A stretch of 64,000 bases of DNA from an uncultured Solirubrobacteraceae bacterium (GTDB lineage: Bacteria > Actinomycetota > Thermoleophilia > Solirubrobacterales > Solirubrobacteraceae), in assembly GCA_964588985.1 (NCBI GenBank), contig CAZPQW010000015.1:22128-86127 (forward strand), written 5' to 3'. Below are positions 1-64,000 of this stretch, piece by piece. The translations under genes and the position numbers were made by a program. How positions within the stretch are numbered: position 1 is the first letter of the stretch; each line of letters starts with the position of its first letter. A model generated the notes under the pieces. The model did not search any database. It was not told the DNA's origin and was given only the letters and a program-made list of their open reading frames with translations.

Positions 1-2
1 TC

Positions 3-371
3 GGCGGGCAGCATCCGCATGCGCCGCGCCACCGCGTTGCACGCGCCGCCGCCGCGCCGCACCGCTCCGTGCTCGGGATCGGCGCTGGCGCTCTCGCCGC
101 GAGTGAATCCGACTCAGCTCACGCTCACTCGGCCACCGCGGCGCTCACGCCCGCGGGCAAGGCCAGCCGCGAGTTTGGTCCTGAGCAGACGCTGGCCGCG
201 GGAGCGCAGCGATCCATAGCGAGTGCGCCGCCGACCACACCGGCGGCTCGGGCGGCGTCGTCGAACTCTGCGAGTGAAGCAACAGTCGGGGCCTCCGCGG
301 CTCGTGGCGCGCACTCTTCGCAGCCGGCAGGTGGCGCATCAGCCGCCGAACGCGAGTTCTCTCCCGGTTAA
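3..371 (+). CDS. 3' end of a gene starting before the window (Ala/Ser/Pro-rich tail)
   Basis: Frame open from base 3 to TAA at 369-371; low-complexity tail with REFGP/REFSP motifs. Confidence 0.5.
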   Translation, partial: GGQHPHAPRHRVARAAAAPHRSVLGIGAGALAASESDSAHAHSATAALTPAGKASREFGPEQTLAAGAQRSIASAPPTTPAARAASSNSASEATVGASAARGAHSSQPAGGASAAEREFSPG

Positions 372-439
372 CCCCGGGTGCTCGAGAAGCTGCCCGCCAA
401 CGAACGAACCATTTCATCCTAAGTGGCTCCTACCGTTGC

Positions 440-916
440 GTGCCAATGCGAACTCTGGAGGACATCACCTACGAGGCAGGTCGATCCGCCCTCGCTGATC
501 AGGAGGGGATCGTCACCGGGATACGGCAACGCACCGGAACGCTTCTCGCGGCACATGCGCTGGTGGCGTCTTTCTTGGGCGCTACTGCCGTGCGGGCACG
601 GGGTTTGCACACCGTAGGCTGGCTCGCGCTTACCGCGCTAACTCTTGGATTGGTCGTCGCAGCGATCCTGCTCGCGCCGTGGCAGTTGAGATTCGCTGTC
701 GACGCCTCCGAGCTCTATGACCATCTATATGAGCAAGCGGTGTCCGAAGCTTCCGCTGACACCCTTGGCTGGCTTGCGGCGGCTGGCTATGGCTATCAGA
801 ACCTTCGTGAGGAGAACGCGTTCAAGGTGCGGTGCATCTCGTGGCTGTCGGGTGCGCTGGGCGTACTCATGGTTATCCAGACGTTGGCGTGGTTGGCGGC
901 GCTGACGGTAGAATGA
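440..916 (+). CDS. Small integral membrane protein (about 3 TM), unknown function
   Basis: 158-aa ORF with three hydrophobic stretches; TACCGT box at 431-436; start may be ATG 446. Confidence 0.75.
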   Translation: MPMRTLEDITYEAGRSALADQEGIVTGIRQRTGTLLAAHALVASFLGATAVRARGLHTVGWLALTALTLGLVVAAILLAPWQLRFAVDASELYDHLYEQAVSEASADTLGWLAAAGYGYQNLREENAFKVRCISWLSGALGVLMVIQTLAWLAALTVE

Positions 917-920
917 GCGC

Positions 921-1073
921 ATGGCACCGAAGCCGCTACCACCTGACCAGATCAAGGCCCCTCCTACGACGATAGGCATCTACGAGGGACACGGTGGTGC
1001 ATTGCCACGGCCTGTCCCGCGACCCGGCGGAAGCGGCAACCGACACTCGCACGGATCGGCGCAAGTTCAGTAG
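921..1073 (+). CDS. Putative 50-aa Pro/Gly-rich small protein (MAPKPLPPDQIKAPPTT...)
   Basis: ATG 921 lies 6 nt after TAGAAT (909-914), a leaderless layout; stop TAG 1071-1073; too short for the ORF track. Confidence 0.4.
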   Translation: MAPKPLPPDQIKAPPTTIGIYEGHGGALPRPVPRPGGSGNRHSHGSAQVQ

Positions 1074-1094
1074 TCGTGTCCGTGATCGGCGCGG

Positions 1095-2414
1095 TCAACC
1101 CCGCGGAAACACCTTCCCCAGCCGACCGAGCGCGAGCGGGTTGCCGCGGGGGCGCAGACGGCCGGTGGCGACGGCGCGCAGCGGGTCCAGGCGCTCGCCG
1201 ATGATGTCGACCCAGTCCTGGTAGGAGAGCCGCAGGCGCAGGTCGGGGTTCGACGCCTCGCCCTGCTCGACGGTGGACGAGCCGTTGTTCACCGTCATGT
1301 GCCACGTGGGGACGTCGGGGTCGGTGAACTCCCACTGGAACGTCGTCGGCCGCTTGAGGCCGTGGTTCGGGTTGACCTGCCGGCGGATCGTGTCGAACAG
1401 CAGCGCGATCGTCTCGGGGTCGCGCGAGGAGGGGCCTTCGCGCACGCCGATCACGCCGGCTTTCGCGAGCGCGCGGCCGCGCTGTGAGACCTCGAGCGGC
1501 GAGAGGCCCGGTGGCAGCAGCGCCGGCCCCGGAAGCGACTCGATCGCGAGGCCGGCAGAGCGCAGCTTGGTGCTCATCGACGTGAGGCCCTCCACGCCGA
1601 CCTTGTCGAAGGTGTAGTTGAACACCGTCAAGTAGCTTTCGTCCCAGCCCGGGGGCATCAGCACCTGGGAGGTGTAGCGGGTGACCTCGCGCAGTGTGCG
1701 AGCGACCGCCTTGGGCACGCCCTTGGGGTCTTCGCGGTTGAGGTCCGACAGGAGCTTCACGCCGAAGCCGATGTGGCGCTGCTCGTCGGCGGCGATGTTC
1801 GCCATCCCCTCGCGGAACGCCGGCAGCTGGTCACGTTCCTCGAGGTAGCTGCAGATGAAGTGCTGGCCGGGCTGGGCGAGCGCCGCCTCGATCACGATGT
1901 GGTAGAGCGTCACCGCCGCGGCGAGCTGCGCGGGGGAGCGGTCGGCTCGCAGCTCGTCGGCCATCGTGTCGAGCCGGTCGAAGATCTTGCGGAAGCCGAC
2001 CGTCAGCTGCGGCTTGATCGCGCTCAGGCCGCTCGCCATCGAGCCGTCGCCGATGCCGCACACCTCCTGCATGAAGCGCTTGAAGAACACCGCGTGGCGC
2101 GCCTCGTCGACCTGCTGGGTGGTGAGGAAGTACTTCTGCTCCTCGCGCGGTGCCGCGTCGATGTAAGGGGAGAGGTTGTCCGCGACCGCGTCCTCGCCCC
2201 AGAAGAACAGGCAGTAGTTCCACAGCGCCGCCTGGCGCTCGAACTCGGTGAAGTCCTCGCGCCACTGGCGCGCGTCCTCGGTGAAGTCCAGCTCCATCGC
2301 CGACCAGTTGCCGCGCTCCCAGCGCGCGTACAGATCCTCGTAGGAGATCGCGTCCGCCGGGAGGCTGGCCACATTCGACGCGTCAGTGGACGTGGGTGAT
2401 GTTGCGCTCGCCAT
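1095..2414 (-). CDS. Ferritin-like di-metal oxidase (R2/R2lox-like) fused to a C-terminal SCP2 lipid-binding domain
   Basis: Carboxylate ligand motifs GEDAV, DEARH, VIEA, DEQRH; SCP2-like C-terminus (LDPLRAVATGRLRPRGN). Confidence 0.8.
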   Translation of the reverse strand: MASATSPTSTDASNVASLPADAISYEDLYARWERGNWSAMELDFTEDARQWREDFTEFERQAALWNYCLFFWGEDAVADNLSPYIDAAPREEQKYFLTTQQVDEARHAVFFKRFMQEVCGIGDGSMASGLSAIKPQLTVGFRKIFDRLDTMADELRADRSPAQLAAAVTLYHIVIEAALAQPGQHFICSYLEERDQLPAFREGMANIAADEQRHIGFGVKLLSDLNREDPKGVPKAVARTLREVTRYTSQVLMPPGWDESYLTVFNYTFDKVGVEGLTSMSTKLRSAGLAIESLPGPALLPPGLSPLEVSQRGRALAKAGVIGVREGPSSRDPETIALLFDTIRRQVNPNHGLKRPTTFQWEFTDPDVPTWHMTVNNGSSTVEQGEASNPDLRLRLSYQDWVDIIGERLDPLRAVATGRLRPRGNPLALGRLGKVFPRG

Positions 2415-2471
2415 CGGGTCGCTCCTATCGCTGATCCAGCTGCCATCCGGCTGCTCGAATTGGATAACGAA

Positions 2472-2507
2472 CGCTATCGAAATAGCGAGCGCTCTGTCAA
2501 GTAATAT
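2472..2507. promoter_or_regulatory. Probable TetR operator and divergent promoter
   Basis: Palindrome CGCTAT-cgaa-ATAGCG (2472-2487) and TAATAT box (2502-2507) 8 nt before the tetR ATG. Confidence 0.5.
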
Positions 2508-2515
2508 CCCCGGAC

Positions 2516-3151
2516 ATGGAGGCGACGCGCATGACCCGCGAGCAGAGCCGCGCGAACACGCGCGAGCGGCTGCTCGCCGCCGCCCGCGGCGCCTTCGCGC
2601 GCAGCGGCTTCCACGGCGCTTCCGTCGACGAGATCGCCTCCGAGGCCGGGTTCTCCACCGGCGCGCTGTACTCGAACTTCGACGGCAAGGAGGATCTCTT
2701 CCTCGTGTTGATGGAGCGCGAGATCGAAGAGCACGCGCGTGAGATCGCGGAGGCGGTGGGGGCGCGGGACTCGATGGCCGAGAAGGCCACCGGCGGCGCG
2801 CGCCAGTGGATGACGATGATCGACCGCGAGCCGGAGCTGCTGCTGCTGTTCATGGAGTTCTGGGCCTACGGCGTGCGCGACCCGCGGATGCGCCCGAAGG
2901 TGGCCGCGCGCTTCGCGCAGATGCGCCAGGTGATCACCAAGCTGATCGCCGACGGCGTGCGCGAGTTCGACCTCGAGCTGGACATCCCCGCCGAGCAGCT
3001 CGCGCTGGTGATCGACGCGCTCGCCGACGGCATCGCACGCCAGAAGCTGGCGGACCCGGACGCGGTGCCCGACGACCTGATGGGCAAGGTGCTCGCGCTG
3101 CTGCTCTCCGCCGCCAGCCGGCCGGTGGGCGGCCCCGCCGCGCAGGCGTAG
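2516..3151 (+). CDS. TetR/AcrR family transcriptional regulator
   Basis: HTH GFHGASVDEIASEAGFSTGALYSNFDGKEDLF. Confidence 0.93.
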   Translation: MEATRMTREQSRANTRERLLAAARGAFARSGFHGASVDEIASEAGFSTGALYSNFDGKEDLFLVLMEREIEEHAREIAEAVGARDSMAEKATGGARQWMTMIDREPELLLLFMEFWAYGVRDPRMRPKVAARFAQMRQVITKLIADGVREFDLELDIPAEQLALVIDALADGIARQKLADPDAVPDDLMGKVLALLLSAASRPVGGPAAQA

Positions 3152-3237
3152 CGACCGCGACATACGAGCACAGGGCGCGGGCGCCCGCCGGACCTCCGCG
3201 AGCGGGGTCCTCCACAACGGCGATTATTGTGGTCGCG

Positions 3238-5253
3238 ATGACGGGCAAGCTCACGGCGCCGCTGCGCGAGGCGCCCGCGACGGTGCTGGCGCTCGTCGCG
3301 CTGGCGCTCTTCGTCGCCTGGGCGAGCGACCAGGCGGGCTACCCCGTCACCCACTGGGCTCCCGGCGCGTTGATCGTGCTGGCGCTGCTGTGCATCGCGC
3401 TCGCGGTCGTCCGCCTGCGCCCCGCCGAGGTGCCCACATCCGTGCGGATCGCGCTCTTCGCGCTCGCCGCCTACACCGCCTTCAGCTACCTGTCGATCCT
3501 CTGGGCGGGCGTGCGGGGCGACGCGTGGGAAGGGGCCAACCGCACGCTGCTCTACCTCGCGGTGTTCGCGCTGTTCGCCTGCTGGCGCCAGCGCGCCGTC
3601 ACCGCGGCGCTGCTGCTCGTCCTGTGGGTCGTGGCGATGATCGTGCTGGCGGCCGTGACCGCGCTGCACGTCGACGCGGCAGGTGGCGCGGGCCTCCAGA
3701 GCATGGTTCCGGGCGGGCGCCTGGACTACCCCAGCGGCTATCCCAACGCCAACGCAGCGCAGTGCCTGATGGCGTTCTGGCCGGCGCTGCTGCTCGCGCG
3801 CGCCGAGCGCCTGCCGTGGGCGCTGCGCGGGCTGCTCGCGGGCGGCGCCGTGCTGCTCGCGGAGGTGGCGCTGCTCAGCCAGAGTCGAGGGTCGCTGTAT
3901 GCGACGCCGGTGATGGTCGTGCTGGTGTTCGCGCTGCTTCCCGGCCGCGTCCGCACGTTCGCGCTCCTCGTGCCCGTCGCCGCGGGGGTCGGCGCGGTCG
4001 CCCCGATCGTGCTCAGGGTCGGAGACCGGTTGCAGAACGGCAACGCGACGCACGCGACGGTGCACAGCGCGACCGTCGCCATGTTCGTCGCATCCGTGGC
4101 GGTCGCCCTGATCGTCGCCGTCGGAGCCGCGGTCGAGTCGCGGCTTGCCGCCGAAGGTCTCCGTCGGCGGCTGGGACGGGTCGTCGCGGGTCTCGCGATC
4201 GCCGCGCTGGTGGCGTGTGTCGCCGGGGGGCTCGCGGTGGCCGGAAACCCGGTCACGAGGATCGAAAGCGCATGGCACAGCTTCAAGGGCGGCTATGGGG
4301 AGAGCGCCTCGAACACCAGCCGGCTGGCGAGCGGGCTGGGCAGCAACCGCTACGACTTCTACCGCGTTGCGCTCGACGAGTTCCTCGCCCATCCGATCGC
4401 GGGCATCGGCGTGGACAACTTCCAGCAGCAGTACCTGCTGCACGGACGCTCCACCGAGACCCCGCGCTACCCGCACAGCGTCGAGCTGCGCACGCTCGCC
4501 GAGACAGGCCTGATCGGTTCGCTGCTGGCGCTCCTCGGTCTCGCCGGCGCGCTCTTCGCCGTTTCGCGCGCCGTTCGCGGCCCGGATCCGCTCGCCCGCT
4601 CGGCAGCGGCGGCGGCCGCCGCCGGCTTCGCGTACTGGGCTGTGCAGGGTTCCTTCGATTGGTTCTGGGAGTTCGCGGGCCTCGGCGCGCCAGCCTTCGC
4701 TCTGCTCGGCCTCGGCTGTGCGCTCGCGCCCGCGAGCCGCGCAACGATCTCCCCTCCCATAAAAAACCCTGCTTTCAGGCGCGTTGGATTCGCCATGGGC
4801 GCGCTTTGCGTACTCGCGGCGACGATCTCGCTGGCGGCGCCGTGGCTCAGCCAGCTGCAGATCCAGAGCGCGGCGCGCGTCTGGACGAAAGCGCCGACGA
4901 CGGCCTACAGGCGCCTCGAAGATTCCGCAAGTCTGAATCCGCTCGGCGACCAGGCTTATCTGGTGGCTGGAGACATTGCGCTCAGATTCGGCGACCTCGC
5001 GCGCGCTGAACGCGAGTTCTCGCTCGCGCTGGAGCGGAGCCCCGGCGACGCCTACGCGACGCTCGAGCGGGGGGCGATCGCGTCGAGCAGAGGCGAGCGC
5101 AACACGGCAACGGCACTGCTGGAGCGCGCTGTGCGACTGAGTCCGCGCGACGCGCTCGCGCGTGAAGCGCTGAGTGTGGTGCGCGAAGGGCATCGGGTGG
5201 ATGTCGCGGAGCTCAACCGCGAGATCCTCCTCAAAGCTCAGCAATTCGCCTGA
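3238..5253 (+). CDS. O-antigen ligase (Wzy_C) family membrane protein with C-terminal TPR repeats
   Basis: Many TM helices; GYPNA, SQSRG, GIGVDNF and PHSVEL...ETGLIG motifs; TPR-like tail; TATTGT box 7 nt before ATG 3238. Confidence 0.85.
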   Translation: MTGKLTAPLREAPATVLALVALALFVAWASDQAGYPVTHWAPGALIVLALLCIALAVVRLRPAEVPTSVRIALFALAAYTAFSYLSILWAGVRGDAWEGANRTLLYLAVFALFACWRQRAVTAALLLVLWVVAMIVLAAVTALHVDAAGGAGLQSMVPGGRLDYPSGYPNANAAQCLMAFWPALLLARAERLPWALRGLLAGGAVLLAEVALLSQSRGSLYATPVMVVLVFALLPGRVRTFALLVPVAAGVGAVAPIVLRVGDRLQNGNATHATVHSATVAMFVASVAVALIVAVGAAVESRLAAEGLRRRLGRVVAGLAIAALVACVAGGLAVAGNPVTRIESAWHSFKGGYGESASNTSRLASGLGSNRYDFYRVALDEFLAHPIAGIGVDNFQQQYLLHGRSTETPRYPHSVELRTLAETGLIGSLLALLGLAGALFAVSRAVRGPDPLARSAAAAAAAGFAYWAVQGSFDWFWEFAGLGAPAFALLGLGCALAPASRATISPPIKNPAFRRVGFAMGALCVLAATISLAAPWLSQLQIQSAARVWTKAPTTAYRRLEDSASLNPLGDQAYLVAGDIALRFGDLARAEREFSLALERSPGDAYATLERGAIASSRGERNTATALLERAVRLSPRDALAREALSVVREGHRVDVAELNREILLKAQQFA

Positions 5254-5470
5254 GCTGTTGAAGATTTTCCCAAGGATCGAGCCATGCACGCCTGGTAATG
5301 GCTACGGACCTTCGGTAGCGTGTGACTGAGCGCTCGTCGATTCGTTGACCACAGTGCGCGGCCACTCAAGTGGCTCTGCGATCGAGAGTGGCCCAGCGGC
5401 GACGAGCGGATGGCAAGGACATCGAGCGCAGTCGGCTCTGGCCACAGTTAGGAACCCAAGGCAGGGACGC

Positions 5471-5989
5471 ATGACAAAGCACCAGCACCTCTACACGACG
5501 ACCTTCACGCTGCTGGCGCTCGCCCTGTGGGCGCCCACCGCCGCTTGTGCCACCTCCGGCTCGCTGCTGAGTGGTTACGGCGGCCCCGGTCAGGGCAGTC
5601 AGGCGATCCTCGGCTCCGCCCTGCTGAACGGTCCCTCCGGCGGTTCCCCCGGCTCGGGATCCGCCACCACGACGACCGCCGCGATGAGCGGCGGCGCCTC
5701 GAGCCTGGCTCAACCGGGCCGATCGCCCAGCCGCAGCAACGCCTCGCGCACGTCGCGCGCAAGCGGCGCCACCACCGGCCGACGCGCAAAGTCATCCACG
5801 GGCGGATCGAGCGCGTACCCCGTTCGAGATGAAGCGTCCAGCTCCACGGCGCCCGTGGAGGGCTCCACCGTGGGGCTCTCCGGCGCCGACCTCGCGTACC
5901 TGGTGCTCGCGCTCGTCGCGCTCGCGGCGACGGCCATGCTCACCAGGGGTCTCGCGAGCGGCGGACGCGGCGGCAACGCACATGGCTAA
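5471..5989 (+). CDS. Secreted Ser/Thr/Gly-rich protein with C-terminal membrane anchor
   Basis: Signal peptide after MTKHQH, low-complexity middle, hydrophobic C-terminal helix followed by Arg/Gly tail. Confidence 0.7.
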   Translation: MTKHQHLYTTTFTLLALALWAPTAACATSGSLLSGYGGPGQGSQAILGSALLNGPSGGSPGSGSATTTTAAMSGGASSLAQPGRSPSRSNASRTSRASGATTGRRAKSSTGGSSAYPVRDEASSSTAPVEGSTVGLSGADLAYLVLALVALAATAMLTRGLASGGRGGNAHG

Positions 5990-6034
5990 AGGGATGCGAC
6001 GCAGGGCCCGAGAAGACAAGTAGGCGAGTTTTTA

Positions 6035-7573
6035 ATGGACAAACCACGAGTAACCCAGCAAACCTCCAACGCGATCTCGCTCCGCGGCGATCTCGCGCAC
6101 GAGGCGCCCGGCCCGAGGCTGCTTGGGCGCAGCACGTTCCGCGGCCGGCTGCAGTGGGCCCTGGAGGGCCCTGGCTGGGGGATTCTGCGCCCGACGGTGG
6201 ACTTCGTGCTGCTGTGCGTCGCCGTGGCGATCGCCTTGGGAGGAGCGAGCGCCACCCTTCACGTTCCCGCGGTTCGTGCACCGCTGCTCGCGATGCCGCC
6301 GTTGGTGATGCTGCTGTTCTACCTGCGGGGTCTCTACCGCACCCGCCTGCGTGCGCTCGTGCTCGATGGGGTCGTCCCCGTCGTCAGCGCCGTGTCGGTC
6401 GCCGCGATGGCCGTCGCCGTCCTCGGCATGCTCGTCAACGATCAGGTCACCAACCAGTCCGATTGGCTGCGCGCTTGGCTGTTCGCGCTCGTCGGCGTCG
6501 GGTTGGGCCGCATACTGCTGTCCTCCGCCCAGCGCCTGGCCCGCGCCCGCCGCCTCGTCGGCAAGCCCGTGTTGATCATGGGCGCCGGCATGGTCGGGGC
6601 GCAGGTGGCTCGTCGGCTGGAGAGCCACCCCGAGTATGGTCTCGCGCCGATCGGGTTCCTAGACGAGGACCCGCGCTCGATCGCCGAGGTGGGAGGGCGC
6701 GACGTGCCCGTGCTGGGAACAATCGAGGATCTCGACGAGACCGTCGCGCGGACCGGCGTGAAGAACCTCATCGTGGCGTTCTCCTCGGTCACCGACGATC
6801 GCGTCAGCCGCCTGATCCAGCGCTGCCAGGAGCTCGGCGTGGAAGTCTCAGTAGTGCCGCGCATGTTCGACACGATCAACGATCGCGTGGGCTACGACAC
6901 CGTCGGCGGGCTGCCGCTGCTGTCGTTCAGCACCGTCGACCCCAACGGGCTGCAGTTCGCCGTCAAGCACGCGATGGACCGCGTCGTGGCGGTGACGCTG
7001 CTGATCCTGCTCTCGCCCCTGCTGCTGCTGGCGGCCCTCGCCGTGCGTCTCAGCTCACCGGGGCCCGTGTTCTTCAAGCAGCGCCGCGTGGGGCGTGACG
7101 GCAAGGTGTTCGACTTCTACAAGTTCCGCTCGATGCGCGTGCAGCCCGGAGCGCCGAACCCCGACGAGGAGGACGCCGGCGCGCTGGCGTTCCTGCTGGC
7201 CGGCGACATCGCGCCTGGAGGAGTGGAGGGCGTGGACCGCCGCACCACCGTCGGGCGGTTCCTGCGCAGAACCTCGTTCGACGAGCTGCCGCAGCTGTTC
7301 AACGTGCTCCGCGGCGACATGAGCCTCGTCGGCCCCCGTCCAGAGCGCCCCGAGTTCGTGGAGCTGTTCAGACAGGACATCATCCGCTACGGCGACCGCC
7401 ACCGCGTCAAGTCCGGCATCACCGGCTGGGCGCAGGTCCACGGGCTGCGCGGGCAGACCTCGCTGGCCGAGCGAGTGGAGTGGGACAACTACTACATCGC
7501 CCACTGGTCGGTCGGGCTGGACCTGAAGATCCTCGCGCTGACCGTGCTCGCGCTGTTCCGCAACGCGGAGTAG
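6035..7573 (+). CDS. Priming polyprenyl-phosphate glycosylphosphotransferase (WcaJ/CpsE-like)
   Basis: N-terminal TMs, Rossmann-like domain, catalytic motifs KFRSM, DELPQL, GDMSLVGPRPE, GITGWAQ. Confidence 0.95.
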   Translation: MDKPRVTQQTSNAISLRGDLAHEAPGPRLLGRSTFRGRLQWALEGPGWGILRPTVDFVLLCVAVAIALGGASATLHVPAVRAPLLAMPPLVMLLFYLRGLYRTRLRALVLDGVVPVVSAVSVAAMAVAVLGMLVNDQVTNQSDWLRAWLFALVGVGLGRILLSSAQRLARARRLVGKPVLIMGAGMVGAQVARRLESHPEYGLAPIGFLDEDPRSIAEVGGRDVPVLGTIEDLDETVARTGVKNLIVAFSSVTDDRVSRLIQRCQELGVEVSVVPRMFDTINDRVGYDTVGGLPLLSFSTVDPNGLQFAVKHAMDRVVAVTLLILLSPLLLLAALAVRLSSPGPVFFKQRRVGRDGKVFDFYKFRSMRVQPGAPNPDEEDAGALAFLLAGDIAPGGVEGVDRRTTVGRFLRRTSFDELPQLFNVLRGDMSLVGPRPERPEFVELFRQDIIRYGDRHRVKSGITGWAQVHGLRGQTSLAERVEWDNYYIAHWSVGLDLKILALTVLALFRNAE

Positions 7574-7588
7574 GTCCCGCCTCCCAGC

Positions 7589-8914
7589 TCAGATGCTCGA
7601 CTGGGCCGCTCTGCTCGGGCCGCCGCCGTACTGAAAGACGCGCACGCTCAGTCCTCGCGTGCCCAGCACCGCGGGCAGCGCGATCGAATAGTGATCGAAG
7701 CGATCGAGCGTGAACAGCGCGCGATAGCGCAGCACGCTGCCCTGAAACGCTTCCAGCTCCATGAAGTCGCCCACCGGCCCCGAGCCGCTCGCGCGCACGC
7801 GCCCTCTCCTTGCGCTCAGGCCCACGGTCACACGGCTGACAGAGCCGAAGGGCGAGGTCAGCACGCGCTTGAACGCGGCGAAGGAGCGCTTGTGCCTGCC
7901 GGCCAGGCTCACCACCCCGAATTCTTCGTTGCCGGAGTCCAGCAGCTTGTAGAGCACCGCCGCGGCGACGTAGCGCATGCGGCTGAGGGCATGGAACGTG
8001 TCGAGGATGTTCGCGGCCTGCGTCTGTGCGGTCACGCAGCCCTGTTCCTGCTGGATCTTGCGCCGTGGCCAGCAGCTGGTCCAGCCGAACTCGTCCAGCC
8101 ACAGCGGGGTGGAGTCGCCGTTGGCCAGCTGTGTTTCGTGGATCGAGCGCAGCGAGGCGAGCGTGAGGTTGTAGAAGTGCACGGCCAGCCCGTCGTAGAA
8201 GCCCTTGATGCCCGCCGCGTATAGCGCGCGCAGGAACGCGCCGTTGGAGCCCACGAGCGAGCCGCCGAGGACCATCACGCTCGGGTTGGCTCGCTTGATC
8301 GCCGGGTATGCCGCACGCAGCATCGCCGCGTAGCGAACGGCCTTGTTGGGGCCCGCGAAGTACGCTTCGTTTGACTGGTCGGGCTCGTTCCAGATTTCGA
8401 TTGCGGCCAGCTGTGGGCCGTAGCGCTGGGCGAGATACGCCACGAAGGCCGCGAACGCCTCCGGGTCGGCCGGGCCCCACGAGTTGGCCTTGCTGACCTT
8501 GCCGCCCACACACGCTCGCAGCACGGCGGCGGGTGCGGAGGAGGCCCAGCAGGGCGAGCTCTGCACCAGCATGATCAGTCGCATCCCAGCGCCGGCGGCA
8601 TCCGCGGCCAGGCGATCGGTGTATGCCAGCGCGCGCGGGTCGATCTGGCCTGGCCCGAGCGGCTCGATCACCGACCACGGCACTTCCATGCGCACCACCT
8701 TCGCGTGCAGCTGGTGCGCGACCGCGATCGAGCGGTCCGCCTGGCTCGGAATCGAGCCGCTCTGGACGCTTCCGATGTTCACCCCCCCGATCAGCGTCGT
8801 GGAGGCAGGACGTGCGGCCTGGCCTGCGCCCGCCGCGAGGGAGGGCGAGAGCCCGACGCCCGCGCACAGCGCGAGCGTGAACCAGACGGCTGGTCCGAGG
8901 ACGCGCGTGGCCAT
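7589..8914 (-). CDS. Secreted clan GH-A glycoside hydrolase (GH5/GH39-like)
   Basis: Signal peptide; acid/base motif WNEPD; nucleophile motif LDEFG. Confidence 0.8.
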   Translation of the reverse strand: MATRVLGPAVWFTLALCAGVGLSPSLAAGAGQAARPASTTLIGGVNIGSVQSGSIPSQADRSIAVAHQLHAKVVRMEVPWSVIEPLGPGQIDPRALAYTDRLAADAAGAGMRLIMLVQSSPCWASSAPAAVLRACVGGKVSKANSWGPADPEAFAAFVAYLAQRYGPQLAAIEIWNEPDQSNEAYFAGPNKAVRYAAMLRAAYPAIKRANPSVMVLGGSLVGSNGAFLRALYAAGIKGFYDGLAVHFYNLTLASLRSIHETQLANGDSTPLWLDEFGWTSCWPRRKIQQEQGCVTAQTQAANILDTFHALSRMRYVAAAVLYKLLDSGNEEFGVVSLAGRHKRSFAAFKRVLTSPFGSVSRVTVGLSARRGRVRASGSGPVGDFMELEAFQGSVLRYRALFTLDRFDHYSIALPAVLGTRGLSVRVFQYGGGPSRAAQSSI

Positions 8915-8991
8915 ATGCCCACACGATAGTCACCGTCGCCTCCTACGGCGCTGGTGTGGCCGTGGCGAGCTTCAGTAGGCTACCCCCGGTC

Positions 8992-9078
8992 ATGTCGCCG
9001 ACTTGGATCTGGATGCAGTTCGCGATCGTGATCTTCGTGCTGATCGGGATGGTCATCGCCATCGTCAAGCTTGTCTGA
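8992..9078 (+). CDS. 28-aa single-TM microprotein (MSPTWIWMQFAIVIFVLIGMVIAIVKLV)
   Basis: Host-like GC3 codons, TAGGCT box at 8976-8981, stop overlaps the TTG start of the next gene. Confidence 0.7.
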   Translation: MSPTWIWMQFAIVIFVLIGMVIAIVKLV

Positions 9079-10621
9079 GCCCCTCCTCAGCGCGCAGCCG
9101 TCACCGAGAGGCGAGCGGATCGCGATCTGCGTGCTCACCGTGCTCGCCCTCGCGCTGCGTCTCACGAGCCTGTCACGCAGCCTGTTCACCGACGAGGCCT
9201 ACTCGTTCGCGCTCGCCCAGCGCGGCTTCGGCCACATGCTCGCGCTGTTCGCCTACGAATCGAACGGCACGTTGTACTCGGTCGCGCTGTGGCCGCTGAT
9301 CCGCATCTTCGGCAGCGGCGAGGCGCTCCTGCGCGCCCCCGCGCTGGTCGCGGGAGTCGCCGGCGTGCCGGCGATGTGGTGGGCCGCACGCGGGCTCGCC
9401 AGCGGTCGTGTGGCGCTGATCGCCGCCGCCCTGCTCGCGGTCAACCCGATGGCGGTCTGGTACAGCCAGGAGGCCCGCGCGTATTCGTTCATCGTGCTCG
9501 CCTGTTGCCTTGCGTTCGGGGCGCTCGCCCGTGCGCTCGCACGCGAGGACGGCGCGCGTGGCGGGGCGTGGACGGGCTACGTGGCGGCGATGACGGCGCT
9601 CGCGTACTGCCAGCTGCTCGCCGTGCCGATCGTGCTGCCCGCGCAGGCCATCCTCGCCCGGCGCAGGGGCCGCGACGGGATCCGCTGGTGGGCCGGCTCG
9701 CTGCTCGTGCTCGCGGTCTGCTGCGTGCCGCTGCTGGTCATCACTGCGATCTCGCGCGGTCGGCGCAATCCGCTCTACTGGCTGCCGAAGCCGAGCCGTG
9801 GCCTGGTGGAGCTCGCGCTGCAGGAGTTCACCGGCGGGTTCTCCGGCGTGACGGCCGTGCGCTGGCTCACGCTCGCGCTCGGCGCCGCGCTGCTCGCGGG
9901 CGCGATCTGGGGTCTGCGACGGGCAACCGCTCGGGCCGTCGACCCCACGACGCTCGCGATAGCGGCCGGCTGGGCGCTGATCCCCCCGGCGCTGCTGCTG
10001 GCGGTCTCGGTGGCGGAGCCGGTGTTCTGGCCCCGCTACGCGATCGTCGCCCTGCCCGGCCTGTGCCTCCTGGGCGGGCTGTGCGCGGAGCAGCTCTGGC
10101 GACGCCGTCAGGGCATGGCGCTCGCGTTGGCGCTGCTCGCCGGTATCGCGCTCGTGGGCGCGTATGCGGACAAGCGCCAGGCGAGCGCGCTGCAGGAGGA
10201 CTGGCCGCCGATCGCGGCGTGGCTGAGGGCCGAACGCGCGTTGGGCGAGCCGATCGTGGTGGACAACGCGCTCGTGCTCGCCTCGATGGGCTACTACGAC
10301 CAGGCGTTCAAGGCGGGCGACGGGGAGCTGGTCGTGCAGGAATGGCACGACCAGCCGTTGCCGGCCGCTTTCTACGGCTTCAAGGACCGCACCGGCTATG
10401 GGAGCTTCCCCGACGGGCCGCCGAGCGAAGCGCTGTTCTCACGCCTCGCGACGGGCCCGCGGCGAAGCGCCTGGCTGATCGTGTCCGAGGTCGATCGCGA
10501 CCTCCAGGCCGACCCCAGGACCGGCGCCGCCGTCGCGTGGGCGAGACGCCACTGCGATGTGCAGGTTCGCGAAAGCGTGGGCGTCTGGGCGCTGCACGCG
10601 ACCGGCTGCCGTTCGAGCTAG
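9071..10621 (+). CDS. GT-C membrane glycosyltransferase (GT39/PMT_2-like)
   Basis: SLFTDEAYS acidic motif in first loop, YSQEARAY, many TM helices. Confidence 0.85.
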   Translation: MSEPLLSAQPSPRGERIAICVLTVLALALRLTSLSRSLFTDEAYSFALAQRGFGHMLALFAYESNGTLYSVALWPLIRIFGSGEALLRAPALVAGVAGVPAMWWAARGLASGRVALIAAALLAVNPMAVWYSQEARAYSFIVLACCLAFGALARALAREDGARGGAWTGYVAAMTALAYCQLLAVPIVLPAQAILARRRGRDGIRWWAGSLLVLAVCCVPLLVITAISRGRRNPLYWLPKPSRGLVELALQEFTGGFSGVTAVRWLTLALGAALLAGAIWGLRRATARAVDPTTLAIAAGWALIPPALLLAVSVAEPVFWPRYAIVALPGLCLLGGLCAEQLWRRRQGMALALALLAGIALVGAYADKRQASALQEDWPPIAAWLRAERALGEPIVVDNALVLASMGYYDQAFKAGDGELVVQEWHDQPLPAAFYGFKDRTGYGSFPDGPPSEALFSRLATGPRRSAWLIVSEVDRDLQADPRTGAAVAWARRHCDVQVRESVGVWALHATGCRSS

Positions 10622-10641
10622 CCGCGTCCGGCGAGCGCAAG

Positions 10642-11412
10642 TCAGCGGCGCCAGGGCCAGGGTCGTTGCGCAGCGCGCGCGGGCAGGTGTTCGAGCGCGG
10701 GCCGAGGGGGGATCGGTCCGCCGTGGAGGATCGCCGCGGGCACCTCCTCGGCGAGCCACTCCGTCAGCTCGCCCAACCCGGCCTGCTCGAGCTCTTCGCG
10801 GATGCCCGGGGCGCGGCCCTCGAGGTCGTGCGCGTCGGAGGCCACGTTGTGGACCAGCTCTTCCTCCACCAGCTGCATGGCGAAACGGCGCACCGTGCCC
10901 CCGAAGCGACCGACGAGCGACCCCGCGGTGATCGACGTCAACACGCCGTCCGCCACGAGCGAGCGCAGCATGCCGGGATCGCGATGGATCGCGGGACAGC
11001 GCTCCGGATGGGCGAGCAGGATGCGGTGCCCTCGACTCTGCAGCTCTGCCGCGACCGGCTCGAGCGTCGGGGCCACGGGTGCGAACGGCGGCTCGAGCAG
11101 GATCCACTCGCCCCCACCGAGACGCAGCCGCTCCAGCTGAGGACCCTCGATCTCCGCGACCGCGGTCATGGCGATCTCCGCGCCCGGGAGGATCTCGATC
11201 TCCACACCCTCCGCCGCGAGCCGCTCGGTCAGCTCGTCCACGCGAGCGCGGATCGTCTCCGGCCGGTTGGGGTAGCGCGCGCTCACGTGCGGCGTCGCGA
11301 CGATCGTTCGCACCCCCGCCGCGGCCGAGGCGCGCGCCAGAGCCAGCGAGCCCTCGATCGTCTCCGGCCCGTCGTCGATGCCCGGGAGCACGTGGCAGTG
11401 GAGGTCGATCAC
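10642..11412 (-). CDS. PHP-family protein-tyrosine phosphatase (CpsB/CapC/YwqE-like)
   Basis: DLHCHVLPGIDDG, ATPH, AHPER, ASDAH; GTG 11412 is 8 nt after TAACGT. Confidence 0.92.
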   Translation of the reverse strand: MIDLHCHVLPGIDDGPETIEGSLALARASAAAGVRTIVATPHVSARYPNRPETIRARVDELTERLAAEGVEIEILPGAEIAMTAVAEIEGPQLERLRLGGGEWILLEPPFAPVAPTLEPVAAELQSRGHRILLAHPERCPAIHRDPGMLRSLVADGVLTSITAGSLVGRFGGTVRRFAMQLVEEELVHNVASDAHDLEGRAPGIREELEQAGLGELTEWLAEEVPAAILHGGPIPPRPALEHLPARAAQRPWPWRR

Positions 11413-11477
11413 TCGGACATACGTTAGGTCAGAGACCGGTCCTCCCCCAACGCCCACGCGGCGGTTATGATCGTGGC

Positions 11478-11921
11478 GTGTTCAAGTCGATCGTTGTCGG
11501 AACCGACGGCTCGGAGACTGCCACGAAGGCGGTCCGTCAGGCGGCCGACCTCGCTCGCTCGGTGGGCGCCAAGCTCGAGCTGGTCAGCGCGTATGAACCT
11601 GTCCCCGCCCAGCGCCTGAGCGACGAACGTCGTCAGGCGCCCGAGGACCTGCAATGGGCGATCAACCCGCGCGAGGATGTCGACGCGACGCTCGAGGCGG
11701 CCGCGGCCGTCGCGCGCGAGGCCGGCGTCGAGGTGGACGTGTACGCCCGCCAGGGCGACCCTGCGGATGCGATTCTCGATGTCGCCGAGGAGCGCGAAGC
11801 CGACCTGATCGTGGTGGGCAACAAGGGCATGACCGGCGCCAAGCGCTTCCTGTTGGGCTCGGTGCCCAACAAGGTCTCACATCACGCGCCGTGCTCGGTG
11901 CTGATCATCCGCACCAGCTGA
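11478..11921 (+). CDS. Universal stress protein
   Basis: IVVGTDGS and DLIVVGNKG...LLGSVP motifs; TATGAT 6 nt before GTG 11478. Confidence 0.93.
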   Translation: MFKSIVVGTDGSETATKAVRQAADLARSVGAKLELVSAYEPVPAQRLSDERRQAPEDLQWAINPREDVDATLEAAAAVAREAGVEVDVYARQGDPADAILDVAEEREADLIVVGNKGMTGAKRFLLGSVPNKVSHHAPCSVLIIRTS

Positions 11922-11932
11922 GCGGCCGGCGG

Positions 11933-13015
11933 CTAGCTCGCCATCCACCACTCGCCGTCGAGCCGCGTCATCAGCGCGTGCCCGGAGGTGACGGCGCCGA
12001 GCAGGTCGGTGTCGCGGGCGTGGATCAGCGAGCGTGCGCTGAAGCGGAAGAGCGCCCCGCGGTGGGCGACCTCCGCCAGCAGGTTCGCCTCGACGCGCCC
12101 CTGCACCGCCGCGCCGCCGTGCGCGACGGCGTGCGCGAACAGGCTGTCGAGCACCGCGCCCATCTGGCGCTCGCGCGCCGCTATCTGCAGGACCTGGCAA
12201 GCCTCGTCCCGCTTGGCGTAGTAGATGTACCAGCCGAGCATGCGCCCGGCGGCGTCGCGGACGAGGCGCCGGTGCGGAGTGCCCCAGGTGCGGTTGTGGG
12301 GCAGCTCCGCGAACAGCCACTCCAACCCCTCGACCGTGTAGTCGGGCACCAGCCGCAGCGACTTCGCCACCGCCGGCAGGCTGTCCAGTAACAGCTCGGG
12401 CGTGAGCTCCTCGTCGGTCGTGGTCAGGCCCGTGGGCGCCTTGAAATAGCGCAGCCGCTCGGTCGGGATGTCCAGCAGCGGGAGCAGCCGCCGCGCGCGC
12501 GGCTTGATGTGCTCGCGCACGTGCAGGTTGATCTGCATTGCGCGATTGCCGGTGTAGCTAAGCGGGCGAAACACGCGCACCCACACCATGCTGCTCGGGT
12601 GCATCATCTGCCCGCCCACCAGTTCGAAGATCTGGCGGATCTCGTCCGAGGCGCCGTCGGTGATCGTGAGATCCTGCGCGCCGCCGAAGAAGCGCCGCAG
12701 CAGCCTCGCCCCGACACCGAGGTTGCGGACCTTGGGGTGGGCGATCAACGGTCCGCCCGCGGCCAGCCGCACAGGTCGGCCGTCGAAGCGCATCGGGCGC
12801 ACGTGCGAGCCGATGAAGCCGAGGATCTCCCCCGAGTCGTCGACGTACACGAGGCTCGGGATCTCGGGGTCGAACCAGGGGTTGTCGAACAGCGTGCGCT
12901 CGAGCCACGGCGCGAGTTCCGCGGGCGGTATGCGCCAGTCGGAGGCGTCCACGACTTTGTACAGCTCCGCCACCTCCGGGATCTCGTCCCTGCGCATCGG
13001 GCGCATCTCGCTCAC
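11933..13015 (-). CDS. Double-GNAT-fold acyl/aminoacyl transferase
   Basis: HPKVRNLGVG motif A; 360 aa, consistent with two GNAT domains; overlaps the carrier protein gene. Confidence 0.7.
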   Translation of the reverse strand: MSEMRPMRRDEIPEVAELYKVVDASDWRIPPAELAPWLERTLFDNPWFDPEIPSLVYVDDSGEILGFIGSHVRPMRFDGRPVRLAAGGPLIAHPKVRNLGVGARLLRRFFGGAQDLTITDGASDEIRQIFELVGGQMMHPSSMVWVRVFRPLSYTGNRAMQINLHVREHIKPRARRLLPLLDIPTERLRYFKAPTGLTTTDEELTPELLLDSLPAVAKSLRLVPDYTVEGLEWLFAELPHNRTWGTPHRRLVRDAAGRMLGWYIYYAKRDEACQVLQIAARERQMGAVLDSLFAHAVAHGGAAVQGRVEANLLAEVAHRGALFRFSARSLIHARDTDLLGAVTSGHALMTRLDGEWWMAS

Positions 13016-13263
13016 GAGGACACCTCCGCCGACTCGATCATCCTGGCCATGGTCGAGAGTGTGCGCAGGGAATCGATCTCCAGCGAGTCGAGCGGGATCT
13101 CGATCCCGAACTCCTGCTCGATCGCGAACAGCAGCGACACGAGCGTGAGGGAGTCCAGCAGCGCCCCATCGATGATGTCGAGGTCCGGCGCGGGCGCGGA
13201 CATGCTGAGCGTGTCCTCGAAGATGCGCCCGATGCGCGCGACGATCTCCTGTTCACTCGTCAT
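13012..13263 (-). CDS. Acyl/aminoacyl carrier protein
   Basis: 83 aa, acidic, LDSL phosphopantetheine site, EQEFGIEIP. Confidence 0.92.
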   Translation of the reverse strand: MTSEQEIVARIGRIFEDTLSMSAPAPDLDIIDGALLDSLTLVSLLFAIEQEFGIEIPLDSLEIDSLRTLSTMARMIESAEVSS

Positions 13264-14818
13264 TGGATAGCGCCGCGAATCGTTCTTTGAGCAGCCGTCG
13301 GTCGGCCTTGCCGCTCACGTTGCGCGGGAGCGATTCGAGCTCGAGCCATTGCGTGGGCAGCATGTAGCTAGGCAACGTGTCGGCAAGCGCGCTGCGCAGC
13401 TTGAGCTGGTCCAGCTCGGCGCCCACGCGTGGCGACCAGGCGCAGCAGATGCTCGCGCCCTCGAAGCCGTCGCTCTCCACCGCCACCACCGCGCATTCCG
13501 CCACGCCGTCGACTGCGGTGAGGGCGGTCTCGATCTCACCCAGCTCGATGCGGTAGCCGCGGCTCTTGATCTGGGAGTCCACGCGTCCCACGTAGTGCAG
13601 GACGCCGTCCTCGTCCACGCGTCCGAGGTCGCCCGTGCGATACAGGCGCAGGCCGCTGTCGTGATGGACGACGAACGCCGCGTCGGTCTTCTCCCGGTCG
13701 CGCCAGTAGCCGGGGCTCAGTCCCGCGCCCTCGATGTACAGCTCGCCGATCTCACCGGGCGCCACCGTCCGCAGCTGCTCGTCGAGCACGACGATGTCCT
13801 CGCCTGCGCAGGGAACGCCGATCGGGATCGGCACGGTGGTGTCCCGCGGAGCGCTCTCGACGGTGTGAAAGCTCGACGCGATCGTCGCCTCGGTCGGCCC
13901 GTACAGGTTCGTGTAGCTCGGCTGGGGCACGCGCTCCATCCAGTGGGCGAGCACCGCTGGCGCGAGCACCTCTCCGCACCAGATCACGCGACGCAGCGCG
14001 GGGAAGTCTGCCTCCTCGATCGCGTTTCCGCTGACCATGTAGGCGAACGTGGAGGGCACCGAGAACCACTGCGTGAGCTCCGAGTCGCGGATGAACCGCG
14101 CGAGCTGCGAAGGCAGCAGCGTGCCCGGTGGAACCAGGTGCAGCTCCGCGCCGCTGGAGAGCGTGCCGTAGATGTCGAACGTGGAGAGGTCGAAGTGCAG
14201 CGGCGGGTGGCCGGAGATGCGATCGCCCGGACGGTGGCCGAAGTGGGCGAGCGCCCAATCGAGGAACGCGCTCACCATCGCGTGTGTGATCACGACGCCC
14301 TTGGGCGTGCCGGTGGAGCCGGAGGTGAACAGGATGTGCGCGGGATCGGAGGGTGAGCTCGCGGTGGGGAGGGGCGCGTCGTCGAGGCTCGAGAACGCCT
14401 CGGGTCCGAACGCCGCCTGCTCGAGTGCGCCCTCGACGGAGCCCAGCTCCGTTCCGCCCAGCTCGAGCGTGTCCGCGAGCTTGCCCGCCTTCTCACACGC
14501 GAGCACCAGCCGCGGCTCGGCGGAGGAGAGAATCTTGTTCACGCGCGGGGCGGGGCTCGCGATGTCCACCGGTACGTACACGCCGCCTGCCTTGAGCGTC
14601 GCCAGCATGCTCACGATCGCCATCGGCGCCTTCGGCTGCAGCAGCACCACGCGATCGCCCTGACGGACGCCCCGTTCGAGCAGCAGCCGTGCGAGCTGGT
14701 TGCTCGTGCGCTCCAGCTCGCCGTAGGTGAGCTCCTGCGAGCCCATCGCCACGGCGCGTGCGGTCGGCCGCTCCCGCGCGGAGAGTGAGACTCGCTCGTG
14801 CAGCAGCATCGGCGCCAT
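13253..14818 (-). CDS. Stand-alone amino acid adenylation enzyme (DltA-like)
   Basis: FTSGSTGTPKG, FDLS, YGPTE, YRTGD, GYRIELGEIE, SGKADR. Confidence 0.92.
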   Translation of the reverse strand: MAPMLLHERVSLSARERPTARAVAMGSQELTYGELERTSNQLARLLLERGVRQGDRVVLLQPKAPMAIVSMLATLKAGGVYVPVDIASPAPRVNKILSSAEPRLVLACEKAGKLADTLELGGTELGSVEGALEQAAFGPEAFSSLDDAPLPTASSPSDPAHILFTSGSTGTPKGVVITHAMVSAFLDWALAHFGHRPGDRISGHPPLHFDLSTFDIYGTLSSGAELHLVPPGTLLPSQLARFIRDSELTQWFSVPSTFAYMVSGNAIEEADFPALRRVIWCGEVLAPAVLAHWMERVPQPSYTNLYGPTEATIASSFHTVESAPRDTTVPIPIGVPCAGEDIVVLDEQLRTVAPGEIGELYIEGAGLSPGYWRDREKTDAAFVVHHDSGLRLYRTGDLGRVDEDGVLHYVGRVDSQIKSRGYRIELGEIETALTAVDGVAECAVVAVESDGFEGASICCAWSPRVGAELDQLKLRSALADTLPSYMLPTQWLELESLPRNVSGKADRRLLKERFAALSNDE

Positions 14819-14836
14819 CCCAGCCAGCTCCTGCGC

Positions 14837-15829
14837 TCAGGACGCGTTCGCCCGCGCCTGCTCGAAAACCACACCGATGTGGTGCAGCTCCTCCTCGGAG
14901 GCGGGTATGTCGAGGATGAAAGAGTGAAAGCCGAGGTCGACGTAGCGGCCGAGCTCGGCCGCGACCTGCTCGTGGCTGCCGACCAGGTAGGGGCAGAACG
15001 TGGCGTAGTTCTCGAACGGCCACAGCCAGTAGGGGTCGTCCTCGACCGCCGTCTGCGCCGCCATGTCCGACAGCTGGCGATGCCAGTGTGAATCGGACAC
15101 CTTCATCGCGAGCTTGTGCGCGATCTGACCCTTGCGGTCGTCGGGGAAACGCTCGCGTGCGACGCTCCACGCCTCCTCGCCGCTCTCGCGCGTGACGATG
15201 CCCACACGTATCCCGGAGGCCTCGCCGCCCTGGTCGGCCTCTTCGCCGGAGCGCTTGGGGTACTTCACCGGCACCGCGCCGATCCGCCCGGCCGCCTCGA
15301 GCCCGGCCGGCGATGACCCGGAGATGAACAGGCCGGGTTGCAGATCGCTCGACAGCTCGGGGGCGAGACTCAGGTTTGACACCGAGTAGTACTCACCTGT
15401 GAAGGTGACGGTCTCGCCCGCCAACAGGCGTGTGACGATCTGGGTGTACTCCACCGTGCGCTCGTAGCGCTCGTCGTGAGGTGTGTCGTCACACAGCGCG
15501 AGCAGGTCGTTGCGAAATCCTCCCGCGACCATGTTCAGGTACACGCGACGCCCGTGGAGATACCCGAGCGTGCTCACCATCTTCGCGACCGAGTACGGAT
15601 GCATGTACGCGGACTGCACCGCCACGAGCGGCGCGAGGCGCTCGGTGTGTTCGATGACCGTCTGGGAGACGAGCCACGGGTCGGCGATGCCGTTGTCCGT
15701 GTAGACGAGCATCCCCTCGCATCCGGCCGCCTCGCTCCAGCGGGCCGTGTCGATCACGCGCTGTAAGTACTCGTCCGGCGAACTGTCCCGGGATTGCGGA
15801 CAGGTCGAGAATATGGCGAGGTCGGGCAC
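14837..15829 (-). CDS. LLM-class flavin-dependent oxidoreductase
   Basis: Luciferase-like motifs HPYSVAKMVSTL, LNMVAGG, FTGEYY, SGSSPAG; AGAGGA RBS. Confidence 0.88.
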   Translation of the reverse strand: MPDLAIFSTCPQSRDSSPDEYLQRVIDTARWSEAAGCEGMLVYTDNGIADPWLVSQTVIEHTERLAPLVAVQSAYMHPYSVAKMVSTLGYLHGRRVYLNMVAGGFRNDLLALCDDTPHDERYERTVEYTQIVTRLLAGETVTFTGEYYSVSNLSLAPELSSDLQPGLFISGSSPAGLEAAGRIGAVPVKYPKRSGEEADQGGEASGIRVGIVTRESGEEAWSVARERFPDDRKGQIAHKLAMKVSDSHWHRQLSDMAAQTAVEDDPYWLWPFENYATFCPYLVGSHEQVAAELGRYVDLGFHSFILDIPASEEELHHIGVVFEQARANAS

Positions 15830-15865
15830 GGTGTTGTTTTCCTCTTGGCCGCGAGTCTAGGCCAC

Positions 15866-17617
15866 TCAGCGCTTGCGCACAAGGAAATCCTCGAGGAACA
15901 GCGCCTCGATGCCCGTTCCCAGAAATGTGTCCAATGCCTCGGCGGGAGTGTTCACGATCGCCTGGCCTTTGACGTTGAAGCTCGTGTTGAGGAGCATCCT
16001 GCGTCCGGTGTGAGCGCCGACCGACTCGAGCAGCGTGTGAAACTCGCCGTTGTCCTCCTTTGAGACGGTCTGCACGCGCGCGGATCCGTCCACGTGTGTG
16101 ATCGCCGGAAGTCCCGCGCGATGCTCGGGGCGAACGTCGCGGTTGATCGTCATATAGGGGAGCGCCGTTCCGGCCGGGGCGTCGAACCAGCGATCGACCT
16201 CCTCGAGCGCAACGGCGGGCGCGAACGGACGGAACGACTCGCGCATCTTCACCAGCGCGTTCACACGGTCGCGCATGTCCGCCCTCCCTGGATCGGCGAG
16301 GATCGAGCGGTGCCCGAGGGCGCGAGGGCCGAACTCCATCCGCCCGCGGTACCACGCGATCACCTCGCCCGCCGCGATCAGCCGTGCCGCGGACTCGCAC
16401 ACCTCGTCCAACGACCCCAGGCGCGTCGCCTCGACACGGTCGTCGTAATCGCCGAGCGCGCTTTCGATCGACTCGACCGAGTGCGCGGGACCGTAGAACG
16501 GGGTGGGAGAGCGACGGTTGACGATCTCGCCGGCAAGCGATGCGCGATGCAGCGCCGCGCCGAGCGCGGAGCCATCGTCGGCGGCGGCCGGCTGGACGTA
16601 TATCTCCTCGAACGCGCCCGACGCGAGCAGCTTGCCGTTCGCGGTCGTGTTCAGCGCCACCCCGCCCGCCAGCGCCAGCCGCCTCATCGAGAGCTGCCTG
16701 CCGAAGTGCGAGCACGTGTGCTGGATGGCCCGATCGAGACACGCCTGCAGGCCGGCCGCCACATCCTCGTGCTCGGAGGCGATCTCCGACTCCGGCTCGC
16801 GCGCCGCGATCAGTCGTTCCCCCAGATACCGCCGCGCGGCGAGGTGGTTCTCGCGCTCCTCGCGCTCGCCGAGCTTCAACGCCGCGATGCTCCAGCCGCC
16901 GTCGTCGGTGAACCGCACCGCGTCGTCGAAGAAAGCGCGGAAGCGCTCGGGGTCTCCGTATGGGGCGAGGCCCATGATCTTGTACTCGTCGGAGTTGAAG
17001 TCGAAGCCGAGGTGCAGCGTGATGAGCGAGTAGAAGATTCCGATCGAGTCGGCCGCGGAGATCCTGTGGATCAGCTCCAGCGTCCCACCGCTCGTCCTGT
17101 AGATGGACGCTCCGTGCGCCTCGCCCATGCCGTCGATCACAGCCACCATGCACTCCTCCCAGCCGGAGGTGAAGTACGCGGAGGCGGCGTGGGAGAGATG
17201 GTGGTCGACGTGCCGAATGCGATCCGTGGGGAACTCCGGGAAAGCGTCGGCGACCCTTGCGGCGAAGGCCTGCGGTGAAAGCACTTCGCGATACAGCTCG
17301 CTCGAGACGGGGCTGAGGGAATACGGCACGCGATATGGCCCGTAGTCGAACGAGTGCACGATCTCGTCGACGTCCGACAGCCGCAGGCCGGCCTGCGCGA
17401 GGCACGCTTCGATCGCCCCGACCGGGAAGTCGCCGGTGTGCTTGCGGCGAGCGATGCGCTCCTCGGCGACGGCGGCGACGACCTCGCCGTCGATCACGAG
17501 TGCGGCCGCCGAATCGTGCCCCTGCGAGATGCGGTATTCGCGCTCCTGCAGATCGGGCCAGTGCCGACGCTTGAAATCCATCGTCCCGTCGATGCCGGAG
17601 ACGCCGACGATCCTCAT
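15866..17617 (-). CDS. O-carbamoyltransferase (NodU/CmcH/TobZ family)
   Basis: HDSAAA, EER, HHLSHAASA, DGMGE, EYKIMGLAPYG, EFGPRALGHRS, RESFRPFAP, NTSFN; start ATG 17617. Confidence 0.95.
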   Translation of the reverse strand: MRIVGVSGIDGTMDFKRRHWPDLQEREYRISQGHDSAAALVIDGEVVAAVAEERIARRKHTGDFPVGAIEACLAQAGLRLSDVDEIVHSFDYGPYRVPYSLSPVSSELYREVLSPQAFAARVADAFPEFPTDRIRHVDHHLSHAASAYFTSGWEECMVAVIDGMGEAHGASIYRTSGGTLELIHRISAADSIGIFYSLITLHLGFDFNSDEYKIMGLAPYGDPERFRAFFDDAVRFTDDGGWSIAALKLGEREERENHLAARRYLGERLIAAREPESEIASEHEDVAAGLQACLDRAIQHTCSHFGRQLSMRRLALAGGVALNTTANGKLLASGAFEEIYVQPAAADDGSALGAALHRASLAGEIVNRRSPTPFYGPAHSVESIESALGDYDDRVEATRLGSLDEVCESAARLIAAGEVIAWYRGRMEFGPRALGHRSILADPGRADMRDRVNALVKMRESFRPFAPAVALEEVDRWFDAPAGTALPYMTINRDVRPEHRAGLPAITHVDGSARVQTVSKEDNGEFHTLLESVGAHTGRRMLLNTSFNVKGQAIVNTPAEALDTFLGTGIEALFLEDFLVRKR

Positions 17618-17689
17618 CGCTCTGAGGTCCCTGCGGCTGTGACGAATCCGGTCGGGCCCATGGAAGCCTCGGTAGCCTACCTGGCCCGG

Positions 17690-18709
17690 ATGCGTCCTCT
17701 CGTGGTGCCATACCTGTACGTTCACGGCCCCGGCGAGTCGTTCGACTATCCCTCCAGCCGCTCGCAGGGACGATCCGCGCAGCTTGCGGCCCGCTACCTG
17801 GAGTGCGTGCTCGTGCAGGCCGGCTCGCTGCGACTGCGCGATGTCGACTGCGACGTGGCGCTCGTCACCAACGTTGCGGATCGAAGCGCCGTGGGCAGAC
17901 GCGGCGCGCGCCTGCTGGAGGAGATCGAGGCGCTTGGAGTGGAGGTCGTGCACGCCGACTACGAGCACCGTCCGTCCGTGGAGATCGCCACGTTCGCCGC
18001 CTCCAGGTACGTATTCGACGCGATCGCCGCGGTCGCCGGCGAGGGAGCCCCGCAGCGGCAGATCTGGCTCGTGGACGTGGACTGCGTGTGGGTCGATCCG
18101 GCGAAGGTGTTCGCCGCCGCGCCCGCCTCCCCGGGCATCGGCTGCATCCACATCCCCTACCCGCCCGACTGGGAGCTGTACGGGTTCACGCCTCAGACGA
18201 TGGGCGAGCTCGCGCATCGCCTCGGCGCCTCAGACACCTCACTGCGGTGGGTGGGCGGCGAGCTGCTGGCGGGAACGACCGTGGACCTGCGCGCGCTTGT
18301 CTCCGACTGCGAGCAGCTCGAGCGCGAGCTGGCCGCGCAGGGTCAGGCGCTCACGACCGAGGAGCAGCTGCTCTCGCTCGCGGGCGCGCTCGGACGCGTC
18401 CAGTTCCACGACATGTCGAGCGTCGCGCAGCGCATCTGGACCGGTCCGCGCCACGGCGCTCCCGCGGTCAGCTCGCCGGGGTCGCTCGGGCTGTGGCACC
18501 TGCCGAGCGAGAAGGGCCTCGGCTTTCGCCGCGCCGCGCGCGCGATCGTCTCGGGGCACGCCGGGCGCCTCGTTCGCGACCTCGACTCGCCGGAGCGCGC
18601 GCTCAAGCGGTTCAACGTGGCGGGCGCCGGCCTGCCCCGCCGGATTCGCGACGACAGCTGGCTGACGATGCAGCGGCTGCGCGATCGCCTGCTGTCCAGG
18701 GCCGGGTAG
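17690..18709 (+). CDS. Hypothetical protein, possibly a divergent GT-A glycosyltransferase
   Basis: DVDCVW (DxD), WVGGE, TEEQLLS, WHLPSEK; start uncertain (17660 or 17690). Confidence 0.6.
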   Translation: MRPLVVPYLYVHGPGESFDYPSSRSQGRSAQLAARYLECVLVQAGSLRLRDVDCDVALVTNVADRSAVGRRGARLLEEIEALGVEVVHADYEHRPSVEIATFAASRYVFDAIAAVAGEGAPQRQIWLVDVDCVWVDPAKVFAAAPASPGIGCIHIPYPPDWELYGFTPQTMGELAHRLGASDTSLRWVGGELLAGTTVDLRALVSDCEQLERELAAQGQALTTEEQLLSLAGALGRVQFHDMSSVAQRIWTGPRHGAPAVSSPGSLGLWHLPSEKGLGFRRAARAIVSGHAGRLVRDLDSPERALKRFNVAGAGLPRRIRDDSWLTMQRLRDRLLSRAG

Positions 18710-18723
18710 TTACCCTCGTGGCT

Positions 18724-19947
18724 GTGAGCGCCGAGCCAGCCGACGCCCCCGCACCCGAGCAAGCCGTCGCCGGGCGGGTTCTCGTCGTCGAGCAGGGGGG
18801 GCGCGGTGGCGTCGCGGACTACACCGCCGAGCTGACGCGCGCGCTCGCGGCCCAGGGCTGGCAGGTGACGCTGGCGACCGCGGACGACCACCTCTTTCAG
18901 CCGACCCCGGGAGTCGAGGTCCGCCGCGTGTTCCACTACGTGCGCGGGCACGACCAGGTGGCGCAGGCGGTCCGCCGGACGGGGCTCGGCCCGATCGTCA
19001 ACTCGCTGCGCTTCCTCGCTGCGATCCCCCGTCTGCTGAGGCTCGCCCGCCATGCCGACGTGATCCACACGGAGGGGTGGGAGTACGCGCCGCTCGGCGT
19101 GATCGCGGTCGCCGCCCTGCGGCTGGCGCGCGTGCCGATCGTGCAGACCTCGCACAACACGTTCGAGCGCGGCCGCTCGCTGGACCGCAGCCATGCGTGG
19201 CTCGCGCGGCTGACGTCCCACACGATCGTCCATACCGAGGCCGATCTCGCGCGCGTCCCGAGCACGGCGGCGGGGCGCGTGAGCGTGATCCCCCACGGCG
19301 AGTACGGCGGCCTCGCGCGCGCAGGAGGCGCGGCCGACCGCGACGCGTCCCGCGCCGAGCTGGGCATCGCGCCTGACACGCCCGTCACCCTGCTGTTCGG
19401 CCAACTGCGCCCGGACAAGGGCCTCGGCGACACGCTCGCCGCGGTCGCGCGCCTCCCCGGTCTGCACCTGCTGGTGGCCGGCGAGGAGCGCGGGGCGCTG
19501 GCGGGCGCGAGCGAGCAACTGGCCGACCCGCGGCTGGAGGGCCGTGTGACGGTGCGCGAGGGGTTCCTCGACATGAGCGAGGCGGCCAGGCTGTTCGCGG
19601 CGAGCGACACGGTCGTGCTCCCCTACATGGTCGCCAGCCAGAGCGGGGTGCTCCTGCTCGCGTACGGCTTCGCGCGGCCGGTGGTGGTGTATCCGGTCGG
19701 GGGGCTGCTCGAGTCGGTCGTCGACGGCGAGACCGGCTGGGTCTGCGCGCGGGCGGACGTCGACGCGCTCGTCGACGCGCTCGCGCAGGCGATGGAGGCG
19801 GGCTGGATCGAGTGTCGCCGGCGCGGGGAGGCGGGCGCTCGCCTGGCCCAGGAGCGCTACGCGTGGCCGGCGATCGCGCGCAGCACCGGGCAGGTCTATC
19901 GCGCCTTGCTAGCTGGTATGACTGCCACGTGGCCCGCCACCGCATAG
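18724..19947 (+). CDS. Glycosyltransferase family 4
   Basis: GGVADY, FGQLRPDKG, LPY..ASQSGV; TACCCT 7 nt before GTG 18724. Confidence 0.9.
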   Translation: MSAEPADAPAPEQAVAGRVLVVEQGGRGGVADYTAELTRALAAQGWQVTLATADDHLFQPTPGVEVRRVFHYVRGHDQVAQAVRRTGLGPIVNSLRFLAAIPRLLRLARHADVIHTEGWEYAPLGVIAVAALRLARVPIVQTSHNTFERGRSLDRSHAWLARLTSHTIVHTEADLARVPSTAAGRVSVIPHGEYGGLARAGGAADRDASRAELGIAPDTPVTLLFGQLRPDKGLGDTLAAVARLPGLHLLVAGEERGALAGASEQLADPRLEGRVTVREGFLDMSEAARLFAASDTVVLPYMVASQSGVLLLAYGFARPVVVYPVGGLLESVVDGETGWVCARADVDALVDALAQAMEAGWIECRRRGEAGARLAQERYAWPAIARSTGQVYRALLAGMTATWPATA

Positions 19948-22202
19948 TCTCGATCCAGACGACCGAGGAACGCGGCGGGGCGGAGTACGCGAACGTCGAT
20001 CTGCTGCAGGCGCTGCGTGGTCGCGGCCACGACGTGGTGCTGCTCACGAACGTGCCGGATATCGCCGATGGCACGGGCGTGCCCGCCAGGTCGATCGACC
20101 TCGGTCCCAAGCTTGCGCGACGCAGCGCCGCGCGCGTGATGGTCCAGGCGCCGCTCACGCTGGTGCGCCTGGCGCGCGCGCTGCGCGCCGAGCGGCCCGT
20201 CGGAGCGGTGCTGCTGCACTTCAAGAAGGAGCAGCTGCTGTGCTCGCTGCTGCCGCGCCGGCTGACCGGCGAGATCGTGTGGGCGGAGTGGGGTCCGGTG
20301 CCTTTGCAGATGCGCCATGGGCCCGGGCGCTGGCTGTACGCGTTGGCGGCTCGGCGCGTGCGCGAGATCATCGCGGTCTCGGCGGGGACCAGGCGCACGG
20401 TGGTGGACACCGGCGTGCCCGAGGGGAAGGTGAAGGTCGTCCCCAATCTGGTCGATACCGACAACGTGACTTTCGATCCGGTCGGACGCGAGACGCTTCG
20501 CCGTGCCTGGGGGACCGACGATCGGACCCTGGTGGTGGGCTGCGTGTCGCGCTTTCAGAAGCGCAAGCGCAACGACGTGGCGATCGATGCGATGGCGCAC
20601 GTCGACGGCGACGTTCGTCTCGTGCTCGCCGGCGAGGGCGAGGAGGAGGGTGCGCTGCGCGAGCGCGCCGCGCCGTTCGGCGATCGCGTGCGCTTCGAGC
20701 CGAACGTGCGCGGGCACGTCGAGTCGTTCCTGTCCGCCTGCGACCTGCTGGTGTTCACGCCAAGCCCCACCGAGGGCGAGCCCAGGATCATCGTGATGGC
20801 CCAACTCGTGGGGGTGCCAGTGATCTCCACCGACCCCGAGGGCGCCGAGGGGCTGATACCGGAGGGCGGCGGCACGATCGTCTCGCCGTCGCACGACCCG
20901 CTCGCGCTCGCGGCGACGATCGAAGCGTACCGAGACGATCCGGAGCGCATCAGGCGAGAGGGCGAGCTGGCGCAACAGATAACGCGCGAAACCCACGACC
21001 TGGAGAAGACGCTCAACGAGGTCAAACACGCCCTCGCTCTGGACGACGAGGCGCCCGCCGCGGTCAGGCCGCTGAAGATCGTGAGCGTACTCACGACCGA
21101 CTCCAGCGGAGGCGCGGAGTTCGCCGCCGTGGAGATGCTCGAGGCGCTGCGCCAACGGGGCCACGACACGGTGCTGTTGAGCGACATGCCGGGCATCGGA
21201 CGCGGCACCGACGTGACCGTGGTGGGGATCGACACCGGCCCGAAGCTCTCGACGCGCACCTGGTCGCGGCTGGCCAAGCGCTGGCCGCTGCTGCTCAAAC
21301 GCTTCTCGCGAGCGCTCGATGCGCAGCTGCCCTACGACGTGCTGCTCGTCCACTACAAGAAGGAGCAGCTGATGGCGGGCATGCTGCCCAAGCGGCTGCG
21401 CGCGACGACCGTGTGGGCCGAGTGGGGTCCCGTGCCGATACCGCTGCGAAGCGGCATCCCGCGACTTGCCTACCTCGCGGCATCAAAGCGGACTCCGCTA
21501 GTGATGGCGATCTCCGAGGGCACGCGCAAGTCGGTCGCCGGCGTGGGTGTCGCGCAGAAGATGGTCGTGGTGCCGAACGTGATGCGCACCGACGAGATCC
21601 GCTTCACCGACGAGGGTCGAGCGCGCGTGCGCCAGGAGCTGGGCATCCCGGCCGATGCGTTCGTCGTCGGCTGCATCTCTCGCTTCCACCGCAAGAAGCG
21701 CAACGACGTCGTCGTCGAGGCGGTGCGCGAAATGGACGATCCGCGCGTCCACCTGATCCTCGCGGGAGACGGCGAAACCGAGGAGCAGCTGCGCGAGCTG
21801 GCGGCCCCGCTGGGCGAGCGTGCGCACTTCATCTCCACGCCTGGCTCTGAGGTGCCCGATGTGCTGTCGGCGTTCGACGTGTCGGTGTTCTGCCCGAGCC
21901 CGACCGAGGGCGCTCCGCGCGCGGTGATCCTCGGCATGCTCGCCTCGCGCCCCTGCCTCGCGACCGGGCCGGAGGGCGTGGCGGACATGATCACCGATGA
22001 CATCGGTGGGATCGCCGATCCGGAGAACGAGCCCGCGTCGCTGCGGGTGCTGCTCGAGCGCTACGTGGGAGATCCCGAGCGGGTCGAGCGGGAGGGCGCG
22101 GCCGCCCGCGCCCTCGCCGAGCAGACCTATGCGGCGCCTGTGGTGGCGGAGGCGATCGAGCAGCTCTTCAGGGAAGCCATCGACTCCAATGGGCGCGCAT
22201 GA
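19929..22202 (+). CDS. Tandem double GT4 glycosyltransferase (internal duplication)
   Basis: Two paralogous halves, each with GGAE, H.KKEQL, WAEWGPVP, SRF...KRNDV and PSPTEG. Confidence 0.88.
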   Translation: MARHRIVSIQTTEERGGAEYANVDLLQALRGRGHDVVLLTNVPDIADGTGVPARSIDLGPKLARRSAARVMVQAPLTLVRLARALRAERPVGAVLLHFKKEQLLCSLLPRRLTGEIVWAEWGPVPLQMRHGPGRWLYALAARRVREIIAVSAGTRRTVVDTGVPEGKVKVVPNLVDTDNVTFDPVGRETLRRAWGTDDRTLVVGCVSRFQKRKRNDVAIDAMAHVDGDVRLVLAGEGEEEGALRERAAPFGDRVRFEPNVRGHVESFLSACDLLVFTPSPTEGEPRIIVMAQLVGVPVISTDPEGAEGLIPEGGGTIVSPSHDPLALAATIEAYRDDPERIRREGELAQQITRETHDLEKTLNEVKHALALDDEAPAAVRPLKIVSVLTTDSSGGAEFAAVEMLEALRQRGHDTVLLSDMPGIGRGTDVTVVGIDTGPKLSTRTWSRLAKRWPLLLKRFSRALDAQLPYDVLLVHYKKEQLMAGMLPKRLRATTVWAEWGPVPIPLRSGIPRLAYLAASKRTPLVMAISEGTRKSVAGVGVAQKMVVVPNVMRTDEIRFTDEGRARVRQELGIPADAFVVGCISRFHRKKRNDVVVEAVREMDDPRVHLILAGDGETEEQLRELAAPLGERAHFISTPGSEVPDVLSAFDVSVFCPSPTEGAPRAVILGMLASRPCLATGPEGVADMITDDIGGIADPENEPASLRVLLERYVGDPERVEREGAAARALAEQTYAAPVVAEAIEQLFREAIDSNGRA

Positions 22203-23059
22203 TCAAGTCGTGGCTCAAGCGGCTGTCGCCGTCGCTGCAGGATCGGCTGCGACGGCTCTCTCGTCTGCGCTGGCTCGAGAAGGCACGCCTCACGAGGTAC
22301 TACGGCGTGTCCTTGTGGGCTCGGCCTCTGCGGGTCGCCAGGTACGTGCTGTGGGCCCCCGACGTGGGCGACTTCTCCTACGAACTGGACAACGAGGTGG
22401 AGCTGGTGTCGTTCCTCGCGAGCGCGCTCGCGCTGGAGCCCGCGCTGGTGCGGCGCTATCTCGACGAGATCCACACGTCGCCCGAGGTCACCCATGACCT
22501 CGCCACGACGGTTCGCCGGCGGCCCGACATGTCGCGTCGGCCCGGTCTCGGCCATCGCGTGGCGTGGTATGTGGTCGCCCGCGCGATCAAGCCGCGGCTG
22601 GTCGTCGAGACGGGCATCAAGCACGGGCTGGGAGCGCTCGTGCTGCTCGTGGCGCTGGACCGCAACGCACGCGAAGGCAGCGAGGGAAGGCTGATCTCCT
22701 TCGACCCCGACCCGGCCAGCGGTTGGGTCGTCCCCGCGGCGATGCGCGGCAGCTGGAGGCCGGTGTTCGAGACGAGCTTCGACGCCTTCGACGAGCAGCT
22801 CGACGGCGAGCAGATCGACCTGTTCGTGTGCGACACGCCCCCCGACACGGAGATCGAGGACTTCGAGATGCACGCGGCGCTGCGCCACGCGGCGCCCGGG
22901 ATCGTGCTGATCGCCGCCAACGGCGATCGCACCACGGTGCTGCCCGACCTCGCGGCCGAGCGCGGCGGCGACTACCGCTTCTTCGCCGAGCGCCCGCGGC
23001 ACCCGATCTACCCAGGCGGCGGGCTGGGGCTGGGGCTGGCGCTGGGGGTGCGGTCATGA
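22199..23059 (+). CDS. Class I SAM-dependent methyltransferase (Methyltransf_24-like)
   Basis: VVETGIKHGLG, LISFD, IDLFVCD. Confidence 0.8.
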   Translation: MIKSWLKRLSPSLQDRLRRLSRLRWLEKARLTRYYGVSLWARPLRVARYVLWAPDVGDFSYELDNEVELVSFLASALALEPALVRRYLDEIHTSPEVTHDLATTVRRRPDMSRRPGLGHRVAWYVVARAIKPRLVVETGIKHGLGALVLLVALDRNAREGSEGRLISFDPDPASGWVVPAAMRGSWRPVFETSFDAFDEQLDGEQIDLFVCDTPPDTEIEDFEMHAALRHAAPGIVLIAANGDRTTVLPDLAAERGGDYRFFAERPRHPIYPGGGLGLGLALGVRS

Positions 23060-23784
23060 GGCGCGCGGTGATCCTCGCGGGCGGCGAGGGCACGCGCCTG
23101 CGCCCCTACACCACCGTGCTGCCCAAGCCGCTGATGCCGATCGGCGACCGGCCGGTGCTCGACATCGTTGTGCGCCAGCTGAAGGCGCACGGCTTCGAGC
23201 GGATCACGATGGCGACCGGCTACCTCGCGGAGCTGATCGAGGCGTTCTTCCGCGACGGCTCGAGCTACGGCATCCCGATCGACTACTACCGCGAGCCCGA
23301 GCCGCTCGGCACCGTCGGAGCGCTCGCCCTGATCGGCGGCCTCGCCGCCCAGGACGTGCTCGTGATGAACGGCGACGTGCTCACCGACATCGACTACGGC
23401 GCGCTGCTCGCGCGCCATCAGGCGAGCGACGCGGCGGCGACGATCGCGACCAAGACGCGCGAGATACGCGTGTCGCTGGGCGTGCTGCGCTTCGGCGAGG
23501 ATGGCGACCCCACGCGCCTGACCGGCTACGACGAGAAGCCCACGATCGACTACACCGCGAGCATGGGCGTCTACTGCTTCGCGCCGCGCGCGCTCGGCTT
23601 CATCGAGCCCGGCGAGCGCCTCGACTTCCCCGACCTGATCCTTCGCCTGATCGCCGCCGGGGAGATCGTGCGGGCCTGGCCGAGCGAGGACTACTGGCTC
23701 GACATCGGCCGCCACGACGACTACGAGCTAGCCCAGGAAGAGTTCGAGTCGGTGCGGGATCGGCTGTTGCCGCCGGAGGTTTAG
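23056..23784 (+). CDS. Sugar-phosphate nucleotidyltransferase
   Basis: ILAGGEGTRLRP, PKPL, EPLGTVG, NGDVLTD, WLDIG; ATGA overlap with upstream gene. Confidence 0.93.
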   Translation: MRRAVILAGGEGTRLRPYTTVLPKPLMPIGDRPVLDIVVRQLKAHGFERITMATGYLAELIEAFFRDGSSYGIPIDYYREPEPLGTVGALALIGGLAAQDVLVMNGDVLTDIDYGALLARHQASDAAATIATKTREIRVSLGVLRFGEDGDPTRLTGYDEKPTIDYTASMGVYCFAPRALGFIEPGERLDFPDLILRLIAAGEIVRAWPSEDYWLDIGRHDDYELAQEEFESVRDRLLPPEV

Positions 23785-23904
23785 ACTGGCCGCGCATGAG
23801 CGCACGCCGTGATGAGCCTGGTCGGAAAGGGTGTGAGTCCATGTGTCGCGACAATCGTGACAATTGAACTCAGCGTTGCTTTGCGCGGTGGTATCGTCAC
23901 GCTC

Positions 23905-25614
23905 ATGGGATGCTGCCCTGGAGGCCGATGGCTCACGACGCTCTTGTTTGCCGCGGCGGTTGTTGTCCTGAGCCTTGGTACCGGTATAGCTGGTGCGACA
24001 CCGTCGTACGAACTCATCGGCCATGTGACATCAACACAGGAATTCAACATATCGCACGAACCCGTAAGCGGCATCGGGGGAACCGTCGTGTCGGTTATCG
24101 ATCCGTCTACTGGAGAAACCGCCCGGACGGCGGAAACGAACAGCACCGGCCTCTACAGAGTGACCGTCCCCACCGGGATCTACGACGTACTGTTCACGCC
24201 GCCCGCCGGTTCGGGCTATCCCTCGCGCCGTGTATCGAGCATTCTGCTAGGTGTGAACAGCACCTTGAGTATTGTCCTCACGAACTCGGCTGCCGTATAT
24301 CACTGGTCAGGGATCGTGAGAGGTTTGGGCGGCGCGCCTATCGAAGGCATGAAAATCCTGCTCGAAGGTGGAGGCGTCCAGGCGAGTAGCGAAACAGATG
24401 CGAGTGGCGCGTTCTCCCTGCCGGTCGGAGCGGAAGAAGACGCGCTGAAGTTGAATTTCAACCAGAACAACCAGAGCGTCGCGCCAAAGATCGTCCGGAT
24501 ATCGGGCCTACGGACCGTTGCGGGGAACATTGAAGAAGACCTCCAACTGCCGGTGCACAAGCTAACGATCACCTTTAAGGGACCGCACGAAGAACTATTC
24601 AGCGGCATCGAAACATCGTTCGGGGTGAACAACATAACGGGGCCGATCGGTGGAGTGACGATCACGTCGGCATCGGCCCAGATGAGCGCAACCTCGGACC
24701 TGTCCGGCAACGCGGTCCTCGTCGTACCGACGTTCAGCGGCAGCCTTGGCGCGGGATACCAGCCCCCGCCAGGATCGGTCGGGCTGGGCCGTGCGCAAAC
24801 CACGATCGAAGGCTCCTCGGGCGAACAGCATTTGACCGTCGCCTTCCCGCTCGCGCTCACGATCAACCAAGCGCCAGATGGTCTCAACGGCTGGTTCGTG
24901 AGCGTGCCCGCTGTGGTTGACGCACGCGTTGATGGGACGGAATTCGGCTCTCTGATCTGCGTCCTCGACGGAAAGAAAGTCAACGGAACCCCAGAAGTCA
25001 TCCCGAGTGGAAGCGTCGAGCCCATCACCATCAACAACGCGGGCAGGCACAACCTGGAATGCAGCGCGAAGGATCACGCTGGGCACACAGAGACAGCCAC
25101 GGCCGGCGTGCTAGTCGACCTCACGCCCCCTCCGGCGCCCCTTGCGCAAGCGGATCGCCCGCCCGACTACGCCGGCCGCGGCGGCTGGTATAGGAACTCC
25201 GTAATCGTGAGCTTCATAGCCCGGAGCGATCCCAAGCTTCCGGGCGGCGTCCCAGGAAGCGGCATCGACCCAGGCAGTCTGACGCTCCCCGAAAGCATCG
25301 CGACCAGTGGCGCTCATATCGCAACAGGAACGGTCGCGGACTTGGCTGGCAACGTCGCGAAGGTCACCAAACTCACGGTCAAAGTCGACGCGGACCCGCC
25401 AATCAGCTCGCTGATCTGCCCAGCCACCGTCGCCCGCGGCTCCGCGGCTCACGCAACCTGGCACGACTCAGACGGCCAATCCGGCCTCGAAGGCTCTGCG
25501 ACAGGCCGCGTGGCGCTCGACACGGCTACACGAGGCATCTTCTCTGCCGCGCACACTGCCACGGATAACGTCGGTCACTCGACCGATAGCAGCTGCGAAT
25601 ACGAAGTGATCTAA
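23905..25614 (+). CDS. Secreted beta-sandwich protein (carboxypeptidase-regulatory-like and Ig-like domains)
   Basis: Signal peptide; TNSTGLY and TDASGAF repeats; DLAGN/DNVGH Ig motifs; visibly lower GC; TATCGT 7 nt before ATG 23905. Confidence 0.75.
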   Translation: MGCCPGGRWLTTLLFAAAVVVLSLGTGIAGATPSYELIGHVTSTQEFNISHEPVSGIGGTVVSVIDPSTGETARTAETNSTGLYRVTVPTGIYDVLFTPPAGSGYPSRRVSSILLGVNSTLSIVLTNSAAVYHWSGIVRGLGGAPIEGMKILLEGGGVQASSETDASGAFSLPVGAEEDALKLNFNQNNQSVAPKIVRISGLRTVAGNIEEDLQLPVHKLTITFKGPHEELFSGIETSFGVNNITGPIGGVTITSASAQMSATSDLSGNAVLVVPTFSGSLGAGYQPPPGSVGLGRAQTTIEGSSGEQHLTVAFPLALTINQAPDGLNGWFVSVPAVVDARVDGTEFGSLICVLDGKKVNGTPEVIPSGSVEPITINNAGRHNLECSAKDHAGHTETATAGVLVDLTPPPAPLAQADRPPDYAGRGGWYRNSVIVSFIARSDPKLPGGVPGSGIDPGSLTLPESIATSGAHIATGTVADLAGNVAKVTKLTVKVDADPPISSLICPATVARGSAAHATWHDSDGQSGLEGSATGRVALDTATRGIFSAAHTATDNVGHSTDSSCEYEVI

Positions 25615-25649
25615 CGCTGAGCGAGCAGCGCGCGTTCGCTACCCACGGG

Positions 25650-26789
25650 CTAGGCGAGAGCCGCGCGCACAGCCGCGACCACCATCTCCAGCTTGGCCTC
25701 ATCCATAGTCGAGCTGAGCGGCAGCGCGCAGTGCCTGCCGGCCACCTCAGTCGCATGCGGCAGCCCGTCGGTCGGTGCGATCGCGCGGTACTCGGTGAAC
25801 GAGTGCAGCGCCGGGTACCACGTGGTCTGGATCCCGTCCGCTTTGAGATCGTCGCGGAAGCGGTCGCGCGTCTCGCGGTCGGCGAGCAGCACTGGAAACG
25901 CGAAGTGCGAGGAGCGCTCGACGGCGGGCTCGTCAAACGGCAACTCCAGGCCAGCAATCCCCGTGAGCCGCTCGCGGTAGGAACGCACCAGCTCGCGCCG
26001 GCGCGCGATGTCCTTGTCGAGCCGCTCGATGCGGCTCAGCCCGAGCGCTGCGCGGGGCTCGTCGAGGCGGTAGTTGAAGCCGATGTCGACGACGTCGTAG
26101 GCGGGGTCGTGGCCGCGGTGGCGGTCCCAGGTGGTGCTTGTCATCGCGTGCGAGCGCAGCAGCCTTACGCGCGCGGCCATCTCCTCGTCGGCGGTGGCGA
26201 CCATGCCGCCCTCGCCGACGCACAGCTGCTTCTTGGAGAAGAAGCTGAACGCGCCGAGCTCGCCGACGGTGCCCACGTGGCGCCCGTGCTCGTCCGCGAG
26301 CGCGCCGATCGCCTGCGCGCAGTCCTCGATCAGCACGAGCCCGCGCTCGTCGCAGAGCGCCCGGAGCGCATGCAGGTCGGCGGGGTAGCCGCAGAAGTGC
26401 ACCGCGACGATCGCGCGCGTGCGCGGCGTGATGCGCCGCTCGGCGTCCCGCGGGTCGATGTTGAAGTCGAGCGCTCCGCGCACGTCGCACAGCACGGGCT
26501 CGGCGCCGACGTAGCGCACCGCGGCGGCGCTCGCGACGAACGTGAAGGCGGGCACGACCACCTCGTCGCCCGGGCCGATCCCGGCGGCGAGGCAGGCGAG
26601 GTGCAGCGCGGCGGTGCCGCTCGACACGGTGACCGCATGCGGCGTGCCCACATACTCGGCGAGCGCCTGCTCGAAGCTCTGCGTGCGCGGGCCCATCGTC
26701 AGCCAGCCCGACTCCAGGCACGCCATCACGGCCTGCACGTCCTGCTCGGGCATCGCGATGTCCGTGAGTGGTACGCGCCAGTCGCTCAT
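25650..26789 (-). CDS. DegT/DnrJ/EryC1/StrS sugar aminotransferase
   Basis: SSGTAALHLA, EDCAQA, FSFFSKK, GEGG, GFNYR. Confidence 0.95.
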   Translation of the reverse strand: MSDWRVPLTDIAMPEQDVQAVMACLESGWLTMGPRTQSFEQALAEYVGTPHAVTVSSGTAALHLACLAAGIGPGDEVVVPAFTFVASAAAVRYVGAEPVLCDVRGALDFNIDPRDAERRITPRTRAIVAVHFCGYPADLHALRALCDERGLVLIEDCAQAIGALADEHGRHVGTVGELGAFSFFSKKQLCVGEGGMVATADEEMAARVRLLRSHAMTSTTWDRHRGHDPAYDVVDIGFNYRLDEPRAALGLSRIERLDKDIARRRELVRSYRERLTGIAGLELPFDEPAVERSSHFAFPVLLADRETRDRFRDDLKADGIQTTWYPALHSFTEYRAIAPTDGLPHATEVAGRHCALPLSSTMDEAKLEMVVAAVRAALA

Positions 26790-27937
26790 CGCGCGAGCGC
26801 TTCCTTCAACGCGGCGGCCACGCGGACCTGGTCCTCGTCGGTCATGTGCGGGTAGAACGGCAGCGTCAGCTCCGTGCGCGACGCCAGCTCGGTGATCGGC
26901 AGCGACACGTCGGGGAAGCGCTCGCTGTAGGCGGAGAAGCGGTGGATCGAGGGGTAGAAGATGCTCGTCTGGATGCCCAGCTCGCGCAGCCGGCTCGAGA
27001 TCTCCGCCTGGCGCCCGTCCTGCTCGATCATGATCGGCATCACGTAGCAGGAGGAGCCGGGGATGTCCTCGTCCTCGAACGGCACGACGATCCCCTCGAT
27101 CTCGCCCAGCAGCTGGCGGTAGCGCGCTGTCAGCTCACGGCGGCGCGAGATGTCGTCCTCCAGGCCACGAAGGCGCGAGAGCAGCAGCGCCGCGCGCGGC
27201 TCGTCGAGGCGGTAGTTGAAGCCGAGGCCGACCACGTCGTAGGTGTCGGTGCGGCCGCTGTGGCGGTCCCACGTACCGCTCGTCATCGCGTGCGACCGGC
27301 GCGAGCGCACGAACGCCGCCACGTCGTCGTCGTCGGTGCACAAGAGCCCGCCCTCGCCCACCGAGAGGACCTTGTTGGAGAAGAAGCTAAACGCTCCCGC
27401 GAGACCCCAGGTGCCGAGCTTGCGTCCGTGCAGCGTCGCGCTCGGGGCGTGCGCGACGTCCTCGATCAACGCGATCCCTCGCTTGGCGCACAGCTCGCTG
27501 AGACGGTCGGCCGCGCCCGCGTAGCCGGCGTAGTGCACCACGCACACCGCCTTCGTGCGCGGCGTGATGCGCCGCTCCACGTCCTCAGGGTCGAGGCTCG
27601 GGAGCTTGCGCGAGACGATCTCCGTGAACACGGGCGTCGCGCCGCAGTAGAGGACCGCGGCCGCCGTGGCAGCAAAGGTAAAAGAAGGAACGATCACCTC
27701 ATCGCCTGGACCGACGCCAGCCGCCAAATAGGCGAGGTGCAGCGCGGCGGTGCAGCTCGACAGCGCGATCGCGTGACGTGCGCCCAGCTGCTTGGCGAAC
27801 GCCTCCTCGAACTCGGCCGTCCGCGGGCCGAGCGTCAGCCAGCCGGAGCGCAGGGTCTCGGCGACCGCCTCGAGGTCTCGCGGCTGCAGCTGCAGGTCGA
27901 ACAGCGGGAGCTCGGGAAACGCGTTGGTCGCGGCCAT
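26786..27937 (-). CDS. DegT/DnrJ/EryC1/StrS sugar aminotransferase (paralog)
   Basis: SSCTAALHLA, EDVAHA, FSFFSNK, GEGG, GFNYR. Confidence 0.95.
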   Translation of the reverse strand: MAATNAFPELPLFDLQLQPRDLEAVAETLRSGWLTLGPRTAEFEEAFAKQLGARHAIALSSCTAALHLAYLAAGVGPGDEVIVPSFTFAATAAAVLYCGATPVFTEIVSRKLPSLDPEDVERRITPRTKAVCVVHYAGYAGAADRLSELCAKRGIALIEDVAHAPSATLHGRKLGTWGLAGAFSFFSNKVLSVGEGGLLCTDDDDVAAFVRSRRSHAMTSGTWDRHSGRTDTYDVVGLGFNYRLDEPRAALLLSRLRGLEDDISRRRELTARYRQLLGEIEGIVVPFEDEDIPGSSCYVMPIMIEQDGRQAEISSRLRELGIQTSIFYPSIHRFSAYSERFPDVSLPITELASRTELTLPFYPHMTDEDQVRVAAALKEALAR

Positions 27938-27957
27938 CGGCGAACGCGGCCCGTTGC

Positions 27958-28935
27958 TCAGGGAATGTTCTTGTAGCGGGGGTCGAAGGGATCGCCGAAC
28001 GCGCCGGCGTCGAGCGCCGCGATGATCTCCCCGATCCCGTCGGGGACGGTCATCAGCGTCTCGAAGCCGAGCTCCGCGCGGATCCTGTCGAAGCTGACCT
28101 TGTAGTCGCGCGGGTCCTCGTCACGACGCACGTAGGAGACGCTGCCGCGGTCGATCTGCTTTTTGATCTCCTCCACGAGGTCGAGCTTGCGGTAGTTCTC
28201 GCCCGAGCGCCCGGCGTTGAAGACCCTGCCCGCGACCTTCTCCTCAGGAGCGTCGAGCGCGGTGCGAACCGCGCGCGCGGCGTCGCGCACGTGGATGTAG
28301 GGGCGCCAGAACTGCTCGCCGAACACCTCCAGCTCGCGGTTGGACCACAGTTCGCGGGTGAACTCGTTGACCGTCAGGTCGAAGCGCATCCGCCGCCCGA
28401 CGCCGTACACCGTGGCGAAGCGCAGACACGTGGGCTTGGTCTCACCCGTCCCGCCGCCGAGGATCAGCTTCTCCATCGAGACCTTCTGCTCGGCGTACAG
28501 CGACACCGGGCGCAGCTCGCCGTCCTCGGTGATCGGCACCGACGGGTCGGCCATGCGGCCGTAGTTGGAGCACGTGGAGGCGAACACGAGCCGCTCCACG
28601 CCCGCGGCGTTCGCCTCCGTGACGAGCGAGCGCGTGGCCTGGACGTTGACCTCGTCGGCTTCCTCCGGGTCGAGGGCGCAGGCGGGGTCGCCGACGATCG
28701 CCGCGAGGTGCACCACCTCCTGGACGCCGTCGAGCGCACGCGAGCGGGCGTCAGCGTCGCGCACGTCGCCACGGATCACGAGCACGCCCGCCTGCTCCTG
28801 CTCGGCGGCGATGTCCTCCTGGCCGTGCAGTAGCCGGTCGAGCACGCGCACGTCGCGCCCGCTCTCCAGCAGCTCGCGCACGAGCAGCGCGCCGATGTAG
28901 CCGCTGCCGCCCGTGACCAAGGTTGTGTTGCCCAT
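27958..28935 (-). CDS. NAD-dependent NDP-sugar epimerase/dehydratase
   Basis: TGGSGYIG, HLAAIVG, YAEQK; TAGCAT 7 nt before ATG 28935. Confidence 0.92.
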   Translation of the reverse strand: MGNTTLVTGGSGYIGALLVRELLESGRDVRVLDRLLHGQEDIAAEQEQAGVLVIRGDVRDADARSRALDGVQEVVHLAAIVGDPACALDPEEADEVNVQATRSLVTEANAAGVERLVFASTCSNYGRMADPSVPITEDGELRPVSLYAEQKVSMEKLILGGGTGETKPTCLRFATVYGVGRRMRFDLTVNEFTRELWSNRELEVFGEQFWRPYIHVRDAARAVRTALDAPEEKVAGRVFNAGRSGENYRKLDLVEEIKKQIDRGSVSYVRRDEDPRDYKVSFDRIRAELGFETLMTVPDGIGEIIAALDAGAFGDPFDPRYKNIP

Positions 28936-29011
28936 GCGAGCCATGCTAACCACGGCATCGGCAGGCGACGGCCGCGACCTTAGACCGGCGGGCGGGGACG
29001 TGGGTACGGCC

Positions 29012-30094
29012 TTGAGCCGCTGTAGCATCAGCCGCGAGATACAGGTTCTGTTCGCCAACAACTACGACATGGCGCGGGCGCGGGCGGGATGGCGGGCCGG
29101 CACCTACCCCGGCCACCATCTGTACGGCACCGCGCGGCTTGGCGGCGAGTTCGAGGTCGTCGACCTCCCGTTCGTCACCGACGACCGCCTGGCGCGCGCG
29201 ACCGAGCTGACGCGGGGCAAGCTCGGCAGCCTGGGCCAGCAGGCGGCGGCCGTCAGGCTGCGCCGCCCGGGCGGAGTCGTCTACGGCGCCGTGGCCCAGG
29301 AGCTGCGCGGCCTGGCCGTCCTGCGCGGCGCGCGGCTGTTCCCGAACCCGATCGTGGGGATCTTCCACTCCGCCCCCTCGCGGCGCATGTCGCGCGGCTT
29401 CGCGCTGCGCGGCTTCGATCGCGTGATAGCGCTGTCCGAGAGCACGGGGCGCGATCTGGTGGAGGGTGGGATGCCACCCGAGCGCGTGAGCGTGCTGGGG
29501 TGGGGCGCCGATCTCGACTTCGCCGGGTTCGGCCCGCGGGTGCCGGCGGCCCACGATGCGCCGGTGGTGGCCGCGGGCAAGACGGGAAGGGACATGCTCA
29601 CGCTGCTGGAGGCGGCGCGCGCGACGGGACTTCCCGCGCGGATCTACGGGGAGCGGCGCGCGCTGGAACGCGATGGCCCGATCCCCGAGAACGTGACGAT
29701 CTGCCCCGTGACGAAGAACACGTCCACCGGTCCGTTGAAATATGACGAGGCGGTGCTGTCCGACCTGCGCTCCGCGGCGGTGGTGGCGATCCCGCTCTCC
29801 ACCCCGGAATGGCTGACGGGCCTGACGGAGGTCGTGGACGTGCTCGCGTGCGGGCGGCCGATGATCCTCACGCGGGCCCCGTACTTCGACTTCGACATCG
29901 AGGAGATCGGCTGCGGGTGGTGGGTGGAGCCGGGCGACGTGCGCGGCTGGAGCGAGCGGCTGCAAGCTGCGCTCGGTGATCGCGACCGGCTCGAGCAGAT
30001 GGGTCGCGCGGGTCGCGCCTGGGCGGAGCGGCACCTCAACTCGGAGTTGTTCACCGCGGGGCTGCGGCGCGTGCTGCTGGATGCGGCCGGCTGA
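29012..30094 (+). CDS. Glycosyltransferase family 4
   Basis: AAGKTGRD, GLTEVVDVLACGRP, VEPGD; start uncertain. Confidence 0.8.
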   Translation: MSRCSISREIQVLFANNYDMARARAGWRAGTYPGHHLYGTARLGGEFEVVDLPFVTDDRLARATELTRGKLGSLGQQAAAVRLRRPGGVVYGAVAQELRGLAVLRGARLFPNPIVGIFHSAPSRRMSRGFALRGFDRVIALSESTGRDLVEGGMPPERVSVLGWGADLDFAGFGPRVPAAHDAPVVAAGKTGRDMLTLLEAARATGLPARIYGERRALERDGPIPENVTICPVTKNTSTGPLKYDEAVLSDLRSAAVVAIPLSTPEWLTGLTEVVDVLACGRPMILTRAPYFDFDIEEIGCGWWVEPGDVRGWSERLQAALGDRDRLEQMGRAGRAWAERHLNSELFTAGLRRVLLDAAG

Positions 30095-30130
30095 GATGGC
30101 TGACCGTCCGAGGAGGGTCTGATCTCCAGC

Positions 30131-31570
30131 TTGCCCGGCCAGGCGACGCGGCAGCGCGCCGCCAACGACATCGTCCTGCAGATCGTCATACGCGTGGCGA
30201 ACCTCGCCCTCGGCGTGGTCGTGACGGCGCTCGTGGTGCGTGCGCTGGGGCGCTCGGGCTATGGGCAGTGGTCGACGATCTTCATCGTGCTGACGCTCGT
30301 CGGCTACTTCGCGAACTTCGGGATGGAGACCGTCGCCCTGCGCGAAGCGGCACGCGATCCCGAGCACGAGCACGAGTGGATCGGCGCGGTGATGATGCTG
30401 CGCTTCATCGTCCTGGGTCCGGTGATCGTGTGCTCGGTGGCGGCGATCCTGGTGCTCCGTCAGAGCCACGAGATGCTCGTGGCCGGCCTGATCCTGATCC
30501 TGACGATGCCGTTCAACGGCGTCGGCGCGCTGCAGCTGATCTTCCAGCTGCGGGTCAGGAACCTCGTGCCGATGCTCGTGCTCACCCTGCGCAGCGTGCT
30601 GTGGGCGATCGCTGTGGTGATCATCTACGTGCAGGGCTACGGCATGGTCGCCCTGGCGATCGCGATGTCGGCGACCAACGCGGTCGGCTCGATCGTCCAG
30701 GCGCTCGCCGCGCTGCGGGTCGCCGACCGGATCCCGAGACCGTCGCGGCGGCGGCTCGGGCCACTCGTGCGCGCCTCGATCCCGGTGGGCCTGTCGGGCG
30801 TGCTGATCATCGCCTACGCGCGCATCGACCAGGTGATCGTGTTCACCGTCGTCGGCAGCAGCGGGGCGGGTCTCTACGGCAGCGTCTACAACGTGCTCGA
30901 CCAGTCGCACTTCGTGCCCGCGTCAATCCTCACGACCCTCGCGCCGGTGATGGCGGCCGCTTGGCCCGCCGACCGTGGGCGGCTGCTGCGCAGCGCCCGG
31001 ATGACGGCCGAGCTGATGGCGATCGCGTCGTTCGGCGCGCTGGCGTTCGCGACCGTCGCCGCGACGCCGCTGGTGCGGCTGATCTTCGGCGAGAGCTTCG
31101 TGAAGGCCGCGCCGGTGCTGCCGGTGCTGGGGGGCGCGTTCGTGTTCATCTGCTTCGACTACCTCAACGGCAACGTCCTGCTGGTGCTCGGCAAGCAGAA
31201 CGCGCTCCTGCGCATCAGCGTGATCGCGCTGGTCGTCAACGTGATCGGCAACCTCGTGTTCGTGCCGCTCGACGGCTTCATGGGCGCCGCCTGGATGACG
31301 CTCGCCACGGAGGCGGTGGTGTTCGCGGCGAGCCTCGCGTTGATCCTGCGAACGCTCGAGCTGCCGTTGCCACGTCCGGGGAAGATCGGACGCACCGCGC
31401 TCGCGGCGCTGCTGCTGGCTGCGGGTCTCGAGGCGATGCGGCTGGCGAGCGCGCCGCTCGAGGCGCTGGTCGTCGCCGCGTGCGTCTGCTATCCGGCGCT
31501 GCTGTTCGGGTTGCGCGCGGTGGGGCGCGACGAGCTGGGCGTGCTCCTGCGGCGCGGAGCCCCGTTGTGA
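30131..31570 (+). CDS. wzx: Wzx-type polysaccharide flippase
   Basis: About 14 TM helices; RALGRSGYG, RIDQVIV, GLYG, GFMGAAW motifs. Confidence 0.9.
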   Translation: MPGQATRQRAANDIVLQIVIRVANLALGVVVTALVVRALGRSGYGQWSTIFIVLTLVGYFANFGMETVALREAARDPEHEHEWIGAVMMLRFIVLGPVIVCSVAAILVLRQSHEMLVAGLILILTMPFNGVGALQLIFQLRVRNLVPMLVLTLRSVLWAIAVVIIYVQGYGMVALAIAMSATNAVGSIVQALAALRVADRIPRPSRRRLGPLVRASIPVGLSGVLIIAYARIDQVIVFTVVGSSGAGLYGSVYNVLDQSHFVPASILTTLAPVMAAAWPADRGRLLRSARMTAELMAIASFGALAFATVAATPLVRLIFGESFVKAAPVLPVLGGAFVFICFDYLNGNVLLVLGKQNALLRISVIALVVNVIGNLVFVPLDGFMGAAWMTLATEAVVFAASLALILRTLELPLPRPGKIGRTALAALLLAAGLEAMRLASAPLEALVVAACVCYPALLFGLRAVGRDELGVLLRRGAPL

Positions 31571-32685
31571 AAGGCGTCTGAGAGCTCACGCAGGCGCACG
31601 GCTAGCGCCGCGAACTGCCTCCTCGCGTCGTAGCGGGTCTCGCAGCGAGCCCGCGCCGCACCCGCAAACTCGGCGCGTCTGCCGGGGTCGCCGAGCAGCC
31701 CGCGCACCGCCTCGCCGAGCGCGCGAGGATCTCCGTAGGGCACGAGCACACCCGCTCGTCCGTCTTCGAGCATGCCCGCGATGCCCCCCACCGGCGTCGA
31801 GACGACGGGCGTCCCGCAGGCCATCGCCTCGAGCAGCACCCAGGGGTTGCTGTCCCCATAGGTCGGCAGGCAGAAGAGATCCGCCTGCTGCTGGAGATCG
31901 AGCAGCGCGGGGTCCGACGGAGACAGGCGGTGCACGCGCACCCCCGGACGCTCGGGCACCTCGGCGGGGGTCACGACGTCGAGATCCCAATCTCTGCCGA
32001 GCCCGTCGCCGAGCGCGGCGAGCAGATCCTCACCGCCCTTGGCGGCGAAGCGCCCACCGACGAACAGCACCCGCGGGCGCTCGCGCGCTCGGTGCGGGGC
32101 CGGGCGATGGCGCACCAGGTCGATCCCCGGGTGATGCTCGATCACGCGCGCCCCGGGGGCTGCCCGTTCGACCCCCCGCCGGGCCCAGTCGGTCCACGCG
32201 AGCACCAGCGCCGCCCGGCGCAGCACGCGACGCTCGAGCGCGCGGCTGGGCGCGATCATCAGCGGCTCGTGGATCTGCGGCGAGGCCCACGCCGGCATCG
32301 CCGACCAGTCGTAGACGGTCGCGTCGACCGACAGCACGATCGGCCGGTCGGCCATCATGCGCGACATCGCCAGCGCGACCGACTGGCTGTGGACGTGCAC
32401 GACGTCCGCCGGCCACGCGCGCAGCGCTTCACGCAGCTGGCCGCGAGCGCGCAGCGACTGGACCACGTGCCAGCGCAACGAGTGGAAGTCGAGGTTGTTG
32501 CGCTCGAGCCAGGGCGTCGAGCGATCCGCGGCCAGACGCGCCAGGCGTCCCATCGGCGTCAACCCGGTGAAGCGCGCTTCGATGTCCGGCGCCTCGCCCA
32601 GACCCACGCGCAACGCCTCGTCGAGCTGTCCCTGGCCGAGGATGTGCGCTCCGAGGTTGCCCTCGTTGAAGAACATCACCCGCAC
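31489..32685 (-). CDS. Glycosyltransferase family 4
   Basis: FVGGRFAAKGG, LLEAMACGTPVV; start GTG 32685; 3' end overlaps the flippase gene. Confidence 0.88.
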   Translation of the reverse strand: MRVMFFNEGNLGAHILGQGQLDEALRVGLGEAPDIEARFTGLTPMGRLARLAADRSTPWLERNNLDFHSLRWHVVQSLRARGQLREALRAWPADVVHVHSQSVALAMSRMMADRPIVLSVDATVYDWSAMPAWASPQIHEPLMIAPSRALERRVLRRAALVLAWTDWARRGVERAAPGARVIEHHPGIDLVRHRPAPHRARERPRVLFVGGRFAAKGGEDLLAALGDGLGRDWDLDVVTPAEVPERPGVRVHRLSPSDPALLDLQQQADLFCLPTYGDSNPWVLLEAMACGTPVVSTPVGGIAGMLEDGRAGVLVPYGDPRALGEAVRGLLGDPGRRAEFAGAARARCETRYDARRQFAALAVRLRELSDAFHNGAPRRRSTPSSSRPTARNPNSSAG

Positions 32686-32693
32686 GTCGGCGC

Positions 32694-33644
32694 CTACCCG
32701 GCCTGAGGCTCGGGGATGTTCCACGCCTCTGGGGTGGCGCCCTGCTCCCAGCCGAAGTCGCGCGGGTCGGCCATCGCGGCCGGGAACTCCAGGACCCAGT
32801 CCTCGTGCAGCCGCGCGAGCTCGGTGTGGAGAGCCTCGACGTCGGCGAACTCTCGCGGGTCGAGCGGCGAGCCCACGTCCATCCACACCCGGTGCCCGAC
32901 ACGGCGCAGCCGTGTCGGCAGGACGAGCGCGTCGCCCTCGAACGCCAGGCGCGCGGTGCCGTCGGCGAGCATCGCGGGCTTGCCGAGGTAGCGCGTCGGG
33001 CGGTGGCCGGGCACGTCGAAGAACAGCACCACGCACTCGCCCCGCTCCAGCAGCGCTCGCAGGGTCCGGTAGGACCCCTTGGAGGTCACGTACCGCGCGC
33101 GGGCCCCTTTGTGCCAGCGGGCGATGCGCCGGCCCCAGTAGTCCGGGCTGGGCGGCTCGAAGAACCACGGCCCGAACACCCCGTACGGCGTGCAGCCCAT
33201 GTCCAGCGGCACCTGGGTGATGCGCGGGTAGGGGCCGAGATGGCAGGAGCTCAGCAGCACGCCGCGGTCCTGAGCCAGCGCCTCGCGCAGGCGTCGCGCG
33301 GTGGCCTCGTCGACCTCGGGTGTGCTCCACGGCTGCCAGAAGAGCGCCGTGTCGGTCTGCTGCTCGATCACGTACTCACGCGCGACGCGCTCGAGCGAGC
33401 CCTCCAGAGCGGTGCCGCTCACCACGGTGGCCATCGCCGCCAGCGCATCCTCTCGCGCTCCCTCGTCCTGCTCCCACAGGCGCTGGCCCTTGAGCGTCGC
33501 TCGCCTGACGACCAGCCTGGTGGGCAGCAGGGCACGAACCCACACCGAGGTTTTCATACGGAGCGCGAGCGGGGCGGGCGGCATGCGCGTCGGAGCGGGA
33601 GGGCGCTCGACCATCTGCAGCGCGCTCGTCGGCTCTGGACCCAC
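32694..33644 (-). CDS. Lipid A/LPLAT-like acyltransferase
   Basis: GVLLSSCHLG, LLERGECVVLFFDVPG, YLGKPA pattern; catalytic acid after the His not obvious. Confidence 0.65.
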   Translation of the reverse strand: MGPEPTSALQMVERPPAPTRMPPAPLALRMKTSVWVRALLPTRLVVRRATLKGQRLWEQDEGAREDALAAMATVVSGTALEGSLERVAREYVIEQQTDTALFWQPWSTPEVDEATARRLREALAQDRGVLLSSCHLGPYPRITQVPLDMGCTPYGVFGPWFFEPPSPDYWGRRIARWHKGARARYVTSKGSYRTLRALLERGECVVLFFDVPGHRPTRYLGKPAMLADGTARLAFEGDALVLPTRLRRVGHRVWMDVGSPLDPREFADVEALHTELARLHEDWVLEFPAAMADPRDFGWEQGATPEAWNIPEPQAG

Positions 33645-33661
33645 CGTCGATACGGTACAGC
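33645..33661. promoter_or_regulatory. Overlapping divergent -10 boxes for leaderless genes
   Basis: TACGGT (+, 33651-33656) and TACCGT (-, 33652-33657), each 5-8 nt from a start codon. Confidence 0.55.
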
Positions 33662-34906
33662 GTGATGGCCGCCCCGCCCCGCCTGCGCATCCTGATCGTC
33701 TCGATGCTCTATCCGCCGGTCGCGTTCGGAGGCTACGAGGTCGAGTGCTCGGCGGTGGCCGAGCGGCTCGGAGAGCGTCACGAGGTGCTGGTGCTGACGA
33801 GCTCCAAGGACCGGGCGCGGGCCGGCGATCAGCCGGGGGTCAGGCGTGAGCTGGGCCTGCCGAGCCCCGATCCACGGGGGGCGCTGCGGGCGCCGCTCGC
33901 GGCTGTCCGCGCGGTCGCCTCGGCACGGCGGGCGCTGGAGTGGAAGCCGGATGTGATCTACGTGTGGAACGGCGCGTACCTGCCACAGGCGGCTCTGCGG
34001 GTCCTCGCGGACAGCGGCACGCCCCTGGCGTTTCGGGTGTGCGAGCACTGGTTCGGAGGCCTGTTCGAGATCGACCTGTTCATGCGCGAGCTGCTGCCCG
34101 CCAGGCGCTCGCCGGGGAGAGCGGCATGGGCGGTGGGGGCCCGTGCCCTCAACCGGCTGCCGTCGCTGCGCCTCGATCCGCGTGCGCCGCTGCGCGCCGC
34201 GATCTCCTGGAACTCGGAGGCGATCAGGCACATGGTCGACACGCCCTCGTTCGTCGAGCCCGTGCTGGAGCGCGTCGGGCACTCGGTGCCCCGCTACGGC
34301 GAGCTCTACGCCGAGCTGGTCCGTGCTCCTTCGCCCGAGCCGAGCGTCCTGTTCCTCGGGCGAATCACCCCCTACAAGGGCATCTCGGTCGCGATCGAGG
34401 CGCTCGCGCGGCTGCGGGCCGAGCACGCGGTGCCCGCGACCCTGACCATGGTCGGCCCGGAGGACGGCGGCTACGGCGCGGAGATGCGAGCGCTCGCCGA
34501 GCGGCTCGGCGTAGCCGAGGAGGTGCGCTGGCTCGGCCCCGTCGGCCCGGAGCGGATCGCCGAGCTGCTGTCCACCACCGCGGCGCTGATCGTGCCCTCG
34601 ACCTGGGACGAGCCGTTCCCGCTGGTCACGATCGAGGCCGCCCTCGCGCGCGTCCCGATCGTCGCCTCGGACGTCGGCGGCGTCAGCGAGGGCATGCACG
34701 ACGAGGAGCACGCCCTGCTGTTCGCCCGCGGCGACGCCGCCGGCGCGGCAACGGCGCTCGGGCGCACGCTGCGCGAGGCCGAGCAGACCGCCGCGCGGGT
34801 CGAGCGGGCCTTCGAGCGCGCGCAGCGGAAGTTCCGTCTCGGGCCCTATCTCGACGATCAGGAACGCTTCGTGCTCGACGCCTTGGCCGCACTGCGAGAT
34901 CGCTGA
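33662..34906 (+). CDS. Glycosyltransferase family 4
   Basis: YPPVAFGGYE, GRITPYKG, WDEPFPLVTIEA. Confidence 0.92.
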   Translation: MMAAPPRLRILIVSMLYPPVAFGGYEVECSAVAERLGERHEVLVLTSSKDRARAGDQPGVRRELGLPSPDPRGALRAPLAAVRAVASARRALEWKPDVIYVWNGAYLPQAALRVLADSGTPLAFRVCEHWFGGLFEIDLFMRELLPARRSPGRAAWAVGARALNRLPSLRLDPRAPLRAAISWNSEAIRHMVDTPSFVEPVLERVGHSVPRYGELYAELVRAPSPEPSVLFLGRITPYKGISVAIEALARLRAEHAVPATLTMVGPEDGGYGAEMRALAERLGVAEEVRWLGPVGPERIAELLSTTAALIVPSTWDEPFPLVTIEAALARVPIVASDVGGVSEGMHDEEHALLFARGDAAGAATALGRTLREAEQTAARVERAFERAQRKFRLGPYLDDQERFVLDALAALRDR

Positions 34907-36088
34907 TCAGAGGAACTCGGCCAGCCCGCTCGTGTCGAGGCCGGGAATCCCGGTGGCTCTGACCAGGCGCTCCGCGACCTTGCGCCAGGTGAACAGGCGC
35001 GAGTGCCGGCGCGCGAGCTCGCCCATCGCCCGCGCCGTCTCGGGGTCGGCGAGGGTCAGCATCGCCTCGATGATGCGCTCGGGCTGGAGTGGGTCCACCA
35101 CCAGCCCGCCAGGACCGATCATGGTGGCGGCCCCGCCGTCGGTGGTGCCCACGGAGGGGACGCCCGCACCGCCCGCCTCGACGTAGACGATCCCGGCCGG
35201 TTCGTGCAGTGAAGGCAGCACGAAGGCCGTGGCTTGGCTGTAGAGCTGAGCGAGGCGTTCGCGATCCGCGGGCACTCCGAGCGACAGGTGTCCGTGGGCT
35301 GTCACGCCCTCCTGGTCGATGCGGGGATGGCCTCCGACGACGTCCAGGCGCGCGTCCGGGTGAAGCTCCCGGACGCGCGCGAACGCCGCCAGCACCGCCG
35401 GCCCGTTCTTGCGCTCCCAGTCGCCTCCGACGAACAGGTAGCGGGGGTTGCTCCAGTCCCGCGGCGCCGGCTCGGGCCCCTCGTGGTTCTGGCCGAAGCC
35501 GACCGTGAACACCCGCTCGGGCGGGATCCCGTAGCTGCCGACGATGCTCTCGGCGACCCAGTGCGTGGCGCAGCAGCAGGCGACGGCCGATTCGTAGATC
35601 CTGCGCTGACGCGCGGCATAGCGCTCGATGTCCCGCTCGGAGAGGCCGCGGAGGTGCTCCCACGGATACGCCTGTACAGCCTGGAGCACGGTTGAGTCCT
35701 CGAGCGTCACGATCCGGTAGCGCGAAGGCAGGCGCATGTCGCTCCCCCGCTGCACGACCGCGTCCAGGTGCCCGGCGCGGGCGAGCCGGCGACGCATCAG
35801 CAGCGAGCGCGCGAGGATCGTGGGTCGTCCGAGCATCGCCGCGCCGTGAGCTCGCTTGGCGCTCGCGCGCAGGTCGGCGACGTCAGCCGGCCGCAGGCGC
35901 GCGGCGACGCTGCTCAGGTGCGCGAGCCTGCCGATGCGCGGCGGGAGCTCGCCGCTGATGGGGATCGCCTCCGCGACGACCTCCCCCATCGCGCGCAGCA
36001 GCCCGCCTGAGACTCCCGAATGGGCGACCTTGTCGGACGGGTCGATCCAGTCGGCCAGGCCGACCGACAGCGAGCTCGGCGAGCGCAT
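34907..36088 (-). CDS. Glycosyltransferase family 4
   Basis: FVGGDWERKNG, HEPAGIVYVEA; TATCGT 8 nt before ATG. Confidence 0.9.
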   Translation of the reverse strand: MRSPSSLSVGLADWIDPSDKVAHSGVSGGLLRAMGEVVAEAIPISGELPPRIGRLAHLSSVAARLRPADVADLRASAKRAHGAAMLGRPTILARSLLMRRRLARAGHLDAVVQRGSDMRLPSRYRIVTLEDSTVLQAVQAYPWEHLRGLSERDIERYAARQRRIYESAVACCCATHWVAESIVGSYGIPPERVFTVGFGQNHEGPEPAPRDWSNPRYLFVGGDWERKNGPAVLAAFARVRELHPDARLDVVGGHPRIDQEGVTAHGHLSLGVPADRERLAQLYSQATAFVLPSLHEPAGIVYVEAGGAGVPSVGTTDGGAATMIGPGGLVVDPLQPERIIEAMLTLADPETARAMGELARRHSRLFTWRKVAERLVRATGIPGLDTSGLAEFL

Positions 36089-36125
36089 CCGCTCGCACGA
36101 TAGTGCGACGCCACGGCGGGCTCTC

Positions 36126-38039
36126 CTATTCGGCCAGCACTTCCTCGGCGGCGGTCGTGTAGTGGCCCTTCGGCTGCAGGTTGTTCTGCAACACGCCGAA
36201 GTAGTAGAAGGGGCTCTGGCTGACGTTCACCGGCCGCTGATCGCGCAGCTGGTAGAAGATGAACAGGCCCATCCGACTTCCGAGCACATGGCGAATTTCA
36301 CCCACGGTCCGGTGGAGCGTTTCGCCGGTTTCCTGGTAGTTCATGCACGGGTTCCAGCCGTAGTCTTCGGTGACGCAGGTGGTGTTCTCGCCGGAGAGTC
36401 CCCACTCGGTCACGTCGATCGGAATCGTCGAGGACGCGCCGTGGGCGGCGCTCTGGCCGATCAAGGCTTCGAGCTTCGCGTGCCAGCTGGGTCCATAGAG
36501 GTGGGCGACCCAGCCTCCGACGTAGCTGCCGAGGTTCGGCACCGCGGCGAACATCCCGTTCATCCATTCGCCCGACGGGTCTTCTCCCACCGCCAGCAGG
36601 CCGACGTGCTCACCGGTCGCGTTGATCGCTTCGGCGGCTTCCTTCAGGCGGATGGCGTAGGTGCGGGCGCGAGCCGTGTAGGACGCGTCGCCCGGAGCGT
36701 CGCCGTACTGCCAGCCGGCGGAGGTCTCGTTACCGAACTCGATCGTCTGGATCGCCAGGTAGCCGTCGCTGCGGTGTGCCCAGAACGTCCCGCCCGGCCC
36801 GTAGGCGGTGGCCCAGCTGGCGAGGTTCCGCGCTTCGGCGGAGGAGGGCAGCGTGCCCTGGAACCCGGCCAGCGGCTCCACGCGAATTCCTTTTTCGGCG
36901 TAGCTGCGGATGAACTTTTCGATTTCGGGCGCCGCGGCGCCGAACGTGAACTCCACTCGCGCGACCTTTGCGCCGATGCTCGCGGCGGCGTTGGGTTCTT
37001 CGGGCAGGTTCCAACCGGCGTCGATGCCGGGCTGGAACACGGCGCTAGCCGGCGGTTCTTCTTTGGGCGCGGGCGGGGCCGCCGGATATGAGATGGCGAC
37101 TTCGGTCGCCCATTCGCTGCCGTTGACAGCGGTTCGTACGCTGTAGTCGACGGTCTTCCCGGCGACGGGCGTCGGGGTGGTGGAGGTGCCGTTGACCACC
37201 GAGAAGCTTTCGGCCTGCCCCGGCACCTTGCTCACGAGCACGTACGTCGCGACCCCCGCGACGGTGTTCCAGCTCAGTGTCTGTCCCGAGACGGTGATCA
37301 CCGGAGCCGCGCGAAAGTTGATGGCTTCGCTCGGCGGTTCCGAGGAGGGGGCCGGAGCTTCTTCCGACCCACCGGGCGCGGGGGGTTGGGGGGAAATCAC
37401 GGGCGAGGGGTAGCTCACCTGCCGCCAGCCGGACCAGATGGACCCGTTGACTGCGGTGCGCACGCTGTAGCTGACCGTGACGCCGGGCGCGGGGGGCGGC
37501 GTGGTCGAGGTGCCGTGCACGATCGAGTAGACGTTGGCCCGGCCGGATATCCGGCGGACGAGCACGTAGCTGGTGATCTGCTCGACTTTGGTCCAGGTCA
37601 GGCGATTCCCGCTGACCGACAGCAGCGGCGCCCGTCGTGGGCCGGCGTTGGAGGCCTTGCGTGCGCGTGTGCTCGAGCGGGCGACGAGCGCGAGGTGGCG
37701 CCTGGCGCGTGCGAGCGTGCGCCCCGCGCGCTGCACGGCGCCGCGCTTGGCGGCGCAACTGGCGGAATGGGGGCCGTTCTTGCGCAGGCACACATTGAGG
37801 GCTCTGGCGTCGGTGACGAGCACGTGATCCGCACGGACGCTGAGCGACGCCGCGGACCGAAGGGCGCGGGGGACGACGGTTGCCGCGACGTTGCCGCGGT
37901 GAGAGGCGCGATGACGAGGGGCGGCCTGGCTGGCGGGGACCGTGATCAGGAGCACGCAGGCTGCCACCACGATCGCGCGCAAAGTCGGCAGGCTCCACGC
38001 CGGGGAGATCTTGCGGTGGAGGAACATCTTGCTGCTCAC
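36126..38039 (-). CDS. Secreted protein with two FN3-like repeats and a C-terminal clan GH-A hydrolase-like domain
   Basis: Signal peptide; duplicated ...YSVRTAVNGS.W module; FGNET and VTEWG motifs. Confidence 0.75.
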   Translation of the reverse strand: MSSKMFLHRKISPAWSLPTLRAIVVAACVLLITVPASQAAPRHRASHRGNVAATVVPRALRSAASLSVRADHVLVTDARALNVCLRKNGPHSASCAAKRGAVQRAGRTLARARRHLALVARSSTRARKASNAGPRRAPLLSVSGNRLTWTKVEQITSYVLVRRISGRANVYSIVHGTSTTPPPAPGVTVSYSVRTAVNGSIWSGWRQVSYPSPVISPQPPAPGGSEEAPAPSSEPPSEAINFRAAPVITVSGQTLSWNTVAGVATYVLVSKVPGQAESFSVVNGTSTTPTPVAGKTVDYSVRTAVNGSEWATEVAISYPAAPPAPKEEPPASAVFQPGIDAGWNLPEEPNAAASIGAKVARVEFTFGAAAPEIEKFIRSYAEKGIRVEPLAGFQGTLPSSAEARNLASWATAYGPGGTFWAHRSDGYLAIQTIEFGNETSAGWQYGDAPGDASYTARARTYAIRLKEAAEAINATGEHVGLLAVGEDPSGEWMNGMFAAVPNLGSYVGGWVAHLYGPSWHAKLEALIGQSAAHGASSTIPIDVTEWGLSGENTTCVTEDYGWNPCMNYQETGETLHRTVGEIRHVLGSRMGLFIFYQLRDQRPVNVSQSPFYYFGVLQNNLQPKGHYTTAAEEVLAE

Positions 38040-38043
38040 GTCC

Positions 38044-38120
38044 TTTCGGTAGCTGGGCTGTCTCCGCTTGGGAGACCCCTGGCTTTGCGAGCCCGTCTCA
38101 CGACGGGTGTGCCTTTATCG
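38044..38120 (-). promoter_or_regulatory. Cyclic di-GMP-I (GEMM) riboswitch
   Basis: Minus strand reads GAUAAAGGCACA-CCCGUC-GUGA-GACGGG-CUCGCAAAGCCAGGG-GUCUCC-CAAGC-GGAGAC-AGCCCAGCUACCGAA: GGCA start, GNRA-capped P2, CGCAAAGCC junction, P3 and UACCG end; abuts the AAAGGA RBS. Confidence 0.9.
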
Positions 38121-38411
38121 AGGGGTGGGGATGGGGCTTTGCCGGTCGCCTATTGCTCTCTCTGCAAAAGCCCCCGAGAGCTTTAGGCCTGCAAGAGATC
38201 TCTCGGATCGGGACCTCCGAGCAGTGAACATGCGTCAGGGTGTTGGACGGATGTCACCAGCCGCGAGCAGCTGCCCGCCCATGCGCCGAGGCGCACGGGC
38301 GTCGTATCCGGTTCAAGTGGATCTGGCGCGCCGACGATGAGGATCGGGTGAGCGCGGCCGCAGCTATTCTGTTGATGGAGATGACACCGGCAGATACGCC
38401 CGAGGAGCCCC

Positions 38412-39992
38412 ATGAGCTCGCTTGATCGAGTGAAGGCCGAGGATCACGGGGCGTCTCTGGCGAACGCGATGAGCGTCCTGCGTCGACGGTGGCTCGTCAT
38501 CGCGGGCGTGCTGGTCGCGTGCATCGGTGTTTCCGCGCTGAAACACGAGCGGTCGTCCAAGTCCTACGAAGCCACGGCGAGCGTGCGCTTCCAGAGCGGC
38601 ACGCTCTCCGATTCCGCGCTGCAGGTCTCGACCTCGGGGGGTGGCGAACCACAGCGCGAAGCGGACACGGAAGTGCTCGTCGCCCACTCTCCCGAAGTCG
38701 CCCAGGGCGTGCGTCGGCAACTGCGCCTGCCGGAGTCGACCAATCAGCTGCTCGACGAAGTCAAAGTCGAAGCGGCCCAGAACGCGGACGTCCTCAACAT
38801 CATCGCCTCGACGGGCAACGCCCGGCAGTCGGCGCTGCTTGCCAACGCGTTCGCCCGGCAGTACATCGCGTTCAGGGCGACGGCGCAGCTGGCGGGCGTC
38901 GAAACGGCCGAGAGCAAGCTCCAGCAGCAGCTGACCGAACTTCCGGCCGGTTCGGCCGAACGCCTGGCCGTGCAGCAGTCGGTGCAGAGGCTCAACTCGC
39001 TGCGGGCGGTCGCCGGAGGCGGAGCCAGCATCATCGGCCTGGCCAGCCCTCCGAGCACGCCTTCGGGCATGCGCCTGTCGACAGCGGTCATCGTCGGGCT
39101 GCTCGTCGGGCTCGCGATCTCCTTCTCGCTCGTGTTCCTGCTGGAATCCCTGGATCGGCGGATCAAGTCGATCGAGGAAGTCGAACGCGAGTACCGCCTC
39201 TCGGTGCTGACCGCGATCCCGCAGTCTGCGTTCAGCGCGCGTCTCGCCGTGGACCGGGGAGAGCTGCTCGAGCCTCACCGCATCCTGCGCAGCGCACTCG
39301 ACTTCGCGGCGGTCAGCCACCAGCTCGACACCCTCCTGGTCACGAGCGCGATCTCGGGAGAGGGCAAGACGACGGTCGCGGTCGACCTCGCGCACGCGAT
39401 CGCCCTGACGGGACGTCACACCGTGCTGGTCGAGCTCGACCTGCGACGCCCGTCGTTCGCCAAGCACTTCGATCTCGATCCCTCCCGCGGGCTCACCACG
39501 GTGCTCGTGGGCGCCGAGTCGCTGGAGGACGTGCTGGTCGAGCCGTTCCCGAACCTGCCCAACCTGTCGGTGCTTCCGGCGGGACGCCTGCCCCAGAACC
39601 CGTCAGAGCTGCTCAGCTCACCGCGTGTCAGCGACATCATCTCCGAGCTCGCGACCCCTGAGGGGATCGTCATCATCGACGCCGCGCCGCTGAACCCGGT
39701 GGCCGACACACAGGTGCTGCTCCTGAACGAGACGATCCACGCGACGCTGATCGTCGCGCGCGTGGGCCAGACCACGCGCGACGAGATCCGTCTCGCGCGG
39801 ACCATCCTGGATCGGCAGATGATCACCCCCATCGGCGTGGTCACCACCGGCCTGCGCGACGCGCATCGCTACGGCTACGGAGCCTACGCGGGCGAGGCCC
39901 CGACGCTCGACGTGGACATCGCAAGGAAGGCTCCGGCCGTCAGGGAGGCACCCGTCGGCGGCCGGGTCAAGTCCGGCGGACTGCGCCGCTGA
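38412..39992 (+). CDS. Polysaccharide co-polymerase/tyrosine autokinase (Wzc/CpsCD-like)
   Basis: Wzz-like N-terminus with 2 TMs; Walker A SAISGEGKTT, LDLRRP, IDAAP, YGYGAY tyrosine cluster. Confidence 0.93.
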   Translation: MSSLDRVKAEDHGASLANAMSVLRRRWLVIAGVLVACIGVSALKHERSSKSYEATASVRFQSGTLSDSALQVSTSGGGEPQREADTEVLVAHSPEVAQGVRRQLRLPESTNQLLDEVKVEAAQNADVLNIIASTGNARQSALLANAFARQYIAFRATAQLAGVETAESKLQQQLTELPAGSAERLAVQQSVQRLNSLRAVAGGGASIIGLASPPSTPSGMRLSTAVIVGLLVGLAISFSLVFLLESLDRRIKSIEEVEREYRLSVLTAIPQSAFSARLAVDRGELLEPHRILRSALDFAAVSHQLDTLLVTSAISGEGKTTVAVDLAHAIALTGRHTVLVELDLRRPSFAKHFDLDPSRGLTTVLVGAESLEDVLVEPFPNLPNLSVLPAGRLPQNPSELLSSPRVSDIISELATPEGIVIIDAAPLNPVADTQVLLLNETIHATLIVARVGQTTRDEIRLARTILDRQMITPIGVVTTGLRDAHRYGYGAYAGEAPTLDVDIARKAPAVREAPVGGRVKSGGLRR

Positions 39993-39996
39993 GCGT

Positions 39997-41514
39997 GTGC
40001 CGATGCTCGCGCGACGGCTGTCACTGACGGCTCTCTCCCGCCGCGAGCTGCTCGCTGCCGCTCTGGCAAGCGGCGCCACGGCCCTGATCGCGTTCGCCGG
40101 CGCGCACAAGCTCGGCGTCGCGGGCCTGTTCGTGCCCGCGGCGATCGTGTGTGCGTTGATCCTGCTCGCTCGGCCGGTCGTGGCCGTGACGCTCGCCGTG
40201 GCGCTCGTGGTGATCTGCGAGGGTGGGACGTTCGGGATCCTGACCTTCACCGCGAAGCTCTACGAAATCACCTACAAGGATCTGACGCTCGTCGATGGGG
40301 TGGTGGCGCTCGCGATCGTGTCTGTCGCTCTCGACCTGCTGCGCAGGCGGCGCACTCCGTATGTGCCACGCGGCCTGATGGTCCCGATGGTGATGCTCGC
40401 GCTGGGGATGATCGACGGCCTGGTCGTCGGGCATGCGGCGGGTGCGAGCCTGCGGTTCGCGGTGGCGTCGGAGCACGTCCTCGGCTACCTGCTGTTCCTG
40501 CCGATCGCGGTCTGCAATCTCGAGCTCGACCGCCGGCAGATCATGCGGCTGCTCGCTGGGATGCTCGTGCTCGCGGGGGTGAAGGCGCTGCTCGGCCTGA
40601 TCGAGCTGGCGGCGCATCTCGGCTCGCCGATCGAAGGGGTCGCCGAACTGACCTACTACGAACCGACTGCCAATTGGCTGATCATGATCGGCATGCTGAC
40701 GGTGTTCGCCGCGCTGCTGGCGCGCGCCAAGCCACCGCTGTGGACGGTGGTGCTCGGACCGGTGCTTGTCGCGTGTCTGCTGCTCTCATACCGCCGTTCG
40801 TTCTGGATCGCCGCGGCGCTCGGCCTCCTGCTGGTGCTGCTGCTGGGGCTCTCGCCACACGGCCGCCGGCTGCTCGTGCCGACCGGCTTGGGCCTGGCGG
40901 TGGCGGTCTGGCTGCTGGGCTCGATCCACTTCCAGACCCAGGCGCCGATCATCAAACGGGCCGTCTCGCTCTCGCCGTCGAACCTGCAGGCGAACGCCGA
41001 GGATCGCTACCGGCTGAACGAGCGCGCCAACGTGATCGCCGAGATCCGTGCCCACCCGATCCAGGGGCTGGGCGTGACGATCCCGTGGGCCGCGACCGCG
41101 CAGACCCTGGCGGTGGAAGGCGAAGCGGGGGCGCTGGGGCGTCAGTACGTGCACTTCGCGGCCCTGTGGTTCTGGCTGAGACTCGGAATCCTCGGCCTGT
41201 TCGCGTACGTCGGGATGCTGCTGGGCAGCATGTGGGTCGCGTGGCGGGCGTGGCGTTCGAGCAGCGAGCCGATGCTGCGCGCGTTTGCGCTCGCGTCGCT
41301 GTGCGGGATGGTCGGCCTGATGGCGATGGACACCACCGCCAGCTTCACGGGCATCGACGCGCGTTTCACGACCCTGTTCGCGGCTCAGATCGGGCTTCTG
41401 GCGCTGATCGCGAGGACAGCCGAGCCGCTGCCCAGCGGCGGTGAGGGCGAGGCGCCGGAGGAGCAGGCGCGCTGGCCCGTGCTCGTCGCGCCTATCGCTC
41501 CAGCAGCGCGCTGA
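39997..41514 (+). CDS. Wzy-like polymerase / O-antigen ligase family protein
   Basis: Multi-TM; SYRRSFW, HPIQGLG, YVH...LRLGILG. Confidence 0.85.
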   Translation: MPMLARRLSLTALSRRELLAAALASGATALIAFAGAHKLGVAGLFVPAAIVCALILLARPVVAVTLAVALVVICEGGTFGILTFTAKLYEITYKDLTLVDGVVALAIVSVALDLLRRRRTPYVPRGLMVPMVMLALGMIDGLVVGHAAGASLRFAVASEHVLGYLLFLPIAVCNLELDRRQIMRLLAGMLVLAGVKALLGLIELAAHLGSPIEGVAELTYYEPTANWLIMIGMLTVFAALLARAKPPLWTVVLGPVLVACLLLSYRRSFWIAAALGLLLVLLLGLSPHGRRLLVPTGLGLAVAVWLLGSIHFQTQAPIIKRAVSLSPSNLQANAEDRYRLNERANVIAEIRAHPIQGLGVTIPWAATAQTLAVEGEAGALGRQYVHFAALWFWLRLGILGLFAYVGMLLGSMWVAWRAWRSSSEPMLRAFALASLCGMVGLMAMDTTASFTGIDARFTTLFAAQIGLLALIARTAEPLPSGGEGEAPEEQARWPVLVAPIAPAAR

Positions 41515-42613
41515 GCGCCTCGACCGAGTAGTTGCGCTCGACCTGGGCCCGCCCGTGCAGGCCGAGCTCCGGGGCGCCGTCGCGCAGCACAAGTACGAGC
41601 GCGGCCGCGAACGCGGTGGCGTCCTGCGCGATCAGGCAGTCCTCCCCGTCGTGCAGCTCGAGCCCGGCCGCGGCGCGCGCGGTGGCGATCACAGGCAGTC
41701 CGTGCGCGAGCGCCTCGATGAACTTCAACGGAGTGCCGCCTCCCTGCAGCAGCGGGACGACCGCGCACGAGGCGCTCGCGTAGGCCGCGTGCAGGTCGTC
41801 GACGAAGCCGAGGGTCTCCACACGCGGATCATTGGAGGGCGGCTGCTCGAGGCCCGCGCCCACCAGCGCCAGCCGCGCGTCGGGGATCGTGGCCCAGACC
41901 AGCGGGAAGACCTCGTCGAGCAGGAAGCGCAGGCCGCGCCGGTTCGGCTCGTAGGTGAAGCTCGCGACGAAGATCGCGCGTCGCTCGCCCGCGTTTGGCG
42001 TGACGGGCGCGATCGCCTGGACATCGACGACGTTGGGCACGTAGCGCAGGCGCGCGTCGGGGCACAGCTCGCGCGCGGCGGCGATCTCCGCGTGGCTGAC
42101 CATCCACGACTCGGCCGAGCGCTCCAGCAGCCGCCGCTCGAACGCGCGCAGCGAGTCGCGCTCGCGCGCGCCGCGGTCGGTGATCTCGTGGCGGAAGGAC
42201 GACTCGAGGTTGTGCGCGTTGTAGATCACCGGATGCGTCTCGGCGAGTCGCGCGAGCGCCGCCGCGGCTATCGGTCCGTCCGCGATCACGCGCCCGCGGT
42301 CGGGCGTGCGCGCAAGGCGGGCCGCTTCGGCCGCGAGCTCGCTGGAGATCCCGCGAGCGAAGCCGGCGGGCACGCCCGCGATACGGGCTTTCCCATACGC
42401 GAGGAGCCGCCGCGCGCCGCGCGAGGGCACGACCGGCAGTAGCTCGATGCCCGGGATCGACTGGAACGCGCTGTCGGGCTCGAGCGCGCCGAAGCGCGTG
42501 TAGAGCAGCGTCAGCCCGCCGTTCGCGGCGAGGGCTCGGGCGACGCCGTAGGTCCGCACCGCCTGACCGGAGTGCAGCACGGGCGTGTGGGTGGTGACGA
42601 GCAGGTCCTTCAC
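41492..42613 (-). CDS. Glycosyltransferase family 4
   Basis: HNLES, FTYEPN, GGGTPLKFIEALAHGLPV. Confidence 0.9.
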   Translation of the reverse strand: MKDLLVTTHTPVLHSGQAVRTYGVARALAANGGLTLLYTRFGALEPDSAFQSIPGIELLPVVPSRGARRLLAYGKARIAGVPAGFARGISSELAAEAARLARTPDRGRVIADGPIAAAALARLAETHPVIYNAHNLESSFRHEITDRGARERDSLRAFERRLLERSAESWMVSHAEIAAARELCPDARLRYVPNVVDVQAIAPVTPNAGERRAIFVASFTYEPNRRGLRFLLDEVFPLVWATIPDARLALVGAGLEQPPSNDPRVETLGFVDDLHAAYASASCAVVPLLQGGGTPLKFIEALAHGLPVIATARAAAGLELHDGEDCLIAQDATAFAAALVLVLRDGAPELGLHGRAQVERNYSVEALSALLER

Positions 42614-43800
42614 AGCGCCTGGATCGCCGCGGCGATCTCCTCGAGGCGTCGATCCCAGGACCTCGACGCGGCGGCCAGCGAACGCGCGGCTCGCCGCTCT
42701 GGGCTGTCCTCGGCGAGGGCCTCGTCGAGCAGCTCGGCGACCCCGGCCGCGTCGGGGGCGCTCGCGACATCGGTGACCTCCGCGAGCGCGGGCAGCGGGG
42801 TGGCGATGACCGGTAGCCCCGCCGCGAGGTACTCGTAGACCTTCATCGGGAAGATGCTCGCGGTGAGCTCGTTGCGCGCGTAGGGGATCAACCCGGCGTC
42901 GGCGGCTCGCAGTACGTCCGGCAGCTCGCGGTAGGCGCGGCCGCCGAGCAGGTGCACGTTCGGCTCGGCGCTCAGCGCGGAGACGTCGGTGTGGGGGTCG
43001 CCGAGGCCGATCGGCCCGACCAGCGCGAACGACCAGGACGGCCGCAGCCGCGCGAGCTCCACGAGCAGCGGGATGTCCAGCTTGACGGCCGAGATCGCGC
43101 CGGTGAAGACGATCCGCGGCGAGGGCAGCGCGGCCATCGCGGGATCGACCCGGGCGGGCGGGCTCGGCTGAAGCGCCGTCGCGAACAGCTCCGTGTCGGC
43201 GACGTTGGGCGCGTCGAGCACGTTGCTAGAGATCGTCCGCAGCCGCTCGGCGAGCGCGGGCGCGCTTGCGAGCACCAGATCCGCGCGCGCGGCGAACCGC
43301 GTCTCCGCGGCACGGAAGCTCGCGGTGTCGATGCGCTCGTGCGCGGCGATGTCGTCGACGCAGTGATAGATCACGAGCGAGGGGTCGAGCGGGTCGATCA
43401 AAACCTCCGCCTGGGGGACGTAAGCCCACAGGATCGGCCGCCGCAGCCCGAGCCCCCGCGCCGCGCGGCGGACGAGTGTGGGCAGCAGCCGCGCGTTGAG
43501 CGCACGCGCCACACGCGAGCCGTGCAGCGGCAGCACGAGCGGGGAGATCACGTGCAGTCCGTCGACCGCGCGCGGGGGCGCGAAGCCCCGTCGCAGTCGT
43601 CTCCAGATGCGCGACAGGTCGCGCCCGGCGAGCTGTGGCTTGCGCAGGCCGAGCGACTCGACGAACAGCACGCGGTTCTCATGCGCGAGCCGGGACATCA
43701 GGTGATGCTGGTTGGTCCACAGCTCCGTGTCCCAGTCGGCGAACCCGACGCACACGATGTCGCGGCCCTGGAGACGTGGGGTTTCGCCCATCGGCGTCAT
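42610..43800 (-). CDS. GT-B glycosyltransferase (TuaH-like)
   Basis: TNQHHLM, YHCVDD, PMKVYEYLAAGLPV; start at ATG 43800 or 43791, inside the direct repeat. Confidence 0.9.
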   Translation of the reverse strand: MTPMGETPRLQGRDIVCVGFADWDTELWTNQHHLMSRLAHENRVLFVESLGLRKPQLAGRDLSRIWRRLRRGFAPPRAVDGLHVISPLVLPLHGSRVARALNARLLPTLVRRAARGLGLRRPILWAYVPQAEVLIDPLDPSLVIYHCVDDIAAHERIDTASFRAAETRFAARADLVLASAPALAERLRTISSNVLDAPNVADTELFATALQPSPPARVDPAMAALPSPRIVFTGAISAVKLDIPLLVELARLRPSWSFALVGPIGLGDPHTDVSALSAEPNVHLLGGRAYRELPDVLRAADAGLIPYARNELTASIFPMKVYEYLAAGLPVIATPLPALAEVTDVASAPDAAGVAELLDEALAEDSPERRAARSLAAASRSWDRRLEEIAAAIQAL

Positions 43801-43835
43801 GATCTCAGGCTGGGTAGTCTCGTGACGGTGATCCA
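43785..43835 (+). repeat. 51-bp direct repeat, left copy
   Basis: CGCCCATCGGCGTCATGATCTCAGGCTGGGTAGTCTCGTGACGGTGATCCA, identical to 50481-50531. Confidence 0.97.
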
Positions 43836-43869
43836 CGGCGACTGGCGCAGGTAGCAAGCGCCACATGTC

Positions 43870-44403
43870 TCACGCTTTCTCGCTGATGGGGTTCTCCAGC
43901 GCGCCGGAGAACCGCTCGACAAGGACGAGTGAGACCGCAAGACCGATGACGACGGCCCCGTTGACGCCGAGCTCCATGAGGGCGATGTGGATCGTCGCCG
44001 CACCAGCGTCATGCTCGCCACTCTGCATCGACAGATGCGCGCCGACCGACAGTATCTCGCGCACGACGCTGATGATCCCGACCCTGAGAAACGGCCCCAG
44101 CTTGAGCCCGTCGCAGTCATGGACCATCACCGTGCGGACGACGTCAATGATGACGATCGCGAAAAGTCCACGGTTTACGGCCGAGATGGCGGCCTGAGCG
44201 AAGGCTTCTTTCGGATTCACCAGATCACAGATGGTGTGGTAGAGGACCGCCCCCGCGACGATCATCAGGACGATGACCACGAACACGTGGATGAGATCTT
44301 CCGCGATCTCCAAGGCACTCTTCTGAATCTTGTCCATCACCGAGCCGCGATTGGCGTCGCCGATGCCCGGTCTTGTCGGGAATATGGCCTCTCTTATGAT
44401 CAT
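43870..44403 (-). CDS. PsiE-family membrane protein
   Basis: PFLRVGIISVVREIL motif, 4 TMs; true start may be ATG 44337. Confidence 0.8.
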   Translation of the reverse strand: MIIREAIFPTRPGIGDANRGSVMDKIQKSALEIAEDLIHVFVVIVLMIVAGAVLYHTICDLVNPKEAFAQAAISAVNRGLFAIVIIDVVRTVMVHDCDGLKLGPFLRVGIISVVREILSVGAHLSMQSGEHDAGAATIHIALMELGVNGAVVIGLAVSLVLVERFSGALENPISEKA

Positions 44404-44813
44404 TGCGCACCCCTATGGTTGGTTCGGTGATCCCGGTGGGTCACCGCTTGTCTGGTGGACCTGCGGCTGTTCGCCGAGTACCAGACTCCCTCCCGAGGGC
44501 GCCGCTTGCCAGCCACCCTGGGGTGAAAGAAGGGACACCCTGAGCAGGCTTGGGGTCGGAAGACGATGGCTGCTTCTCCCTACCAGGGTGACTATCCGTG
44601 CTGGAACGGTCGCCGCAGGCGCGTCGTGGTTGGCCTAGTAGGGCGGCCCAAGGTGTCGCTGCTCTAACCCTAGGGTGTGTGGTGTCGTCGGGCGCGGTTC
44701 GGGACGATCGATGTGATCAGCCCGATGGGTCAACTCAAGACGAAAGATGTTGACTATGAGCGCTGCGTGTGAAGGGCGAGGCGTCGGTCATGTCGCAGTG
44801 GAGGAGGTGTGAG

Positions 44814-45548
44814 ATGGGCTACTCGATCTTGGCAGTCCGTACGTCCGATGACGATGACGGACGTCTCCATCCGGCGCTGTCGGACGGGCACACGATGGTC
44901 CTCGAGCCTCTGGACGGAGCACCCTCGTGGGTGCACGCGAGGGGGCTCATCGTTAGCGAGATGGTCGCCGACGGATTGAGGACTCACCTCCGAATCGGGA
45001 ACGTCAAGGTGGACGTCATGATCAGCGACGCCCGTTTGGCGGTCGGCTGCGTCAACTTCGACAGCGGTGAGCAAAGGAGCCCGGGAATCCGAACGGCCAT
45101 CCTTGTCAAGAGCCTTGGCAGCGTTACCCCTGACGACGGCGCCGGCTACGGCAGGATGCTCGTCGGGCATGTTCGCTATCCGTGGCTGCGCTGCGTGGGG
45201 TTCAAACCGAGAACGGGCTGGCGGTCCAGGGACGAACTGCGGCTGGGGGTGGTCGCAAGGGCACCCGACGGCGATGAGCGGGAACTCTTCCTCGACGTGC
45301 AGCTTCCCAGGGGTGTCGACTCAGCCAGCCTAGCGCGGAGCGTTGTCGCGAAGGCCGCGCGCTATCACCTCGCGTACAGCGAGGTCACGGACGAGGTAGA
45401 GCGAGACAGCTATGAGCACCTTGCGGAAGGCCCACGTCTGGCGCCCGCGGGTCCCACGGAGTTCGCGCTCTATCGGCTCCCCAGCGCATCATTCGTCAGT
45501 GCCATCTCTGCCTACCCTCCACCGATCGTGCCCGCTGAGGTGGAGTAG
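44814..45548 (+). CDS. Hypothetical protein
   Basis: GGAGGAGG RBS before ATG 44814; LVGHVRYPWL motif. Confidence 0.7.
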   Translation: MGYSILAVRTSDDDDGRLHPALSDGHTMVLEPLDGAPSWVHARGLIVSEMVADGLRTHLRIGNVKVDVMISDARLAVGCVNFDSGEQRSPGIRTAILVKSLGSVTPDDGAGYGRMLVGHVRYPWLRCVGFKPRTGWRSRDELRLGVVARAPDGDERELFLDVQLPRGVDSASLARSVVAKAARYHLAYSEVTDEVERDSYEHLAEGPRLAPAGPTEFALYRLPSASFVSAISAYPPPIVPAEVE

Positions 45549-45628
45549 CGCAGCATCCCCGACCTGGTCGGACTTCCAGAAGATGGAACCGCACGCGGTC
45601 TGGCAGACTATGTGTCGATCGGCTCGGC

Positions 45629-46333
45629 ATGGCTTCTCGACCTCAAGACGACGGCGACCCCCTGGCGCCACACACGCTCTCAGCAGCAGAGTTGAAAGAC
45701 CTGCTTGGCGCTGAACGCGCTGGCGATCCATTCTTCGCATACCGAGACGAGCTGGGGCTACTGCGGATATTTCCCGCCAGCCCGTCCGAGCGTCCGTACA
45801 CGCTGGGGCGCGGCTCGGAAATGGACCTGGCCGTCACCTGGGACGCGGAGGTGTCTGGCATACACGCCGAGATCCAGTGCTTCGGTGAGGAGGTGACGAT
45901 CATCGACGATGGCCTCTCCACGAACGGGACCTATGTGAACGGGCAGAGAGTGACAGGCCGCGCGCGACTGCGTGATCGCGACCGCATTCGCCTCGGGCGC
46001 ACTGCACTCGCCTACAGGAGCGGGTCACGCTCGCAGGCGCTCGCAACCATCGCGGCGAAGGACGCACCTAGCCTGTTGAGGTTGACGGACATGCAGCGGA
46101 GCGTCCTCGTTGCGCTGTGCAGGCCCTTGCGTGACGATGCGGCATTCGTGACGCCCGCAACCAATCAGCAGATCGCCTCGGAGGTGTATCTGAGCATCGA
46201 CGCCGTGAAGATGCACCTGCGCAACCTGTTCACTAAGTTCGGACTCGGTGCGCTACCTCAGAATCAGAAGCGGGCCAAGCTTGCCGAGCACGCGATGCAA
46301 CTCGGCCTTGTAACACCAAGGGATCTGGCATGA
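45629..46333 (+). CDS. FHA-domain protein with C-terminal LuxR-like HTH
   Basis: FHA motifs LGR, VSGIHA, STNGTYVNG; HTH TNQQIASEVYLSIDAVKMHLRNLFTKFG. Confidence 0.88.
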   Translation: MASRPQDDGDPLAPHTLSAAELKDLLGAERAGDPFFAYRDELGLLRIFPASPSERPYTLGRGSEMDLAVTWDAEVSGIHAEIQCFGEEVTIIDDGLSTNGTYVNGQRVTGRARLRDRDRIRLGRTALAYRSGSRSQALATIAAKDAPSLLRLTDMQRSVLVALCRPLRDDAAFVTPATNQQIASEVYLSIDAVKMHLRNLFTKFGLGALPQNQKRAKLAEHAMQLGLVTPRDLA

Positions 46334-46743
46334 GTGTGCCACCGAGGACGGCCCTTGTGACGCGATGGCAGCTCGATCGTAGGAGGCTGTCGTCAGTAGT
46401 CCTGCCGGCCATCCTGGCGGCGGCACTCATCGGCTTCGGAGTCGGTTCCATCGCGAATCCGAGCGCTTCGCTGCGCGCCGCGCCGGCGCTTGCGCCTGCC
46501 CGAGCCACGGGCAGCGTCAGAATCCCAGCTCTGACACCGGTAGTCCCAGTGCCGTCCCTACGCCGACGACCGACGTCTCCCGCACGACGTGTGGGAGGTG
46601 GCTTCCCACTCGCTGCCTCGCGGCAGGCGACGACGCCCCCACCTGGTGGCTCGTCCTCGGGCGGGACGACGACGAGCGCTGGCTCCAAGCCTTCTGGTCG
46701 TGAAGAAAGCGGTGGTTACCACCAGGAAAGCGGCGGCGGTTAA
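46330..46743 (+). CDS. Small membrane-anchored Pro/Gly/Ser-rich protein
   Basis: ATGA overlap with the FHA gene; one TM followed by a low-complexity tail. Confidence 0.55.
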   Translation: MSVPPRTALVTRWQLDRRRLSSVVLPAILAAALIGFGVGSIANPSASLRAAPALAPARATGSVRIPALTPVVPVPSLRRRPTSPARRVGGGFPLAASRQATTPPPGGSSSGGTTTSAGSKPSGREESGGYHQESGGG

Positions 46744-46773
46744 GGACACCGCTGAGACGACTCCCGCGACTAT

Positions 46774-48753
46774 CTAGCTCGAGGAGCCAAGCTGCGCAAG
46801 CGTCACCTGTAGCGCAGCAGCCGATGCCGAGACGGTGCGCGCCCCGGCTTCGTAGGCAGCCGCACGGGCATCGTGTGCTGCGGTGCTCATCTGCTCATAG
46901 CCGCTCGCCATCCGGTCGAGCGCGCTGGCGAGCACCCTATTGGAGGCGCTTTCGGAAGGTCCAGGTCTTGCGGCTCGCAACGCCGCTGCAGCATGCCCAG
47001 CTACCTCGCCGAGGCGCCTAGCAGCTGCGGCCTGCGCCGGTGCGCTTTGGGCGCGAGCCAGTCGCCCACTGAAGCCGGATCGTTCGCTATTGAAGTCGTT
47101 GAAGACCTTGGCGAGCGCTGTCACGTAGCGCACGCTTCGATCGATCGGCAGCGCGTGGGCGTTGGCCAGCGTGAGCGTCCTGAGGATCTGCTCGCAGCCG
47201 ACGCTCACCGCTGTGCTCGCGTGGGTGGGAAGCTGGCAGACCCCCGCCAGCACTCCAGTTGTGGTCGGTTGGGTGTAGAGGGTGGCATTGCCGGCATGGC
47301 CGCTCAGCACCACGTCTGGGTAGCGGAAGAACGCCTTCCCGCTCGGCGAGATCGATTCCCTGATCGGTTCGGAGTGGTCGAGGCTCGTCAGGCTTGCCGG
47401 CAGTAGAGCGGCGCTCGCGGCCGAAGAGAGGCCGAGGGTGAGCGAGCCATCGTGGTGGGGCGAGACAAACGTGAGGGGCGTGGAGATCTTGTAGCCTGGA
47501 GTCGGATTGGGGGTGCTGGCCATTCGCCACCCGGCGGGCAGAGAGAGGGTGACGCCGGAGGATGCGACTCTCGTGCCAGATGCGCTCGACGTGGCGCCGT
47601 GGACTGCCCGAGCAACCGCGAAGCCGGCGGCTGCCACCAGGACGAGGCCCATGAGCGCCGCCAGCCGCAGGCGCGCCCTACGCGGCTGTCGTCGCGGCTG
47701 TCCAAGACGTTGCGTGTTGGCGGATTGAAGCGTGTCCTTGGAGTGGACATCTAGCGTGGTAACGGTCTGCAAGGTGATCTGCTGGCTGGTGAAGTAAGTC
47801 GGGGTCGGTGTCTCGGGGGCGGGGTCAGGGTCGGTTATGTCGATGAGGCGGGCGTCTCGGCGCCATCTCGGGCCGAGCATCCCGATCACGATCTCCTCCA
47901 ACTCCTCCCAGGCTGTGACAGCGCTGGATATGCGTTCGGATGGCTCCCTGACAAGCAGTCGTGTGACCCAACTGGAGAGGGCACGATCCACCGTCGTGTC
48001 CACGTCAGCAGGGGCGGGAATAGGATCGTTGATGCGTCGAAGCAACATGCCCATCGGCGAGGACGTGTCGTGGAACGGCACGTATCCGAGCAGGTACTCA
48101 TACGCCATTACGCCGACCGAGTAAAGATCCGTCCAGGGTCCGACCTCTTCGCAGAGAGCCTGCTCGGGGGCCATATATGCTGGCGTCCCCACTGTCACTC
48201 CGCCCGTGCTTGACGCGAGCCCGTGTATGCCCGCCGCCTGCGTCGCCTTGGCGATCCCGAAGTCGGCGATCTTGACGCGACCCTCGTCCGTCACCATGAT
48301 GTTCTCGGGCTTGAGGTCGCGGTGAACGATGCCCCGAGGTGCGACGGCCCCAAGGCCTGCCAGCAGTCCCTCGAGTACCCCAGCAAGCTGGGGTAGCGAC
48401 AGATAGCCCATCCACAGCCGTAGGGAGCCTCTCGCTACGTACTCCATTGCGATATAGGAGGTTCCGGCCTCTCCGAGGTACTCGTACACGGTGACGATGT
48501 TCGGATGGTTGAGCGAGCCGGCGAGTCGCGACTCCGACACGAGTGCCAGGCCGGTACCCGTGGAGAGTCCGTCGGGTCCGTGTAGTGCCTTCAGTGCAAC
48601 CTTGCGCTCGAGATCGCGCTGTCGGGCTAGGTAGACGACCCCCGTGCCGCCGCGGCCAATCTCGCTCAGGATCTCGTACTTTCCAACAGTCGCGCCGACC
48701 ATCGACTCGACTAGTACAGCGTCAGCGGTATCCCAGCCTGTCGATTCAGCCAC
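46774..48753 (-). CDS. Hanks-type Ser/Thr protein kinase with TM and extracellular domain
   Basis: GRGGTGVV, VALK, HRDLKPEN, DFG, GTPAYMAPE; TM near residue 370. Confidence 0.95.
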   Translation of the reverse strand: MAESTGWDTADAVLVESMVGATVGKYEILSEIGRGGTGVVYLARQRDLERKVALKALHGPDGLSTGTGLALVSESRLAGSLNHPNIVTVYEYLGEAGTSYIAMEYVARGSLRLWMGYLSLPQLAGVLEGLLAGLGAVAPRGIVHRDLKPENIMVTDEGRVKIADFGIAKATQAAGIHGLASSTGGVTVGTPAYMAPEQALCEEVGPWTDLYSVGVMAYEYLLGYVPFHDTSSPMGMLLRRINDPIPAPADVDTTVDRALSSWVTRLLVREPSERISSAVTAWEELEEIVIGMLGPRWRRDARLIDITDPDPAPETPTPTYFTSQQITLQTVTTLDVHSKDTLQSANTQRLGQPRRQPRRARLRLAALMGLVLVAAAGFAVARAVHGATSSASGTRVASSGVTLSLPAGWRMASTPNPTPGYKISTPLTFVSPHHDGSLTLGLSSAASAALLPASLTSLDHSEPIRESISPSGKAFFRYPDVVLSGHAGNATLYTQPTTTGVLAGVCQLPTHASTAVSVGCEQILRTLTLANAHALPIDRSVRYVTALAKVFNDFNSERSGFSGRLARAQSAPAQAAAARRLGEVAGHAAAALRAARPGPSESASNRVLASALDRMASGYEQMSTAAHDARAAAYEAGARTVSASAAALQVTLAQLGSSS

Positions 48754-48837
48754 GTCTGACGGACCATTGTGAGCGACACGCGACGCACGGAGCCAGGCGA
48801 TTGGCTGCGTCTGAGATCGTAGCGGTGATCGTAAGCG

Positions 48838-50328
48838 TCAGCAGTGGGTGGGTTGTGTCGAGTTTGGGGCCAGGCATGTTTGCGTGTGCCGCGGGTTCCG
48901 CCCGGCGCGTAGGGTGAAGGTGTACAGCCGTCCGACCCAGCCGGCCTTGACGACTCGTACCGAGATAATCAGTCCGCCTGGAAGGTGATGGCCTTTGAAC
49001 AAGTGCGCCAGATCCACGTGGGTGGAGTGTCCACAGCCATGAGATCGGCACGACGTCCTTTGAGCCCCCGGAGTGACGCGCTTGCTTGCCAATGGGCAAC
49101 CGCGTCCCCGGCAGACGACTTCTACATAGCCTCCGGGAGGTATTCCTAGGACCTGGAGCGATTGGACCTTCGTCCACGAGCCAGTGGTCGACCACCCGAA
49201 TGTCCATTCCATGGATGCTCCCACCCGCGCTCCGACTTCCGCTGATGGCGCCGACATCGCAGTCGTGCTCCCGGTGGCGTTACTGGCGATTACGACCGCG
49301 CGCAGGCTGTGGCCCACATAGGCACTGGTCAAGGTGAGTATCGCGCCGGTGGCGCCGCTGATGTTGTTGCAGGCGTTGCCTCCCCGGTTGCAGAGCTGCC
49401 ACTCGTAGGTGTAGCTGGTCGGTCCGCCCTGCCATGCGCCCAGCGAGGCGGCCAGGTCATCGCCCACGATGGCCGTGCCGGAGATCGACGGAGGTGAGGT
49501 GTTGAGAGGATGCGTGGGGGTACCGGGCGGTGGTTCTGGTTTGTGCGGTCCTTCTACCGGAGGTTCTTCTTCCGGAATCCGGAGGATCGCCTCGCTCGCC
49601 GTCCAGGACGCCGCGCTTTCTCCGGAGGAGGCCACGGCGCCGACGCCGACAAAGACTTTTTCTTTGGCTGGTATGAACGGCAGCTTCGTCGGATCGGGCT
49701 TGAAGCTCTGGGGGTCGACGCCAAGCGCCTGCCAGAAATACTTGGTGATGCGCCCTTCCGTATTGCGCGGAAGGTTCGACACAGCGATCTCATAGCCCCA
49801 CTCGCCGTCGTCTACGGATGTCCAGGAAATCGACTCGTTATCCGCGGACAGCGTCAGGGCGGTCGGTGGTTCTAGTATGAGCCCAGTCGGGGTCACTGCC
49901 ACCTCGTTGGTCGACCATTCTTCCGGGCTCGTGTGCGGGGACGACAAAGGCCCAATGCCCACAAACACTTTGCCCTTGATCGGCGTGAAGTCCAGGGCTT
50001 TGGCGTCCGGTGTGTACGTCTGCGGGTTGGCGGCGACGGCCTGTTCGAAGTAGTCCGTTTTGCGACCTGGAGCATTGCGTGGAAGGTTCGAGACTGCGAT
50101 CCTGTATCCCCACTCCGATTGGAGCGAGGACCACTGCACTGTGTTGCCGTTCGCGGTGATTTCAAACGGAGGGAACGCCTGTGCCTTGGCAGCGCTCAGC
50201 AGGAGGGTCGCTACTGCGAGAAGCAATGCGAAGAAGCCCCTGATTTGCGCAGGGCGGACGGCATCATAAGCGCGATCGATTGATTGCGCCGAGGTGCCAT
50301 ATGATTTTGGATACCGGTCAAAGTCCAA
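48838..50328 (-). CDS. Secreted protein with a duplicated about 100-aa module and an Ig-like domain
   Basis: Signal peptide; WGY.IAVSNLPRN...KVFVG.G twice; PSISG...YEWQLC Ig-like domain; AAGGGGG RBS. Confidence 0.75.
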   Translation of the reverse strand: MDFDRYPKSYGTSAQSIDRAYDAVRPAQIRGFFALLLAVATLLLSAAKAQAFPPFEITANGNTVQWSSLQSEWGYRIAVSNLPRNAPGRKTDYFEQAVAANPQTYTPDAKALDFTPIKGKVFVGIGPLSSPHTSPEEWSTNEVAVTPTGLILEPPTALTLSADNESISWTSVDDGEWGYEIAVSNLPRNTEGRITKYFWQALGVDPQSFKPDPTKLPFIPAKEKVFVGVGAVASSGESAASWTASEAILRIPEEEPPVEGPHKPEPPPGTPTHPLNTSPPSISGTAIVGDDLAASLGAWQGGPTSYTYEWQLCNRGGNACNNISGATGAILTLTSAYVGHSLRAVVIASNATGSTTAMSAPSAEVGARVGASMEWTFGWSTTGSWTKVQSLQVLGIPPGGYVEVVCRGRGCPLASKRVTPGAQRTSCRSHGCGHSTHVDLAHLFKGHHLPGGLIISVRVVKAGWVGRLYTFTLRAGRNPRHTQTCLAPNSTQPTHC

Positions 50329-50480
50329 GAGTCCCCCTTGCTACTGAGCGCGCGTAGTCTACTCATTGATCAGCAAACGTCAACATCACGAATTTGCGCG
50401 GGCGTGACGAGAGCGCTAGGACCGCCGATGTCCGGTGGGTGATCTTGCCTGAGCGTCTCCAAATCGAGTCCAGAGCACCG

Positions 50481-50531
50481 CGCCCATCGGCGTCATGATC
50501 TCAGGCTGGGTAGTCTCGTGACGGTGATCCA
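50481..50531 (+). repeat. 51-bp direct repeat, right copy
   Basis: Identical to 43785-43835. Confidence 0.97.
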
Positions 50532-51531
50532 AGGCGATGAGGCCCGCACCGCGCGGCTGCTGTTCGACAGGGAGCTGACCGCCGGTACCCTCGCGCCGGG
50601 AGCTTTGAGCACGCGAGCCGTACGAGGCGCGACGCGCGTGCGCCCCGTTCCGCCGCGTGCGCTGCGCGTGGCCGGGCAGGTGCGCTACAAGCTCGGCAGG
50701 CTGGACTTCGAGTCGGCGGTGATGGAGCCGCTGATGGCCGCGCGCCGAGCCGCGCTCGGACACGAGGCCGCGGGAGCGCCGCCGCGGTTCCTCGTGCGGG
50801 TCGACGAGTTCCCGCACTTCCAGGCGTGGGACGACCCCGGGCGGTTCGGCACCGAGCGCTACGAGCGCTTCCACGAGTCGATGTTCGCCGCCGGCCTGCC
50901 ATATCTGGTCGCGGTGCTCCCGCGCGTGAGTCGCGAGCCACTCGTGCCGGCGGGCAGGGAGTCGCGGCCGCTCGACGACGGCGAGCTCGAGATGCTGCGC
51001 CGTATCCCCTCCGAGGGGGTGTCCTTCGGGTTGCACGGGCTCGATCACCGCACGCGCTTCGAGTCCCCGCACCACCACTCCGAGCTGTGCGGGCTCGGCG
51101 CGGCCGAGACCGAGGAGCTGCTCGACCGCGCGCTCGGGGAGCTCGCTCCGCACGGGATCAGGCCGGACGTGTTCGTGCCCCCATACAACCGCTTCGACGC
51201 GGGCCAGTTCGAGGCCCTGGCACGCCGCTTCCAGGTCGTGTGCGGCGGGCCGGAGTCGATCGGCACGATGGGCTTCCACAGCACGCCGCAGTGGCGCGGG
51301 GAGACGGTGTACCTGCCGTCCTACCTGCCGGTGTATGGGAGGGCGGCCGAGGTGCTGCCCGCGGCGAAGCGCGCGATCGAGCTGGAGGCGGGTATATGGA
51401 TTCCGATCGTGCTGCACTGGGGCTGGGAGATGGGCGACGAGTGGGAGGCGCTGAGGCGCCTGGCGGAGCTGATCGCTCCGTACGCCGCGACGTGGGAGGA
51501 CTTCCAGCAGGCGATCGAGCGCAGCCGATGA
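50518..51531 (+). CDS. Polysaccharide deacetylase-like protein (DUF2334/NodB fold)
   Basis: RVDEF, LHGLDH, FVPPYN, VLHW; start may be GTG 50524 (7 nt after TAGTCT). Confidence 0.8.
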   Translation: MTVIQGDEARTARLLFDRELTAGTLAPGALSTRAVRGATRVRPVPPRALRVAGQVRYKLGRLDFESAVMEPLMAARRAALGHEAAGAPPRFLVRVDEFPHFQAWDDPGRFGTERYERFHESMFAAGLPYLVAVLPRVSREPLVPAGRESRPLDDGELEMLRRIPSEGVSFGLHGLDHRTRFESPHHHSELCGLGAAETEELLDRALGELAPHGIRPDVFVPPYNRFDAGQFEALARRFQVVCGGPESIGTMGFHSTPQWRGETVYLPSYLPVYGRAAEVLPAAKRAIELEAGIWIPIVLHWGWEMGDEWEALRRLAELIAPYAATWEDFQQAIERSR

Positions 51532-52667
51532 GCGACGTGTCGCCGCGGGCACTGCGCGAGCGCTTCCCGCGGGTGGCGATCGCGCACGACTGGCTGACCG
51601 TCCCCGGCGGCTCCGAGCAGGTGGTGCTGGAGCTGCTGGAGATGTTCCCCGCTGCGGAGCTGTTCACGTCCGTGTACGACCCCGCGCCTTGGCCGGCGCA
51701 GATCACGGGGCGCAAGGTCCACAGCTCGTTCCTCTCGAGGATCCCGGGCGCGTCACGCCACTACCCCAAGCTGCTGCCGCTGATGAGCCGCGCGTTTCGC
51801 TCGTTCGACCTGTCGAGCTTCGACCTGGTGATCTCCAGCAGCCACGCGTGCGCGAAGAACGTGCGCACCCCGTCGCACGTGCTACACGTCTGCTACTGCC
51901 ACACGCCGATGCGCTACGCGTGGGAGGAGGACTTCCTCGACGGCGAGGAGGTGGGGCGCGGCGTGCGCCTGCTGCTGCCGCCGCTGCTCGCGCGGCTGCG
52001 TCGCGAAGACCTCGCCGGCGCCGCGGGGCCGGACGTGTTCGTGGCCAACTCCCAGTATGTGGCGGCGCGCATCGAGCGCTTCTACGGACGCACGGCGACG
52101 GTCGTCAACCCGCCGGTCGACGTCGAGCACTTCCTCACGCTGAAGCGCGACCCGGGCGACTACTTCATGACGTTCGGGCGGGTCGTTCCGTACAAGCGGG
52201 TCGATCTCGCGGTGCTCGCGTGCGAGCGGCTCGGCCGGCCGCTGAAGGTCGCTGGGGACGGACGGGCGCTCGACGCGGTGCGGGCGCAAGCGACGGGTGA
52301 CGGGGTGGAGTTCCTCGGCAAGGTGGACCAAGCCGAGCGCGACCGGCTGCTGTGCGGAGCGCGTGCGCTGCTGTTCCCCGGTGAGGAGGACTTCGGGATC
52401 GTGCCGGTGGAGGCGCAGGCGGCGGGCGTGCCGGTGATCGCCTACGGTGTGGGCGGGGCGGTGGAGACGGTGCGCGACGGCGAGACGGGGGTGCTGTTCG
52501 ACGAGCGAAGCGCGGCCTCGCTGGCGACGGCGATCGAGCGTTTCGAGAGCCTCGCGCTCGACGAGGATCAGATCCGCGAGAACGCCGCGCGCTTCGGCCG
52601 CGAACGGTTCCGCTCGGAGATGGCAGCGGTGATCGAAAGGGCCTCGGAGGAGCACGGGCGGCGGTAG
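51528..52667 (+). CDS. Glycosyltransferase family 4 (mannosyltransferase-like)
   Basis: HDWL...GGSE, YCHTPMRYAW, EEDFGIVPVEAQA. Confidence 0.93.
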   Translation: MSDVSPRALRERFPRVAIAHDWLTVPGGSEQVVLELLEMFPAAELFTSVYDPAPWPAQITGRKVHSSFLSRIPGASRHYPKLLPLMSRAFRSFDLSSFDLVISSSHACAKNVRTPSHVLHVCYCHTPMRYAWEEDFLDGEEVGRGVRLLLPPLLARLRREDLAGAAGPDVFVANSQYVAARIERFYGRTATVVNPPVDVEHFLTLKRDPGDYFMTFGRVVPYKRVDLAVLACERLGRPLKVAGDGRALDAVRAQATGDGVEFLGKVDQAERDRLLCGARALLFPGEEDFGIVPVEAQAAGVPVIAYGVGGAVETVRDGETGVLFDERSAASLATAIERFESLALDEDQIRENAARFGRERFRSEMAAVIERASEEHGRR

Positions 52668-52677
52668 TGTTGTCGGG

Positions 52678-53319
52678 GTGAATGAGATCCTCCCCGGGGT
52701 GTTCCACTGGACGGCGCCTCATCCGAGGATCCGCGTCGAGGTGTCCTCGTACTGGCTCGAGGAGACCGGCGTGCTGCTCGACCCGCTGGTGCCGCCGGGC
52801 GACGGGCTCGAGTGGTTCGCCGGTCGGACCGTCGCGCCGACGGCGGTGCTGCTGACCAACCGCCACCACTACCGAGAGTCGGCTCGCTTTGTGGAGCGCT
52901 TCGGCTGCTCGGTCCACTGCAACCGCGCCGGTCTGCACGAGTTCTCCCACGGCGAGGTGGTCGAGGGGTTCGACATCGGCGACGTCCTGGCCGGTGGCGC
53001 GATCGCATGCGAGCTGGGCGCGATCTGCCCCGACGACACGGCTTTGTTCCTGCCCGCCCAGCGCGCGCTGGCGATCGCTGACGGCGTGGTGAAGGGCGGA
53101 CCGCATGGGCAGGACGGCCCGCTCGGATTCGTGCCGGACTCGCTGATGGACGATCCGCCCGCCACCAAGCGCGGGCTGCTGGCGGCGTGCGAGCGCCTGC
53201 TCGACGAGCTGGACTTCGCGCACCTGCTGCTCGCGCACGGCGGCCCCGTGATCGGCGATGGCCGCGAGTGCCTGCGGGAGCTCGTGGACTGCGGCGGGCG
53301 CACCGCGTTCGAGATGTAG
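52678..53319 (+). CDS. Metallo-beta-lactamase-fold protein
   Basis: LLDP, LTNRHH.R, AHG motifs; TAGTGT 7 nt before GTG. Confidence 0.7.
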   Translation: MNEILPGVFHWTAPHPRIRVEVSSYWLEETGVLLDPLVPPGDGLEWFAGRTVAPTAVLLTNRHHYRESARFVERFGCSVHCNRAGLHEFSHGEVVEGFDIGDVLAGGAIACELGAICPDDTALFLPAQRALAIADGVVKGGPHGQDGPLGFVPDSLMDDPPATKRGLLAACERLLDELDFAHLLLAHGGPVIGDGRECLRELVDCGGRTAFEM

Positions 53320-53329
53320 CGGCGTCTTC

Positions 53330-54253
53330 ATGCGTGTACTGGTCACCGGAGCGAGCGGCTTCATCGGCGGGGCGCTCTGCGAGCAGCTCCTCGAGCGCGG
53401 CCACGACGTCGCCGCGCTCGTGCGCCGCGAGGGATCCGAGCCGCCCGGGACGCGCGCGCTCTCGGGCGACCTCTCCGATGGAGAGCGCCTGACGGCGATC
53501 GTGGGCGCCGAGCGCCTCGACTGCGTGGTCCATCTGGCCGCGGAGATCGCCTCCCAGCGCAGCGAGCGCAAGGTGCGCGAGGTCAATGTGGGCGGCACCG
53601 AGCGGCTCCTGCGGGCGTGTGTCGCCGCGTCGCAGGGAGACCCCGAGGGCGGGCCGCGAGTGGTGTTCTCCTCGACGGTTGTCACCGGCGACGCGCACGG
53701 TGCACTGCTGAGCGAGGACGAGCCTCTGCCGGTGCAGACGCCGTATGGGCGATCGAAGCAGGAGGGCGAGCGGCTGGTGCTCGGCTCGGGCCTGCCCGCG
53801 GTCGTGGTGCGTCCCTCGCACGTGTACGGACCGGGCGGCTGGTATGCGAGCGAGCTGATCCCGCGCCTGCGCCAGCCCGGCCGCTTCGCGGTGATCGGCA
53901 GCGGCGAGAACCTGTGGGACGTGGTGCACGTGGACGACGTCGTGTCGGCGTTGACCCTGGCGGTGGAGGGAGCGCCGGCGGGCGCTGTCTACCACGTGGC
54001 GGACGACGAGCCGATCGCGTTCTACGACTTCATGGCGCTGACCGCGGAGGCGCTCGGCGTGGGTCCGCCGCGGCGCATCCCCGCGGCGCTTGCGCGCATC
54101 GTGGCGGGCTCGAACGCGGTCGACGCGGTGGTGCGCTCGGCCCGCTCGTCCAACGCGAAGATCAGGCGCGAGCTGGACTGGCAGCCGCGCTTCCCCACCG
54201 CGCGAGAGGGTGTGGCCGACGCGGTTGCGCGCCTAACGGCGCTCAGCGGCTGA
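53330..54253 (+). CDS. NAD-dependent epimerase/dehydratase
   Basis: TGASGFIG, HLAA, YGRSK. Confidence 0.9.
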   Translation: MRVLVTGASGFIGGALCEQLLERGHDVAALVRREGSEPPGTRALSGDLSDGERLTAIVGAERLDCVVHLAAEIASQRSERKVREVNVGGTERLLRACVAASQGDPEGGPRVVFSSTVVTGDAHGALLSEDEPLPVQTPYGRSKQEGERLVLGSGLPAVVVRPSHVYGPGGWYASELIPRLRQPGRFAVIGSGENLWDVVHVDDVVSALTLAVEGAPAGAVYHVADDEPIAFYDFMALTAEALGVGPPRRIPAALARIVAGSNAVDAVVRSARSSNAKIRRELDWQPRFPTAREGVADAVARLTALSG

Positions 54254-56609
54254 GCGTGAACAGGCCGTAGATAGTGCGGCCGGCTGCGCCCGACGAGCCG
54301 ATCGGCGTCGCCGCGAGGCGATAGTGGCCGGCGGGCAGGTGGGCTATGTCGAGCGTGGTCGCGTTCGCGGCGGCGCGTCCCGGAAGCTGGAGCTTGACCG
54401 GCGTGGCGAGGTGGTGGATGCACGTGCGCGCGCCGAGCTTGCAGCGGTGGCTGATCACGCGCCGGTAGATCCGCAGCTCGACCGTGCCGGTGGCCGAGAG
54501 CACGTATGTGACACGAAGCGCGCGCCGGCGTTTGGACGTGGAGGAGGCGACGTGCAGGCGCGTGAGGCTCGGCGGCGGCTCGACCGTTGCGATCGTGCCG
54601 AGGATCGGCGTGGTGAGGGTCGCGGTCGTGGTGCCCCCGCCCGCCGGTGGTTCGGGTTCGGGTTCGGGTTCGGGTGGAGCGGTGGCGATTGCGGACAACG
54701 CGATTGTGGTTTCTCCGGCCTGCGTGGTGAGCGCGAGCGAGTCGGTGAAGTCGCCCGGCTGGGAGGAGTGAAACGCGACGCGCACCGTGATCGTCTGTCC
54801 CGGTTCGATCGTGCTCCCCGGCGCCGGCAGTCCGCTCGCTTCGAACGGCTGAGCGGGCGTGCTCACCGCGCTCACGTTCAGTTTCGTGGCGCTGGCGTTG
54901 GTGAGCGTGACTTCGCCGGTCAGATCGGCCCCAGCCGGCGCTTCGCCGAGGTCGAGCGACGATGTCGAGGGTGTGAGCCCCCGCTCGGCGAAGCCGATGA
55001 TCTTGCCTTCCCAGTTGCCCACGTAGATGTGCCCGTTGGCGGCGTCCGGGTGCGAGAACTTGTTCGCGATGCCGATCGGCGCGTGCCACAGGATCTGCAG
55101 CGATTCGGGCCCCGCAGGCACCGGGTTGTAGGCGACCAGTTCCCCTTCGTTGCATTTCGAGGGCGGGCAACGGGTGATCCACAGGACGCCGCTGCCGTTG
55201 GTGGTGCCGTTGGAGGTGACGATCGGCGAGCCCGACCCGAACCCGAACAGTTCGGGGCTGGTGGCGGCGAGCGAAAGGGTCGGTTCGCTGGTTTCTTCGT
55301 CGACGCCGTACTTGAAGAAGCGCAGCCTGCCGCTGCTGCCGCTGTCGACGCCGCCCGGCGAGACGGACGGGATGTACACGTAGCCGCCGTCGCCCGGCCA
55401 TGCGGCCGAGGCGTCCCACACGCCGCCGTAGGGCCCGAGCTTCTGGACGATGCCGTCGCTTTCTCCCGGGCCCTGACCCATGCCGCCGAGGTTGGTGCGG
55501 TCGAGCAGGTAGACGTAGCCCTCCTTGCCGTCCTGGACGAGCAGTTCGGGCACGCTCGTCCCCGCGCCGAACTGGGACGGGAGCGCGATCGGCGCGGAGG
55601 AGCTCAGGTCGAGGTCGTGTTCGTCGAGCAGGACGTTGTCCGACGGGGAGAAGAAGTCGGTCGCGAGCAGGTTGCCTTCGGGCTGCACCGCCACGCGCAC
55701 CACCGACTCGCCTAGACGGCCTTCGGGCGGTTCGTGGCCCTTCCCGACGGGCGGGTCGCCGTTGCCCTGTCCGCCTTCGCCGTCTTCGTTGCCGGTGGCG
55801 AAGAGGATCTGCCCCGATCCGTCGGAGACCAGGCCGCCGCCCGCCTGCCAGATCGAGCCGCCATACGCCGACGCGGCCCACAGGGTCTTCAGTTCCCCAG
55901 ACGTCGTCACACCGGCCACCCACCCCTGGTAGGGGGTTTTGTCGCAGTGGCTGCCGAACGCGGCGTAGACGACGCCGTTCATCAGCAGGAGGGCGGGCCG
56001 CTGCAGCTCCTTGGGCGCCTGGAACGGCACGTTGCCGGGGAGGTTCTGAGCATTTCCGGCGATCAGTACGGGAAAGCCGGAGGCCTCTTTCCCGCTGCTC
56101 AGTTCCACCGCGTGCATGTACCAGACGCTCGCTTCGGAGCTCCCGGGCGTGACGTATCTGGTTGAGACGAAGTACGCGATGTTCGATTCGGTGTCGATCA
56201 CGGGCGTGCCGGTGATGCCGACGTGCGGTTCGAGATCGCTGCAGGAGATGTCCGCGTCACTCGAGTTGACAGGCGTGCCGACGTTGAGTTCCCACCTCGT
56301 GGCGCCGGTGTACGGGTCGAGGCCGTAGACGCGATCGTCCTCGGTCGCCACGAGCAGCGTCCCGTCAGCTGTCAACGGCTGGGCGTAGATCTGGCCTTTG
56401 AGCGAGCGGCTGAAGACCTGTCCGAAAGAGCCGCCGCCGAGCAGTTCGTGCGTGAGCGTCGGCTCGTCGGGATACCAGGCTGTTCGCAGATCGTCGGCCG
56501 CGCCAGTCACCTCGCCGAACGCAGAGCTGGCCGTCAGGAGCGCGAGCATCGCCGCCGCGAGGGCGCTCGCGCCCCATCGCCCGACGCACGCTGAACGGGC
56601 ACCGCTCAT
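54243..56609 (-). CDS. Secreted PQQ-like beta-propeller protein with Ig-like (ASH/choice-of-anchor D) domain
   Basis: Signal peptide; GQIYAQPL, GITGTPVID, QRPALLL, GKEGYVYLLD; PEPEPEP linker; start ATG 56609 overlaps the lhgO stop. Confidence 0.8.
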   Translation of the reverse strand: MSGARSACVGRWGASALAAAMLALLTASSAFGEVTGAADDLRTAWYPDEPTLTHELLGGGSFGQVFSRSLKGQIYAQPLTADGTLLVATEDDRVYGLDPYTGATRWELNVGTPVNSSDADISCSDLEPHVGITGTPVIDTESNIAYFVSTRYVTPGSSEASVWYMHAVELSSGKEASGFPVLIAGNAQNLPGNVPFQAPKELQRPALLLMNGVVYAAFGSHCDKTPYQGWVAGVTTSGELKTLWAASAYGGSIWQAGGGLVSDGSGQILFATGNEDGEGGQGNGDPPVGKGHEPPEGRLGESVVRVAVQPEGNLLATDFFSPSDNVLLDEHDLDLSSSAPIALPSQFGAGTSVPELLVQDGKEGYVYLLDRTNLGGMGQGPGESDGIVQKLGPYGGVWDASAAWPGDGGYVYIPSVSPGGVDSGSSGRLRFFKYGVDEETSEPTLSLAATSPELFGFGSGSPIVTSNGTTNGSGVLWITRCPPSKCNEGELVAYNPVPAGPESLQILWHAPIGIANKFSHPDAANGHIYVGNWEGKIIGFAERGLTPSTSSLDLGEAPAGADLTGEVTLTNASATKLNVSAVSTPAQPFEASGLPAPGSTIEPGQTITVRVAFHSSQPGDFTDSLALTTQAGETTIALSAIATAPPEPEPEPEPPAGGGTTTATLTTPILGTIATVEPPPSLTRLHVASSTSKRRRALRVTYVLSATGTVELRIYRRVISHRCKLGARTCIHHLATPVKLQLPGRAAANATTLDIAHLPAGHYRLAATPIGSSGAAGRTIYGLFTLSR

Positions 56610-57892
56610 GTGCTCTCCAGGTCGAACGCGCGCGCGGCCTCGTCGGCGACGTGACGGGCGATCGCGAGCGAGGAGGTGGCGGCGGGGGAGGGGGCGTTGC
56701 GCACGTGGAGCGCGCGCTCGGTCCTCGAGAAGACGAAGTCGTCGACCAGCCGGCCGTCGCGGGCGAGCGCCTGTGCGCGCACACCGGCGAACGAGCTCTC
56801 GACGTCGTCGCTGCGCAACTCGGGCACATAGCGGGCGGCGGCGTCGACGAACGCGGAGCGCAGCGCGGCGTGGCGCAGCTCGGTCACGCCGGTCCTCCAC
56901 CAGTTCGCGAGCATCCGCCACGTGCCGGGCCACGCGAGCGTGTCGCGCAGGTCTCGCGGCCGGATCTTCGCGAGGCTGTAGGCGTCGCGGGCTCCGGCCA
57001 TCAGGGCCGTCGGCCCGATCAGCACCTCGCCGCTGATGTGCTTGGTGAGGTGGACGCCGAGGAACGGCAGCGAGGGGTCGGGCACGGGGTAGATGAGCGA
57101 GCGCACGAGGTTGCGCCGCGCGGGCACGAGGCGTAGGTAGGCGCCGCGGAACGGCACGATCCGCGGATCGGGGTCGGCCCCGGCGGCGACCGCGAGGCGA
57201 TCGGCCCACGCGCCCGCGCAGAAGATCGCGTTGCCAGTCTCGGTGGTCCCCTGCGAGTGCGTCAGGCGCAGCGATCTGCCGGCGGCGCTCACGTCTTCGA
57301 CCTCGCAGCTTGTGGTGACGGTGCCTCCCGCGTCGCGCACGTCCTGGGCATACGCGCGCGCCACGGCGGGGAAATCCACGATCCCGGTGCCCGGCGAGTG
57401 CAGCCCCGCGATGCCGCGCGCGTGGGGCTCCAGCTCCTGGATGCCATCCGCGTCGATGCGCCGCAGCCCGGGTACGCCGTTGGCGTTCCCTCTGCGTTCG
57501 AGCTCGTCCAGCCGCGCGAGCTCGGCGCTGTCGGTCGCGACGATCACCTTCCCGCACCGCTCGTTGGCGATGCTGTGCGCGTCGCAGTACTCGTACATCT
57601 CGCACGCGCCCTCGACGCACAGACGCGCCTTCAGCGAACCGGGTACGTAGTACACGCCCGCGTGGATCACGCCCGAGTTGTGGCCGGTCTGGTGGGTGCC
57701 GATGTCGTGCTCGCGCTCGAGCACGCACACGGTCGCGTGCGGATGGCGCCGCAGGAGCTCACGTGCGACCGCCAGGCCGACGATGCCGCCGCCGACGACC
57801 GTGAGGTCGGCGCGCTCGGGGGCTGGCGTGGGGGAGATAGAGGCGGGAGGCGCGATGAACGCAACTCTAGTCCCGCCGTCCGTGGGGCTCAT
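56606..57892 (-). CDS. lhgO: L-2-hydroxyglutarate oxidase
   Basis: GGGIVG, HQTGHNSGVIHAGVYY.PGSLKA, PFLGVH, NAPSPAATSSL. Confidence 0.92.
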   Translation of the reverse strand: MSPTDGGTRVAFIAPPASISPTPAPERADLTVVGGGIVGLAVARELLRRHPHATVCVLEREHDIGTHQTGHNSGVIHAGVYYVPGSLKARLCVEGACEMYEYCDAHSIANERCGKVIVATDSAELARLDELERRGNANGVPGLRRIDADGIQELEPHARGIAGLHSPGTGIVDFPAVARAYAQDVRDAGGTVTTSCEVEDVSAAGRSLRLTHSQGTTETGNAIFCAGAWADRLAVAAGADPDPRIVPFRGAYLRLVPARRNLVRSLIYPVPDPSLPFLGVHLTKHISGEVLIGPTALMAGARDAYSLAKIRPRDLRDTLAWPGTWRMLANWWRTGVTELRHAALRSAFVDAAARYVPELRSDDVESSFAGVRAQALARDGRLVDDFVFSRTERALHVRNAPSPAATSSLAIARHVADEAARAFDLEST

Positions 57893-58016
57893 CCGCCGCG
57901 GACAAGATGCCTCCGGGCAAGAGGCCTCTATATCTAAAGAGGTGCACAAAGATCTGTCGACCTTGAAGCGGCATCTCCGCGTATGCAAGAACGACGGGCG
58001 GTCTGCTCATCCTCGG

Positions 58017-58412
58017 GTGCGCCGCGGCGCGGCGTCGCTCGCCGATCTCAGCCAGACGATTGCGGAGGATCTCGAGCAGGGTCGGGAAGCCGATGCGTTG
58101 CGATTGCTTTTCGGATTCGCCGACGACTTCAGGGGATCGTCGCGCTCTGGTCAGATGTTGCTTCTACGAGACGAGCCTCTGAGTACAGGCGACGCACGTT
58201 TCGATGCAGCGCTGGCCGGCGTCGCCGAGCTGTTCGCGGCCGAGGGCGGTCTCGCGGCGCCAGCGTGGGTGAACGGAGCCGATCGCTTCGTCGAGCCCTG
58301 GTGGTTTGTCGCGAGCAGGCCTGCGTTCCACGCGTACACGCTCGCGCATACGCCAGCGGTGCTTGCGCGTCATGGGGTGTTCATGGCGCGTGAGGTGTTC
58401 GATCGTGTCTGA
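58017..58412 (+). CDS. Antitoxin-like protein (C-terminal domain only; no N-terminal HTH seen)
   Basis: EP..TGD.RFDAALAG.AE, P.W, TP..LARHGVF pattern recalled from partners of DUF6036-like nucleotidyltransferases; start uncertain. Confidence 0.55.
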   Translation: MRRGAASLADLSQTIAEDLEQGREADALRLLFGFADDFRGSSRSGQMLLLRDEPLSTGDARFDAALAGVAELFAAEGGLAAPAWVNGADRFVEPWWFVASRPAFHAYTLAHTPAVLARHGVFMAREVFDRV

Positions 58413-58515
58413 GGAGGTCATCGCTCTCGTCAAGCACATGTATCCGCTCCAGGAGCCGTCGCCCAAGACGCGGTTCTTCCTCGAAGAGATCCTCGGCGCG
58501 GGTCGGCCCGACTAG
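58405..58515 (+). pseudogene. Remnant of a nucleotidyltransferase-type toxin (internal deletion)
   Basis: GTG overlapping the upstream stop, then only 36 aa (VSEEVIALVKHMYP...PKTRFFLEEIL) resembling a DUF6036-like C-terminus. Confidence 0.5.
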
Positions 58516-59909
58516 CGAGCCACCGCCCCGGGGCCACCGGGGGCGGTGGCCGCCGCGGCATCCACCAGACCGGCTCCGTAGAGGCGTTCGTCGCCTCCGC
58601 CGCCGAGTTTGCGCGCGGTCGCGCGGAGGCGATCGGTGATCTGCGCGGGCGTGGGGTGTCTGCCGAGCACGCCGCTGGCGATCACGAGCGCCGCGGTGGC
58701 CGCCACGTGCGGTGTGGCCATCGAGGTGCCTTCGTAGCCGGAGGGCATGCCGAAGCGTCGCAGCGAGCTGCCGGTGAAGGTCACCTGGAAGATGTCGCGG
58801 CCGGCCGGCAGTTCGGGGTGGCAGTTGGGGTCGCCCACTAGGGTCGCGTCGGGGCCGCCGCCGGGCGCGACGAGCGTGAGACCGGTCCCGTAGTTGGAGT
58901 ACGTCGCGAGGCAGCCGTGTTCGGTGGTTGCCCCAACGGAGATGACGTCGGGCGCGCGTGCGGGGTAGGCGATGGCGACGTGACCCTCGTTGCCCGCGGC
59001 GGCGACGACGAGCACGCCGTGGCGGTGGGCGTAGTGGATCGCTTCGATCAGCTCGGGGATGTCAGACGCGGTGACGCCGGGCGTGAACTCAAGGCTGAGG
59101 TTGATGACCTGCGCGCCGTGCTTGACGGCGAACAGCACGCCTTCGGCGATCGTGGACGCTTCTCCTTCGCCCTGTGTGTCGAGCACCCGCACGGGCATGA
59201 TATGAGCGGCGAACGCGACGCCCGTGAGGCCGTAGCGGTTGTTGGTGGCCTCCGCGATGGTCGCCGCGACGAACGTGCCGTGGCCGTTGCGGTCGTTGGG
59301 GTACGGGTCTTTCTGGACGAAGTCCCAGCCGTGTACGAACGAGTAGCGGCTGAAGTCGGGCGAGCGGCGGAACGGGCCTCGGTTGGCGTAGGCGACTCCG
59401 GTGTCGAGCACCGCGATCGTGACGCCTTTCCCGCCGGGGGCGTGGTCGGCGGCGACGTTCGCCCAGGCTTCCGGAGCGCGAATTCCGAAGGCGCCGGAGA
59501 AGTTCCACTGCAGCAGCTGCCAGTCGCCCGCCTGCGGCCCCTGGCCCTGATCGTTGGGGATCAGCCCGCCGGTGGCGTGGGCGACGTAGTCGGGCACCGC
59601 CCACCGCACGCCGTGCTCGCGGCGAAGGCGCGACAGCTCAGCCGCCATCGTCACTCCGCGGGGGATGCGCACGAGTCGCGTACCCGTGCCGGCGGGCGAG
59701 GCGGCCGCGCTCGACAGGCGCGCGACGGTGGCCCGTGCGGCGGGCGCGTATCTGACGACGATCTCGTTTGCGACATAGCTGTGGCCGCTCGAAGCGCGGG
59801 CCGAAGAGGCGGACGCTCCGGCGATGCTGACGACCGCGCACAGCCCGAGCGTCAGCAGCGCATGGTTGAGCGCAGACAGGAGAGCTTGGGGGCTGGGGCG
59901 GTGGAGCAT
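58512..59909 (-). CDS. Secreted subtilisin-like S8 serine peptidase
   Basis: Catalytic triad VLDTG, HGT, GTSMATPHVA; AAAGN; signal peptide. Confidence 0.95.
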   Translation of the reverse strand: MLHRPSPQALLSALNHALLTLGLCAVVSIAGASASSARASSGHSYVANEIVVRYAPAARATVARLSSAAASPAGTGTRLVRIPRGVTMAAELSRLRREHGVRWAVPDYVAHATGGLIPNDQGQGPQAGDWQLLQWNFSGAFGIRAPEAWANVAADHAPGGKGVTIAVLDTGVAYANRGPFRRSPDFSRYSFVHGWDFVQKDPYPNDRNGHGTFVAATIAEATNNRYGLTGVAFAAHIMPVRVLDTQGEGEASTIAEGVLFAVKHGAQVINLSLEFTPGVTASDIPELIEAIHYAHRHGVLVVAAAGNEGHVAIAYPARAPDVISVGATTEHGCLATYSNYGTGLTLVAPGGGPDATLVGDPNCHPELPAGRDIFQVTFTGSSLRRFGMPSGYEGTSMATPHVAATAALVIASGVLGRHPTPAQITDRLRATARKLGGGGDERLYGAGLVDAAAATAPGGPGAVAR

Positions 59910-59972
59910 GGCCTTTGGGTAATGATGGTTGGGCGGGCGAGAGCACTGTCGCAGACCCTGCGGGTAATGCCG

Positions 59973-60437
59973 ATGAGCGAGCACTTCTTCCCACGTGACG
60001 AGTACTTCATGCGCCTGGCCATGCGCGAGGCCGAGCGTGCGTTGGAACACGACGACGTGCCGATCGGCGCGGTGCTCGTGTGCGACGGCGAGGTCGTGGC
60101 GGCGGCCCACAACGAGCGTGAGCTGCGCCAGGACCCGACCGCACATGCGGAGATCGTGGTGCTGCGCGAGGCGGCGCGGCTCGGTGGCAGTTGGCGGGTG
60201 CTCGACTCGGTGCTCTACGTGACGCTCGAGCCGTGCGCGATGTGCGCCGGCGCGATCGTGCTCGCGCGCGTTCCGCGCGTGGTCTTCGGTGCGTCGGATC
60301 CGAAGGCGGGAGCGTGCGGAAGCGTCCTCGACGTGCTCGGCGAGCCGCGCCTGAACCACCGTCCGGAGGTCGCGGGCGGGCTGCTCGGACGGGAGTGCGG
60401 CGAGATGATCAGCGGGTTCTTCGCGTCGCGGCGGTAG
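59973..60437 (+). CDS. tadA: tRNA adenosine(34) deaminase
   Basis: VPIGAV, DPTAHAE, TLEPCAMCAGA, DPKAGA, LNH. Confidence 0.95.
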   Translation: MSEHFFPRDEYFMRLAMREAERALEHDDVPIGAVLVCDGEVVAAAHNERELRQDPTAHAEIVVLREAARLGGSWRVLDSVLYVTLEPCAMCAGAIVLARVPRVVFGASDPKAGACGSVLDVLGEPRLNHRPEVAGGLLGRECGEMISGFFASRR

Positions 60438-60505
60438 GTGCGGATCGAGCCGCCGTCTCACGTCCCTCGGCCGTCGAGATAATCTAGCCTTGTAGGTGTC
60501 GCCCT

Positions 60506-60545
60506 GGAGGGGTGGCAGAGCGGTTGAATGCGGCGGTCTCGAAAA
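60506..60545 (+). pseudogene. 5' half of host tRNA-Ser(CGA), truncated after the anticodon loop (putative attL)
   Basis: GGAGGGGTGGCAGAGCGGTTGAATGCGGCGGTCTCGAAAA followed by non-tRNA sequence (no T arm, no acceptor 3' strand); TAGCCT box upstream. Confidence 0.85.
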
Positions 60546-60854
60546 TCGGGTGCGCCAAAAGTTCGCAACTTCGAGCCATGGCGGCATTTCTGGCTTTCCT
60601 GAGCCGTTTTCCGCATGGTTGAGCGGGATTCGGGCGGTGTTTGCTGGTGGGGTTTGGAAGCTGCGAGACCGCTGGAAACCGCCTGAGACCGCTCAGTCCG
60701 CGGTTGGACTGGCGCGAGTTTGGCGCGAGAACTGGTCGTTGGGTTGAGGGTTTGCCGCCGCGGACTGGTTGCGGCAAACGGCCGATGGGGCAGCTCATCA
60801 TTTGCCGGTGCGCCGGTGTTTCGGATGGGCTGCGGGACTGGCGTAAAGCTGGAA

Positions 60855-60944
60855 CGGAGGGGGGGAGATTCGAACTCCCGGTACGCCAATCAGACGCACA
60901 ACGCTTTTCGAGAGCGCCGCATTCAACCACTCTGCCACCCCTCC
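60855..60944 (-). tRNA. Complete tRNA-Ser(CGA), 90 nt with long variable arm
   Basis: Acceptor GGAGGGG/CCCCTCC plus G discriminator, anticodon arm GCGCT-CTCGAAA-AGCGT, T arm GGGAG-TTCGAAT-CTCCC; TACCAT box upstream. Confidence 0.93.
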
Positions 60945-60960
60945 AGAAAATGGATGGTAG

Positions 60961-61017
60961 GGAAAATGTACAGGGATCTGGAAAATATCCAGGGCGCTGG
61001 AAAAGCTCGAGCGCGCT
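60961..61017 (+). repeat. Three imperfect 19-bp-period direct repeats
   Basis: GGAAAA at 60961, 60980 and 60999: GGAAAATGTACAGGGATCT / GGAAAATATCCAGGGCGCT / GGAAAAGCTCGAGCGCGCT. Confidence 0.7.
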
Positions 61018-61085
61018 CGGTATCGCCCAGGGCTCTTGTTGGCGCTTGCCCAAGATGGACGTACGTTATTATCAACCCTACAAGG

Positions 61086-62465
61086 ATGGTTGACACCGGT
61101 TTTGCGTCGGCGGCGGCGCTGCAGTTCGATGGATCGAGCCCTGCTGTTGCGTTGTGGCGGCTCGTTGGCGCCCTGACAGCCGAGCAGGCCCAAATCCTTG
61201 CGGGCGAGATCAAGCTGCTGGCGGGTGCGGCGTGGCCGGAGCAGCCATCCGGGCCGTCTCGTTCGCGGCTCGCGAAGGGCGTGAGGGAGAGGCACTCCCG
61301 ATGGTGTCCGAGCTACCACGATGAGGCGTGCGTGTGTTCCCCGCGGTGGGAGGCATGGGTGTACTCGCGCAACGACAGGGGCAAGATTCGAAAGACGTTC
61401 CCTGAGCGCTGGGAAGCGAAGGCTTGGCGTCACGAGCAGCTCGAGCTGGCGAGCATCGACCGGCTGCGAGCCCCGAGCCGTCTCTCGCTTGCCGAGGCAG
61501 GTTCGCGGTGGGTCGAGATGGCCCGCGACGGGCAGATACGCAATCGCTCGGGGCGACGCTATAAGCCGAGCGCGCTACGCACGATCGAGACCGACCTACG
61601 TCTACACCTTGCCCCGAGGCTCGGCACAAGGAGCATGGTCGGGGTCACGCGTGCGGATCTTCAGCGGCTTGTTGGTCGCTGGCTGGCCGCGGGGAGGAGC
61701 CCGAGCAAGATCCGGTCGATCATCAACGCCGCACGAGTGCTCTGGCGAGACCTGGATCTCATCACCGGGCACGACAACGAGCTGCTCATCGACCCGACCC
61801 GTGGTCTACGTCTTCCGGCGAGTACGGGGCGACGCGAACGGATCGCGACCCCCGATGAAGCCCGCAGGCTGATCGAGGCGCTCCCGCCGAGGGATCGTGC
61901 TCTGTGGGCAACCGCGATGTATGCAGGGCTGCGCCACGGCGAGCTACGCGCCCTACAAGTCCGCGACATCGACCTCAAGCGACGCCGCATCAACGTGAAG
62001 CGGGGCTGGGATCAGTACGAGGGCGAAATCGACCCCAAGAGCGAAAAGGGCACCCGCTCCACGATCATCACTAGGCCCCTGCTCGACCTTCTCGCGATGC
62101 ACCTGGGAGACGCCGGCCACGAGAACACCGACCTCGTATTCGGACGGACACAGACGAAGCCGTTCCAGAGCAACACCGTCAACAAGCGAGCCCGGAGGGC
62201 GTGGGTCACAGCGCGCAAGCGGGAAGACCGCCAGGACATGCTCCCGATGGCACAACGGCTCCGCGAGATCGGGCTGCAGGAGTGCCGCCACACCGCCGCC
62301 TCGCAGATGCTCGATGCCGGGATCCCGATCGACAAAGTCAGCAAGTTCATGGGACACGCCTCGATCACCATCACCATCGACCGGTACGGACACCTACTCC
62401 CCGGAGGCGAAGCCGACGCCACGGCTCTTCTCGACGCTTATCACCAGCGACACGAAGTTCCGTAG
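61086..62465 (+). CDS. Tyrosine recombinase / phage-type integrase
   Basis: AGLRHGEL, PKS, QECRH, MGH, DRYGHL; N-terminal H/C cluster (RHSRWC...CVC); start uncertain. Confidence 0.93.
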   Translation: MVDTGFASAAALQFDGSSPAVALWRLVGALTAEQAQILAGEIKLLAGAAWPEQPSGPSRSRLAKGVRERHSRWCPSYHDEACVCSPRWEAWVYSRNDRGKIRKTFPERWEAKAWRHEQLELASIDRLRAPSRLSLAEAGSRWVEMARDGQIRNRSGRRYKPSALRTIETDLRLHLAPRLGTRSMVGVTRADLQRLVGRWLAAGRSPSKIRSIINAARVLWRDLDLITGHDNELLIDPTRGLRLPASTGRRERIATPDEARRLIEALPPRDRALWATAMYAGLRHGELRALQVRDIDLKRRRINVKRGWDQYEGEIDPKSEKGTRSTIITRPLLDLLAMHLGDAGHENTDLVFGRTQTKPFQSNTVNKRARRAWVTARKREDRQDMLPMAQRLREIGLQECRHTAASQMLDAGIPIDKVSKFMGHASITITIDRYGHLLPGGEADATALLDAYHQRHEVP

Positions 62466-62471
62466 AGACGA

Positions 62472-63983
62472 TCAAGTCCTTGAAGCCTTGTGGCGTTGCT
62501 CGTTATCGTGTTGCTGCGTTCGGCGACTGTTGTCCTCTAGCCGAGCGACTCTCTCTCGTTTTAGTGCAATTTCACGCTGGGCCTCGCGGTAAAGGAGAAG
62601 CGCGATCAAAAATGCCGCGATGATTGTGATGATGCGAACGTCGATGTGACCGAGCGAGTCGGCGGGTGTGCCGATAAAGTTTGCCATTAGGGCAACGGCT
62701 ACGGTTACAACGGTGAGGGCCGTGAGGCCGCTCAGGATGTTACTCGTCCTTCGTTCTCTAGCTGCGGCCGCCTCTTGCACGCGCCGCTCAGCGATGCGTT
62801 GAAGCGTTTCTACCTTGCCCTCTACTGCTGCGACCAAATGGTCGAACTTCTGTACGTCGGCAATCGCATTCCAGATGCTTAGTTGTCCGCCCGCGAGATC
62901 GGTGAGCGCGCTATCTAGTCGTGCCCGTGCTTCCTGAACGCGGGTGTAGATCGTGAACATCCGCTCGGTGTCGGCTTCGAGGCTAGCCAGCGATTCGGGC
63001 GTTTGCCACTTATCGTTGTCCAGCAAAGCGAGCAGGCCCCGGTCCATCTCCATGAATACGGCGTAGTAGGCCCATTGCAGTTCGGTGAGTCGCATCGGCA
63101 CTTCCTGTGGGACAAAGGCGTCGCTTCCTCCCGTCACGATGACGCTCGAATCAATGCCTGGGATGAAGGTGCCATGCCAGTACCTGATTGTCGTTGAGAA
63201 AGTGGGGACAAATGGGCGAGCGAGCTCTCGTCGCCGCCTTGGCCCTCCCGAACGGCTTCCCGCAAGGACGAACACCGGGTGCAGCCACAACAAGCGACCC
63301 CACTCATCGTTGTTCGGCCCTGAAGAGGCAGTGGCGGAAGACGACTCGACCGCGGCAGGTAGAGCATTCAGAAGCGGCGTCAACCAGGGTTCCTGCCTGG
63401 CATCGGGGACGCGTCTAGCGACTACGTCGGCCAGCACACCGACCGTTTCGCGGGCGACCATCTCGTAGGACGCGGCCACTGGGGAGCGAACGTCAAGATT
63501 CGGGTCGCCAAGCAGATGTCCGATCGATTCGATGTTTCGGCGCGTTGCTCTGACGCTCAGGTGGACGGGTGCCGTGACGTCATAGACGCCCGTTATAACG
63601 CCGACGCCAAGGTCGTATAGTTCTACGCGGAGCTTGCGTAGACACCAAGTCCAACCGCTCAACGCGTCGTGAAGCCAACTTTGCTCGACATCCGGACGAC
63701 TCTTCTGGGCTTCTTCGAGCCTCGATATGAGCGATGGTCCTTCGCGACGCATCAGCACGAGCGGAACGAGACTCGAGTAGCCGCCCCCAGAGCCATAGGA
63801 CTCGACGCCGCGCCACTTGATGCTCTCGTAATCCCACCCGCCGCTTGGGTCGCGCTTCAACTCCTCTCCAAGCTGGCTCTGGAATCCGGTGTACTCAGAC
63901 ATTCTCACTTGCAAAGGGTGTCCTGTCAGGAATGGTCCCGTCAGGGCAACCTCGAATTGCTGCCATGCTCGCCGCACGCTCAC
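62472..63983 (-). CDS. Island cargo protein with coiled coil and two C-terminal TM helices (CorA-like tail)
   Basis: 503-aa ORF with atypical codon usage; long helical stalk then 2 hydrophobic segments. Confidence 0.7.
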   Translation of the reverse strand: MSVRRAWQQFEVALTGPFLTGHPLQVRMSEYTGFQSQLGEELKRDPSGGWDYESIKWRGVESYGSGGGYSSLVPLVLMRREGPSLISRLEEAQKSRPDVEQSWLHDALSGWTWCLRKLRVELYDLGVGVITGVYDVTAPVHLSVRATRRNIESIGHLLGDPNLDVRSPVAASYEMVARETVGVLADVVARRVPDARQEPWLTPLLNALPAAVESSSATASSGPNNDEWGRLLWLHPVFVLAGSRSGGPRRRRELARPFVPTFSTTIRYWHGTFIPGIDSSVIVTGGSDAFVPQEVPMRLTELQWAYYAVFMEMDRGLLALLDNDKWQTPESLASLEADTERMFTIYTRVQEARARLDSALTDLAGGQLSIWNAIADVQKFDHLVAAVEGKVETLQRIAERRVQEAAAARERRTSNILSGLTALTVVTVAVALMANFIGTPADSLGHIDVRIITIIAAFLIALLLYREAQREIALKRERVARLEDNSRRTQQHDNEQRHKASRT

Positions 63984-64000
63984 ACTTCACCCGCCGTGGG

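Follow-up and report, generated by a model that had tools for sequence, protein, structure and literature searches.

The charge, antigenicity, phage-receptor properties and material behavior of bacterial surface polysaccharides depend on their non-sugar substituents, and we know of few enzymes that attach amino-acyl groups to amino sugars. Teichoic acids are D-alanylated by DltABCD, and in Vibrio the AlmEFG proteins add glycine to lipid A. Nod factors are made with the NodB deacetylase, the NodA N-acyltransferase, which uses NodF acyl-ACP, and the NodU carbamoyltransferase, while Vibrio cholerae O1 possesses in RfbK-O a tetronate N-acyl cassette. In linear gramicidin synthetase, LgrA (F domain, A domain, PCP) formylates a carrier-bound amino acid, a precedent for the formyltransferase variant described below. 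The AHBA side chain of butirosin is made by the BtrI/J/K/O/V/H/G pathway. In PMC2922099, BtrO is described as a flavin/F420-superfamily monooxygenase whose substrate for hydroxylation is an amino-acyl side chain held on a carrier, and BtrH as a transferase of the papain-like kind. For Flavobacterium psychrophilum wfpC-G, PMC6519341 describes an O-antigen-specific ACP and a predicted N-acyltransferase acting on UDP-Qui2NAc4N.

In this report, we analyzed a stretch of 64,000 nucleotides, referred to as the window. The host is a soil actinobacterium, and the cassette under study lies in a surface-sugar locus. An earlier note on this DNA had described five co-oriented genes at positions 11933-17617; they are indeed all on the minus strand, and domain profiles confirm each of them (Table 1). 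According to the coordinates, 36 nt separate the genes for the carbamoyltransferase (CT) and the luciferase-like monooxygenase (LLM), and 18 nt those for the LLM and the adenylation enzyme (A); A and carrier protein (ACP) genes overlap by 11 nt, ACP and GNAT genes by 4 nt. The CT start was placed from the translation at the Met of 'MRIVGVSG' at 17617, and a longer ORF reaching 18217 was rejected as upstream read-through.

Table 1. Features of the window, with the matches on which each assignment is based
Feature	Coordinates	Strand	Evidence
Carbamoyltransferase (CT), 583 aa, NodU/CmcH/TobZ family	15866..17617	-	Carbam_trans_N 188.8 bits, Carbam_trans_C 219.4 bits
Luciferase-like FMN-dependent monooxygenase (LLM), 330 aa, distinct SsuD/MsuD-like subfamily	14837..15829	-	Pfam Bac_luciferase PF00296, E 3.8e-36
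Stand-alone amino-acid adenylation enzyme (A), 521 aa	13253..14818	-	AMP-binding E 2.3e-82; TIGR01733 395.7 bits
Carrier protein (ACP), 83 aa, DSL phosphopantetheine-attachment serine	13012..13263	-	PP-binding PF00550 E 4.1e-8
Tandem (double) GNAT acyltransferase, 360 aa, proposed carrier-to-acceptor transferase	11933..13015	-	Acetyltransf_1 on residues 33-108
Conserved hypothetical protein, 349 aa, divergent from CT	17660..18709	+	Third-position GC, tblastx conservation
Two DegT-family sugar aminotransferases	25650..27937	-	DegT_DnrJ_EryC1 E 1.9e-108, 3.8e-105; PseC/ArnB-like, under cut-offs
NAD-dependent sugar epimerase/dehydratase (context)	27958..28935	-	Pfam Epimerase E 7.6e-46
Sugar-1-phosphate nucleotidyltransferase (context)	23056..23784	+	Pfam NTP_transferase E 1.9e-39

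We lean towards reading the cassette as part of a two-part glycan-decorating system, in which a carrier would serve to build a modified small aminoacyl group that is then attached to an amino sugar. The reading draws directly on domain identities, conservation of the module, a physical and genetic link between ACP and GNAT, glycan context and an alternation of CT with a formyltransferase (FT); the identity of the amino acid, the LLM reaction, the capped atom, the order of steps and the acceptor are what we infer. In the proposed scheme, A would activate one small neutral alpha-amino acid, the same in all lineages (alanine/D-alanine or glycine are the best guesses), and load it as a thioester onto the dedicated DltC-like carrier. 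The SsuD-like LLM would oxygenate the carrier-bound residue, using reduced FMN from a separate flavin reductase, and CT would add a carbamoyl cap from carbamoyl phosphate and ATP, replaced in other lineages by a formyl cap that FT would add. Finally, the tandem GNAT would take the finished acyl group off the carrier and pass it to a Wzx/Wzy polysaccharide sugar, onto an amine or, less likely, a hydroxyl; the acceptor would most plausibly be an amino sugar formed by the DegT aminotransferases.

The conserved route appears to match no characterized pathway, and in our comparison butirosin side-chain synthesis and the logic of Nod-factor assembly come nearer to it than the earlier note suggested. 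That note is supported in part: its gene content, double GNAT, alpha-amino acid cargo, GNAT-carrier partnership, glycan link and lack of NRPS/PKS or DltB/D components stand, while oxidation of the carrier-bound residue by the LLM, the target of the CT and the product of the DegT pair as acceptor are putative. As in butirosin synthesis, an amino-acyl group would be held on a dedicated carrier, hydroxylated while tethered by a two-component LLM system, and transferred to an amino-sugar amine. The loader is an ATP-grasp enzyme in butirosin and an adenylation enzyme here, the transferase is papain-like there and a tandem GNAT here, and the acceptor is an aminoglycoside rather than the polysaccharide unit that we propose; the cassette is also without butirosin's decarboxylase and gamma-glutamyl protecting cycle, and adds the carbamoyl/formyl cap. 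Membership in the butirosin pathway was rejected, as the ATP-grasp loader, the PLP decarboxylase and the BtrH-type transferase are absent from the five genes, and what is shared is an ACP and the LLM superfamily. With Nod-factor synthesis, the cassette would have in common the transfer of a carrier-bound acyl group onto a free sugar amine, a NodU-family CT and, in FT-type loci, a NodB-family deacetylase; however, NodE and NodF supply a fatty acyl group where the cassette would use an adenylated amino acid, and NodA is not a GNAT.

As in Dlt and Alm, a stand-alone DltA-like enzyme would charge a small dedicated carrier with a small amino acid, the carrier being the donor to a cell-surface glycoconjugate, but the cassette transferase is a soluble tandem GNAT instead of an MBOAT/DltD pair or an LpxL-type enzyme, and an LLM and a CT or FT are added. 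O-antigen ACP cassettes likewise have a dedicated carrier in a polysaccharide locus and a predicted N-acyltransferase of nucleotide amino sugars; they use ketosynthase/reductase or LuxC/E-type chemistry with a PglD-type left-handed beta-helix transferase, and amino-acid adenylation enzymes, SsuD-like LLMs, tandem GNATs and CTs are absent from them. As for LgrA, no solved protein matches the cassette A enzyme better than its A domains do (two domains with a summed E of 1e-132, within a range of 1e-132 to 1e-66 for solved NRPS A domains), yet the cassette is without condensation domains, and LgrA is not among the 44 solved matches of the cassette FT, of which ArnA is the best.

To place the cassette in a broader context, 78 related loci were collected by GNAT query alone. 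LLM, A, ACP and GNAT occur together in 44 of them (the core loci), distributed among Actinomycetota, Gemmatimonadota and Pseudomonadota. The conservation search called for by the earlier note reveals a recurring gene order, and because it recurs in so many of the related loci the arrangement is not due to chance; the LLM-A-ACP order is fixed across the core loci. The donor-making half (CT-LLM-A-ACP) can be separated from the transfer half (GNAT and glycosyltransferase, GT). In all three Actinomycetospora genomes with a GNAT-GT pair in a Wzx/Wzy locus, the LLM orthologue is on another contig, and in both of those whose surroundings were fetched the CT-LLM-A-ACP unit lies away from glycan genes.

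The A enzyme scores above the cut-off of the NRPS-type adenylation model (TIGR01733, cut-off 317.4 bits). Its specificity residues read DLFFICLIAK, and DLFF[I/L/M]CLIAK is found in 40 of 43 module A enzymes, the other three having Tyr at the third position; these residues are alike in CT-type and FT-type loci, with almost all variation at one position. The alpha-amino-binding Asp and the catalytic Lys are kept at aligned positions in all 43 (positions were mapped by eye from the LgrA alignment, with GrsA numbering), and their retention makes an alpha-amino acid, the cargo suggested at the outset, the likely one. The carrier scores 33.8 bits with PF00550 (cut-off 20.8), its phosphopantetheinylation being putative, and Asp37 and Ser38 are invariant in 26 of 26 homologues. 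Candidate phosphopantetheinyl transferases are one ACPS-family domain in the window genome, and one adjoining the module in locus L065. Assignment to the Dlt families was rejected for both proteins: A scores 316-326 bits with DltA models (TIGR01734, 315.9 bits against a cut-off of 559.85), and ACP has DltC (NF003464) as its best NCBIfam match, at 31.7 bits against a cut-off of 68. No DltA exceeding the TIGR01734 cut-off was found anywhere in the window genome.

The predicted LLM structure (AF2, pLDDT 89.9) best matches the folds of MsuD and SfnG (Z 29.2; for MsuD, rmsd 2.6 over 288 residues) and of RutA (Z 27.3). With a Bac_luciferase TIM barrel and a flavin reductase encoded separately, it belongs to the two-component class, with putative FMN use. 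It is not an SsuD equivalog (TIGR03565, 118.8 bits against a cut-off of 518). In the HMMER alignment, SsuD 'girlh' is aligned to 'girvg', so that Arg is kept and His is replaced by Gly ('RLH' to 'RVG'), and the SsuD Cys is replaced by Ile. These are the positions that we take to be the active-site His beside the conserved Arg and the active-site Cys of SsuD/MsuD, in residue roles and numbers, and the LLM does not have the SsuD/MsuD active-site set. Directly upstream of the LLM in three loci (L037, L038, L073), a homologue of the window nucleotidyltransferase is fused to a flavin reductase (NTP_transferase-Flavin_Reduct), and because this fusion adjoins the LLM, it ties flavin chemistry of the two-component type to the activation of sugars. 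In the window genome, a single Flavin_Reduct gene is present, and it lies on a different contig. The LLM subfamily goes specifically with the module: among 401 sampled genomes of the phylum it is present in two, both also with the GNAT, which is present in four (one of these, G166, is flagged unpublished).

Both CT domains are above their Pfam cut-offs. The nearest solved proteins are NovN (9s2t, E 7e-111), with which CT aligns over its full length, H-x-x-x-H stretch included, GdmN (4e-103) and TobZ (4e-80); the NodU nodulation equivalog (NF041651) was rejected at 155.1 bits against a 1000-bit cut-off. The nearest characterized enzymes (NovN, GdmN, TobZ, NodU) O-carbamoylate a sugar or macrolide hydroxyl, and none acts on a carrier-bound residue, which speaks against the capping step that we propose. 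CT is exchangeable with an ArnA/Fmt-like FT in other lineages: CT is present in 28 loci and FT in 15, never together, at the same operon positions and with at least three switches on the A-domain tree. Within the locus DNA, 9 of the 44 core loci have neither, and the cap is therefore not obligatory. Compared with the window, Actinomycetospora proteins are 61-64% identical for the LLM, 57-59% for A and 40-42% for CT, the lower CT figure being compatible with a separate recruitment. The nearest solved match of FT is the ArnA sugar formyltransferase (E 5e-21), followed by Met-tRNA formyltransferase (2e-14), and a polysaccharide deacetylase accompanies FT in 8 of 15 loci versus 0 of 28 for CT. These two observations suggest that FT may act on a sugar, in an Arn-like protect/deprotect scheme; if so, CT and FT need not be equivalent.

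It is conceivable that the locus encodes a Dlt-like cytoplasmic charge modification, in which the GNAT would place an unmodified D-alanyl or glycyl group on the glycan while LLM and CT or FT would act on the sugar. The closest solved CTs and FT, which modify sugar hydroxyls and a nucleotide amino sugar respectively, fit this scheme, as do the deacetylases that go with FT and, among the LLM fold matches, an SsuD-family protein acting on sulfoquinovose (7oh2, Z 26.6). DltA and DltC are moreover among the best NCBIfam matches of A and ACP, and A has a Cys at what is presumably the position of the DltA selectivity Cys. Those Dlt models are all under cut-off, however, and the absence of DltB and DltD pointed out in the earlier note extends to the whole genome (96% complete), with 0 matches each to DltB/MBOAT (PF03062) and DltD (PF04914) in searches whose controls were positive in B. 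subtilis and L. lactis. Also against it, the LLM-A-ACP block is invariant, the LLM subfamily is seen only together with the module, and in both split Actinomycetospora genomes examined it is LLM-A-ACP that CT accompanies, rather than the GNAT-GT pair or the glycan locus. We consider this explanation improbable, though it is the best of the alternatives.

The polysaccharide setting reported for the cassette is real. A Pfam scan of the window places it inside a Wzx/Wzy locus with two Wzy-like genes, Bac_transf, many GT4, two DegT, epimerase/dehydratase, NTP-transferase, Wzx, tyrosine kinase and CpsB phosphatase genes. The DegT pair is the probable source of the acceptor amine, and DegT and epimerase genes adjoin the module in nine other loci. 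The reported lack of condensation, KS or TE domains holds for every window ORF scanned, and the only condensation domains of the genome are on another contig, C1. Had the cassette occurred mostly away from polysaccharide genes, the glycan link would have been in doubt; instead, at least 34 of the 44 core loci have at least one recurrent glycan gene, and 25 have two or more.

A non-polysaccharide product, such as a small N-acyl amino-acid-type metabolite, a lipid or a peptide, with a glycan context that would be incidental or limited to some lineages, seems to us still less probable. Stand-alone A enzymes, carriers and tailoring enzymes are indeed typical of secondary metabolism, and ten of the 44 core loci have no recurrent glycan gene. 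No glycan genes were found near core loci L077, L026 and L092, whose flanks are of other kinds; L044 lies next to a lasso-peptide-like set of Asn-synthase, PqqD, transglutaminase-like and ABC genes, and L042 has an ACP-GNAT fusion among unrelated genes. However, two of the ten (L065 and L035) do have glycan genes by direct Pfam scan, the GNAT is paired with a GT in nine Actinomycetospora loci, and the flavin reductase forms one protein with a sugar nucleotidyltransferase. Within the window, the cassette is placed between the phosphatase/initiating-transferase genes and the GT genes of one and the same locus.

The GNAT is the proposed link between the carrier and this glycan. Its predicted structure (AF2, pLDDT 88.7) has two GNAT folds in one chain and matches NMT (Z 20.4, 308 aligned, rmsd 4.8), Eis (18.4-18.6), the tandem GNAT MAB_4324 (18.4) and MshD (14.1), which bears out the double-GNAT reading. 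The GNAT gene directly follows the ACP gene in 39 loci, with a 4-nt stop/start overlap in 23 of them, and natural PP-binding-GNAT fusions that retain the DSL serine account for 4 of the 12 longest among 150 relatives listed, in four different 50%-identity clusters. This translational coupling and these fusions argue, as the earlier note had it, that the GNAT works with the carrier. The N-terminal half nonetheless retains an R-x-x-G-x-G/A loop of the CoA-type, pyrophosphate-binding kind, so that an acyl-CoA donor is possible. That the GNAT is an ordinary acetyl-/acyl-CoA sugar N-acetyltransferase, the carrier product being off-loaded by another enzyme or by hydrolysis, is the least probable explanation: besides this loop, it has in its favor that the closest solved folds (NMT, Eis, MshD, glucosamine N-acetyltransferase) are all acyl-CoA users and that GNAT relatives exist without the module, but it sits poorly with the coupling and the fusions, with the main clades shared by GNAT and A trees, and with the fact that among the related loci the module has no further conserved acyltransferase, thioesterase or condensation domain. 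Relatives of the GNAT form about 1,170 clusters at E<=1e-30 in several phyla; by clustering, 22 of the 78 loci have neither LLM nor A near the GNAT, and in two of five genomes of this kind no LLM orthologue was found.

Returning to the carrier-built glycan substituent, a more far-reaching version may be put forward very tentatively, and we rather doubt it as a whole. A previously unrecognized family of carrier-dependent tandem GNATs, present in several phyla, would build, with a dedicated SsuD-like oxygenase and an interchangeable carbamoyl/formyl cap enzyme, glycan substituents of a new class, by a cytoplasmic route independent of DltB/DltD. Each would be an alanyl or glycyl group, oxygenated and capped on N, perhaps in the form of a ureido- or formamido-hydroxy acid or of a hydroxamate-like unit. 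If the mechanism proposed for the two-part system holds, the Dlt and Alm routes would have a soluble counterpart based on a GNAT, the SsuD branch of flavin monooxygenases would gain a function, and carbamoyl/formyl swapping would have a natural example; the annotation of about a thousand 'hypothetical GNAT' genes would benefit as well. The set is portable and defined, with four conserved genes and a cap enzyme, and its cultured, non-pathogenic hosts include several Actinomycetospora type strains.

The hypothetical gene divergent from CT matched no family in Pfam and PADLOC searches. Its third-position GC is high in frame and it is conserved by tblastx in six related loci (L012, L004, L005, L007, L008, L010); it is a neighbor that may be a candidate member of the cassette.

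The cassette belongs to a module that is real, conserved and uncharacterized. In the window it comprises a carbamoyltransferase (CT, whose true start is the Met at 17617), a luciferase-like monooxygenase (LLM), an adenylation enzyme (A), a carrier protein (ACP) and a GNAT-family acyltransferase (GNAT), with 36 nt between CT and LLM, 18 nt between LLM and A, and overlaps of 11 nt at A/ACP and 4 nt at ACP/GNAT. About 40 kb around it form a Wzx/Wzy-type polysaccharide locus, which includes two Wzy-like genes, an initiating Bac_transf gene, many GT4 glycosyltransferase genes, two DegT aminotransferase genes, and genes for an epimerase/dehydratase, a nucleotidyltransferase, Wzx, a tyrosine kinase and a CpsB phosphatase. 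The earlier note had described these five genes, their polysaccharide setting and the absence of DltB and DltD, and what it observed was right throughout; neither MBOAT/DltB nor DltD is present in the source genome (3.4 Mb, 96% complete). The G+C content of the window is about 70%, and its genes have their nearest relatives in metagenome-assembled Solirubrobacteraceae genomes. A scan of 11400-18900 for promoters and terminators gave nothing above shuffles, and no PADLOC defense family was matched among the seven proteins tested.

Features of the window. The last column gives the number of loci, that of the window among them, in which each cassette family occurs when 1,160 called proteins are clustered independently, all against all
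Feature	Position	Strand	Remarks	Loci
CT	15866-17617	-	both Pfam carbamoyltransferase domains	28
LLM	14837-15829	-	PF00296	51
A	13253-14818	-	stand-alone adenylation enzyme; TIGR01733 over cut-off	57
ACP	13012-13263	-	83-aa carrier protein with DSL serine	56
GNAT	11933-13015	-	360 aa; single weak GNAT match	74
Conserved hypothetical protein	17660-18709	+	349 aa; divergent from CT, 42 nt separating the start codons	
Hypothetical protein	7589-8914	-	441 aa	
FHA-domain protein	45821-46333			
Phage-type integrase	61152-62465		close to window end	

With the GNAT as bait, its homologues led to 78 loci from species-representative genomes, fetched with at most 10 kb on either side. Using the window proteins as tblastn queries, LLM, A, ACP and GNAT were found together in 44 of them (the core loci below), and CT additionally in 25 of the 78. 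The order LLM-A-ACP is invariant, and GNAT mostly follows next after ACP. Holders are spread over Solirubrobacterales, Gaiellales, Egibacteraceae, Acidimicrobiales, Pseudonocardia, Gemmatimonadales and Burkholderiales, together with eleven Actinomycetospora records, mostly cultured strains; such cultured, non-pathogenic hosts make the module testable. The module is rare and patchy: among 401 genomes sampled evenly across the phylum, the window's own included, four have the GNAT family (one of them, G166, flagged as unpublished) and two the LLM subfamily, both of which also carry GNAT, and eight further Solirubrobacteraceae genomes have neither. A GNAT profile retrieved 1,173 clusters at E<=1e-30 from 1.84 billion representative proteins. 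One acidimicrobial locus (L044:3199-9886) has the order GNAT-A-ACP-FT-LLM, FT being a formyltransferase, directly after Asn-synthase-like, PqqD, transglutaminase-like and ABC-transporter genes, a flanking set that looks like a lasso-peptide cluster.

The glycan setting recurs with the module. Recurrent clusters of glycan genes (glycosyltransferase, Wzy, Wzx, Bac_transf, DegT, epimerase, NTP-transferase, deacetylase and CpsB) have at least one member in 34 of the 44 core loci and at least two in 25, and both counts are lower bounds, annotation having been limited to clusters that occur in at least three loci and several of the contigs being short. A direct Pfam scan revealed glycan genes in two of the ten loci that seemed to lack them, L065 and L035. 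In six of the Actinomycetospora records GNAT, a 660-aa glycosyltransferase, CT, LLM, A and ACP form one unit, with no other glycan genes nearby. In three others (L052, L067 and L069) the GNAT-glycosyltransferase pair lies within a complete Wzx/Wzy locus and the LLM orthologue is on a different contig (3/3); in both of the genomes for which its surroundings were fetched, this detached LLM belongs to a CT-LLM-A-ACP unit, and no glycan genes surround the detached unit in L092. From this splitting it follows that CT travels with the genes making the donor, and GNAT with glycan assembly. The 660-aa protein, weakly GT2-like in its N-terminal half and GT4 in its C-terminal half, always comes after GNAT in the nine Actinomycetospora loci where it occurs (L049:11096-13072 and eight others).

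The sequence evidence shows the domain identities, the conservation of the module, its division into two halves, its glycan setting and the tie between ACP and GNAT. The reading that we favor, with moderate confidence, is one whose chemistry we infer throughout: A would load one small amino acid onto ACP, LLM would oxygenate the tethered residue, CT would add a carbamoyl cap to the tethered group (FT a formyl cap in other lineages), and the tandem GNAT would then pass the completed group on to an amine on a sugar of the polysaccharide repeat unit. Among working systems, the butirosin side chain offers the nearest analogy: it is built on a carrier, hydroxylated there by an LLM and transferred to an aminoglycoside amine, as PMC2922099 supports in part. 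The butirosin loader and transferase are of other folds than those of the cassette. Dlt and AlmEFG have the front end of an adenylation enzyme plus a carrier in common with the module, but by the membership tests of these systems the cassette and its genome belong to neither. Nod-factor synthesis shares an ACP-dependent N-acylation and a NodU-type enzyme, and PMC6519341 had already predicted dedicated carriers in O-antigen loci. The module is best placed within a known theme, the carrier-protein-mediated acyl decoration of a glycoconjugate, with one module-specific enzyme of unassigned chemistry and an unusual alternation of carbamoyl and formyl transferases. Keyword searches of the open-access literature gave no account of this gene combination.

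That the cassette could instead be a fragment of a non-ribosomal peptide synthetase (NRPS) was rejected because its contig has no condensation domain; every condensation domain of the genome lies on a different contig. At about 128-172 kb, contig C1 of the same genome carries a large NRPS cluster rich in adenylation and condensation domains, and the sole phosphopantetheinyl transferase domain of the ACPS family in that genome lies at the edge of this cluster.

As to the cargo, the ten specificity-pocket positions of A were mapped from an LgrA alignment using GrsA numbering, and read DLFFICLIAK in the window. Of 43 A enzymes of the module, 40 show variation at the fifth position alone (I/L/M) and the other three carry Tyr in third place, a constancy that is independent of which accessory genes accompany the enzyme. 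The Asp binding the alpha-amino group and the catalytic Lys are retained, and since the remaining positions are bulky and hydrophobic, the pocket suggests a small neutral amino acid. The Cys at the sixth position is presumably a hallmark of D-alanine-activating DltA. DltA models come second best for A in the window, under cut-off, DltC is the best match of ACP, also under cut-off, and no DltA over cut-off was found in the window's own genome, in that of the related locus L078 or in 41 genomes of the phylum of L078. Alanine as the cargo is weakly hinted at by a 634-aa protein carrying alanine dehydrogenase/PNT domains (L092:5714-7618), which adjoins the detached CT-LLM-A-ACP unit of an Actinomycetospora genome on its ACP side.

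The LLM subfamily is strongly conserved, with a mean column identity of 62% over 28 sequences from three phyla. The AlphaFold2 model of the window's LLM (pLDDT 89.9) matches MsuD and SfnG (Z 29.2), RutA (Z 27.3), a sulfoquinovose monooxygenase (Z 26.6) and the oxygenase domain of a hybrid PKS/NRPS (Z 22.5), and a query of the ESM Atlas returned generic LLM clusters only. A role as alkanesulfonate monooxygenase was rejected because the scores are under cut-off (119 bits against the 518 required for the SsuD equivalog) and the aligned His and Cys, which we take to be SsuD active-site residues, are not kept: HMMER aligns the His, next to the conserved Arg, with Gly and the Cys with Ile. In three loci (L037, at 5651-7063, L038 and L073) LLM is immediately preceded by the gene for a protein in which a flavin reductase is fused to a sugar-1-phosphate nucleotidyltransferase. 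This fusion fits a two-component FMN-dependent oxygenase and ties LLM to nucleotide-sugar metabolism.

The window's GNAT was modeled with AlphaFold2 on 22 homologues (pLDDT 88.7), and the model is that of a tandem GNAT fold. Searched against about 48,000 representative chains, it matches N-myristoyltransferases (Z 20), Eis and several uncharacterized tandem GNATs (Z 17-19), a glucosamine N-acetyltransferase (Z 16), MshD (Z 14) and FemA (Z 11); among the matches listed by Foldseek against the PDB there were only N-myristoyltransferases. GNAT lies directly 3' of ACP in 39 loci, with a 4-nt stop/start overlap in 23 of these, as judged from the start sites of a composition-based gene caller. Moreover, four of the 12 longest among the 150 best GNAT relatives (P0157, P0177, P0192 and P0197) naturally join an N-terminal PP-binding domain, including the DSL serine, to a tandem GNAT, each standing for a separate 50%-identity cluster; these fusions argue that the family acts on carrier-bound groups. 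Prediction of a GNAT-ACP complex gave no answer (score 0.00) and weighs neither for nor against binding. The fusion P0177 (L042:9707-11128) has unrelated neighbors, a beta-lactamase-fold protein and a dienelactone hydrolase, and no adenylation enzyme within 10 kb. Another relative, P0237 (801 aa), is a GNAT fused to an ATP-grasp domain.

CT is replaced by FT (Formyl_trans_N and C domains) in 15 loci, where FT takes the places in the operon that CT has elsewhere: immediately 5' of LLM, immediately 3' of GNAT, or between these genes. CT and FT never occur together in a locus, and nine of the 44 core loci show neither. On a quick IQ-TREE tree of the 43 A enzymes, of which 10 rows are unlabeled, the CT/FT label requires at least three changes, forced by well-supported branches: for example, the Actinomycetospora, which are CT-type, are nested in FT-type Pseudonocardia and Egibacteraceae, and the sister group of the FT-type Burkholderiales is the CT-type Gemmatimonadales. 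The CT of Actinomycetospora is 40-42% identical to that of the window, against about 60% for LLM and A, which suggests that it was recruited separately.

What CT and FT modify is the point of the model of which we are least sure. A carrier-bound target is favored by the facts that CT stays with LLM-A-ACP and that CT and FT alternate; formyltransferases of this superfamily are N-formylating, and LgrA formylates a carrier-bound residue. Modification of the glycan itself is the alternative: the closest solved CTs (NovN, GdmN and TobZ) all O-carbamoylate hydroxyls of sugars or macrolides, the closest solved FT is the sugar formyltransferase ArnA, and a polysaccharide deacetylase accompanies 8 of the 15 FT loci but none of the 28 CT loci. 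The combination of FT and deacetylase recalls the Arn scheme of formylation and deformylation or, alternatively, the deacetylation and re-acylation of Nod factors. Should the alpha-amine be what both enzymes cap, an N-carbamoyl or N-formyl, oxygenated aminoacyl amide would result. The order in the earlier note, hydroxylation followed by O-carbamoylation of the hydroxyl so formed, would if true leave the FT variant to be explained in another way.

The divergent 349-aa protein next to CT has no Pfam or PADLOC family and contains a DxD-like 'DVDC' stretch. Its homologues in L004, L005, L007, L008 and L010 lie directly upstream of CT in the same orientation, whereas that of L012 is divergent. The protein could be a GT-A-like enzyme, or the cassette of this lineage could have it as a sixth member. 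The 441-aa protein is likewise outside any Pfam or NCBIfam family, and is kept beside the CpsB phosphatase in 15 related loci. Downstream of the module in L005 and L010 (about 11.6-16.8 kb) lie a GH6 glycosidase, a GlxA/galactose-oxidase-like protein and a 630-aa GT2, a set present in several Solirubrobacterales loci that resembles the cslA-glxA-cslZ glucan locus of Streptomyces. Finally, the G+C content of the window falls to 0.61-0.66 at 44-50 kb and 60-64 kb, with few confident gene calls at about 46.3-50.5 kb, and a mobile or variable region may have its edge here.

Follow-up and report, generated by a model that had tools for sequence, protein, structure and literature searches.

How does a block of genes come to lie between two copies of the same divergent promoter region, start codons included, with both flanking genes intact and no recombinase of its own? 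This question is raised by an island within a 64,000-nt stretch of DNA (the window) from an uncultured Solirubrobacteraceae bacterium, a soil actinobacterium (GCA_964588985.1, here G000; 3.41 Mb in 48 contigs).

A 57-bp repeat covers the start codons of a divergent gene pair

The direct repeat spans positions 43785-43841 and 50481-50537. The copies are identical at 56 of 57 positions, the first 51 exactly, in agreement with what a sequence-only reading had claimed. They are spaced 6696 bp apart, enclosing an insert of 6639 bp. The genome-wide search for the 51-mer proposed by that reading (blastn-short, whole assembly) found no third copy in G000, the next best match being 16 nt. Each copy contains the leftward ATG (43791), a GATCAT hexamer (43804-43799), a rightward TAGTCT (43815 or 50511) and two in-frame GTGs. 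With the -10 hexamers of this back-to-back pair 10 nt apart, the repeat probably contains two overlapping, leaderless promoters. The features of the repeat and its flanks are as follows:

42610..43791, minus strand: host glycosyltransferase, GT4 family (Pfam PF13692/PF00534); start placed by hexamer spacing (85/90 loci)
43785..43841, no strand: left copy of the 57-bp target, with the working leftward promoter and start and a spare rightward promoter
43799..43807, minus strand: putative extended -10-like element (TGn + GATCAT) for the leftward gene, 7 nt upstream of ATG 43791
43828..43854, plus strand: left inward stub ORF of 8 codons, behind the spare TAGTCT (43815-43820); equal length in contig L058 (see below)
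50416..50487, minus strand: right inward stub ORF, 23 codons long and starting at the spare leftward ATG, on the strand of the last cargo gene
50481..50537, no strand: right copy of the 57-bp target, in which the rightward promoter (TAGTCT, 50511-50516) and start are the working ones and the leftward promoter is spare
50524..51531, plus strand: host DUF2334 protein (PF10096, E 1e-14), which we take to be deacetylase-like; start placed by TANNCT spacing

The leftward motif is found in 86 of 90 loci, with the start codon 6-9 nt downstream in 85, and glycosyltransferase translation probably begins without a leader at ATG 43791. An extended open reading frame can be read from 43866, but this start falls inside the island and is unlikely to be the one in use. 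For the rightward gene, the start codon lies 7 nt past a TANNCT hexamer in 50 of the 63 motif-bearing loci. The second of the two GTGs (50524), 7 nt beyond the hexamer, is its probable start, so that the left stub would have 8 codons and the real protein would begin M-I-Q-G-D; the DUF2334 protein, too, is probably leaderless from this codon. The sequence-only reading had placed the glycosyltransferase ATG, together with the -10 box and GTG of the rightward gene, inside the repeat, which we confirm with a corrected rightward start. Its stub frames (VTVIHGDWRR-stop on the left, VTVIQGDEAR in the real gene) likewise read as described, except that translation likely starts at the second GTG.

The lone mismatch, at 50532, is a derived base (C>A) located in the working rightward gene. 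Because the equivalent position is a C in 11 of 13 sites in other records, the duplication started as a perfect 57 bp.

The island carries signalling genes and no recognizable mobility gene

The GC content of the island is 63.7%, against 71% for comparison. Its predicted content is:

43870..44403, minus strand: PsiE-like membrane protein, a weak assignment (PF06146, E 0.09, below cut-off); also in L058 and G365
44814..45548, plus strand: 244-aa protein with a predicted PH-like fold (model pLDDT 87)
45629..46333, plus strand: regulator with an FHA domain and a LuxR-type HTH (PF00498, E 9e-17; PF00196, E 1e-4, below cut-off)
46330..46743, plus strand: 137-aa open reading frame overlapping the FHA-HTH stop, without a family match
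46774..48753, minus strand: Ser/Thr protein kinase (PF00069, E 1e-43) that also has a hydrophobic segment and a C-terminal domain; start uncertain
48838..50328, minus strand: Ig-like repeat protein (weak PF23197), with its own promoter-like site at 50383-50356 (promoter scan)

The 137-aa frame may not be a gene, and the Ig-like repeat protein is probably secreted, judging from its hydrophobic N-terminal stretch. Consistent with the earlier claim that no recombinase or transposase lies inside, the 53 stop-to-stop frames of at least 70 aa in the island gave no Pfam match to recombinase, transposase or nuclease families. The cargo shows no methyltransferase family match, and the insert is without R and M gene homologues. 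For the 244-aa protein (21 matches, counting itself), Foldseek matches are weak (none at E<=0.001) and mostly to PH/PTB domains, and its family-assigned atlas neighbours are PH-like at 0.85-0.87; neither source revealed a likeness to nucleases or recombinases. Its relatives were not found encoded on any viral contig searched. The two ends of the island do not form a terminal inverted repeat, the best alignment being 9/25 at offsets from -6 to +6.

The junctions recur in independent contigs

Misassembly of the island is unlikely because an independent metagenome contig of ~90% identity (L058) has a left junction identical to the window's. Furthermore, contigs from two of four runs cross the right junction, the fourth run (~91% identity) holds the island's right half, and an analogous structure is present in the single-contig genome G190. 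Against this, G000 is split into 48 contigs, a 51-bp exact repeat exceeds common assembly words, and no single contig from the examined runs spans the entire island; we nevertheless regard an assembly artefact as extremely improbable. In run X7, of which ~87% was read, the island's left 1.7 kb is thinly covered and the gap is uninformative.

One contig, in one of the four runs, joins the flanks without the island, but 51 letters at its joint fit both sides, and it is indistinguishable from an assembly-graph artefact. No circle junction was found among the contigs listed for the four runs (contigs only).

Related sites are mostly empty

The comparison with relatives that the sequence-only reading had called for returned 13 compact sites in other records. 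Eleven are empty, one holds the same island (L058) and one holds an unrelated cassette (G190). The single-copy empty sites belong to species other than the window's host, and in two of them (L056 and L060) the junction is exactly as predicted on removal of the island. The description of a harmless insertion that leaves both flanking genes intact is upheld. Between G000 and L058, third codon positions are 75-82% identical and the island spacer 82%; the island is older than the split between the two.

A further 60 loci are all unfilled, and the longer-spacer form of the promoter is single-copy in all 50 genomes that have it, with none filled. A general hot spot was considered and set aside: leaving out the window's own case, 1/11 compact and 0/50 longer-spacer sites are filled, an excess that is not significant (Fisher P 0.18, with kin non-independent). 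The site-pattern search missed the second copy in G190, and counts by pattern may be too low where copies have drifted. G019 and G121 have an insert of 50-70 nt between the two hexamers but no long duplication. The site core gave no match on viral contigs. L057 was excluded as a chance match within unrelated DNA. A 25-bp repeat around a glycosyltransferase gene in L115 is a motif recurring in several genomes and improbable as a target duplication, and for an island between 33-bp repeats on contig C23 of G000 no clean empty site could be demonstrated.

A second, unrelated cargo occupies the same site

In G190, a single-contig genome, a cassette of RHH_1 and PIN genes unrelated to our island lies between 53-bp repeats identical at 50 of 53 positions. 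Both copies have alleles rare or absent in other sites; in each filled genome, G000 and G190, both repeat copies bear that genome's own alleles. The boundaries differ (57 bp in G000, 53 bp in G190) and the cargo ends are unrelated. Two of the three G190 mismatches fall within the spare halves, one of them inside the spare hexamer.

Among ten genomes, G124 is the closest to G190 for three of four host genes. It carries the sister of the G190 cassette (93% identity, support 0.995) in the same orientation at a distance of 2.4 kb, the neighbouring promoter being empty. The gene order is deacetylase, promoter, cassette, promoter, GT, GT2 in G190 and deacetylase, promoter, GT, GT2, cassette in G124; the direction of the move is not polarised, and no cassette remnant was seen after GT2 in G190. 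Among the best 30 RHH-PIN loci, only one has a long flanking repeat, and the other 29 score at most 14, the maximum among 116 mixed-pair controls. Matches to a shared motif beside these cassettes were scattered and formed no repeat family. A fold-back hairpin at a G190 junction was rejected, since its 5 bp, counted by eye, are not significant (chance of at least 5 bp 0.017 per junction, four junctions).

The window's cargo is also found away from the repeat. In G365, its five genes keep their order and orientation at an unrelated locus, around which no long repeat was found beyond chance-level matches of 11-15 nt; the homologous promoter of that genome is single-copy and on a different contig. 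No nearby source copy of the window's island was found, the FHA-HTH gene being unmatched in four of five close genomes (50-83% complete). G000 contains a second case of own-allele copies, a 39/40-bp repeat at a gene 3′ end that flanks a 1.3-kb AAA ATPase gene; this site is empty in three of five close genomes. Elsewhere in G000 we noted 13 tyrosine-recombinase matches, one of them ~11 kb off beside tRNA-Ser, one serine-recombinase match and several islands at tRNA ends with 42-48-bp repeats.

How the promoter pair may have been duplicated

One alternative is that the 57 bp are an attL/attR core, recognized by a site-specific enzyme acting in trans or since lost, and that the element can excise and reintegrate. 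The near-perfect repeats despite the island's age, the shared left junction in L058, the contig with an empty junction, and the recombinase matches and tRNA-end islands of G000 would all fit. We nonetheless consider this improbable. The two insertions differ in their boundaries, their ends are unrelated, and the copies bear each genome's own alleles. The cargo occurs without the core in G365 and in 29 of the 30 best cassette loci, all 50 longer-spacer genomes are single-copy, none of the 60 further loci is filled, and neither a viral match nor, among the contigs listed, a circle junction was found. No cognate recombinase was recognised in the element, the core does not travel with it and the crossover boundaries are not fixed. 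The proposal that a defined element was mobilised in trans is unsupported: the repeat accompanies neither cargo elsewhere, its boundaries are 57 versus 53 bp, and its copies are own-allele. A larger tandem duplication of promoter, neighbours and cargo, with deletions later trimming the redundant copies to the promoter limits, is a stronger contender, though still unlikely. One tandem duplication and two deletions, none of which alters the orientation, lead from the G124 order to the G190 order; erosion as far as function allows would account for the likeness of the boundaries; and the part of PMC3457768 considered here proposes tandem duplication followed by recombination as another way in which interrupted direct repeats can arise. 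This route, however, needs three events rather than one or two, and we see no cassette remnant after GT2 in G190, no local ancestral copy of the window's island and no longer-stub intermediate among the 13 compact sites.

The duplication could also be a regulatory device, in which excision or the spare inward promoters alter expression of polysaccharide genes or cargo. The polysaccharide gene cluster contains a c-di-GMP-I riboswitch, indicating a regulated locus, and in G000 as in G190 the spare leftward promoter faces the cargo in the sense direction. The spare halves of both copies show zero drift, more conserved than neutral DNA (neutral-decay probability ~0.002-0.15, depending on the assumed rate and free sites), which points to constraint or homogenisation beyond a simple scar. 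Yet the hexamer and start of each host gene are equal in the filled and empty states, and since each copy holds both overlapping promoters, any promoter competition would be preserved. The spare halves hold two of the three G190 mismatches, one in the spare hexamer; both cargos have their own promoter-like sites, and no return path after excision was found. We therefore think a regulatory role very unlikely. On sequence grounds, a phase-variation switch by rearrangement was rejected, and the suggestion that the island switches capsule-gene expression is unsupported, as both genes keep their promoters and starts with or without it.

Direct observation covers the repeat and its own-allele copies, the empty sites, two unrelated cargos at one site and the occurrence of both cargos elsewhere without repeats. 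Because the copies are own-allele and neither cargo has repeats elsewhere, the repeat appears to have been copied from the target in place. We lean, by a modest degree, towards a copying or repair switch that duplicated the promoter pair around the cargo, a reading for which we infer the enzymology, the promoter activity and the role of selection. Copying or break repair would run through the promoter and a few codons, switch to cargo DNA and later resume upstream of the promoter, so that 57 bp are copied twice. Such an insertion would survive by leaving a whole promoter and start codon to each flanking gene, which would explain why the boundaries of two events lie at near-equal positions just inside both starts; the 50-70-nt inserts tolerated in G019 and G121 weaken this selection argument. 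The undrifted spare halves, the failure to find a nearby source copy for the window's island, the unpolarised direction of the G190/G124 move and the contig that joins the flanks without the island also count against the copying reading. The island would now be a stable passenger, and it could be lost by recombination between the repeats, though such a loss would be one-way and change neither promoter.

More speculatively, overlapping leaderless promoters may be cargo-independent landing sites, at which host template switching duplicates the 53-57-bp pair around any cargo, whether local or foreign, without a recombinase or nuclease, with G190 and G124 as a snapshot of product and donor; at its boldest, the spare promoters would be kept active and the island would still loop out in living populations. 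We hold this extended proposal to be doubtful. If it were true, insertion with long target duplication would be a process of host replication or repair. A host process is favoured by two cargos without a recognised DNA nuclease at one site, both repeat-free elsewhere, one of them with its likely source 2.4 kb off in a close genome. The two cargos at one site offer a small, defined substrate for testing such a process, and they show how new genes can be accommodated within a compact divergent promoter while both neighbours stay whole. As a regulatory switch the island is probably unimportant.

Comparison with known insertion systems

Among the titles and abstracts listed in literature searches, none describes a duplicated divergent promoter. 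Earlier work on insertion with long target duplication is said to have been done by Nobusato et al. in 2000. Integrase-driven elements, such as dusA-associated islands and SXT/R391 at prfC, replace a gene's 5′ end and have their own integrase and a fixed attP core. Like them, the present island lies at a gene start, where it keeps the gene whole and creates a stub; unlike them, it has no integrase, its boundaries vary and its repeat carries host alleles. The insertion sequence IS1549 makes long, variable target repeats. Those of IS1630 are 19-26 bp and variable (PMC2853133). Our island shares with both a long, variable target duplication created in place, but lacks a transposase and terminal inverted repeats.

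We assign the island with good confidence to the class termed insertion with long target duplication (Furuta, Abe and Kobayashi 2010, PMC2853133). The duplication exceeds 30 bp (57 bp), the insert is below 20 kb (6639 bp) and without mobility genes, an empty site exists, and the length varies (at the shared site, 57 bp in G000 against 53 bp in G190; 40 bp at the second G000 locus). The likeness to the class, as set out in the portion of that paper drawn on here, extends to a duplication unique in the genome, empty sites in relatives, lengths that depend on the event, and repeats that cover translation starts and leave the genes intact. The same portion suggests that a property of restriction-modification systems, such as double-strand breakage, lies behind insertion, and PMC3457768, in the part considered, recognizes this mode for other DNAs as well. 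In contrast to the cases described there, neither of our cargos has a recognised restriction-modification gene or DNA nuclease, and without R and M homologues the island is not placed in the restriction-modification-linked subset. It differs further from the cases in that portion of PMC2853133 in its target, two divergent promoters that overlap and have a start each, in the use of one site by two independent events, and in the likely source copy for one of them, which is found 2.4 kb off in the close genome G124.

A duplicated, probable divergent promoter pair flanks the island

Two direct repeats, 56/57 identical and exact over 51 positions as a sequence-only reading had described, separate a leftward GT4-family gene (GT) from a rightward deacetylase-like DUF2334 gene. 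No third copy was found in the window's own 3.41-Mb genome (G000).

43785-43841, left repeat copy
43791, minus strand, probable ATG start of GT
50481-50537, right repeat copy
50524, plus strand, probable GTG start of the deacetylase-like gene

Across 90 loci chosen by GT coding sequence, G000's own included, a minus-strand TGn plus GATCAT-like motif is present in 86, with a start codon following at 6-9 nt in 85, and a plus-strand TANNCT hexamer in 63, with a start codon 7 nt downstream in 50 of these. Because start codons keep set distances after the motifs, the two starts listed, rather than the first rightward GTG (50518), are probably the ones used. In PMC3898074, mycobacterial promoters are described with a -10 motif of the form TANNNT, extended by TGN, and with an unconserved -35, and we infer that the two motifs here are leaderless promoters. 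The hexamers lie 10 nt apart in 7 of the 61 loci having both (the compact arrangement) and 16 nt or more apart in the rest. Each 57-bp repeat spans the compact promoter pair and reaches 7 nt into the left gene and 14 nt into the right. The sole mismatch between the G000 copies is a derived base inside the real gene.

Cargo and host locus

The 6639 bp between the repeats have a GC content of 63.7%, compared with 71.2% and 71.5% for 5 kb on either side, and hold five genes:

PsiE-like protein (weak assignment)
244-aa protein with a PH-like fold
FHA-HTH regulator
Ser/Thr kinase
Ig-like protein, probably secreted

None of the island's 53 stop-to-stop frames of at least 70 aa matches recombinase, transposase, nuclease or methyltransferase families, in keeping with the earlier reading that neither a recombinase nor a transposase lies inside, and no inverted repeat common to both ends was found. 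Some part of the island is matched in 120 of 401 genus genomes. In one of them, G365, the five genes are all present with order and orientation unchanged, at 43-81% amino-acid identity, and lie behind a histidine-kinase-like gene; repeats at the edges of its copy are no better than chance level, and its homologous promoter is present once, on a different contig from the cargo.

The flanking genes (GT4 glycosyltransferases, an O-antigen-ligase-like gene, a chain-length/ATPase gene and the DUF2334 gene) form an exopolysaccharide or capsule-type cluster. The surrounding window also contains:

38044-38122, minus strand, c-di-GMP-I-GGC riboswitch (Rfam RF03167, 66.8 bits) upstream of a 637-aa ORF of the cluster; kept in relatives
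57954-58413, short ORF region without a Pfam match, variably present among relatives and resembling an accessory module
60504-60548 and 60854-60945, inverted 45-nt partial copy and tRNA-Ser(CGA), about 300 nt apart; also in relatives
about 61848-62396, tyrosine recombinase gene adjoining the tRNA

A short motif recurs in the cluster's intergenic DNA in several genomes (loci L115 from G078, L032, L073, L098 and L120), twice around a GT gene in G078, and may be a small dispersed repeat.

Empty and filled sites in relatives

A compact-promoter pattern search returned 10 loci from 9 genomes plus 5 metagenome loci, one of the latter discarded as a chance match. Genomes sharing the site are recorded under Solirubrobacteraceae and Solirubrobacterales. 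The predicted empty site exists: 11 of 13 compact sites lack an insert, and loci L056 and L060 show exactly the junction expected after island removal. Misassembly, which the sequence-only reading had named as a way it could be refuted, is unlikely because locus L058 has the same island and left junction at about 90% identity.

The remaining site, represented by loci L050 and L051 and identical in cassette sequence to genome G190, carries an unrelated 722-bp RHH_1 plus PIN cassette between 50/53-bp repeats. This repeat starts 2 nt further left than that of G000 and ends 6 nt earlier. Its two copies have common alleles absent from G000, one of them found at no other site, and the two G000 copies agree with each other. 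Such sharing of alleles within a genome indicates that each duplication was copied from its host's own target. In L051 (7254-7330), where the minus-strand promoter copy points into the cassette, the frame from the spare GT start is a stub of 19 codons ending in a stop codon that overlaps the RHH gene's likely GTG start; this could reflect translational coupling or chance.

A general insertion hot spot was rejected, as two copies occur in 0/60 further loci (8-kb flank) and 0/50 genomes with longer-spacer promoters. Related 50-70-nt inserts lie between the -10 hexamers in G019 (L002/L190) and G121 (L191), with few bases repeated. They may represent a third insertion or what erosion has left of an earlier filled state; they have no long duplication and do not fit the account given here.

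Excision in sequencing runs

The stretch was matched in 23 sequencing runs, with at least half its words in 17, all of them DNA and searched as contigs; four were examined. In run X7, a 1051-nt contig with zero differences joins 43784 to 50481, and island contigs and flanks have equal depth (7-10). These assemblies use words shorter than 51 letters. Because 51 letters fit either side of the join and the words are shorter, this empty junction could have arisen as a graph artefact. In X19 and X20 the right junction is spanned by contigs, and X22 (about 91% identity) contains the right half of the island. No circle junction is listed in the contigs of the four runs.

Likely source of the second cargo

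In 29 of the 30 best RHH-PIN cassette loci, flanking repeats do not exceed mixed-pair controls; G190 is the one locus with a long repeat. Of ten genomes, G124 is the closest match to G190 in GT (91.7%), the following host gene GT2 (91.4%) and the deacetylase gene (89.1%); at the next GT, with 83.1%, it is not the closest. The two cassettes are sisters (93.3% identity, support 0.995) in a tree of 26 of the 30 loci, four partial ones being excluded. The G124 cassette directly follows GT2 and is oriented as in G190; the promoter lies 2.4 kb away and is present once. A single replication event involving two template switches, followed by loss of the old copy, would convert the G124 arrangement into that of G190; tandem duplication with two deletions is an alternative route. 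The direction of the move was not polarised. For the window's island, the search turned up no comparable local source.

Other repeat-flanked inserts and repeat conservation

Elsewhere in G000 (C21:31412-32786, L196), a 1.3-kb AAA ATPase gene is flanked by 39/40-bp repeats that duplicate the 3′ end of a gene, with no integrase in the insert. The site is empty in three of five close genomes (G289, G372, G414), and both G000 copies carry a common 3-bp-shorter allele, which makes L196 a second own-allele case in this genome. Further repeat-flanked regions of G000 are:

C23:21750-31065, 9.3-kb defence-like island flanked by perfect 33-bp repeats resembling a gene's 3′ end; clean empty site not found
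C1:75490-77833, toxin-antitoxin-like modules between 81-bp repeats (89%); no integrase seen
C18:30740-32331, 1.5-kb insert between 52/53-bp repeats, which resemble the 3′ end of an RNase P RNA and its terminator; no integrase seen

Divergence between G000 and L058 is 18-25% at third codon positions and 18% in the island spacer, yet their left repeat copies differ at 1/57; the spare halves in G000, the repeat parts unused by the flanking gene, are unchanged. This conservation, too, does not fit the account given here, having a probability of about 0.002-0.15 under neutral decay. It could be explained by any one of promoter overlap, active inward promoters, gene conversion, or recurrent excision followed by reinsertion.

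Comparison with known systems

The locus fits neither an integrase island nor a transposon in the tests for each. Furuta et al. (2010, PMC2853133) describe insertion with long target duplication as involving less than 20 kb, more than 30 bp duplicated and no other mobile elements, with repeats that often span start or stop codons, and the locus falls within this broad class. The cases there carry restriction-modification genes, a property such as double-strand breakage being the suggested cause, and our locus differs from them in this respect. The class has been recognised for other DNAs too, as stated in PMC3457768. In the literature searched, no description of a duplicated divergent promoter came up. 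The island is a real insertion of an already known class, apparently stable, and the suggested switching of capsule gene expression is unsupported. New are its double-promoter target, the arrival of two cargos independently at a single site, and a close genome in which the likely origin of one cargo is visible.

Follow-up and report, generated by a model that had tools for sequence, protein, structure and literature searches.

A probable integrative island in an uncultured Solirubrobacteraceae bacterium that splits the host tRNA-Ser(CGA) gene and carries a complete inverted replacement

RESULTS

The left junction lies within a host tRNA-Ser(CGA) gene downstream of tadA

The window, that is, the whole 64,000-nt stretch of DNA analyzed here, contains near its right end tadA, a gene of the tRNA adenosine deaminase family (59973..60437, plus strand; Pfam MafB19-deam, 7.9e-41, and dCMP_cyt_deam_1, 1.9e-30), which marks the host side of the left junction. 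The native gene order is tadA followed by tRNA-Ser(CGA); a tadA-tRNA match was found in 40 of 41 related genomes, and in 6 of these tadA runs contiguously into the tRNA. A preliminary description of this DNA had claimed that the tRNA past tadA is broken right after the anticodon loop CTCGAAA, and this is confirmed. The host 5′ half (60506..60537, plus strand), comprising the acceptor arm, the D arm and the 5′ strand of the anticodon stem, has the same letters as the uninterrupted tRNAs of relatives and forms the host side of attL. It is followed by the loop itself (60538..60544, plus strand), the common core on either side of which the att sites of the family diverge. Compared with relatives, the fragment 60506-60544 is thus the 5′ half plus anticodon loop of an unbroken tRNA-Ser(CGA), with unrelated sequence beyond it, and attB overlaps the host tRNA gene. 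Strand exchange probably took place within the CTCGAAA core.

The fragment is not called by ARAGORN, and the Rfam tRNA model scores nothing there at E ≤ 1. The break is sharp and lies at the loop, because the following 62 nt are no more similar to a tRNA 3′ half than shuffled sequence is (210 of 500 shuffles reach the observed score). GTGCGCC after the loop resembles the island-type variable arm at chance level, and the suggestion that some 15 nt of a 3′ half survive in the fragment was dropped.

Beyond the core lies the P′ arm of the element's att site (60545..60853, plus strand), which is 309 bp long and consists of about 60 nt of unconserved sequence and then a conserved stretch with repeated short motifs, presumed to be binding sites of the integrase and accessory proteins. 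Homologs of this arm adjoin 5′ halves or attP cores at loci L075, L091, L074, L098, L022 and L015 and on contig C24 of genome G000.

The carried tRNA-Ser(CGA), the integrase and the visible cargo

The only tRNA that ARAGORN finds in the window is a complete tRNA-Ser(CGA) on the minus strand (60854..60945), to which the Rfam tRNA model gives 56.6 bits against a gathering score of 29. A complete opposite-strand tRNA-Ser with the same anticodon about 310 bp inside the element, as first described, is therefore borne out by two programs. The gene is inverted relative to the broken host gene, and its variable arm is distinct. Together the two copies make up an inverted repeat of 45 nt that is 93% complementary and whose arms are 353 nt apart. 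Their anticodon stems differ in the way the preliminary description stated, with GCGCT/AGCGT in the complete copy and GCGGT in the fragment; the difference is self-consistent, as the compensated pair C30:G40 lies inside the complete copy. Copies 100% identical to this tRNA are found beside integrase homologs at L074, L075 and L091, and also at L022. In these same genomes tadA is 78-84% and the integrase 62-90% identical, and therefore the tRNA travels with the island.

The tRNA diverges from the integrase gene across an intergenic region (60946..61085) that contains a 19-nt direct repeat (60961-60998), is 88% collinear with L074, and is presumably the seat of the promoters for both genes. The −10 box that the preliminary description gave to the carried tRNA is at most putative. 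Most tRNA-Ser genes of the genus are preceded by a conserved TAGCCT motif, which this copy lacks, and its single consensus promoter-like match lies about 120 nt upstream (61096-61068, minus strand). The tyrosine integrase (61086..62465, plus strand) is 459 aa long with an intact reading frame and matches Pfam Phage_integrase with 79 bits (E 4.9e-22).

The integrase gene is followed by a cargo gene on the minus strand (62472..63983) encoding a 503-aa protein with C-terminal membrane segments, for which Pfam and PADLOC scans gave no match. Its nearest Atlas clusters, "CorA-like" or unnamed, are a lead only, and a protein search gave one homolog, 59% identical, which in L155 lies at a contig start, 4.4 kb from an attL-type site, and so does not reveal what follows the window. 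The contig ends at 64000, 17 nt past the start of the cargo gene, so that the island is visible for only 3.5 kb, and an exact search of metagenome contigs with the 40-nt end pattern for the window's continuation matched nothing. We dropped the notion of a P arm truncated directly after the integrase gene; the closest relatives (L074, L075 and L082) also have cargo between integrase and P arm. Phage families were found neither in this cargo ORF nor among 18 cargo ORFs of four related islands, and the element does not present itself as a temperate phage.

Genome-wide searches and soundness of the junctions

The source assembly is a metagenome-type draft of 48 contigs, 96% complete, and the carried copy is its only tRNA-Ser(CGA). 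All 48 contigs were searched for the host gene's displaced 3′ half and for any further tRNA-Ser(CGA), by blastn-short with island-type and host-type halves and by a site scan, and only the T arms of other tRNAs were found; another tRNA-Ser(CGA) could lie hidden in an assembly gap. A 10-mer arm motif was discarded as a marker of contig ends, being too common in a GC-rich genome; its matches near the ends of contigs C4 and C26 were one overlapping housekeeping gene. The preliminary description had expected a displaced 3′ half of the host gene at attR. In the source assembly, whose contig ends at 64000, no host-type 3′ half was found, whereas in relatives it is present at attR, over 54 of 54 positions at L091. 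No intact host-type tRNA-Ser(CGA) was found elsewhere in the 96%-complete assembly, and the attR of relatives holds a bare 3′ half and no rebuilt gene.

The junctions are not an assembly artefact, because independent contigs from four other public runs bridge them, and many independent assemblies share the layout as well. Record 27 of run X7 spans 60511-60944 with zero differences, and records 3 and 5 of run X4 span 60516-60884 and 60916-61830, also without differences. Among the joints and loose ends listed for the contigs of these four runs there were no excision products and no inversion or strand-changing joints, though contigs cannot show absence.

TCG accounts for 38% of the serine codons in 608 long ORFs, which makes dependence of the host on the element's tRNA plausible. 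A tRNA-Ser(UGA) is also present in the assembly and could read UCG by wobble, so that need for the carried tRNA is unproven. We infer that the carried tRNA is both expressed and needed.

The layout recurs in related Solirubrobacterales

Homologs of the integrase at least 52% identical (52-90%) define 30 loci in related Solirubrobacterales genomes. The preliminary description had suggested a survey of integrase homologs for the layout of the window, and at 18 of the 30 loci a complete inverted tRNA-Ser does lie directly upstream of, and diverge from, the integrase gene. In this group, attR (arm, loop, 3′ half) is found downstream in 11 loci and attL (5′ half, loop, arm) upstream in 10. Both ends are visible in 5 of the 18, spanning 4.9-9.5 kb, with 5′ half, loop and arm at the left end and arm, loop and the 3′ half of the host gene at the right end. 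Wherever any att site is seen (16 of 16), the carried tRNA lies inverted with respect to it, and the carried anticodon, CGA or UGA, fits the core type in all 18. The remaining 12 loci differ in layout: seven have a co-directional tRNA after the integrase gene, one is of the classical restoring kind, one is an inversion isomer (L074, in which a partial 5′ half and not a full tRNA adjoins the integrase gene), and three are otherwise arranged. Restoring relatives are represented by L100/G152, G015 and G005, and by L034 on tRNA-Trp.

At least 10 independent attL sites share the exact base at which the tRNA is broken, and the attL, attR and attP-like sites of the family all diverge on either side of the 7-mer plus 1-3 flanking bases, a minimal core. 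The P arms of L076 (attP) and L077 (attR) are near-identical and diverge directly after GGTCTTGAAA. What unrecombined attP sites have in common with the tRNA is limited to about 10 bp (GGT and the 7-nt loop), and therefore the target cannot be rebuilt; two attP-like sites on contig C24 of G000 are likewise without tRNA halves.

The gene order of L075 is that of the window (tadA, 5′ half, arm, inverted tRNA, integrase gene), and the same order recurs, with cargo inserted, in many assemblies having contigs of 0.1-3 Mb. The two-ended island L091, in genome G114, begins with 5′ half, loop and arm and ends with arm, loop and the host-type 3′ half, 170 bp past the integrase gene; between the two ends lies a complete inverted tRNA identical to that of the window. 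The carried copy is the sole full-length near-identical match to the window's tRNA-Ser(CGA) in G114, where two further matches are the attL 5′ half and a 76% full-length match whose anticodon type is not assigned. This island and the attP sites lacking a tRNA half support the reading, put forward in the preliminary description, that the element disrupts the host gene and replaces it.

In G114, L090 and G011 the split tRNA is inverted relative to tadA. This arrangement could not be derived from a single core-to-core inversion. Most simply, the target may have been inverted beforehand, as in G022 and G023, where tadA has a single tRNA-Ser(CGA) nearby, in inverted orientation and with no integrase found next to it.

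DISCUSSION

In this study, we describe a region that starts at about 60538, continues past the contig end and is very probably the left part of a small integrative island which has split the host tRNA-Ser(CGA) gene, left it unrestored, and brought along a complete replacement. According to the mechanism that we propose, the tyrosine integrase of the island would act on a short core of about 8-11 bp, the 7-nt anticodon loop with one to three bases on its flanks, and recombine it with the identical stretch of the tRNA-Ser(CGA) gene that follows tadA. As attP would have no copy of the tRNA 3′ half, integration would leave the host gene split, with its 5′ half remaining at attL, as seen in the window, and its 3′ half displaced to attR, as seen in relatives. 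The loss would be compensated by the island's own tRNA-Ser(CGA), which lies directly upstream of the integrase gene, pointing away from it and opposite in orientation to the broken gene, and precise excision would rejoin the host halves. The window's copy of the island may still be mobile.

A classical island or prophage in a tRNA gene restores its target by carrying the 3′ part of it (Islander database, PMC4383910). The attL of the window ends at the loop, and that no tRNA is rebuilt at the target appears from this attL taken together with the attR and attP-like sites of relatives, rather than from the island's own attR and attP. It is nevertheless conceivable, at a low probability, that the window shows a restoring island in a flipped state. 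In its ground state such an island would have tadA, a full tRNA made of the host 5′ half and the island 3′ half, the arm, and an inverted partial 5′ half beside the integrase gene, and the flip between two inverted anticodon-loop cores would have happened to put the complete gene on the minus strand. The cores are indeed inverted repeats, so that either the integrase or homologous recombination might invert the 0.4-kb segment between them, the inversion isomer L074 is known, and so are the restoring relatives L100/G152, G015 and G005. Against this, a complete tRNA lies beside the integrase gene in 18 of 30 loci and is inverted in all 16 that show any att site, and the unrecombined attP has the order arm, core, arm, without a 3′ half. 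Moreover, the isomer would pair G30 with G40, whereas the compensated C30:G40 pair of the window sits in the complete copy, and no strand-changing joints occur among those listed for the contigs of the four runs.

Somewhat less probable still is that the integrase is adjacent by coincidence, the plus-strand fragment being the decayed pseudogene of an old duplicate and the minus-strand gene the host's own, moved by a chromosomal rearrangement. The inverted sole tRNA-Ser(CGA) near tadA in G022 and G023, with no integrase found beside it, would fit such a history. However, a 5′ half that still matches the host type, followed past the loop by wholly unrelated sequence, is not the outcome of gradual decay, and no fewer than 10 independent attL sites are broken at the identical base. 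The variable arm of the complete copy is of the island type, and the copy is 100% identical between genomes that differ by about 20% in their host genes; the displaced host 3′ half sits at the far end of complete relatives. A chimera assembled at a repeated tRNA sequence, the misjoining that the preliminary description had itself raised, is close to refuted. Such an error might have been feared in a metagenome-type draft of 48 contigs, with an inverted second copy of the 5′ half and a contig end 3.5 kb away, but contigs of four other runs (the X7 and X4 records) cover both junctions without differences. The same order is shown by L075 and, apart from inserted cargo, by many assemblies whose contigs measure 0.1-3 Mb.

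Disruption with replacement, the reading that we prefer, is not a new strategy; it was published in 2024 as tRNA-dependent lysogeny for actinobacteriophages, namely Fionnbharth (K4), Cluster L, Cain (K6), Gaia (X) and Gordonia phages of CQ2/DL (Guerrero-Bustamante and Hatfull, mBio 2024, PMC10865867). In these phages attP shares only 8-17 bp with the attB tRNA gene and no tRNA is rebuilt, and experiments demonstrated that the core is 10 bp long, that reconstruction does not take place, and that the phage tRNA is required (PMC10865867). The phages and the island family have in common a tyrosine integrase, an attB in a host tRNA gene, a short core without rebuilding, arm-type sites flanking the core, and close relatives with a restoring attP (PMC10865867). 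In contrast to the phages as presented there, no phage genes are seen here, the complete relatives being islands of 4.9-9.5 kb with defence or toxin-antitoxin cargo; the island integrase is at most about 28% identical to phage integrases among those listed; the target is tRNA-Ser(CGA) or (UGA), with the anticodon loop itself as core; and the host belongs to an uncultured Solirubrobacterales lineage, the tRNA requirement being known from the phages alone (PMC10865867). The island tRNA is also tightly linked to the integrase gene, inverted, in one compact module, whereas that of Fionnbharth overlaps gene 37, away from the integrase gene (PMC10865867).

With the classical tRNA islands (PMC4383910), the family shares the tyrosine integrase, a crossover in the anticodon loop of a tRNA gene, an integrase gene beside the att site, and a displaced 3′ fragment at the far end; it differs in that attP lacks the 3′ half and a separate complete tRNA gene takes the place of a regenerated target. 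Prophage Lj965 of Lactobacillus johnsonii and phage-related sequences of Sinorhizobium meliloti are also reported to substitute a host tRNA, without reconstruction and with the cognate tRNA on the integrated element (PMC10865867, PMC11476347, PMC12429752). These are prophages or phage-related regions in other phyla. What seems new here is the distant integrase lineage, the 5-10 kb islands with defence and toxin-antitoxin genes in place of phage genes, the targeting of tRNA-Ser(CGA) and (UGA), and hints that the island's tRNA is re-used as an att site.

The suggestion of the preliminary description that the altered stem stops the carried copy from acting as a target is contradicted, as 5′ halves with the GCGCT stem are joined to integrase arms in L098 and L022. 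These joints are signs that the carried tRNA may itself serve as an attachment site. Speculatively, and with a rather low probability, the carried tRNA could be a built-in inverted attB which recombines with attP-type sites, flipping the integrase gene and cargo and toggling between "tRNA plus attP" and two hybrid sites, and which offers a landing pad for further islands, so that cycles of disruption, replacement, domestication and re-targeting would turn over the tRNA-Ser allele of the host and even the direction in which it faces with respect to tadA. If this were true, the inverted placement would be under selection, as self-recombination would invert rather than delete. Integrase-driven inversions between tRNA gene copies are reported for the Thermococcales ("Flipping chromosomes in deep-sea archaea," PMC5495485) and offer a precedent for inversions at tRNA-related sites such as may have occurred in L074. 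The resemblance goes no further, as that integrase is of an archaeal plasmid, the inversions are large and chromosomal, and no replacement tRNA is involved (PMC5495485).

The island family extends a mechanism known from cultured actinobacteriophages to small non-phage islands of uncultured soil Solirubrobacterales that carry anti-phage and toxin-antitoxin genes, and this extension, together with the distant integrase lineage, argues that the strategy is general and has arisen more than once. Island finders keyed to a regenerated tRNA and a displaced 3′ fragment will mishandle such loci, and would report a "pseudo-tRNA" beside tadA and a seemingly ordinary tRNA on the opposite strand. Arm, tRNA and integrase gene form a compact natural module of about 2 kb. 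The island family also suggests a route for the horizontal replacement of core tRNA genes.

Results

The window corresponds to positions 22128-86127 of contig C15 of genome G000, and its last base, 64000, is also the last of the contig. In the window, a tRNA-Ser-like sequence starts 68 nt after the end of tadA (59973-60437, plus strand; Pfam deaminase families) and comprises the acceptor arm, D arm and 5' strand of the anticodon stem (60506-60537, plus strand), followed by the anticodon loop CTCGAAA (60538-60544, plus strand). This fragment was not called as a tRNA by ARAGORN and gave no match at E <= 1 with the Rfam tRNA model, and the likeness of the 62 nt after its loop to a tRNA 3' half is no greater than that of shuffled sequence, 210 of 500 shuffles reaching the observed score. 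A complete tRNA-Ser(CGA) (60854-60945, minus strand; ARAGORN, 56.6 bits with Rfam), here called the carried copy, lies 309 nt beyond the fragment's loop. Its 5' half forms an inverted repeat with the fragment (45 nt, 93%). The two differ in one base of the D loop and at position 30 of the stem, the stem change having a compensating one on the 3' side. The start of a 459-aa tyrosine integrase (61086-62465, plus strand; Pfam search) follows after a gap of 140 nt. Both junctions are bridged without differences by independently assembled contigs from four other public sequencing runs, and we regard a misassembly as ruled out; record 27 of run X7 covers 60511-60944 without differences, and records 3 and 5 of run X4 cover 60516-60884 and 60916-61830. 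Moreover, the order of fragment, inverted tRNA and integrase was found again in many other assemblies. The split tRNA-Ser(CGA), ending sharply at the loop, and its inverted complete copy are therefore real, as the preliminary description had claimed.

A query of tadA plus fragment, run against 41 related genomes, found a match in 40, and in six of them (G024, G014, G004, G017, G019 and G010) the match is unbroken from tadA into the tRNA. The uninterrupted tRNA-Ser(CGA) of these six has the 5' half of the window's fragment, which is thus the 5' half of the host gene, in its native position. The variable arm of the uninterrupted gene differs from that of the window's complete copy, and the latter is a different allele. 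The carried tRNA is 100% identical at the integrase loci L074, L075 and L091 (93-94 nt) and also at L022 (90/90); at loci sharing it, neighbouring tadA proteins are 78-84% and integrases 62-90% identical. Judged from these comparisons, the carried tRNA travels with the island.

Integrase homologs were found in 69 of 151 genomes of the genus at E <= 1e-30, and the genome_contigs survey took the best 80 of 199 relatives; the record titles are those of MAGs of Solirubrobacterales and Solirubrobacteraceae. We mapped 30 loci (integrase identity 52-90%) for every CT[CT]GAA[AT] site flanked by the tRNA 5' half (A), the tRNA 3' half (B) or either conserved arm of the element (P, P'). The layout of the window recurs in 18 of the 30, with a complete tRNA-Ser directly upstream of the integrase gene and diverging from it. 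Among these 18, attR (P-core-B) lies downstream of the integrase in 11 and P-core-P' in four, attL (A-core-P') lies upstream in 10, and both ends are present in five (L077, L087, L091, L093 and L099), delimiting islands of 4.9-9.5 kb. All 16 loci that show any att site have the carried tRNA in inverted orientation with respect to it. In 18/18 the core, CTCGAAA or CTTGAAA, agrees with the anticodon of the carried tRNA, which is CGA in four loci and UGA in 14. Seven further loci (integrase 52-59%) have a complete co-directional tRNA-Ser 0.5-4 kb after the integrase; the remaining layouts are one classical restoring locus (L100), one inversion isomer (L074) and three other arrangements. In a sister clade (L094, L097, L096 and L022; integrase 52-59%) the carried tRNA-Ser follows the integrase in the same direction and is itself followed after ~100-150 nt by the core and the host 3' half, so that the P arm is very short there.

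The order in the window is repeated exactly in L075 (integrase 78%), with tadA, A-core-P', an inverted tRNA identical to the window's and the integrase. In L091 of genome G114 (integrase 77%), A-core-P' is followed by 7.6 kb of cargo, an inverted tRNA again identical to the window's and the integrase, after which come a 170-bp P arm, CTCGAAA and a host-type 3' half (54/54). With both ends seen and a complete inverted tRNA between them, this locus bears out the disrupt-and-replace layout proposed for the window. In G114, no sequence but the carried copy matches the window's tRNA-Ser(CGA) near-identically over its full length; of the two further matches, one is the 5' half at attL and one, at 76%, is full-length and not assigned to a tRNA type.

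The attR junctions read ...T-CTCGAAA-ACCGTT... or ...GGT-CTTGAAA-ACC..., with no tRNA 5' half ahead of the loop. The P arms of L076 and L077 are near-identical up to GGTCTTGAAA, after which L076 runs into the P' arm (unrecombined, attP-type) and L077 into the tRNA 3' half. Since attP and the intact host site attB share only about 8-11 bp, integration cannot rebuild the target tRNA, and precise excision would rejoin host halves A and B. On the minus strand of contig C24 of the window's own genome, G000, there are two attP-type sites that have not recombined, each consisting of P arm, GGTCTTGAA[A/T] and P' arm (C24:27660-27940 and 35480-35760, equal to L154:5661-5941 and 13481-13761). They are 7.8 kb apart in direct orientation, with ORFs carrying Macro and CHAT domains between them and a Mutator-family transposase near; no integrase of this family was found on C24, and the sites may be tandem-array boundaries or passengers lacking an integrase. 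Relatives including G015, G008 and L100 have the P' arm immediately after a hybrid tRNA gene whose 5' half is the host's and whose 3' half is of the island type, and these are restoring members of the same family. The junction at L034:2760-3346 (genome G154; integrase 75%) is likewise of the restoring type, with a complete tRNA-Trp(CCA) ~1 kb from the integrase and the P' arm directly after it; the anticodon stem of this tRNA ends in GGT/ACC, as does that of tRNA-Ser.

ARAGORN found 48 tRNAs in the 48 contigs of G000, among them a single tRNA-Ser(CGA), the minus-strand carried copy; no second intact one was found in this 96%-complete assembly, although a further copy may lie in a gap. Searches for a host-type or island-type tRNA-Ser(CGA) 3' half elsewhere in G000 found none, the matches being other tRNAs' T arms only. 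The tRNA-Ser(UGA), which is intact, and the tRNA-Ser(GCU) and (GGA) are all on contig C1. TCG is the commonest Ser codon in G000 (7304 of 19234, 38%, in 608 long GC3-rich ORFs). At C20:48380-48560 (minus strand) there is an isolated 3' remnant of a tRNA other than tRNA-Ser(CGA), consisting of variable arm, T arm and acceptor strand. Genes for distant tyrosine integrases are close by (C20:31931-33091 and 49154-49789), and the remnant probably marks where an unrelated island ends.

The motif gatctacTAGCCT is conserved 15-25 nt before the tRNA start ahead of nearly all tRNA-Ser(CGA) copies in relatives, host or carried, and is likely to be a promoter -10 region; the corresponding stretch of the window, ahead of the host fragment, is 60470-60505. 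The carried copies of the window and L074 lack this motif. Most tRNA-Ser genes of the genus are preceded by a conserved TAGCCT, which these two carried copies do not have ahead of them, and the one promoter consensus match for the window's carried copy lies ~120 nt upstream.

Discussion

It had been proposed that the altered anticodon stem shields the carried copy from use as a target. This is contradicted by 5' halves that bear precisely the altered stem, GCGCT, and are joined to P' arms, at site 10301 of L098, adjoining the C-terminal remnant of another integrase, and at site 3153 of L022. At L074:7000-18550, where the integrase is the closest relative (90%), one carried tRNA-Ser(CGA), with the stem GCAGC/GCTGT, is split. 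The 5' half of this tRNA has kept its conserved tRNA-integrase spacer and is joined to the P' arm at site 9836 (minus strand); the 3' half is joined to the P arm 8.3 kb away at site 18124 (plus strand). Another carried tRNA, at a distance of 2.7 kb, is intact. The two halves of the split tRNA are in opposite orientation, flanking the integrase and IetA/IetS and PD-Lambda-3_B cargo; after a simple nested insertion they would share one strand. This arrangement would result if an attP-type site had recombined with the island's own inverted tRNA to give an inversion. Together, L098, L022 and L074 argue that carried tRNAs serve as recombination partners. The inverted placement may be kept because self-recombination of such a tRNA leads to inversion instead of deletion, but it is not obligatory, as seven relatives have the tRNA in the co-directional position.

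In view of their size of 5-10 kb and of a scanned cargo in which phage families are lacking, the related elements are not prophages but small integrative islands whose cargo is of the defence type. Among 18 cargo ORFs from four related islands we found a HigB/HigA-like pair, IetA/IetS, PD-Lambda-3_B, Abi-like proteins, a STAND-type NTPase, a PIN protein, a LuxR-type regulator and a Mutator-family transposase, and no match to phage structural, replication or conjugation families. The window's own cargo ORF (503 aa, 62472-63983, minus strand), convergent with the integrase and directly before the end of contig C15 at position 64000, had no family by Pfam or PADLOC; its nearest Atlas clusters, unnamed or 'CorA-like', are a lead only. 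On another metagenome contig, a 59% homolog (L155:62-1483) has a UGA-type attL site at a distance of 4.4 kb, and this gene may thus be recurrent cargo of the island family.

The disrupt-and-replace strategy itself is already published. As shown by Guerrero-Bustamante and Hatfull (mBio 2024, PMC10865867), Fionnbharth and similar phages integrate into tRNA genes via a 10-bp core without reconstruction and need their own cognate tRNA, and restoring and non-restoring forms coexist among close phage relatives; their discussion names Lj965 of Lactobacillus johnsonii. Two other papers (PMC11476347, PMC12429752) mention similar tRNA substitution in Sinorhizobium phage-related regions. Among the titles and abstract openings listed for tRNA-dependent lysogeny, none deals with non-phage islands or Solirubrobacterales, and another literature search listed no closer system. 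The window's island has its logic in common with these phages and differs in integrase lineage (<= ~28% identity to the phage integrases listed), element type, target tRNA and the compact inverted tRNA-integrase module.

With the carried copy as the sole CGA copy seen and TCG abundant, dependence of the host on it is plausible, although a tRNA-Ser(UGA) is present as well. A UGA-type island may have taken a CGA gene as target at L078:700-14400 (genome G099, contig C7), where the 5' half next to tadA is joined to the P' arm via a CTTGAAA core, the island carries tRNA-Ser(UGA), and the contig has a tRNA-Ser(CGA)-like gene at another place. The split tRNA of G114, L090 and G011 is in inverted orientation with respect to tadA. 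G022 and G023 have no tRNA-Ser(CGA) nearby other than an inverted one, beside which no integrase was found. These inverted cases would fit repeated rounds in which the carried copy becomes the resident gene and then the next target.
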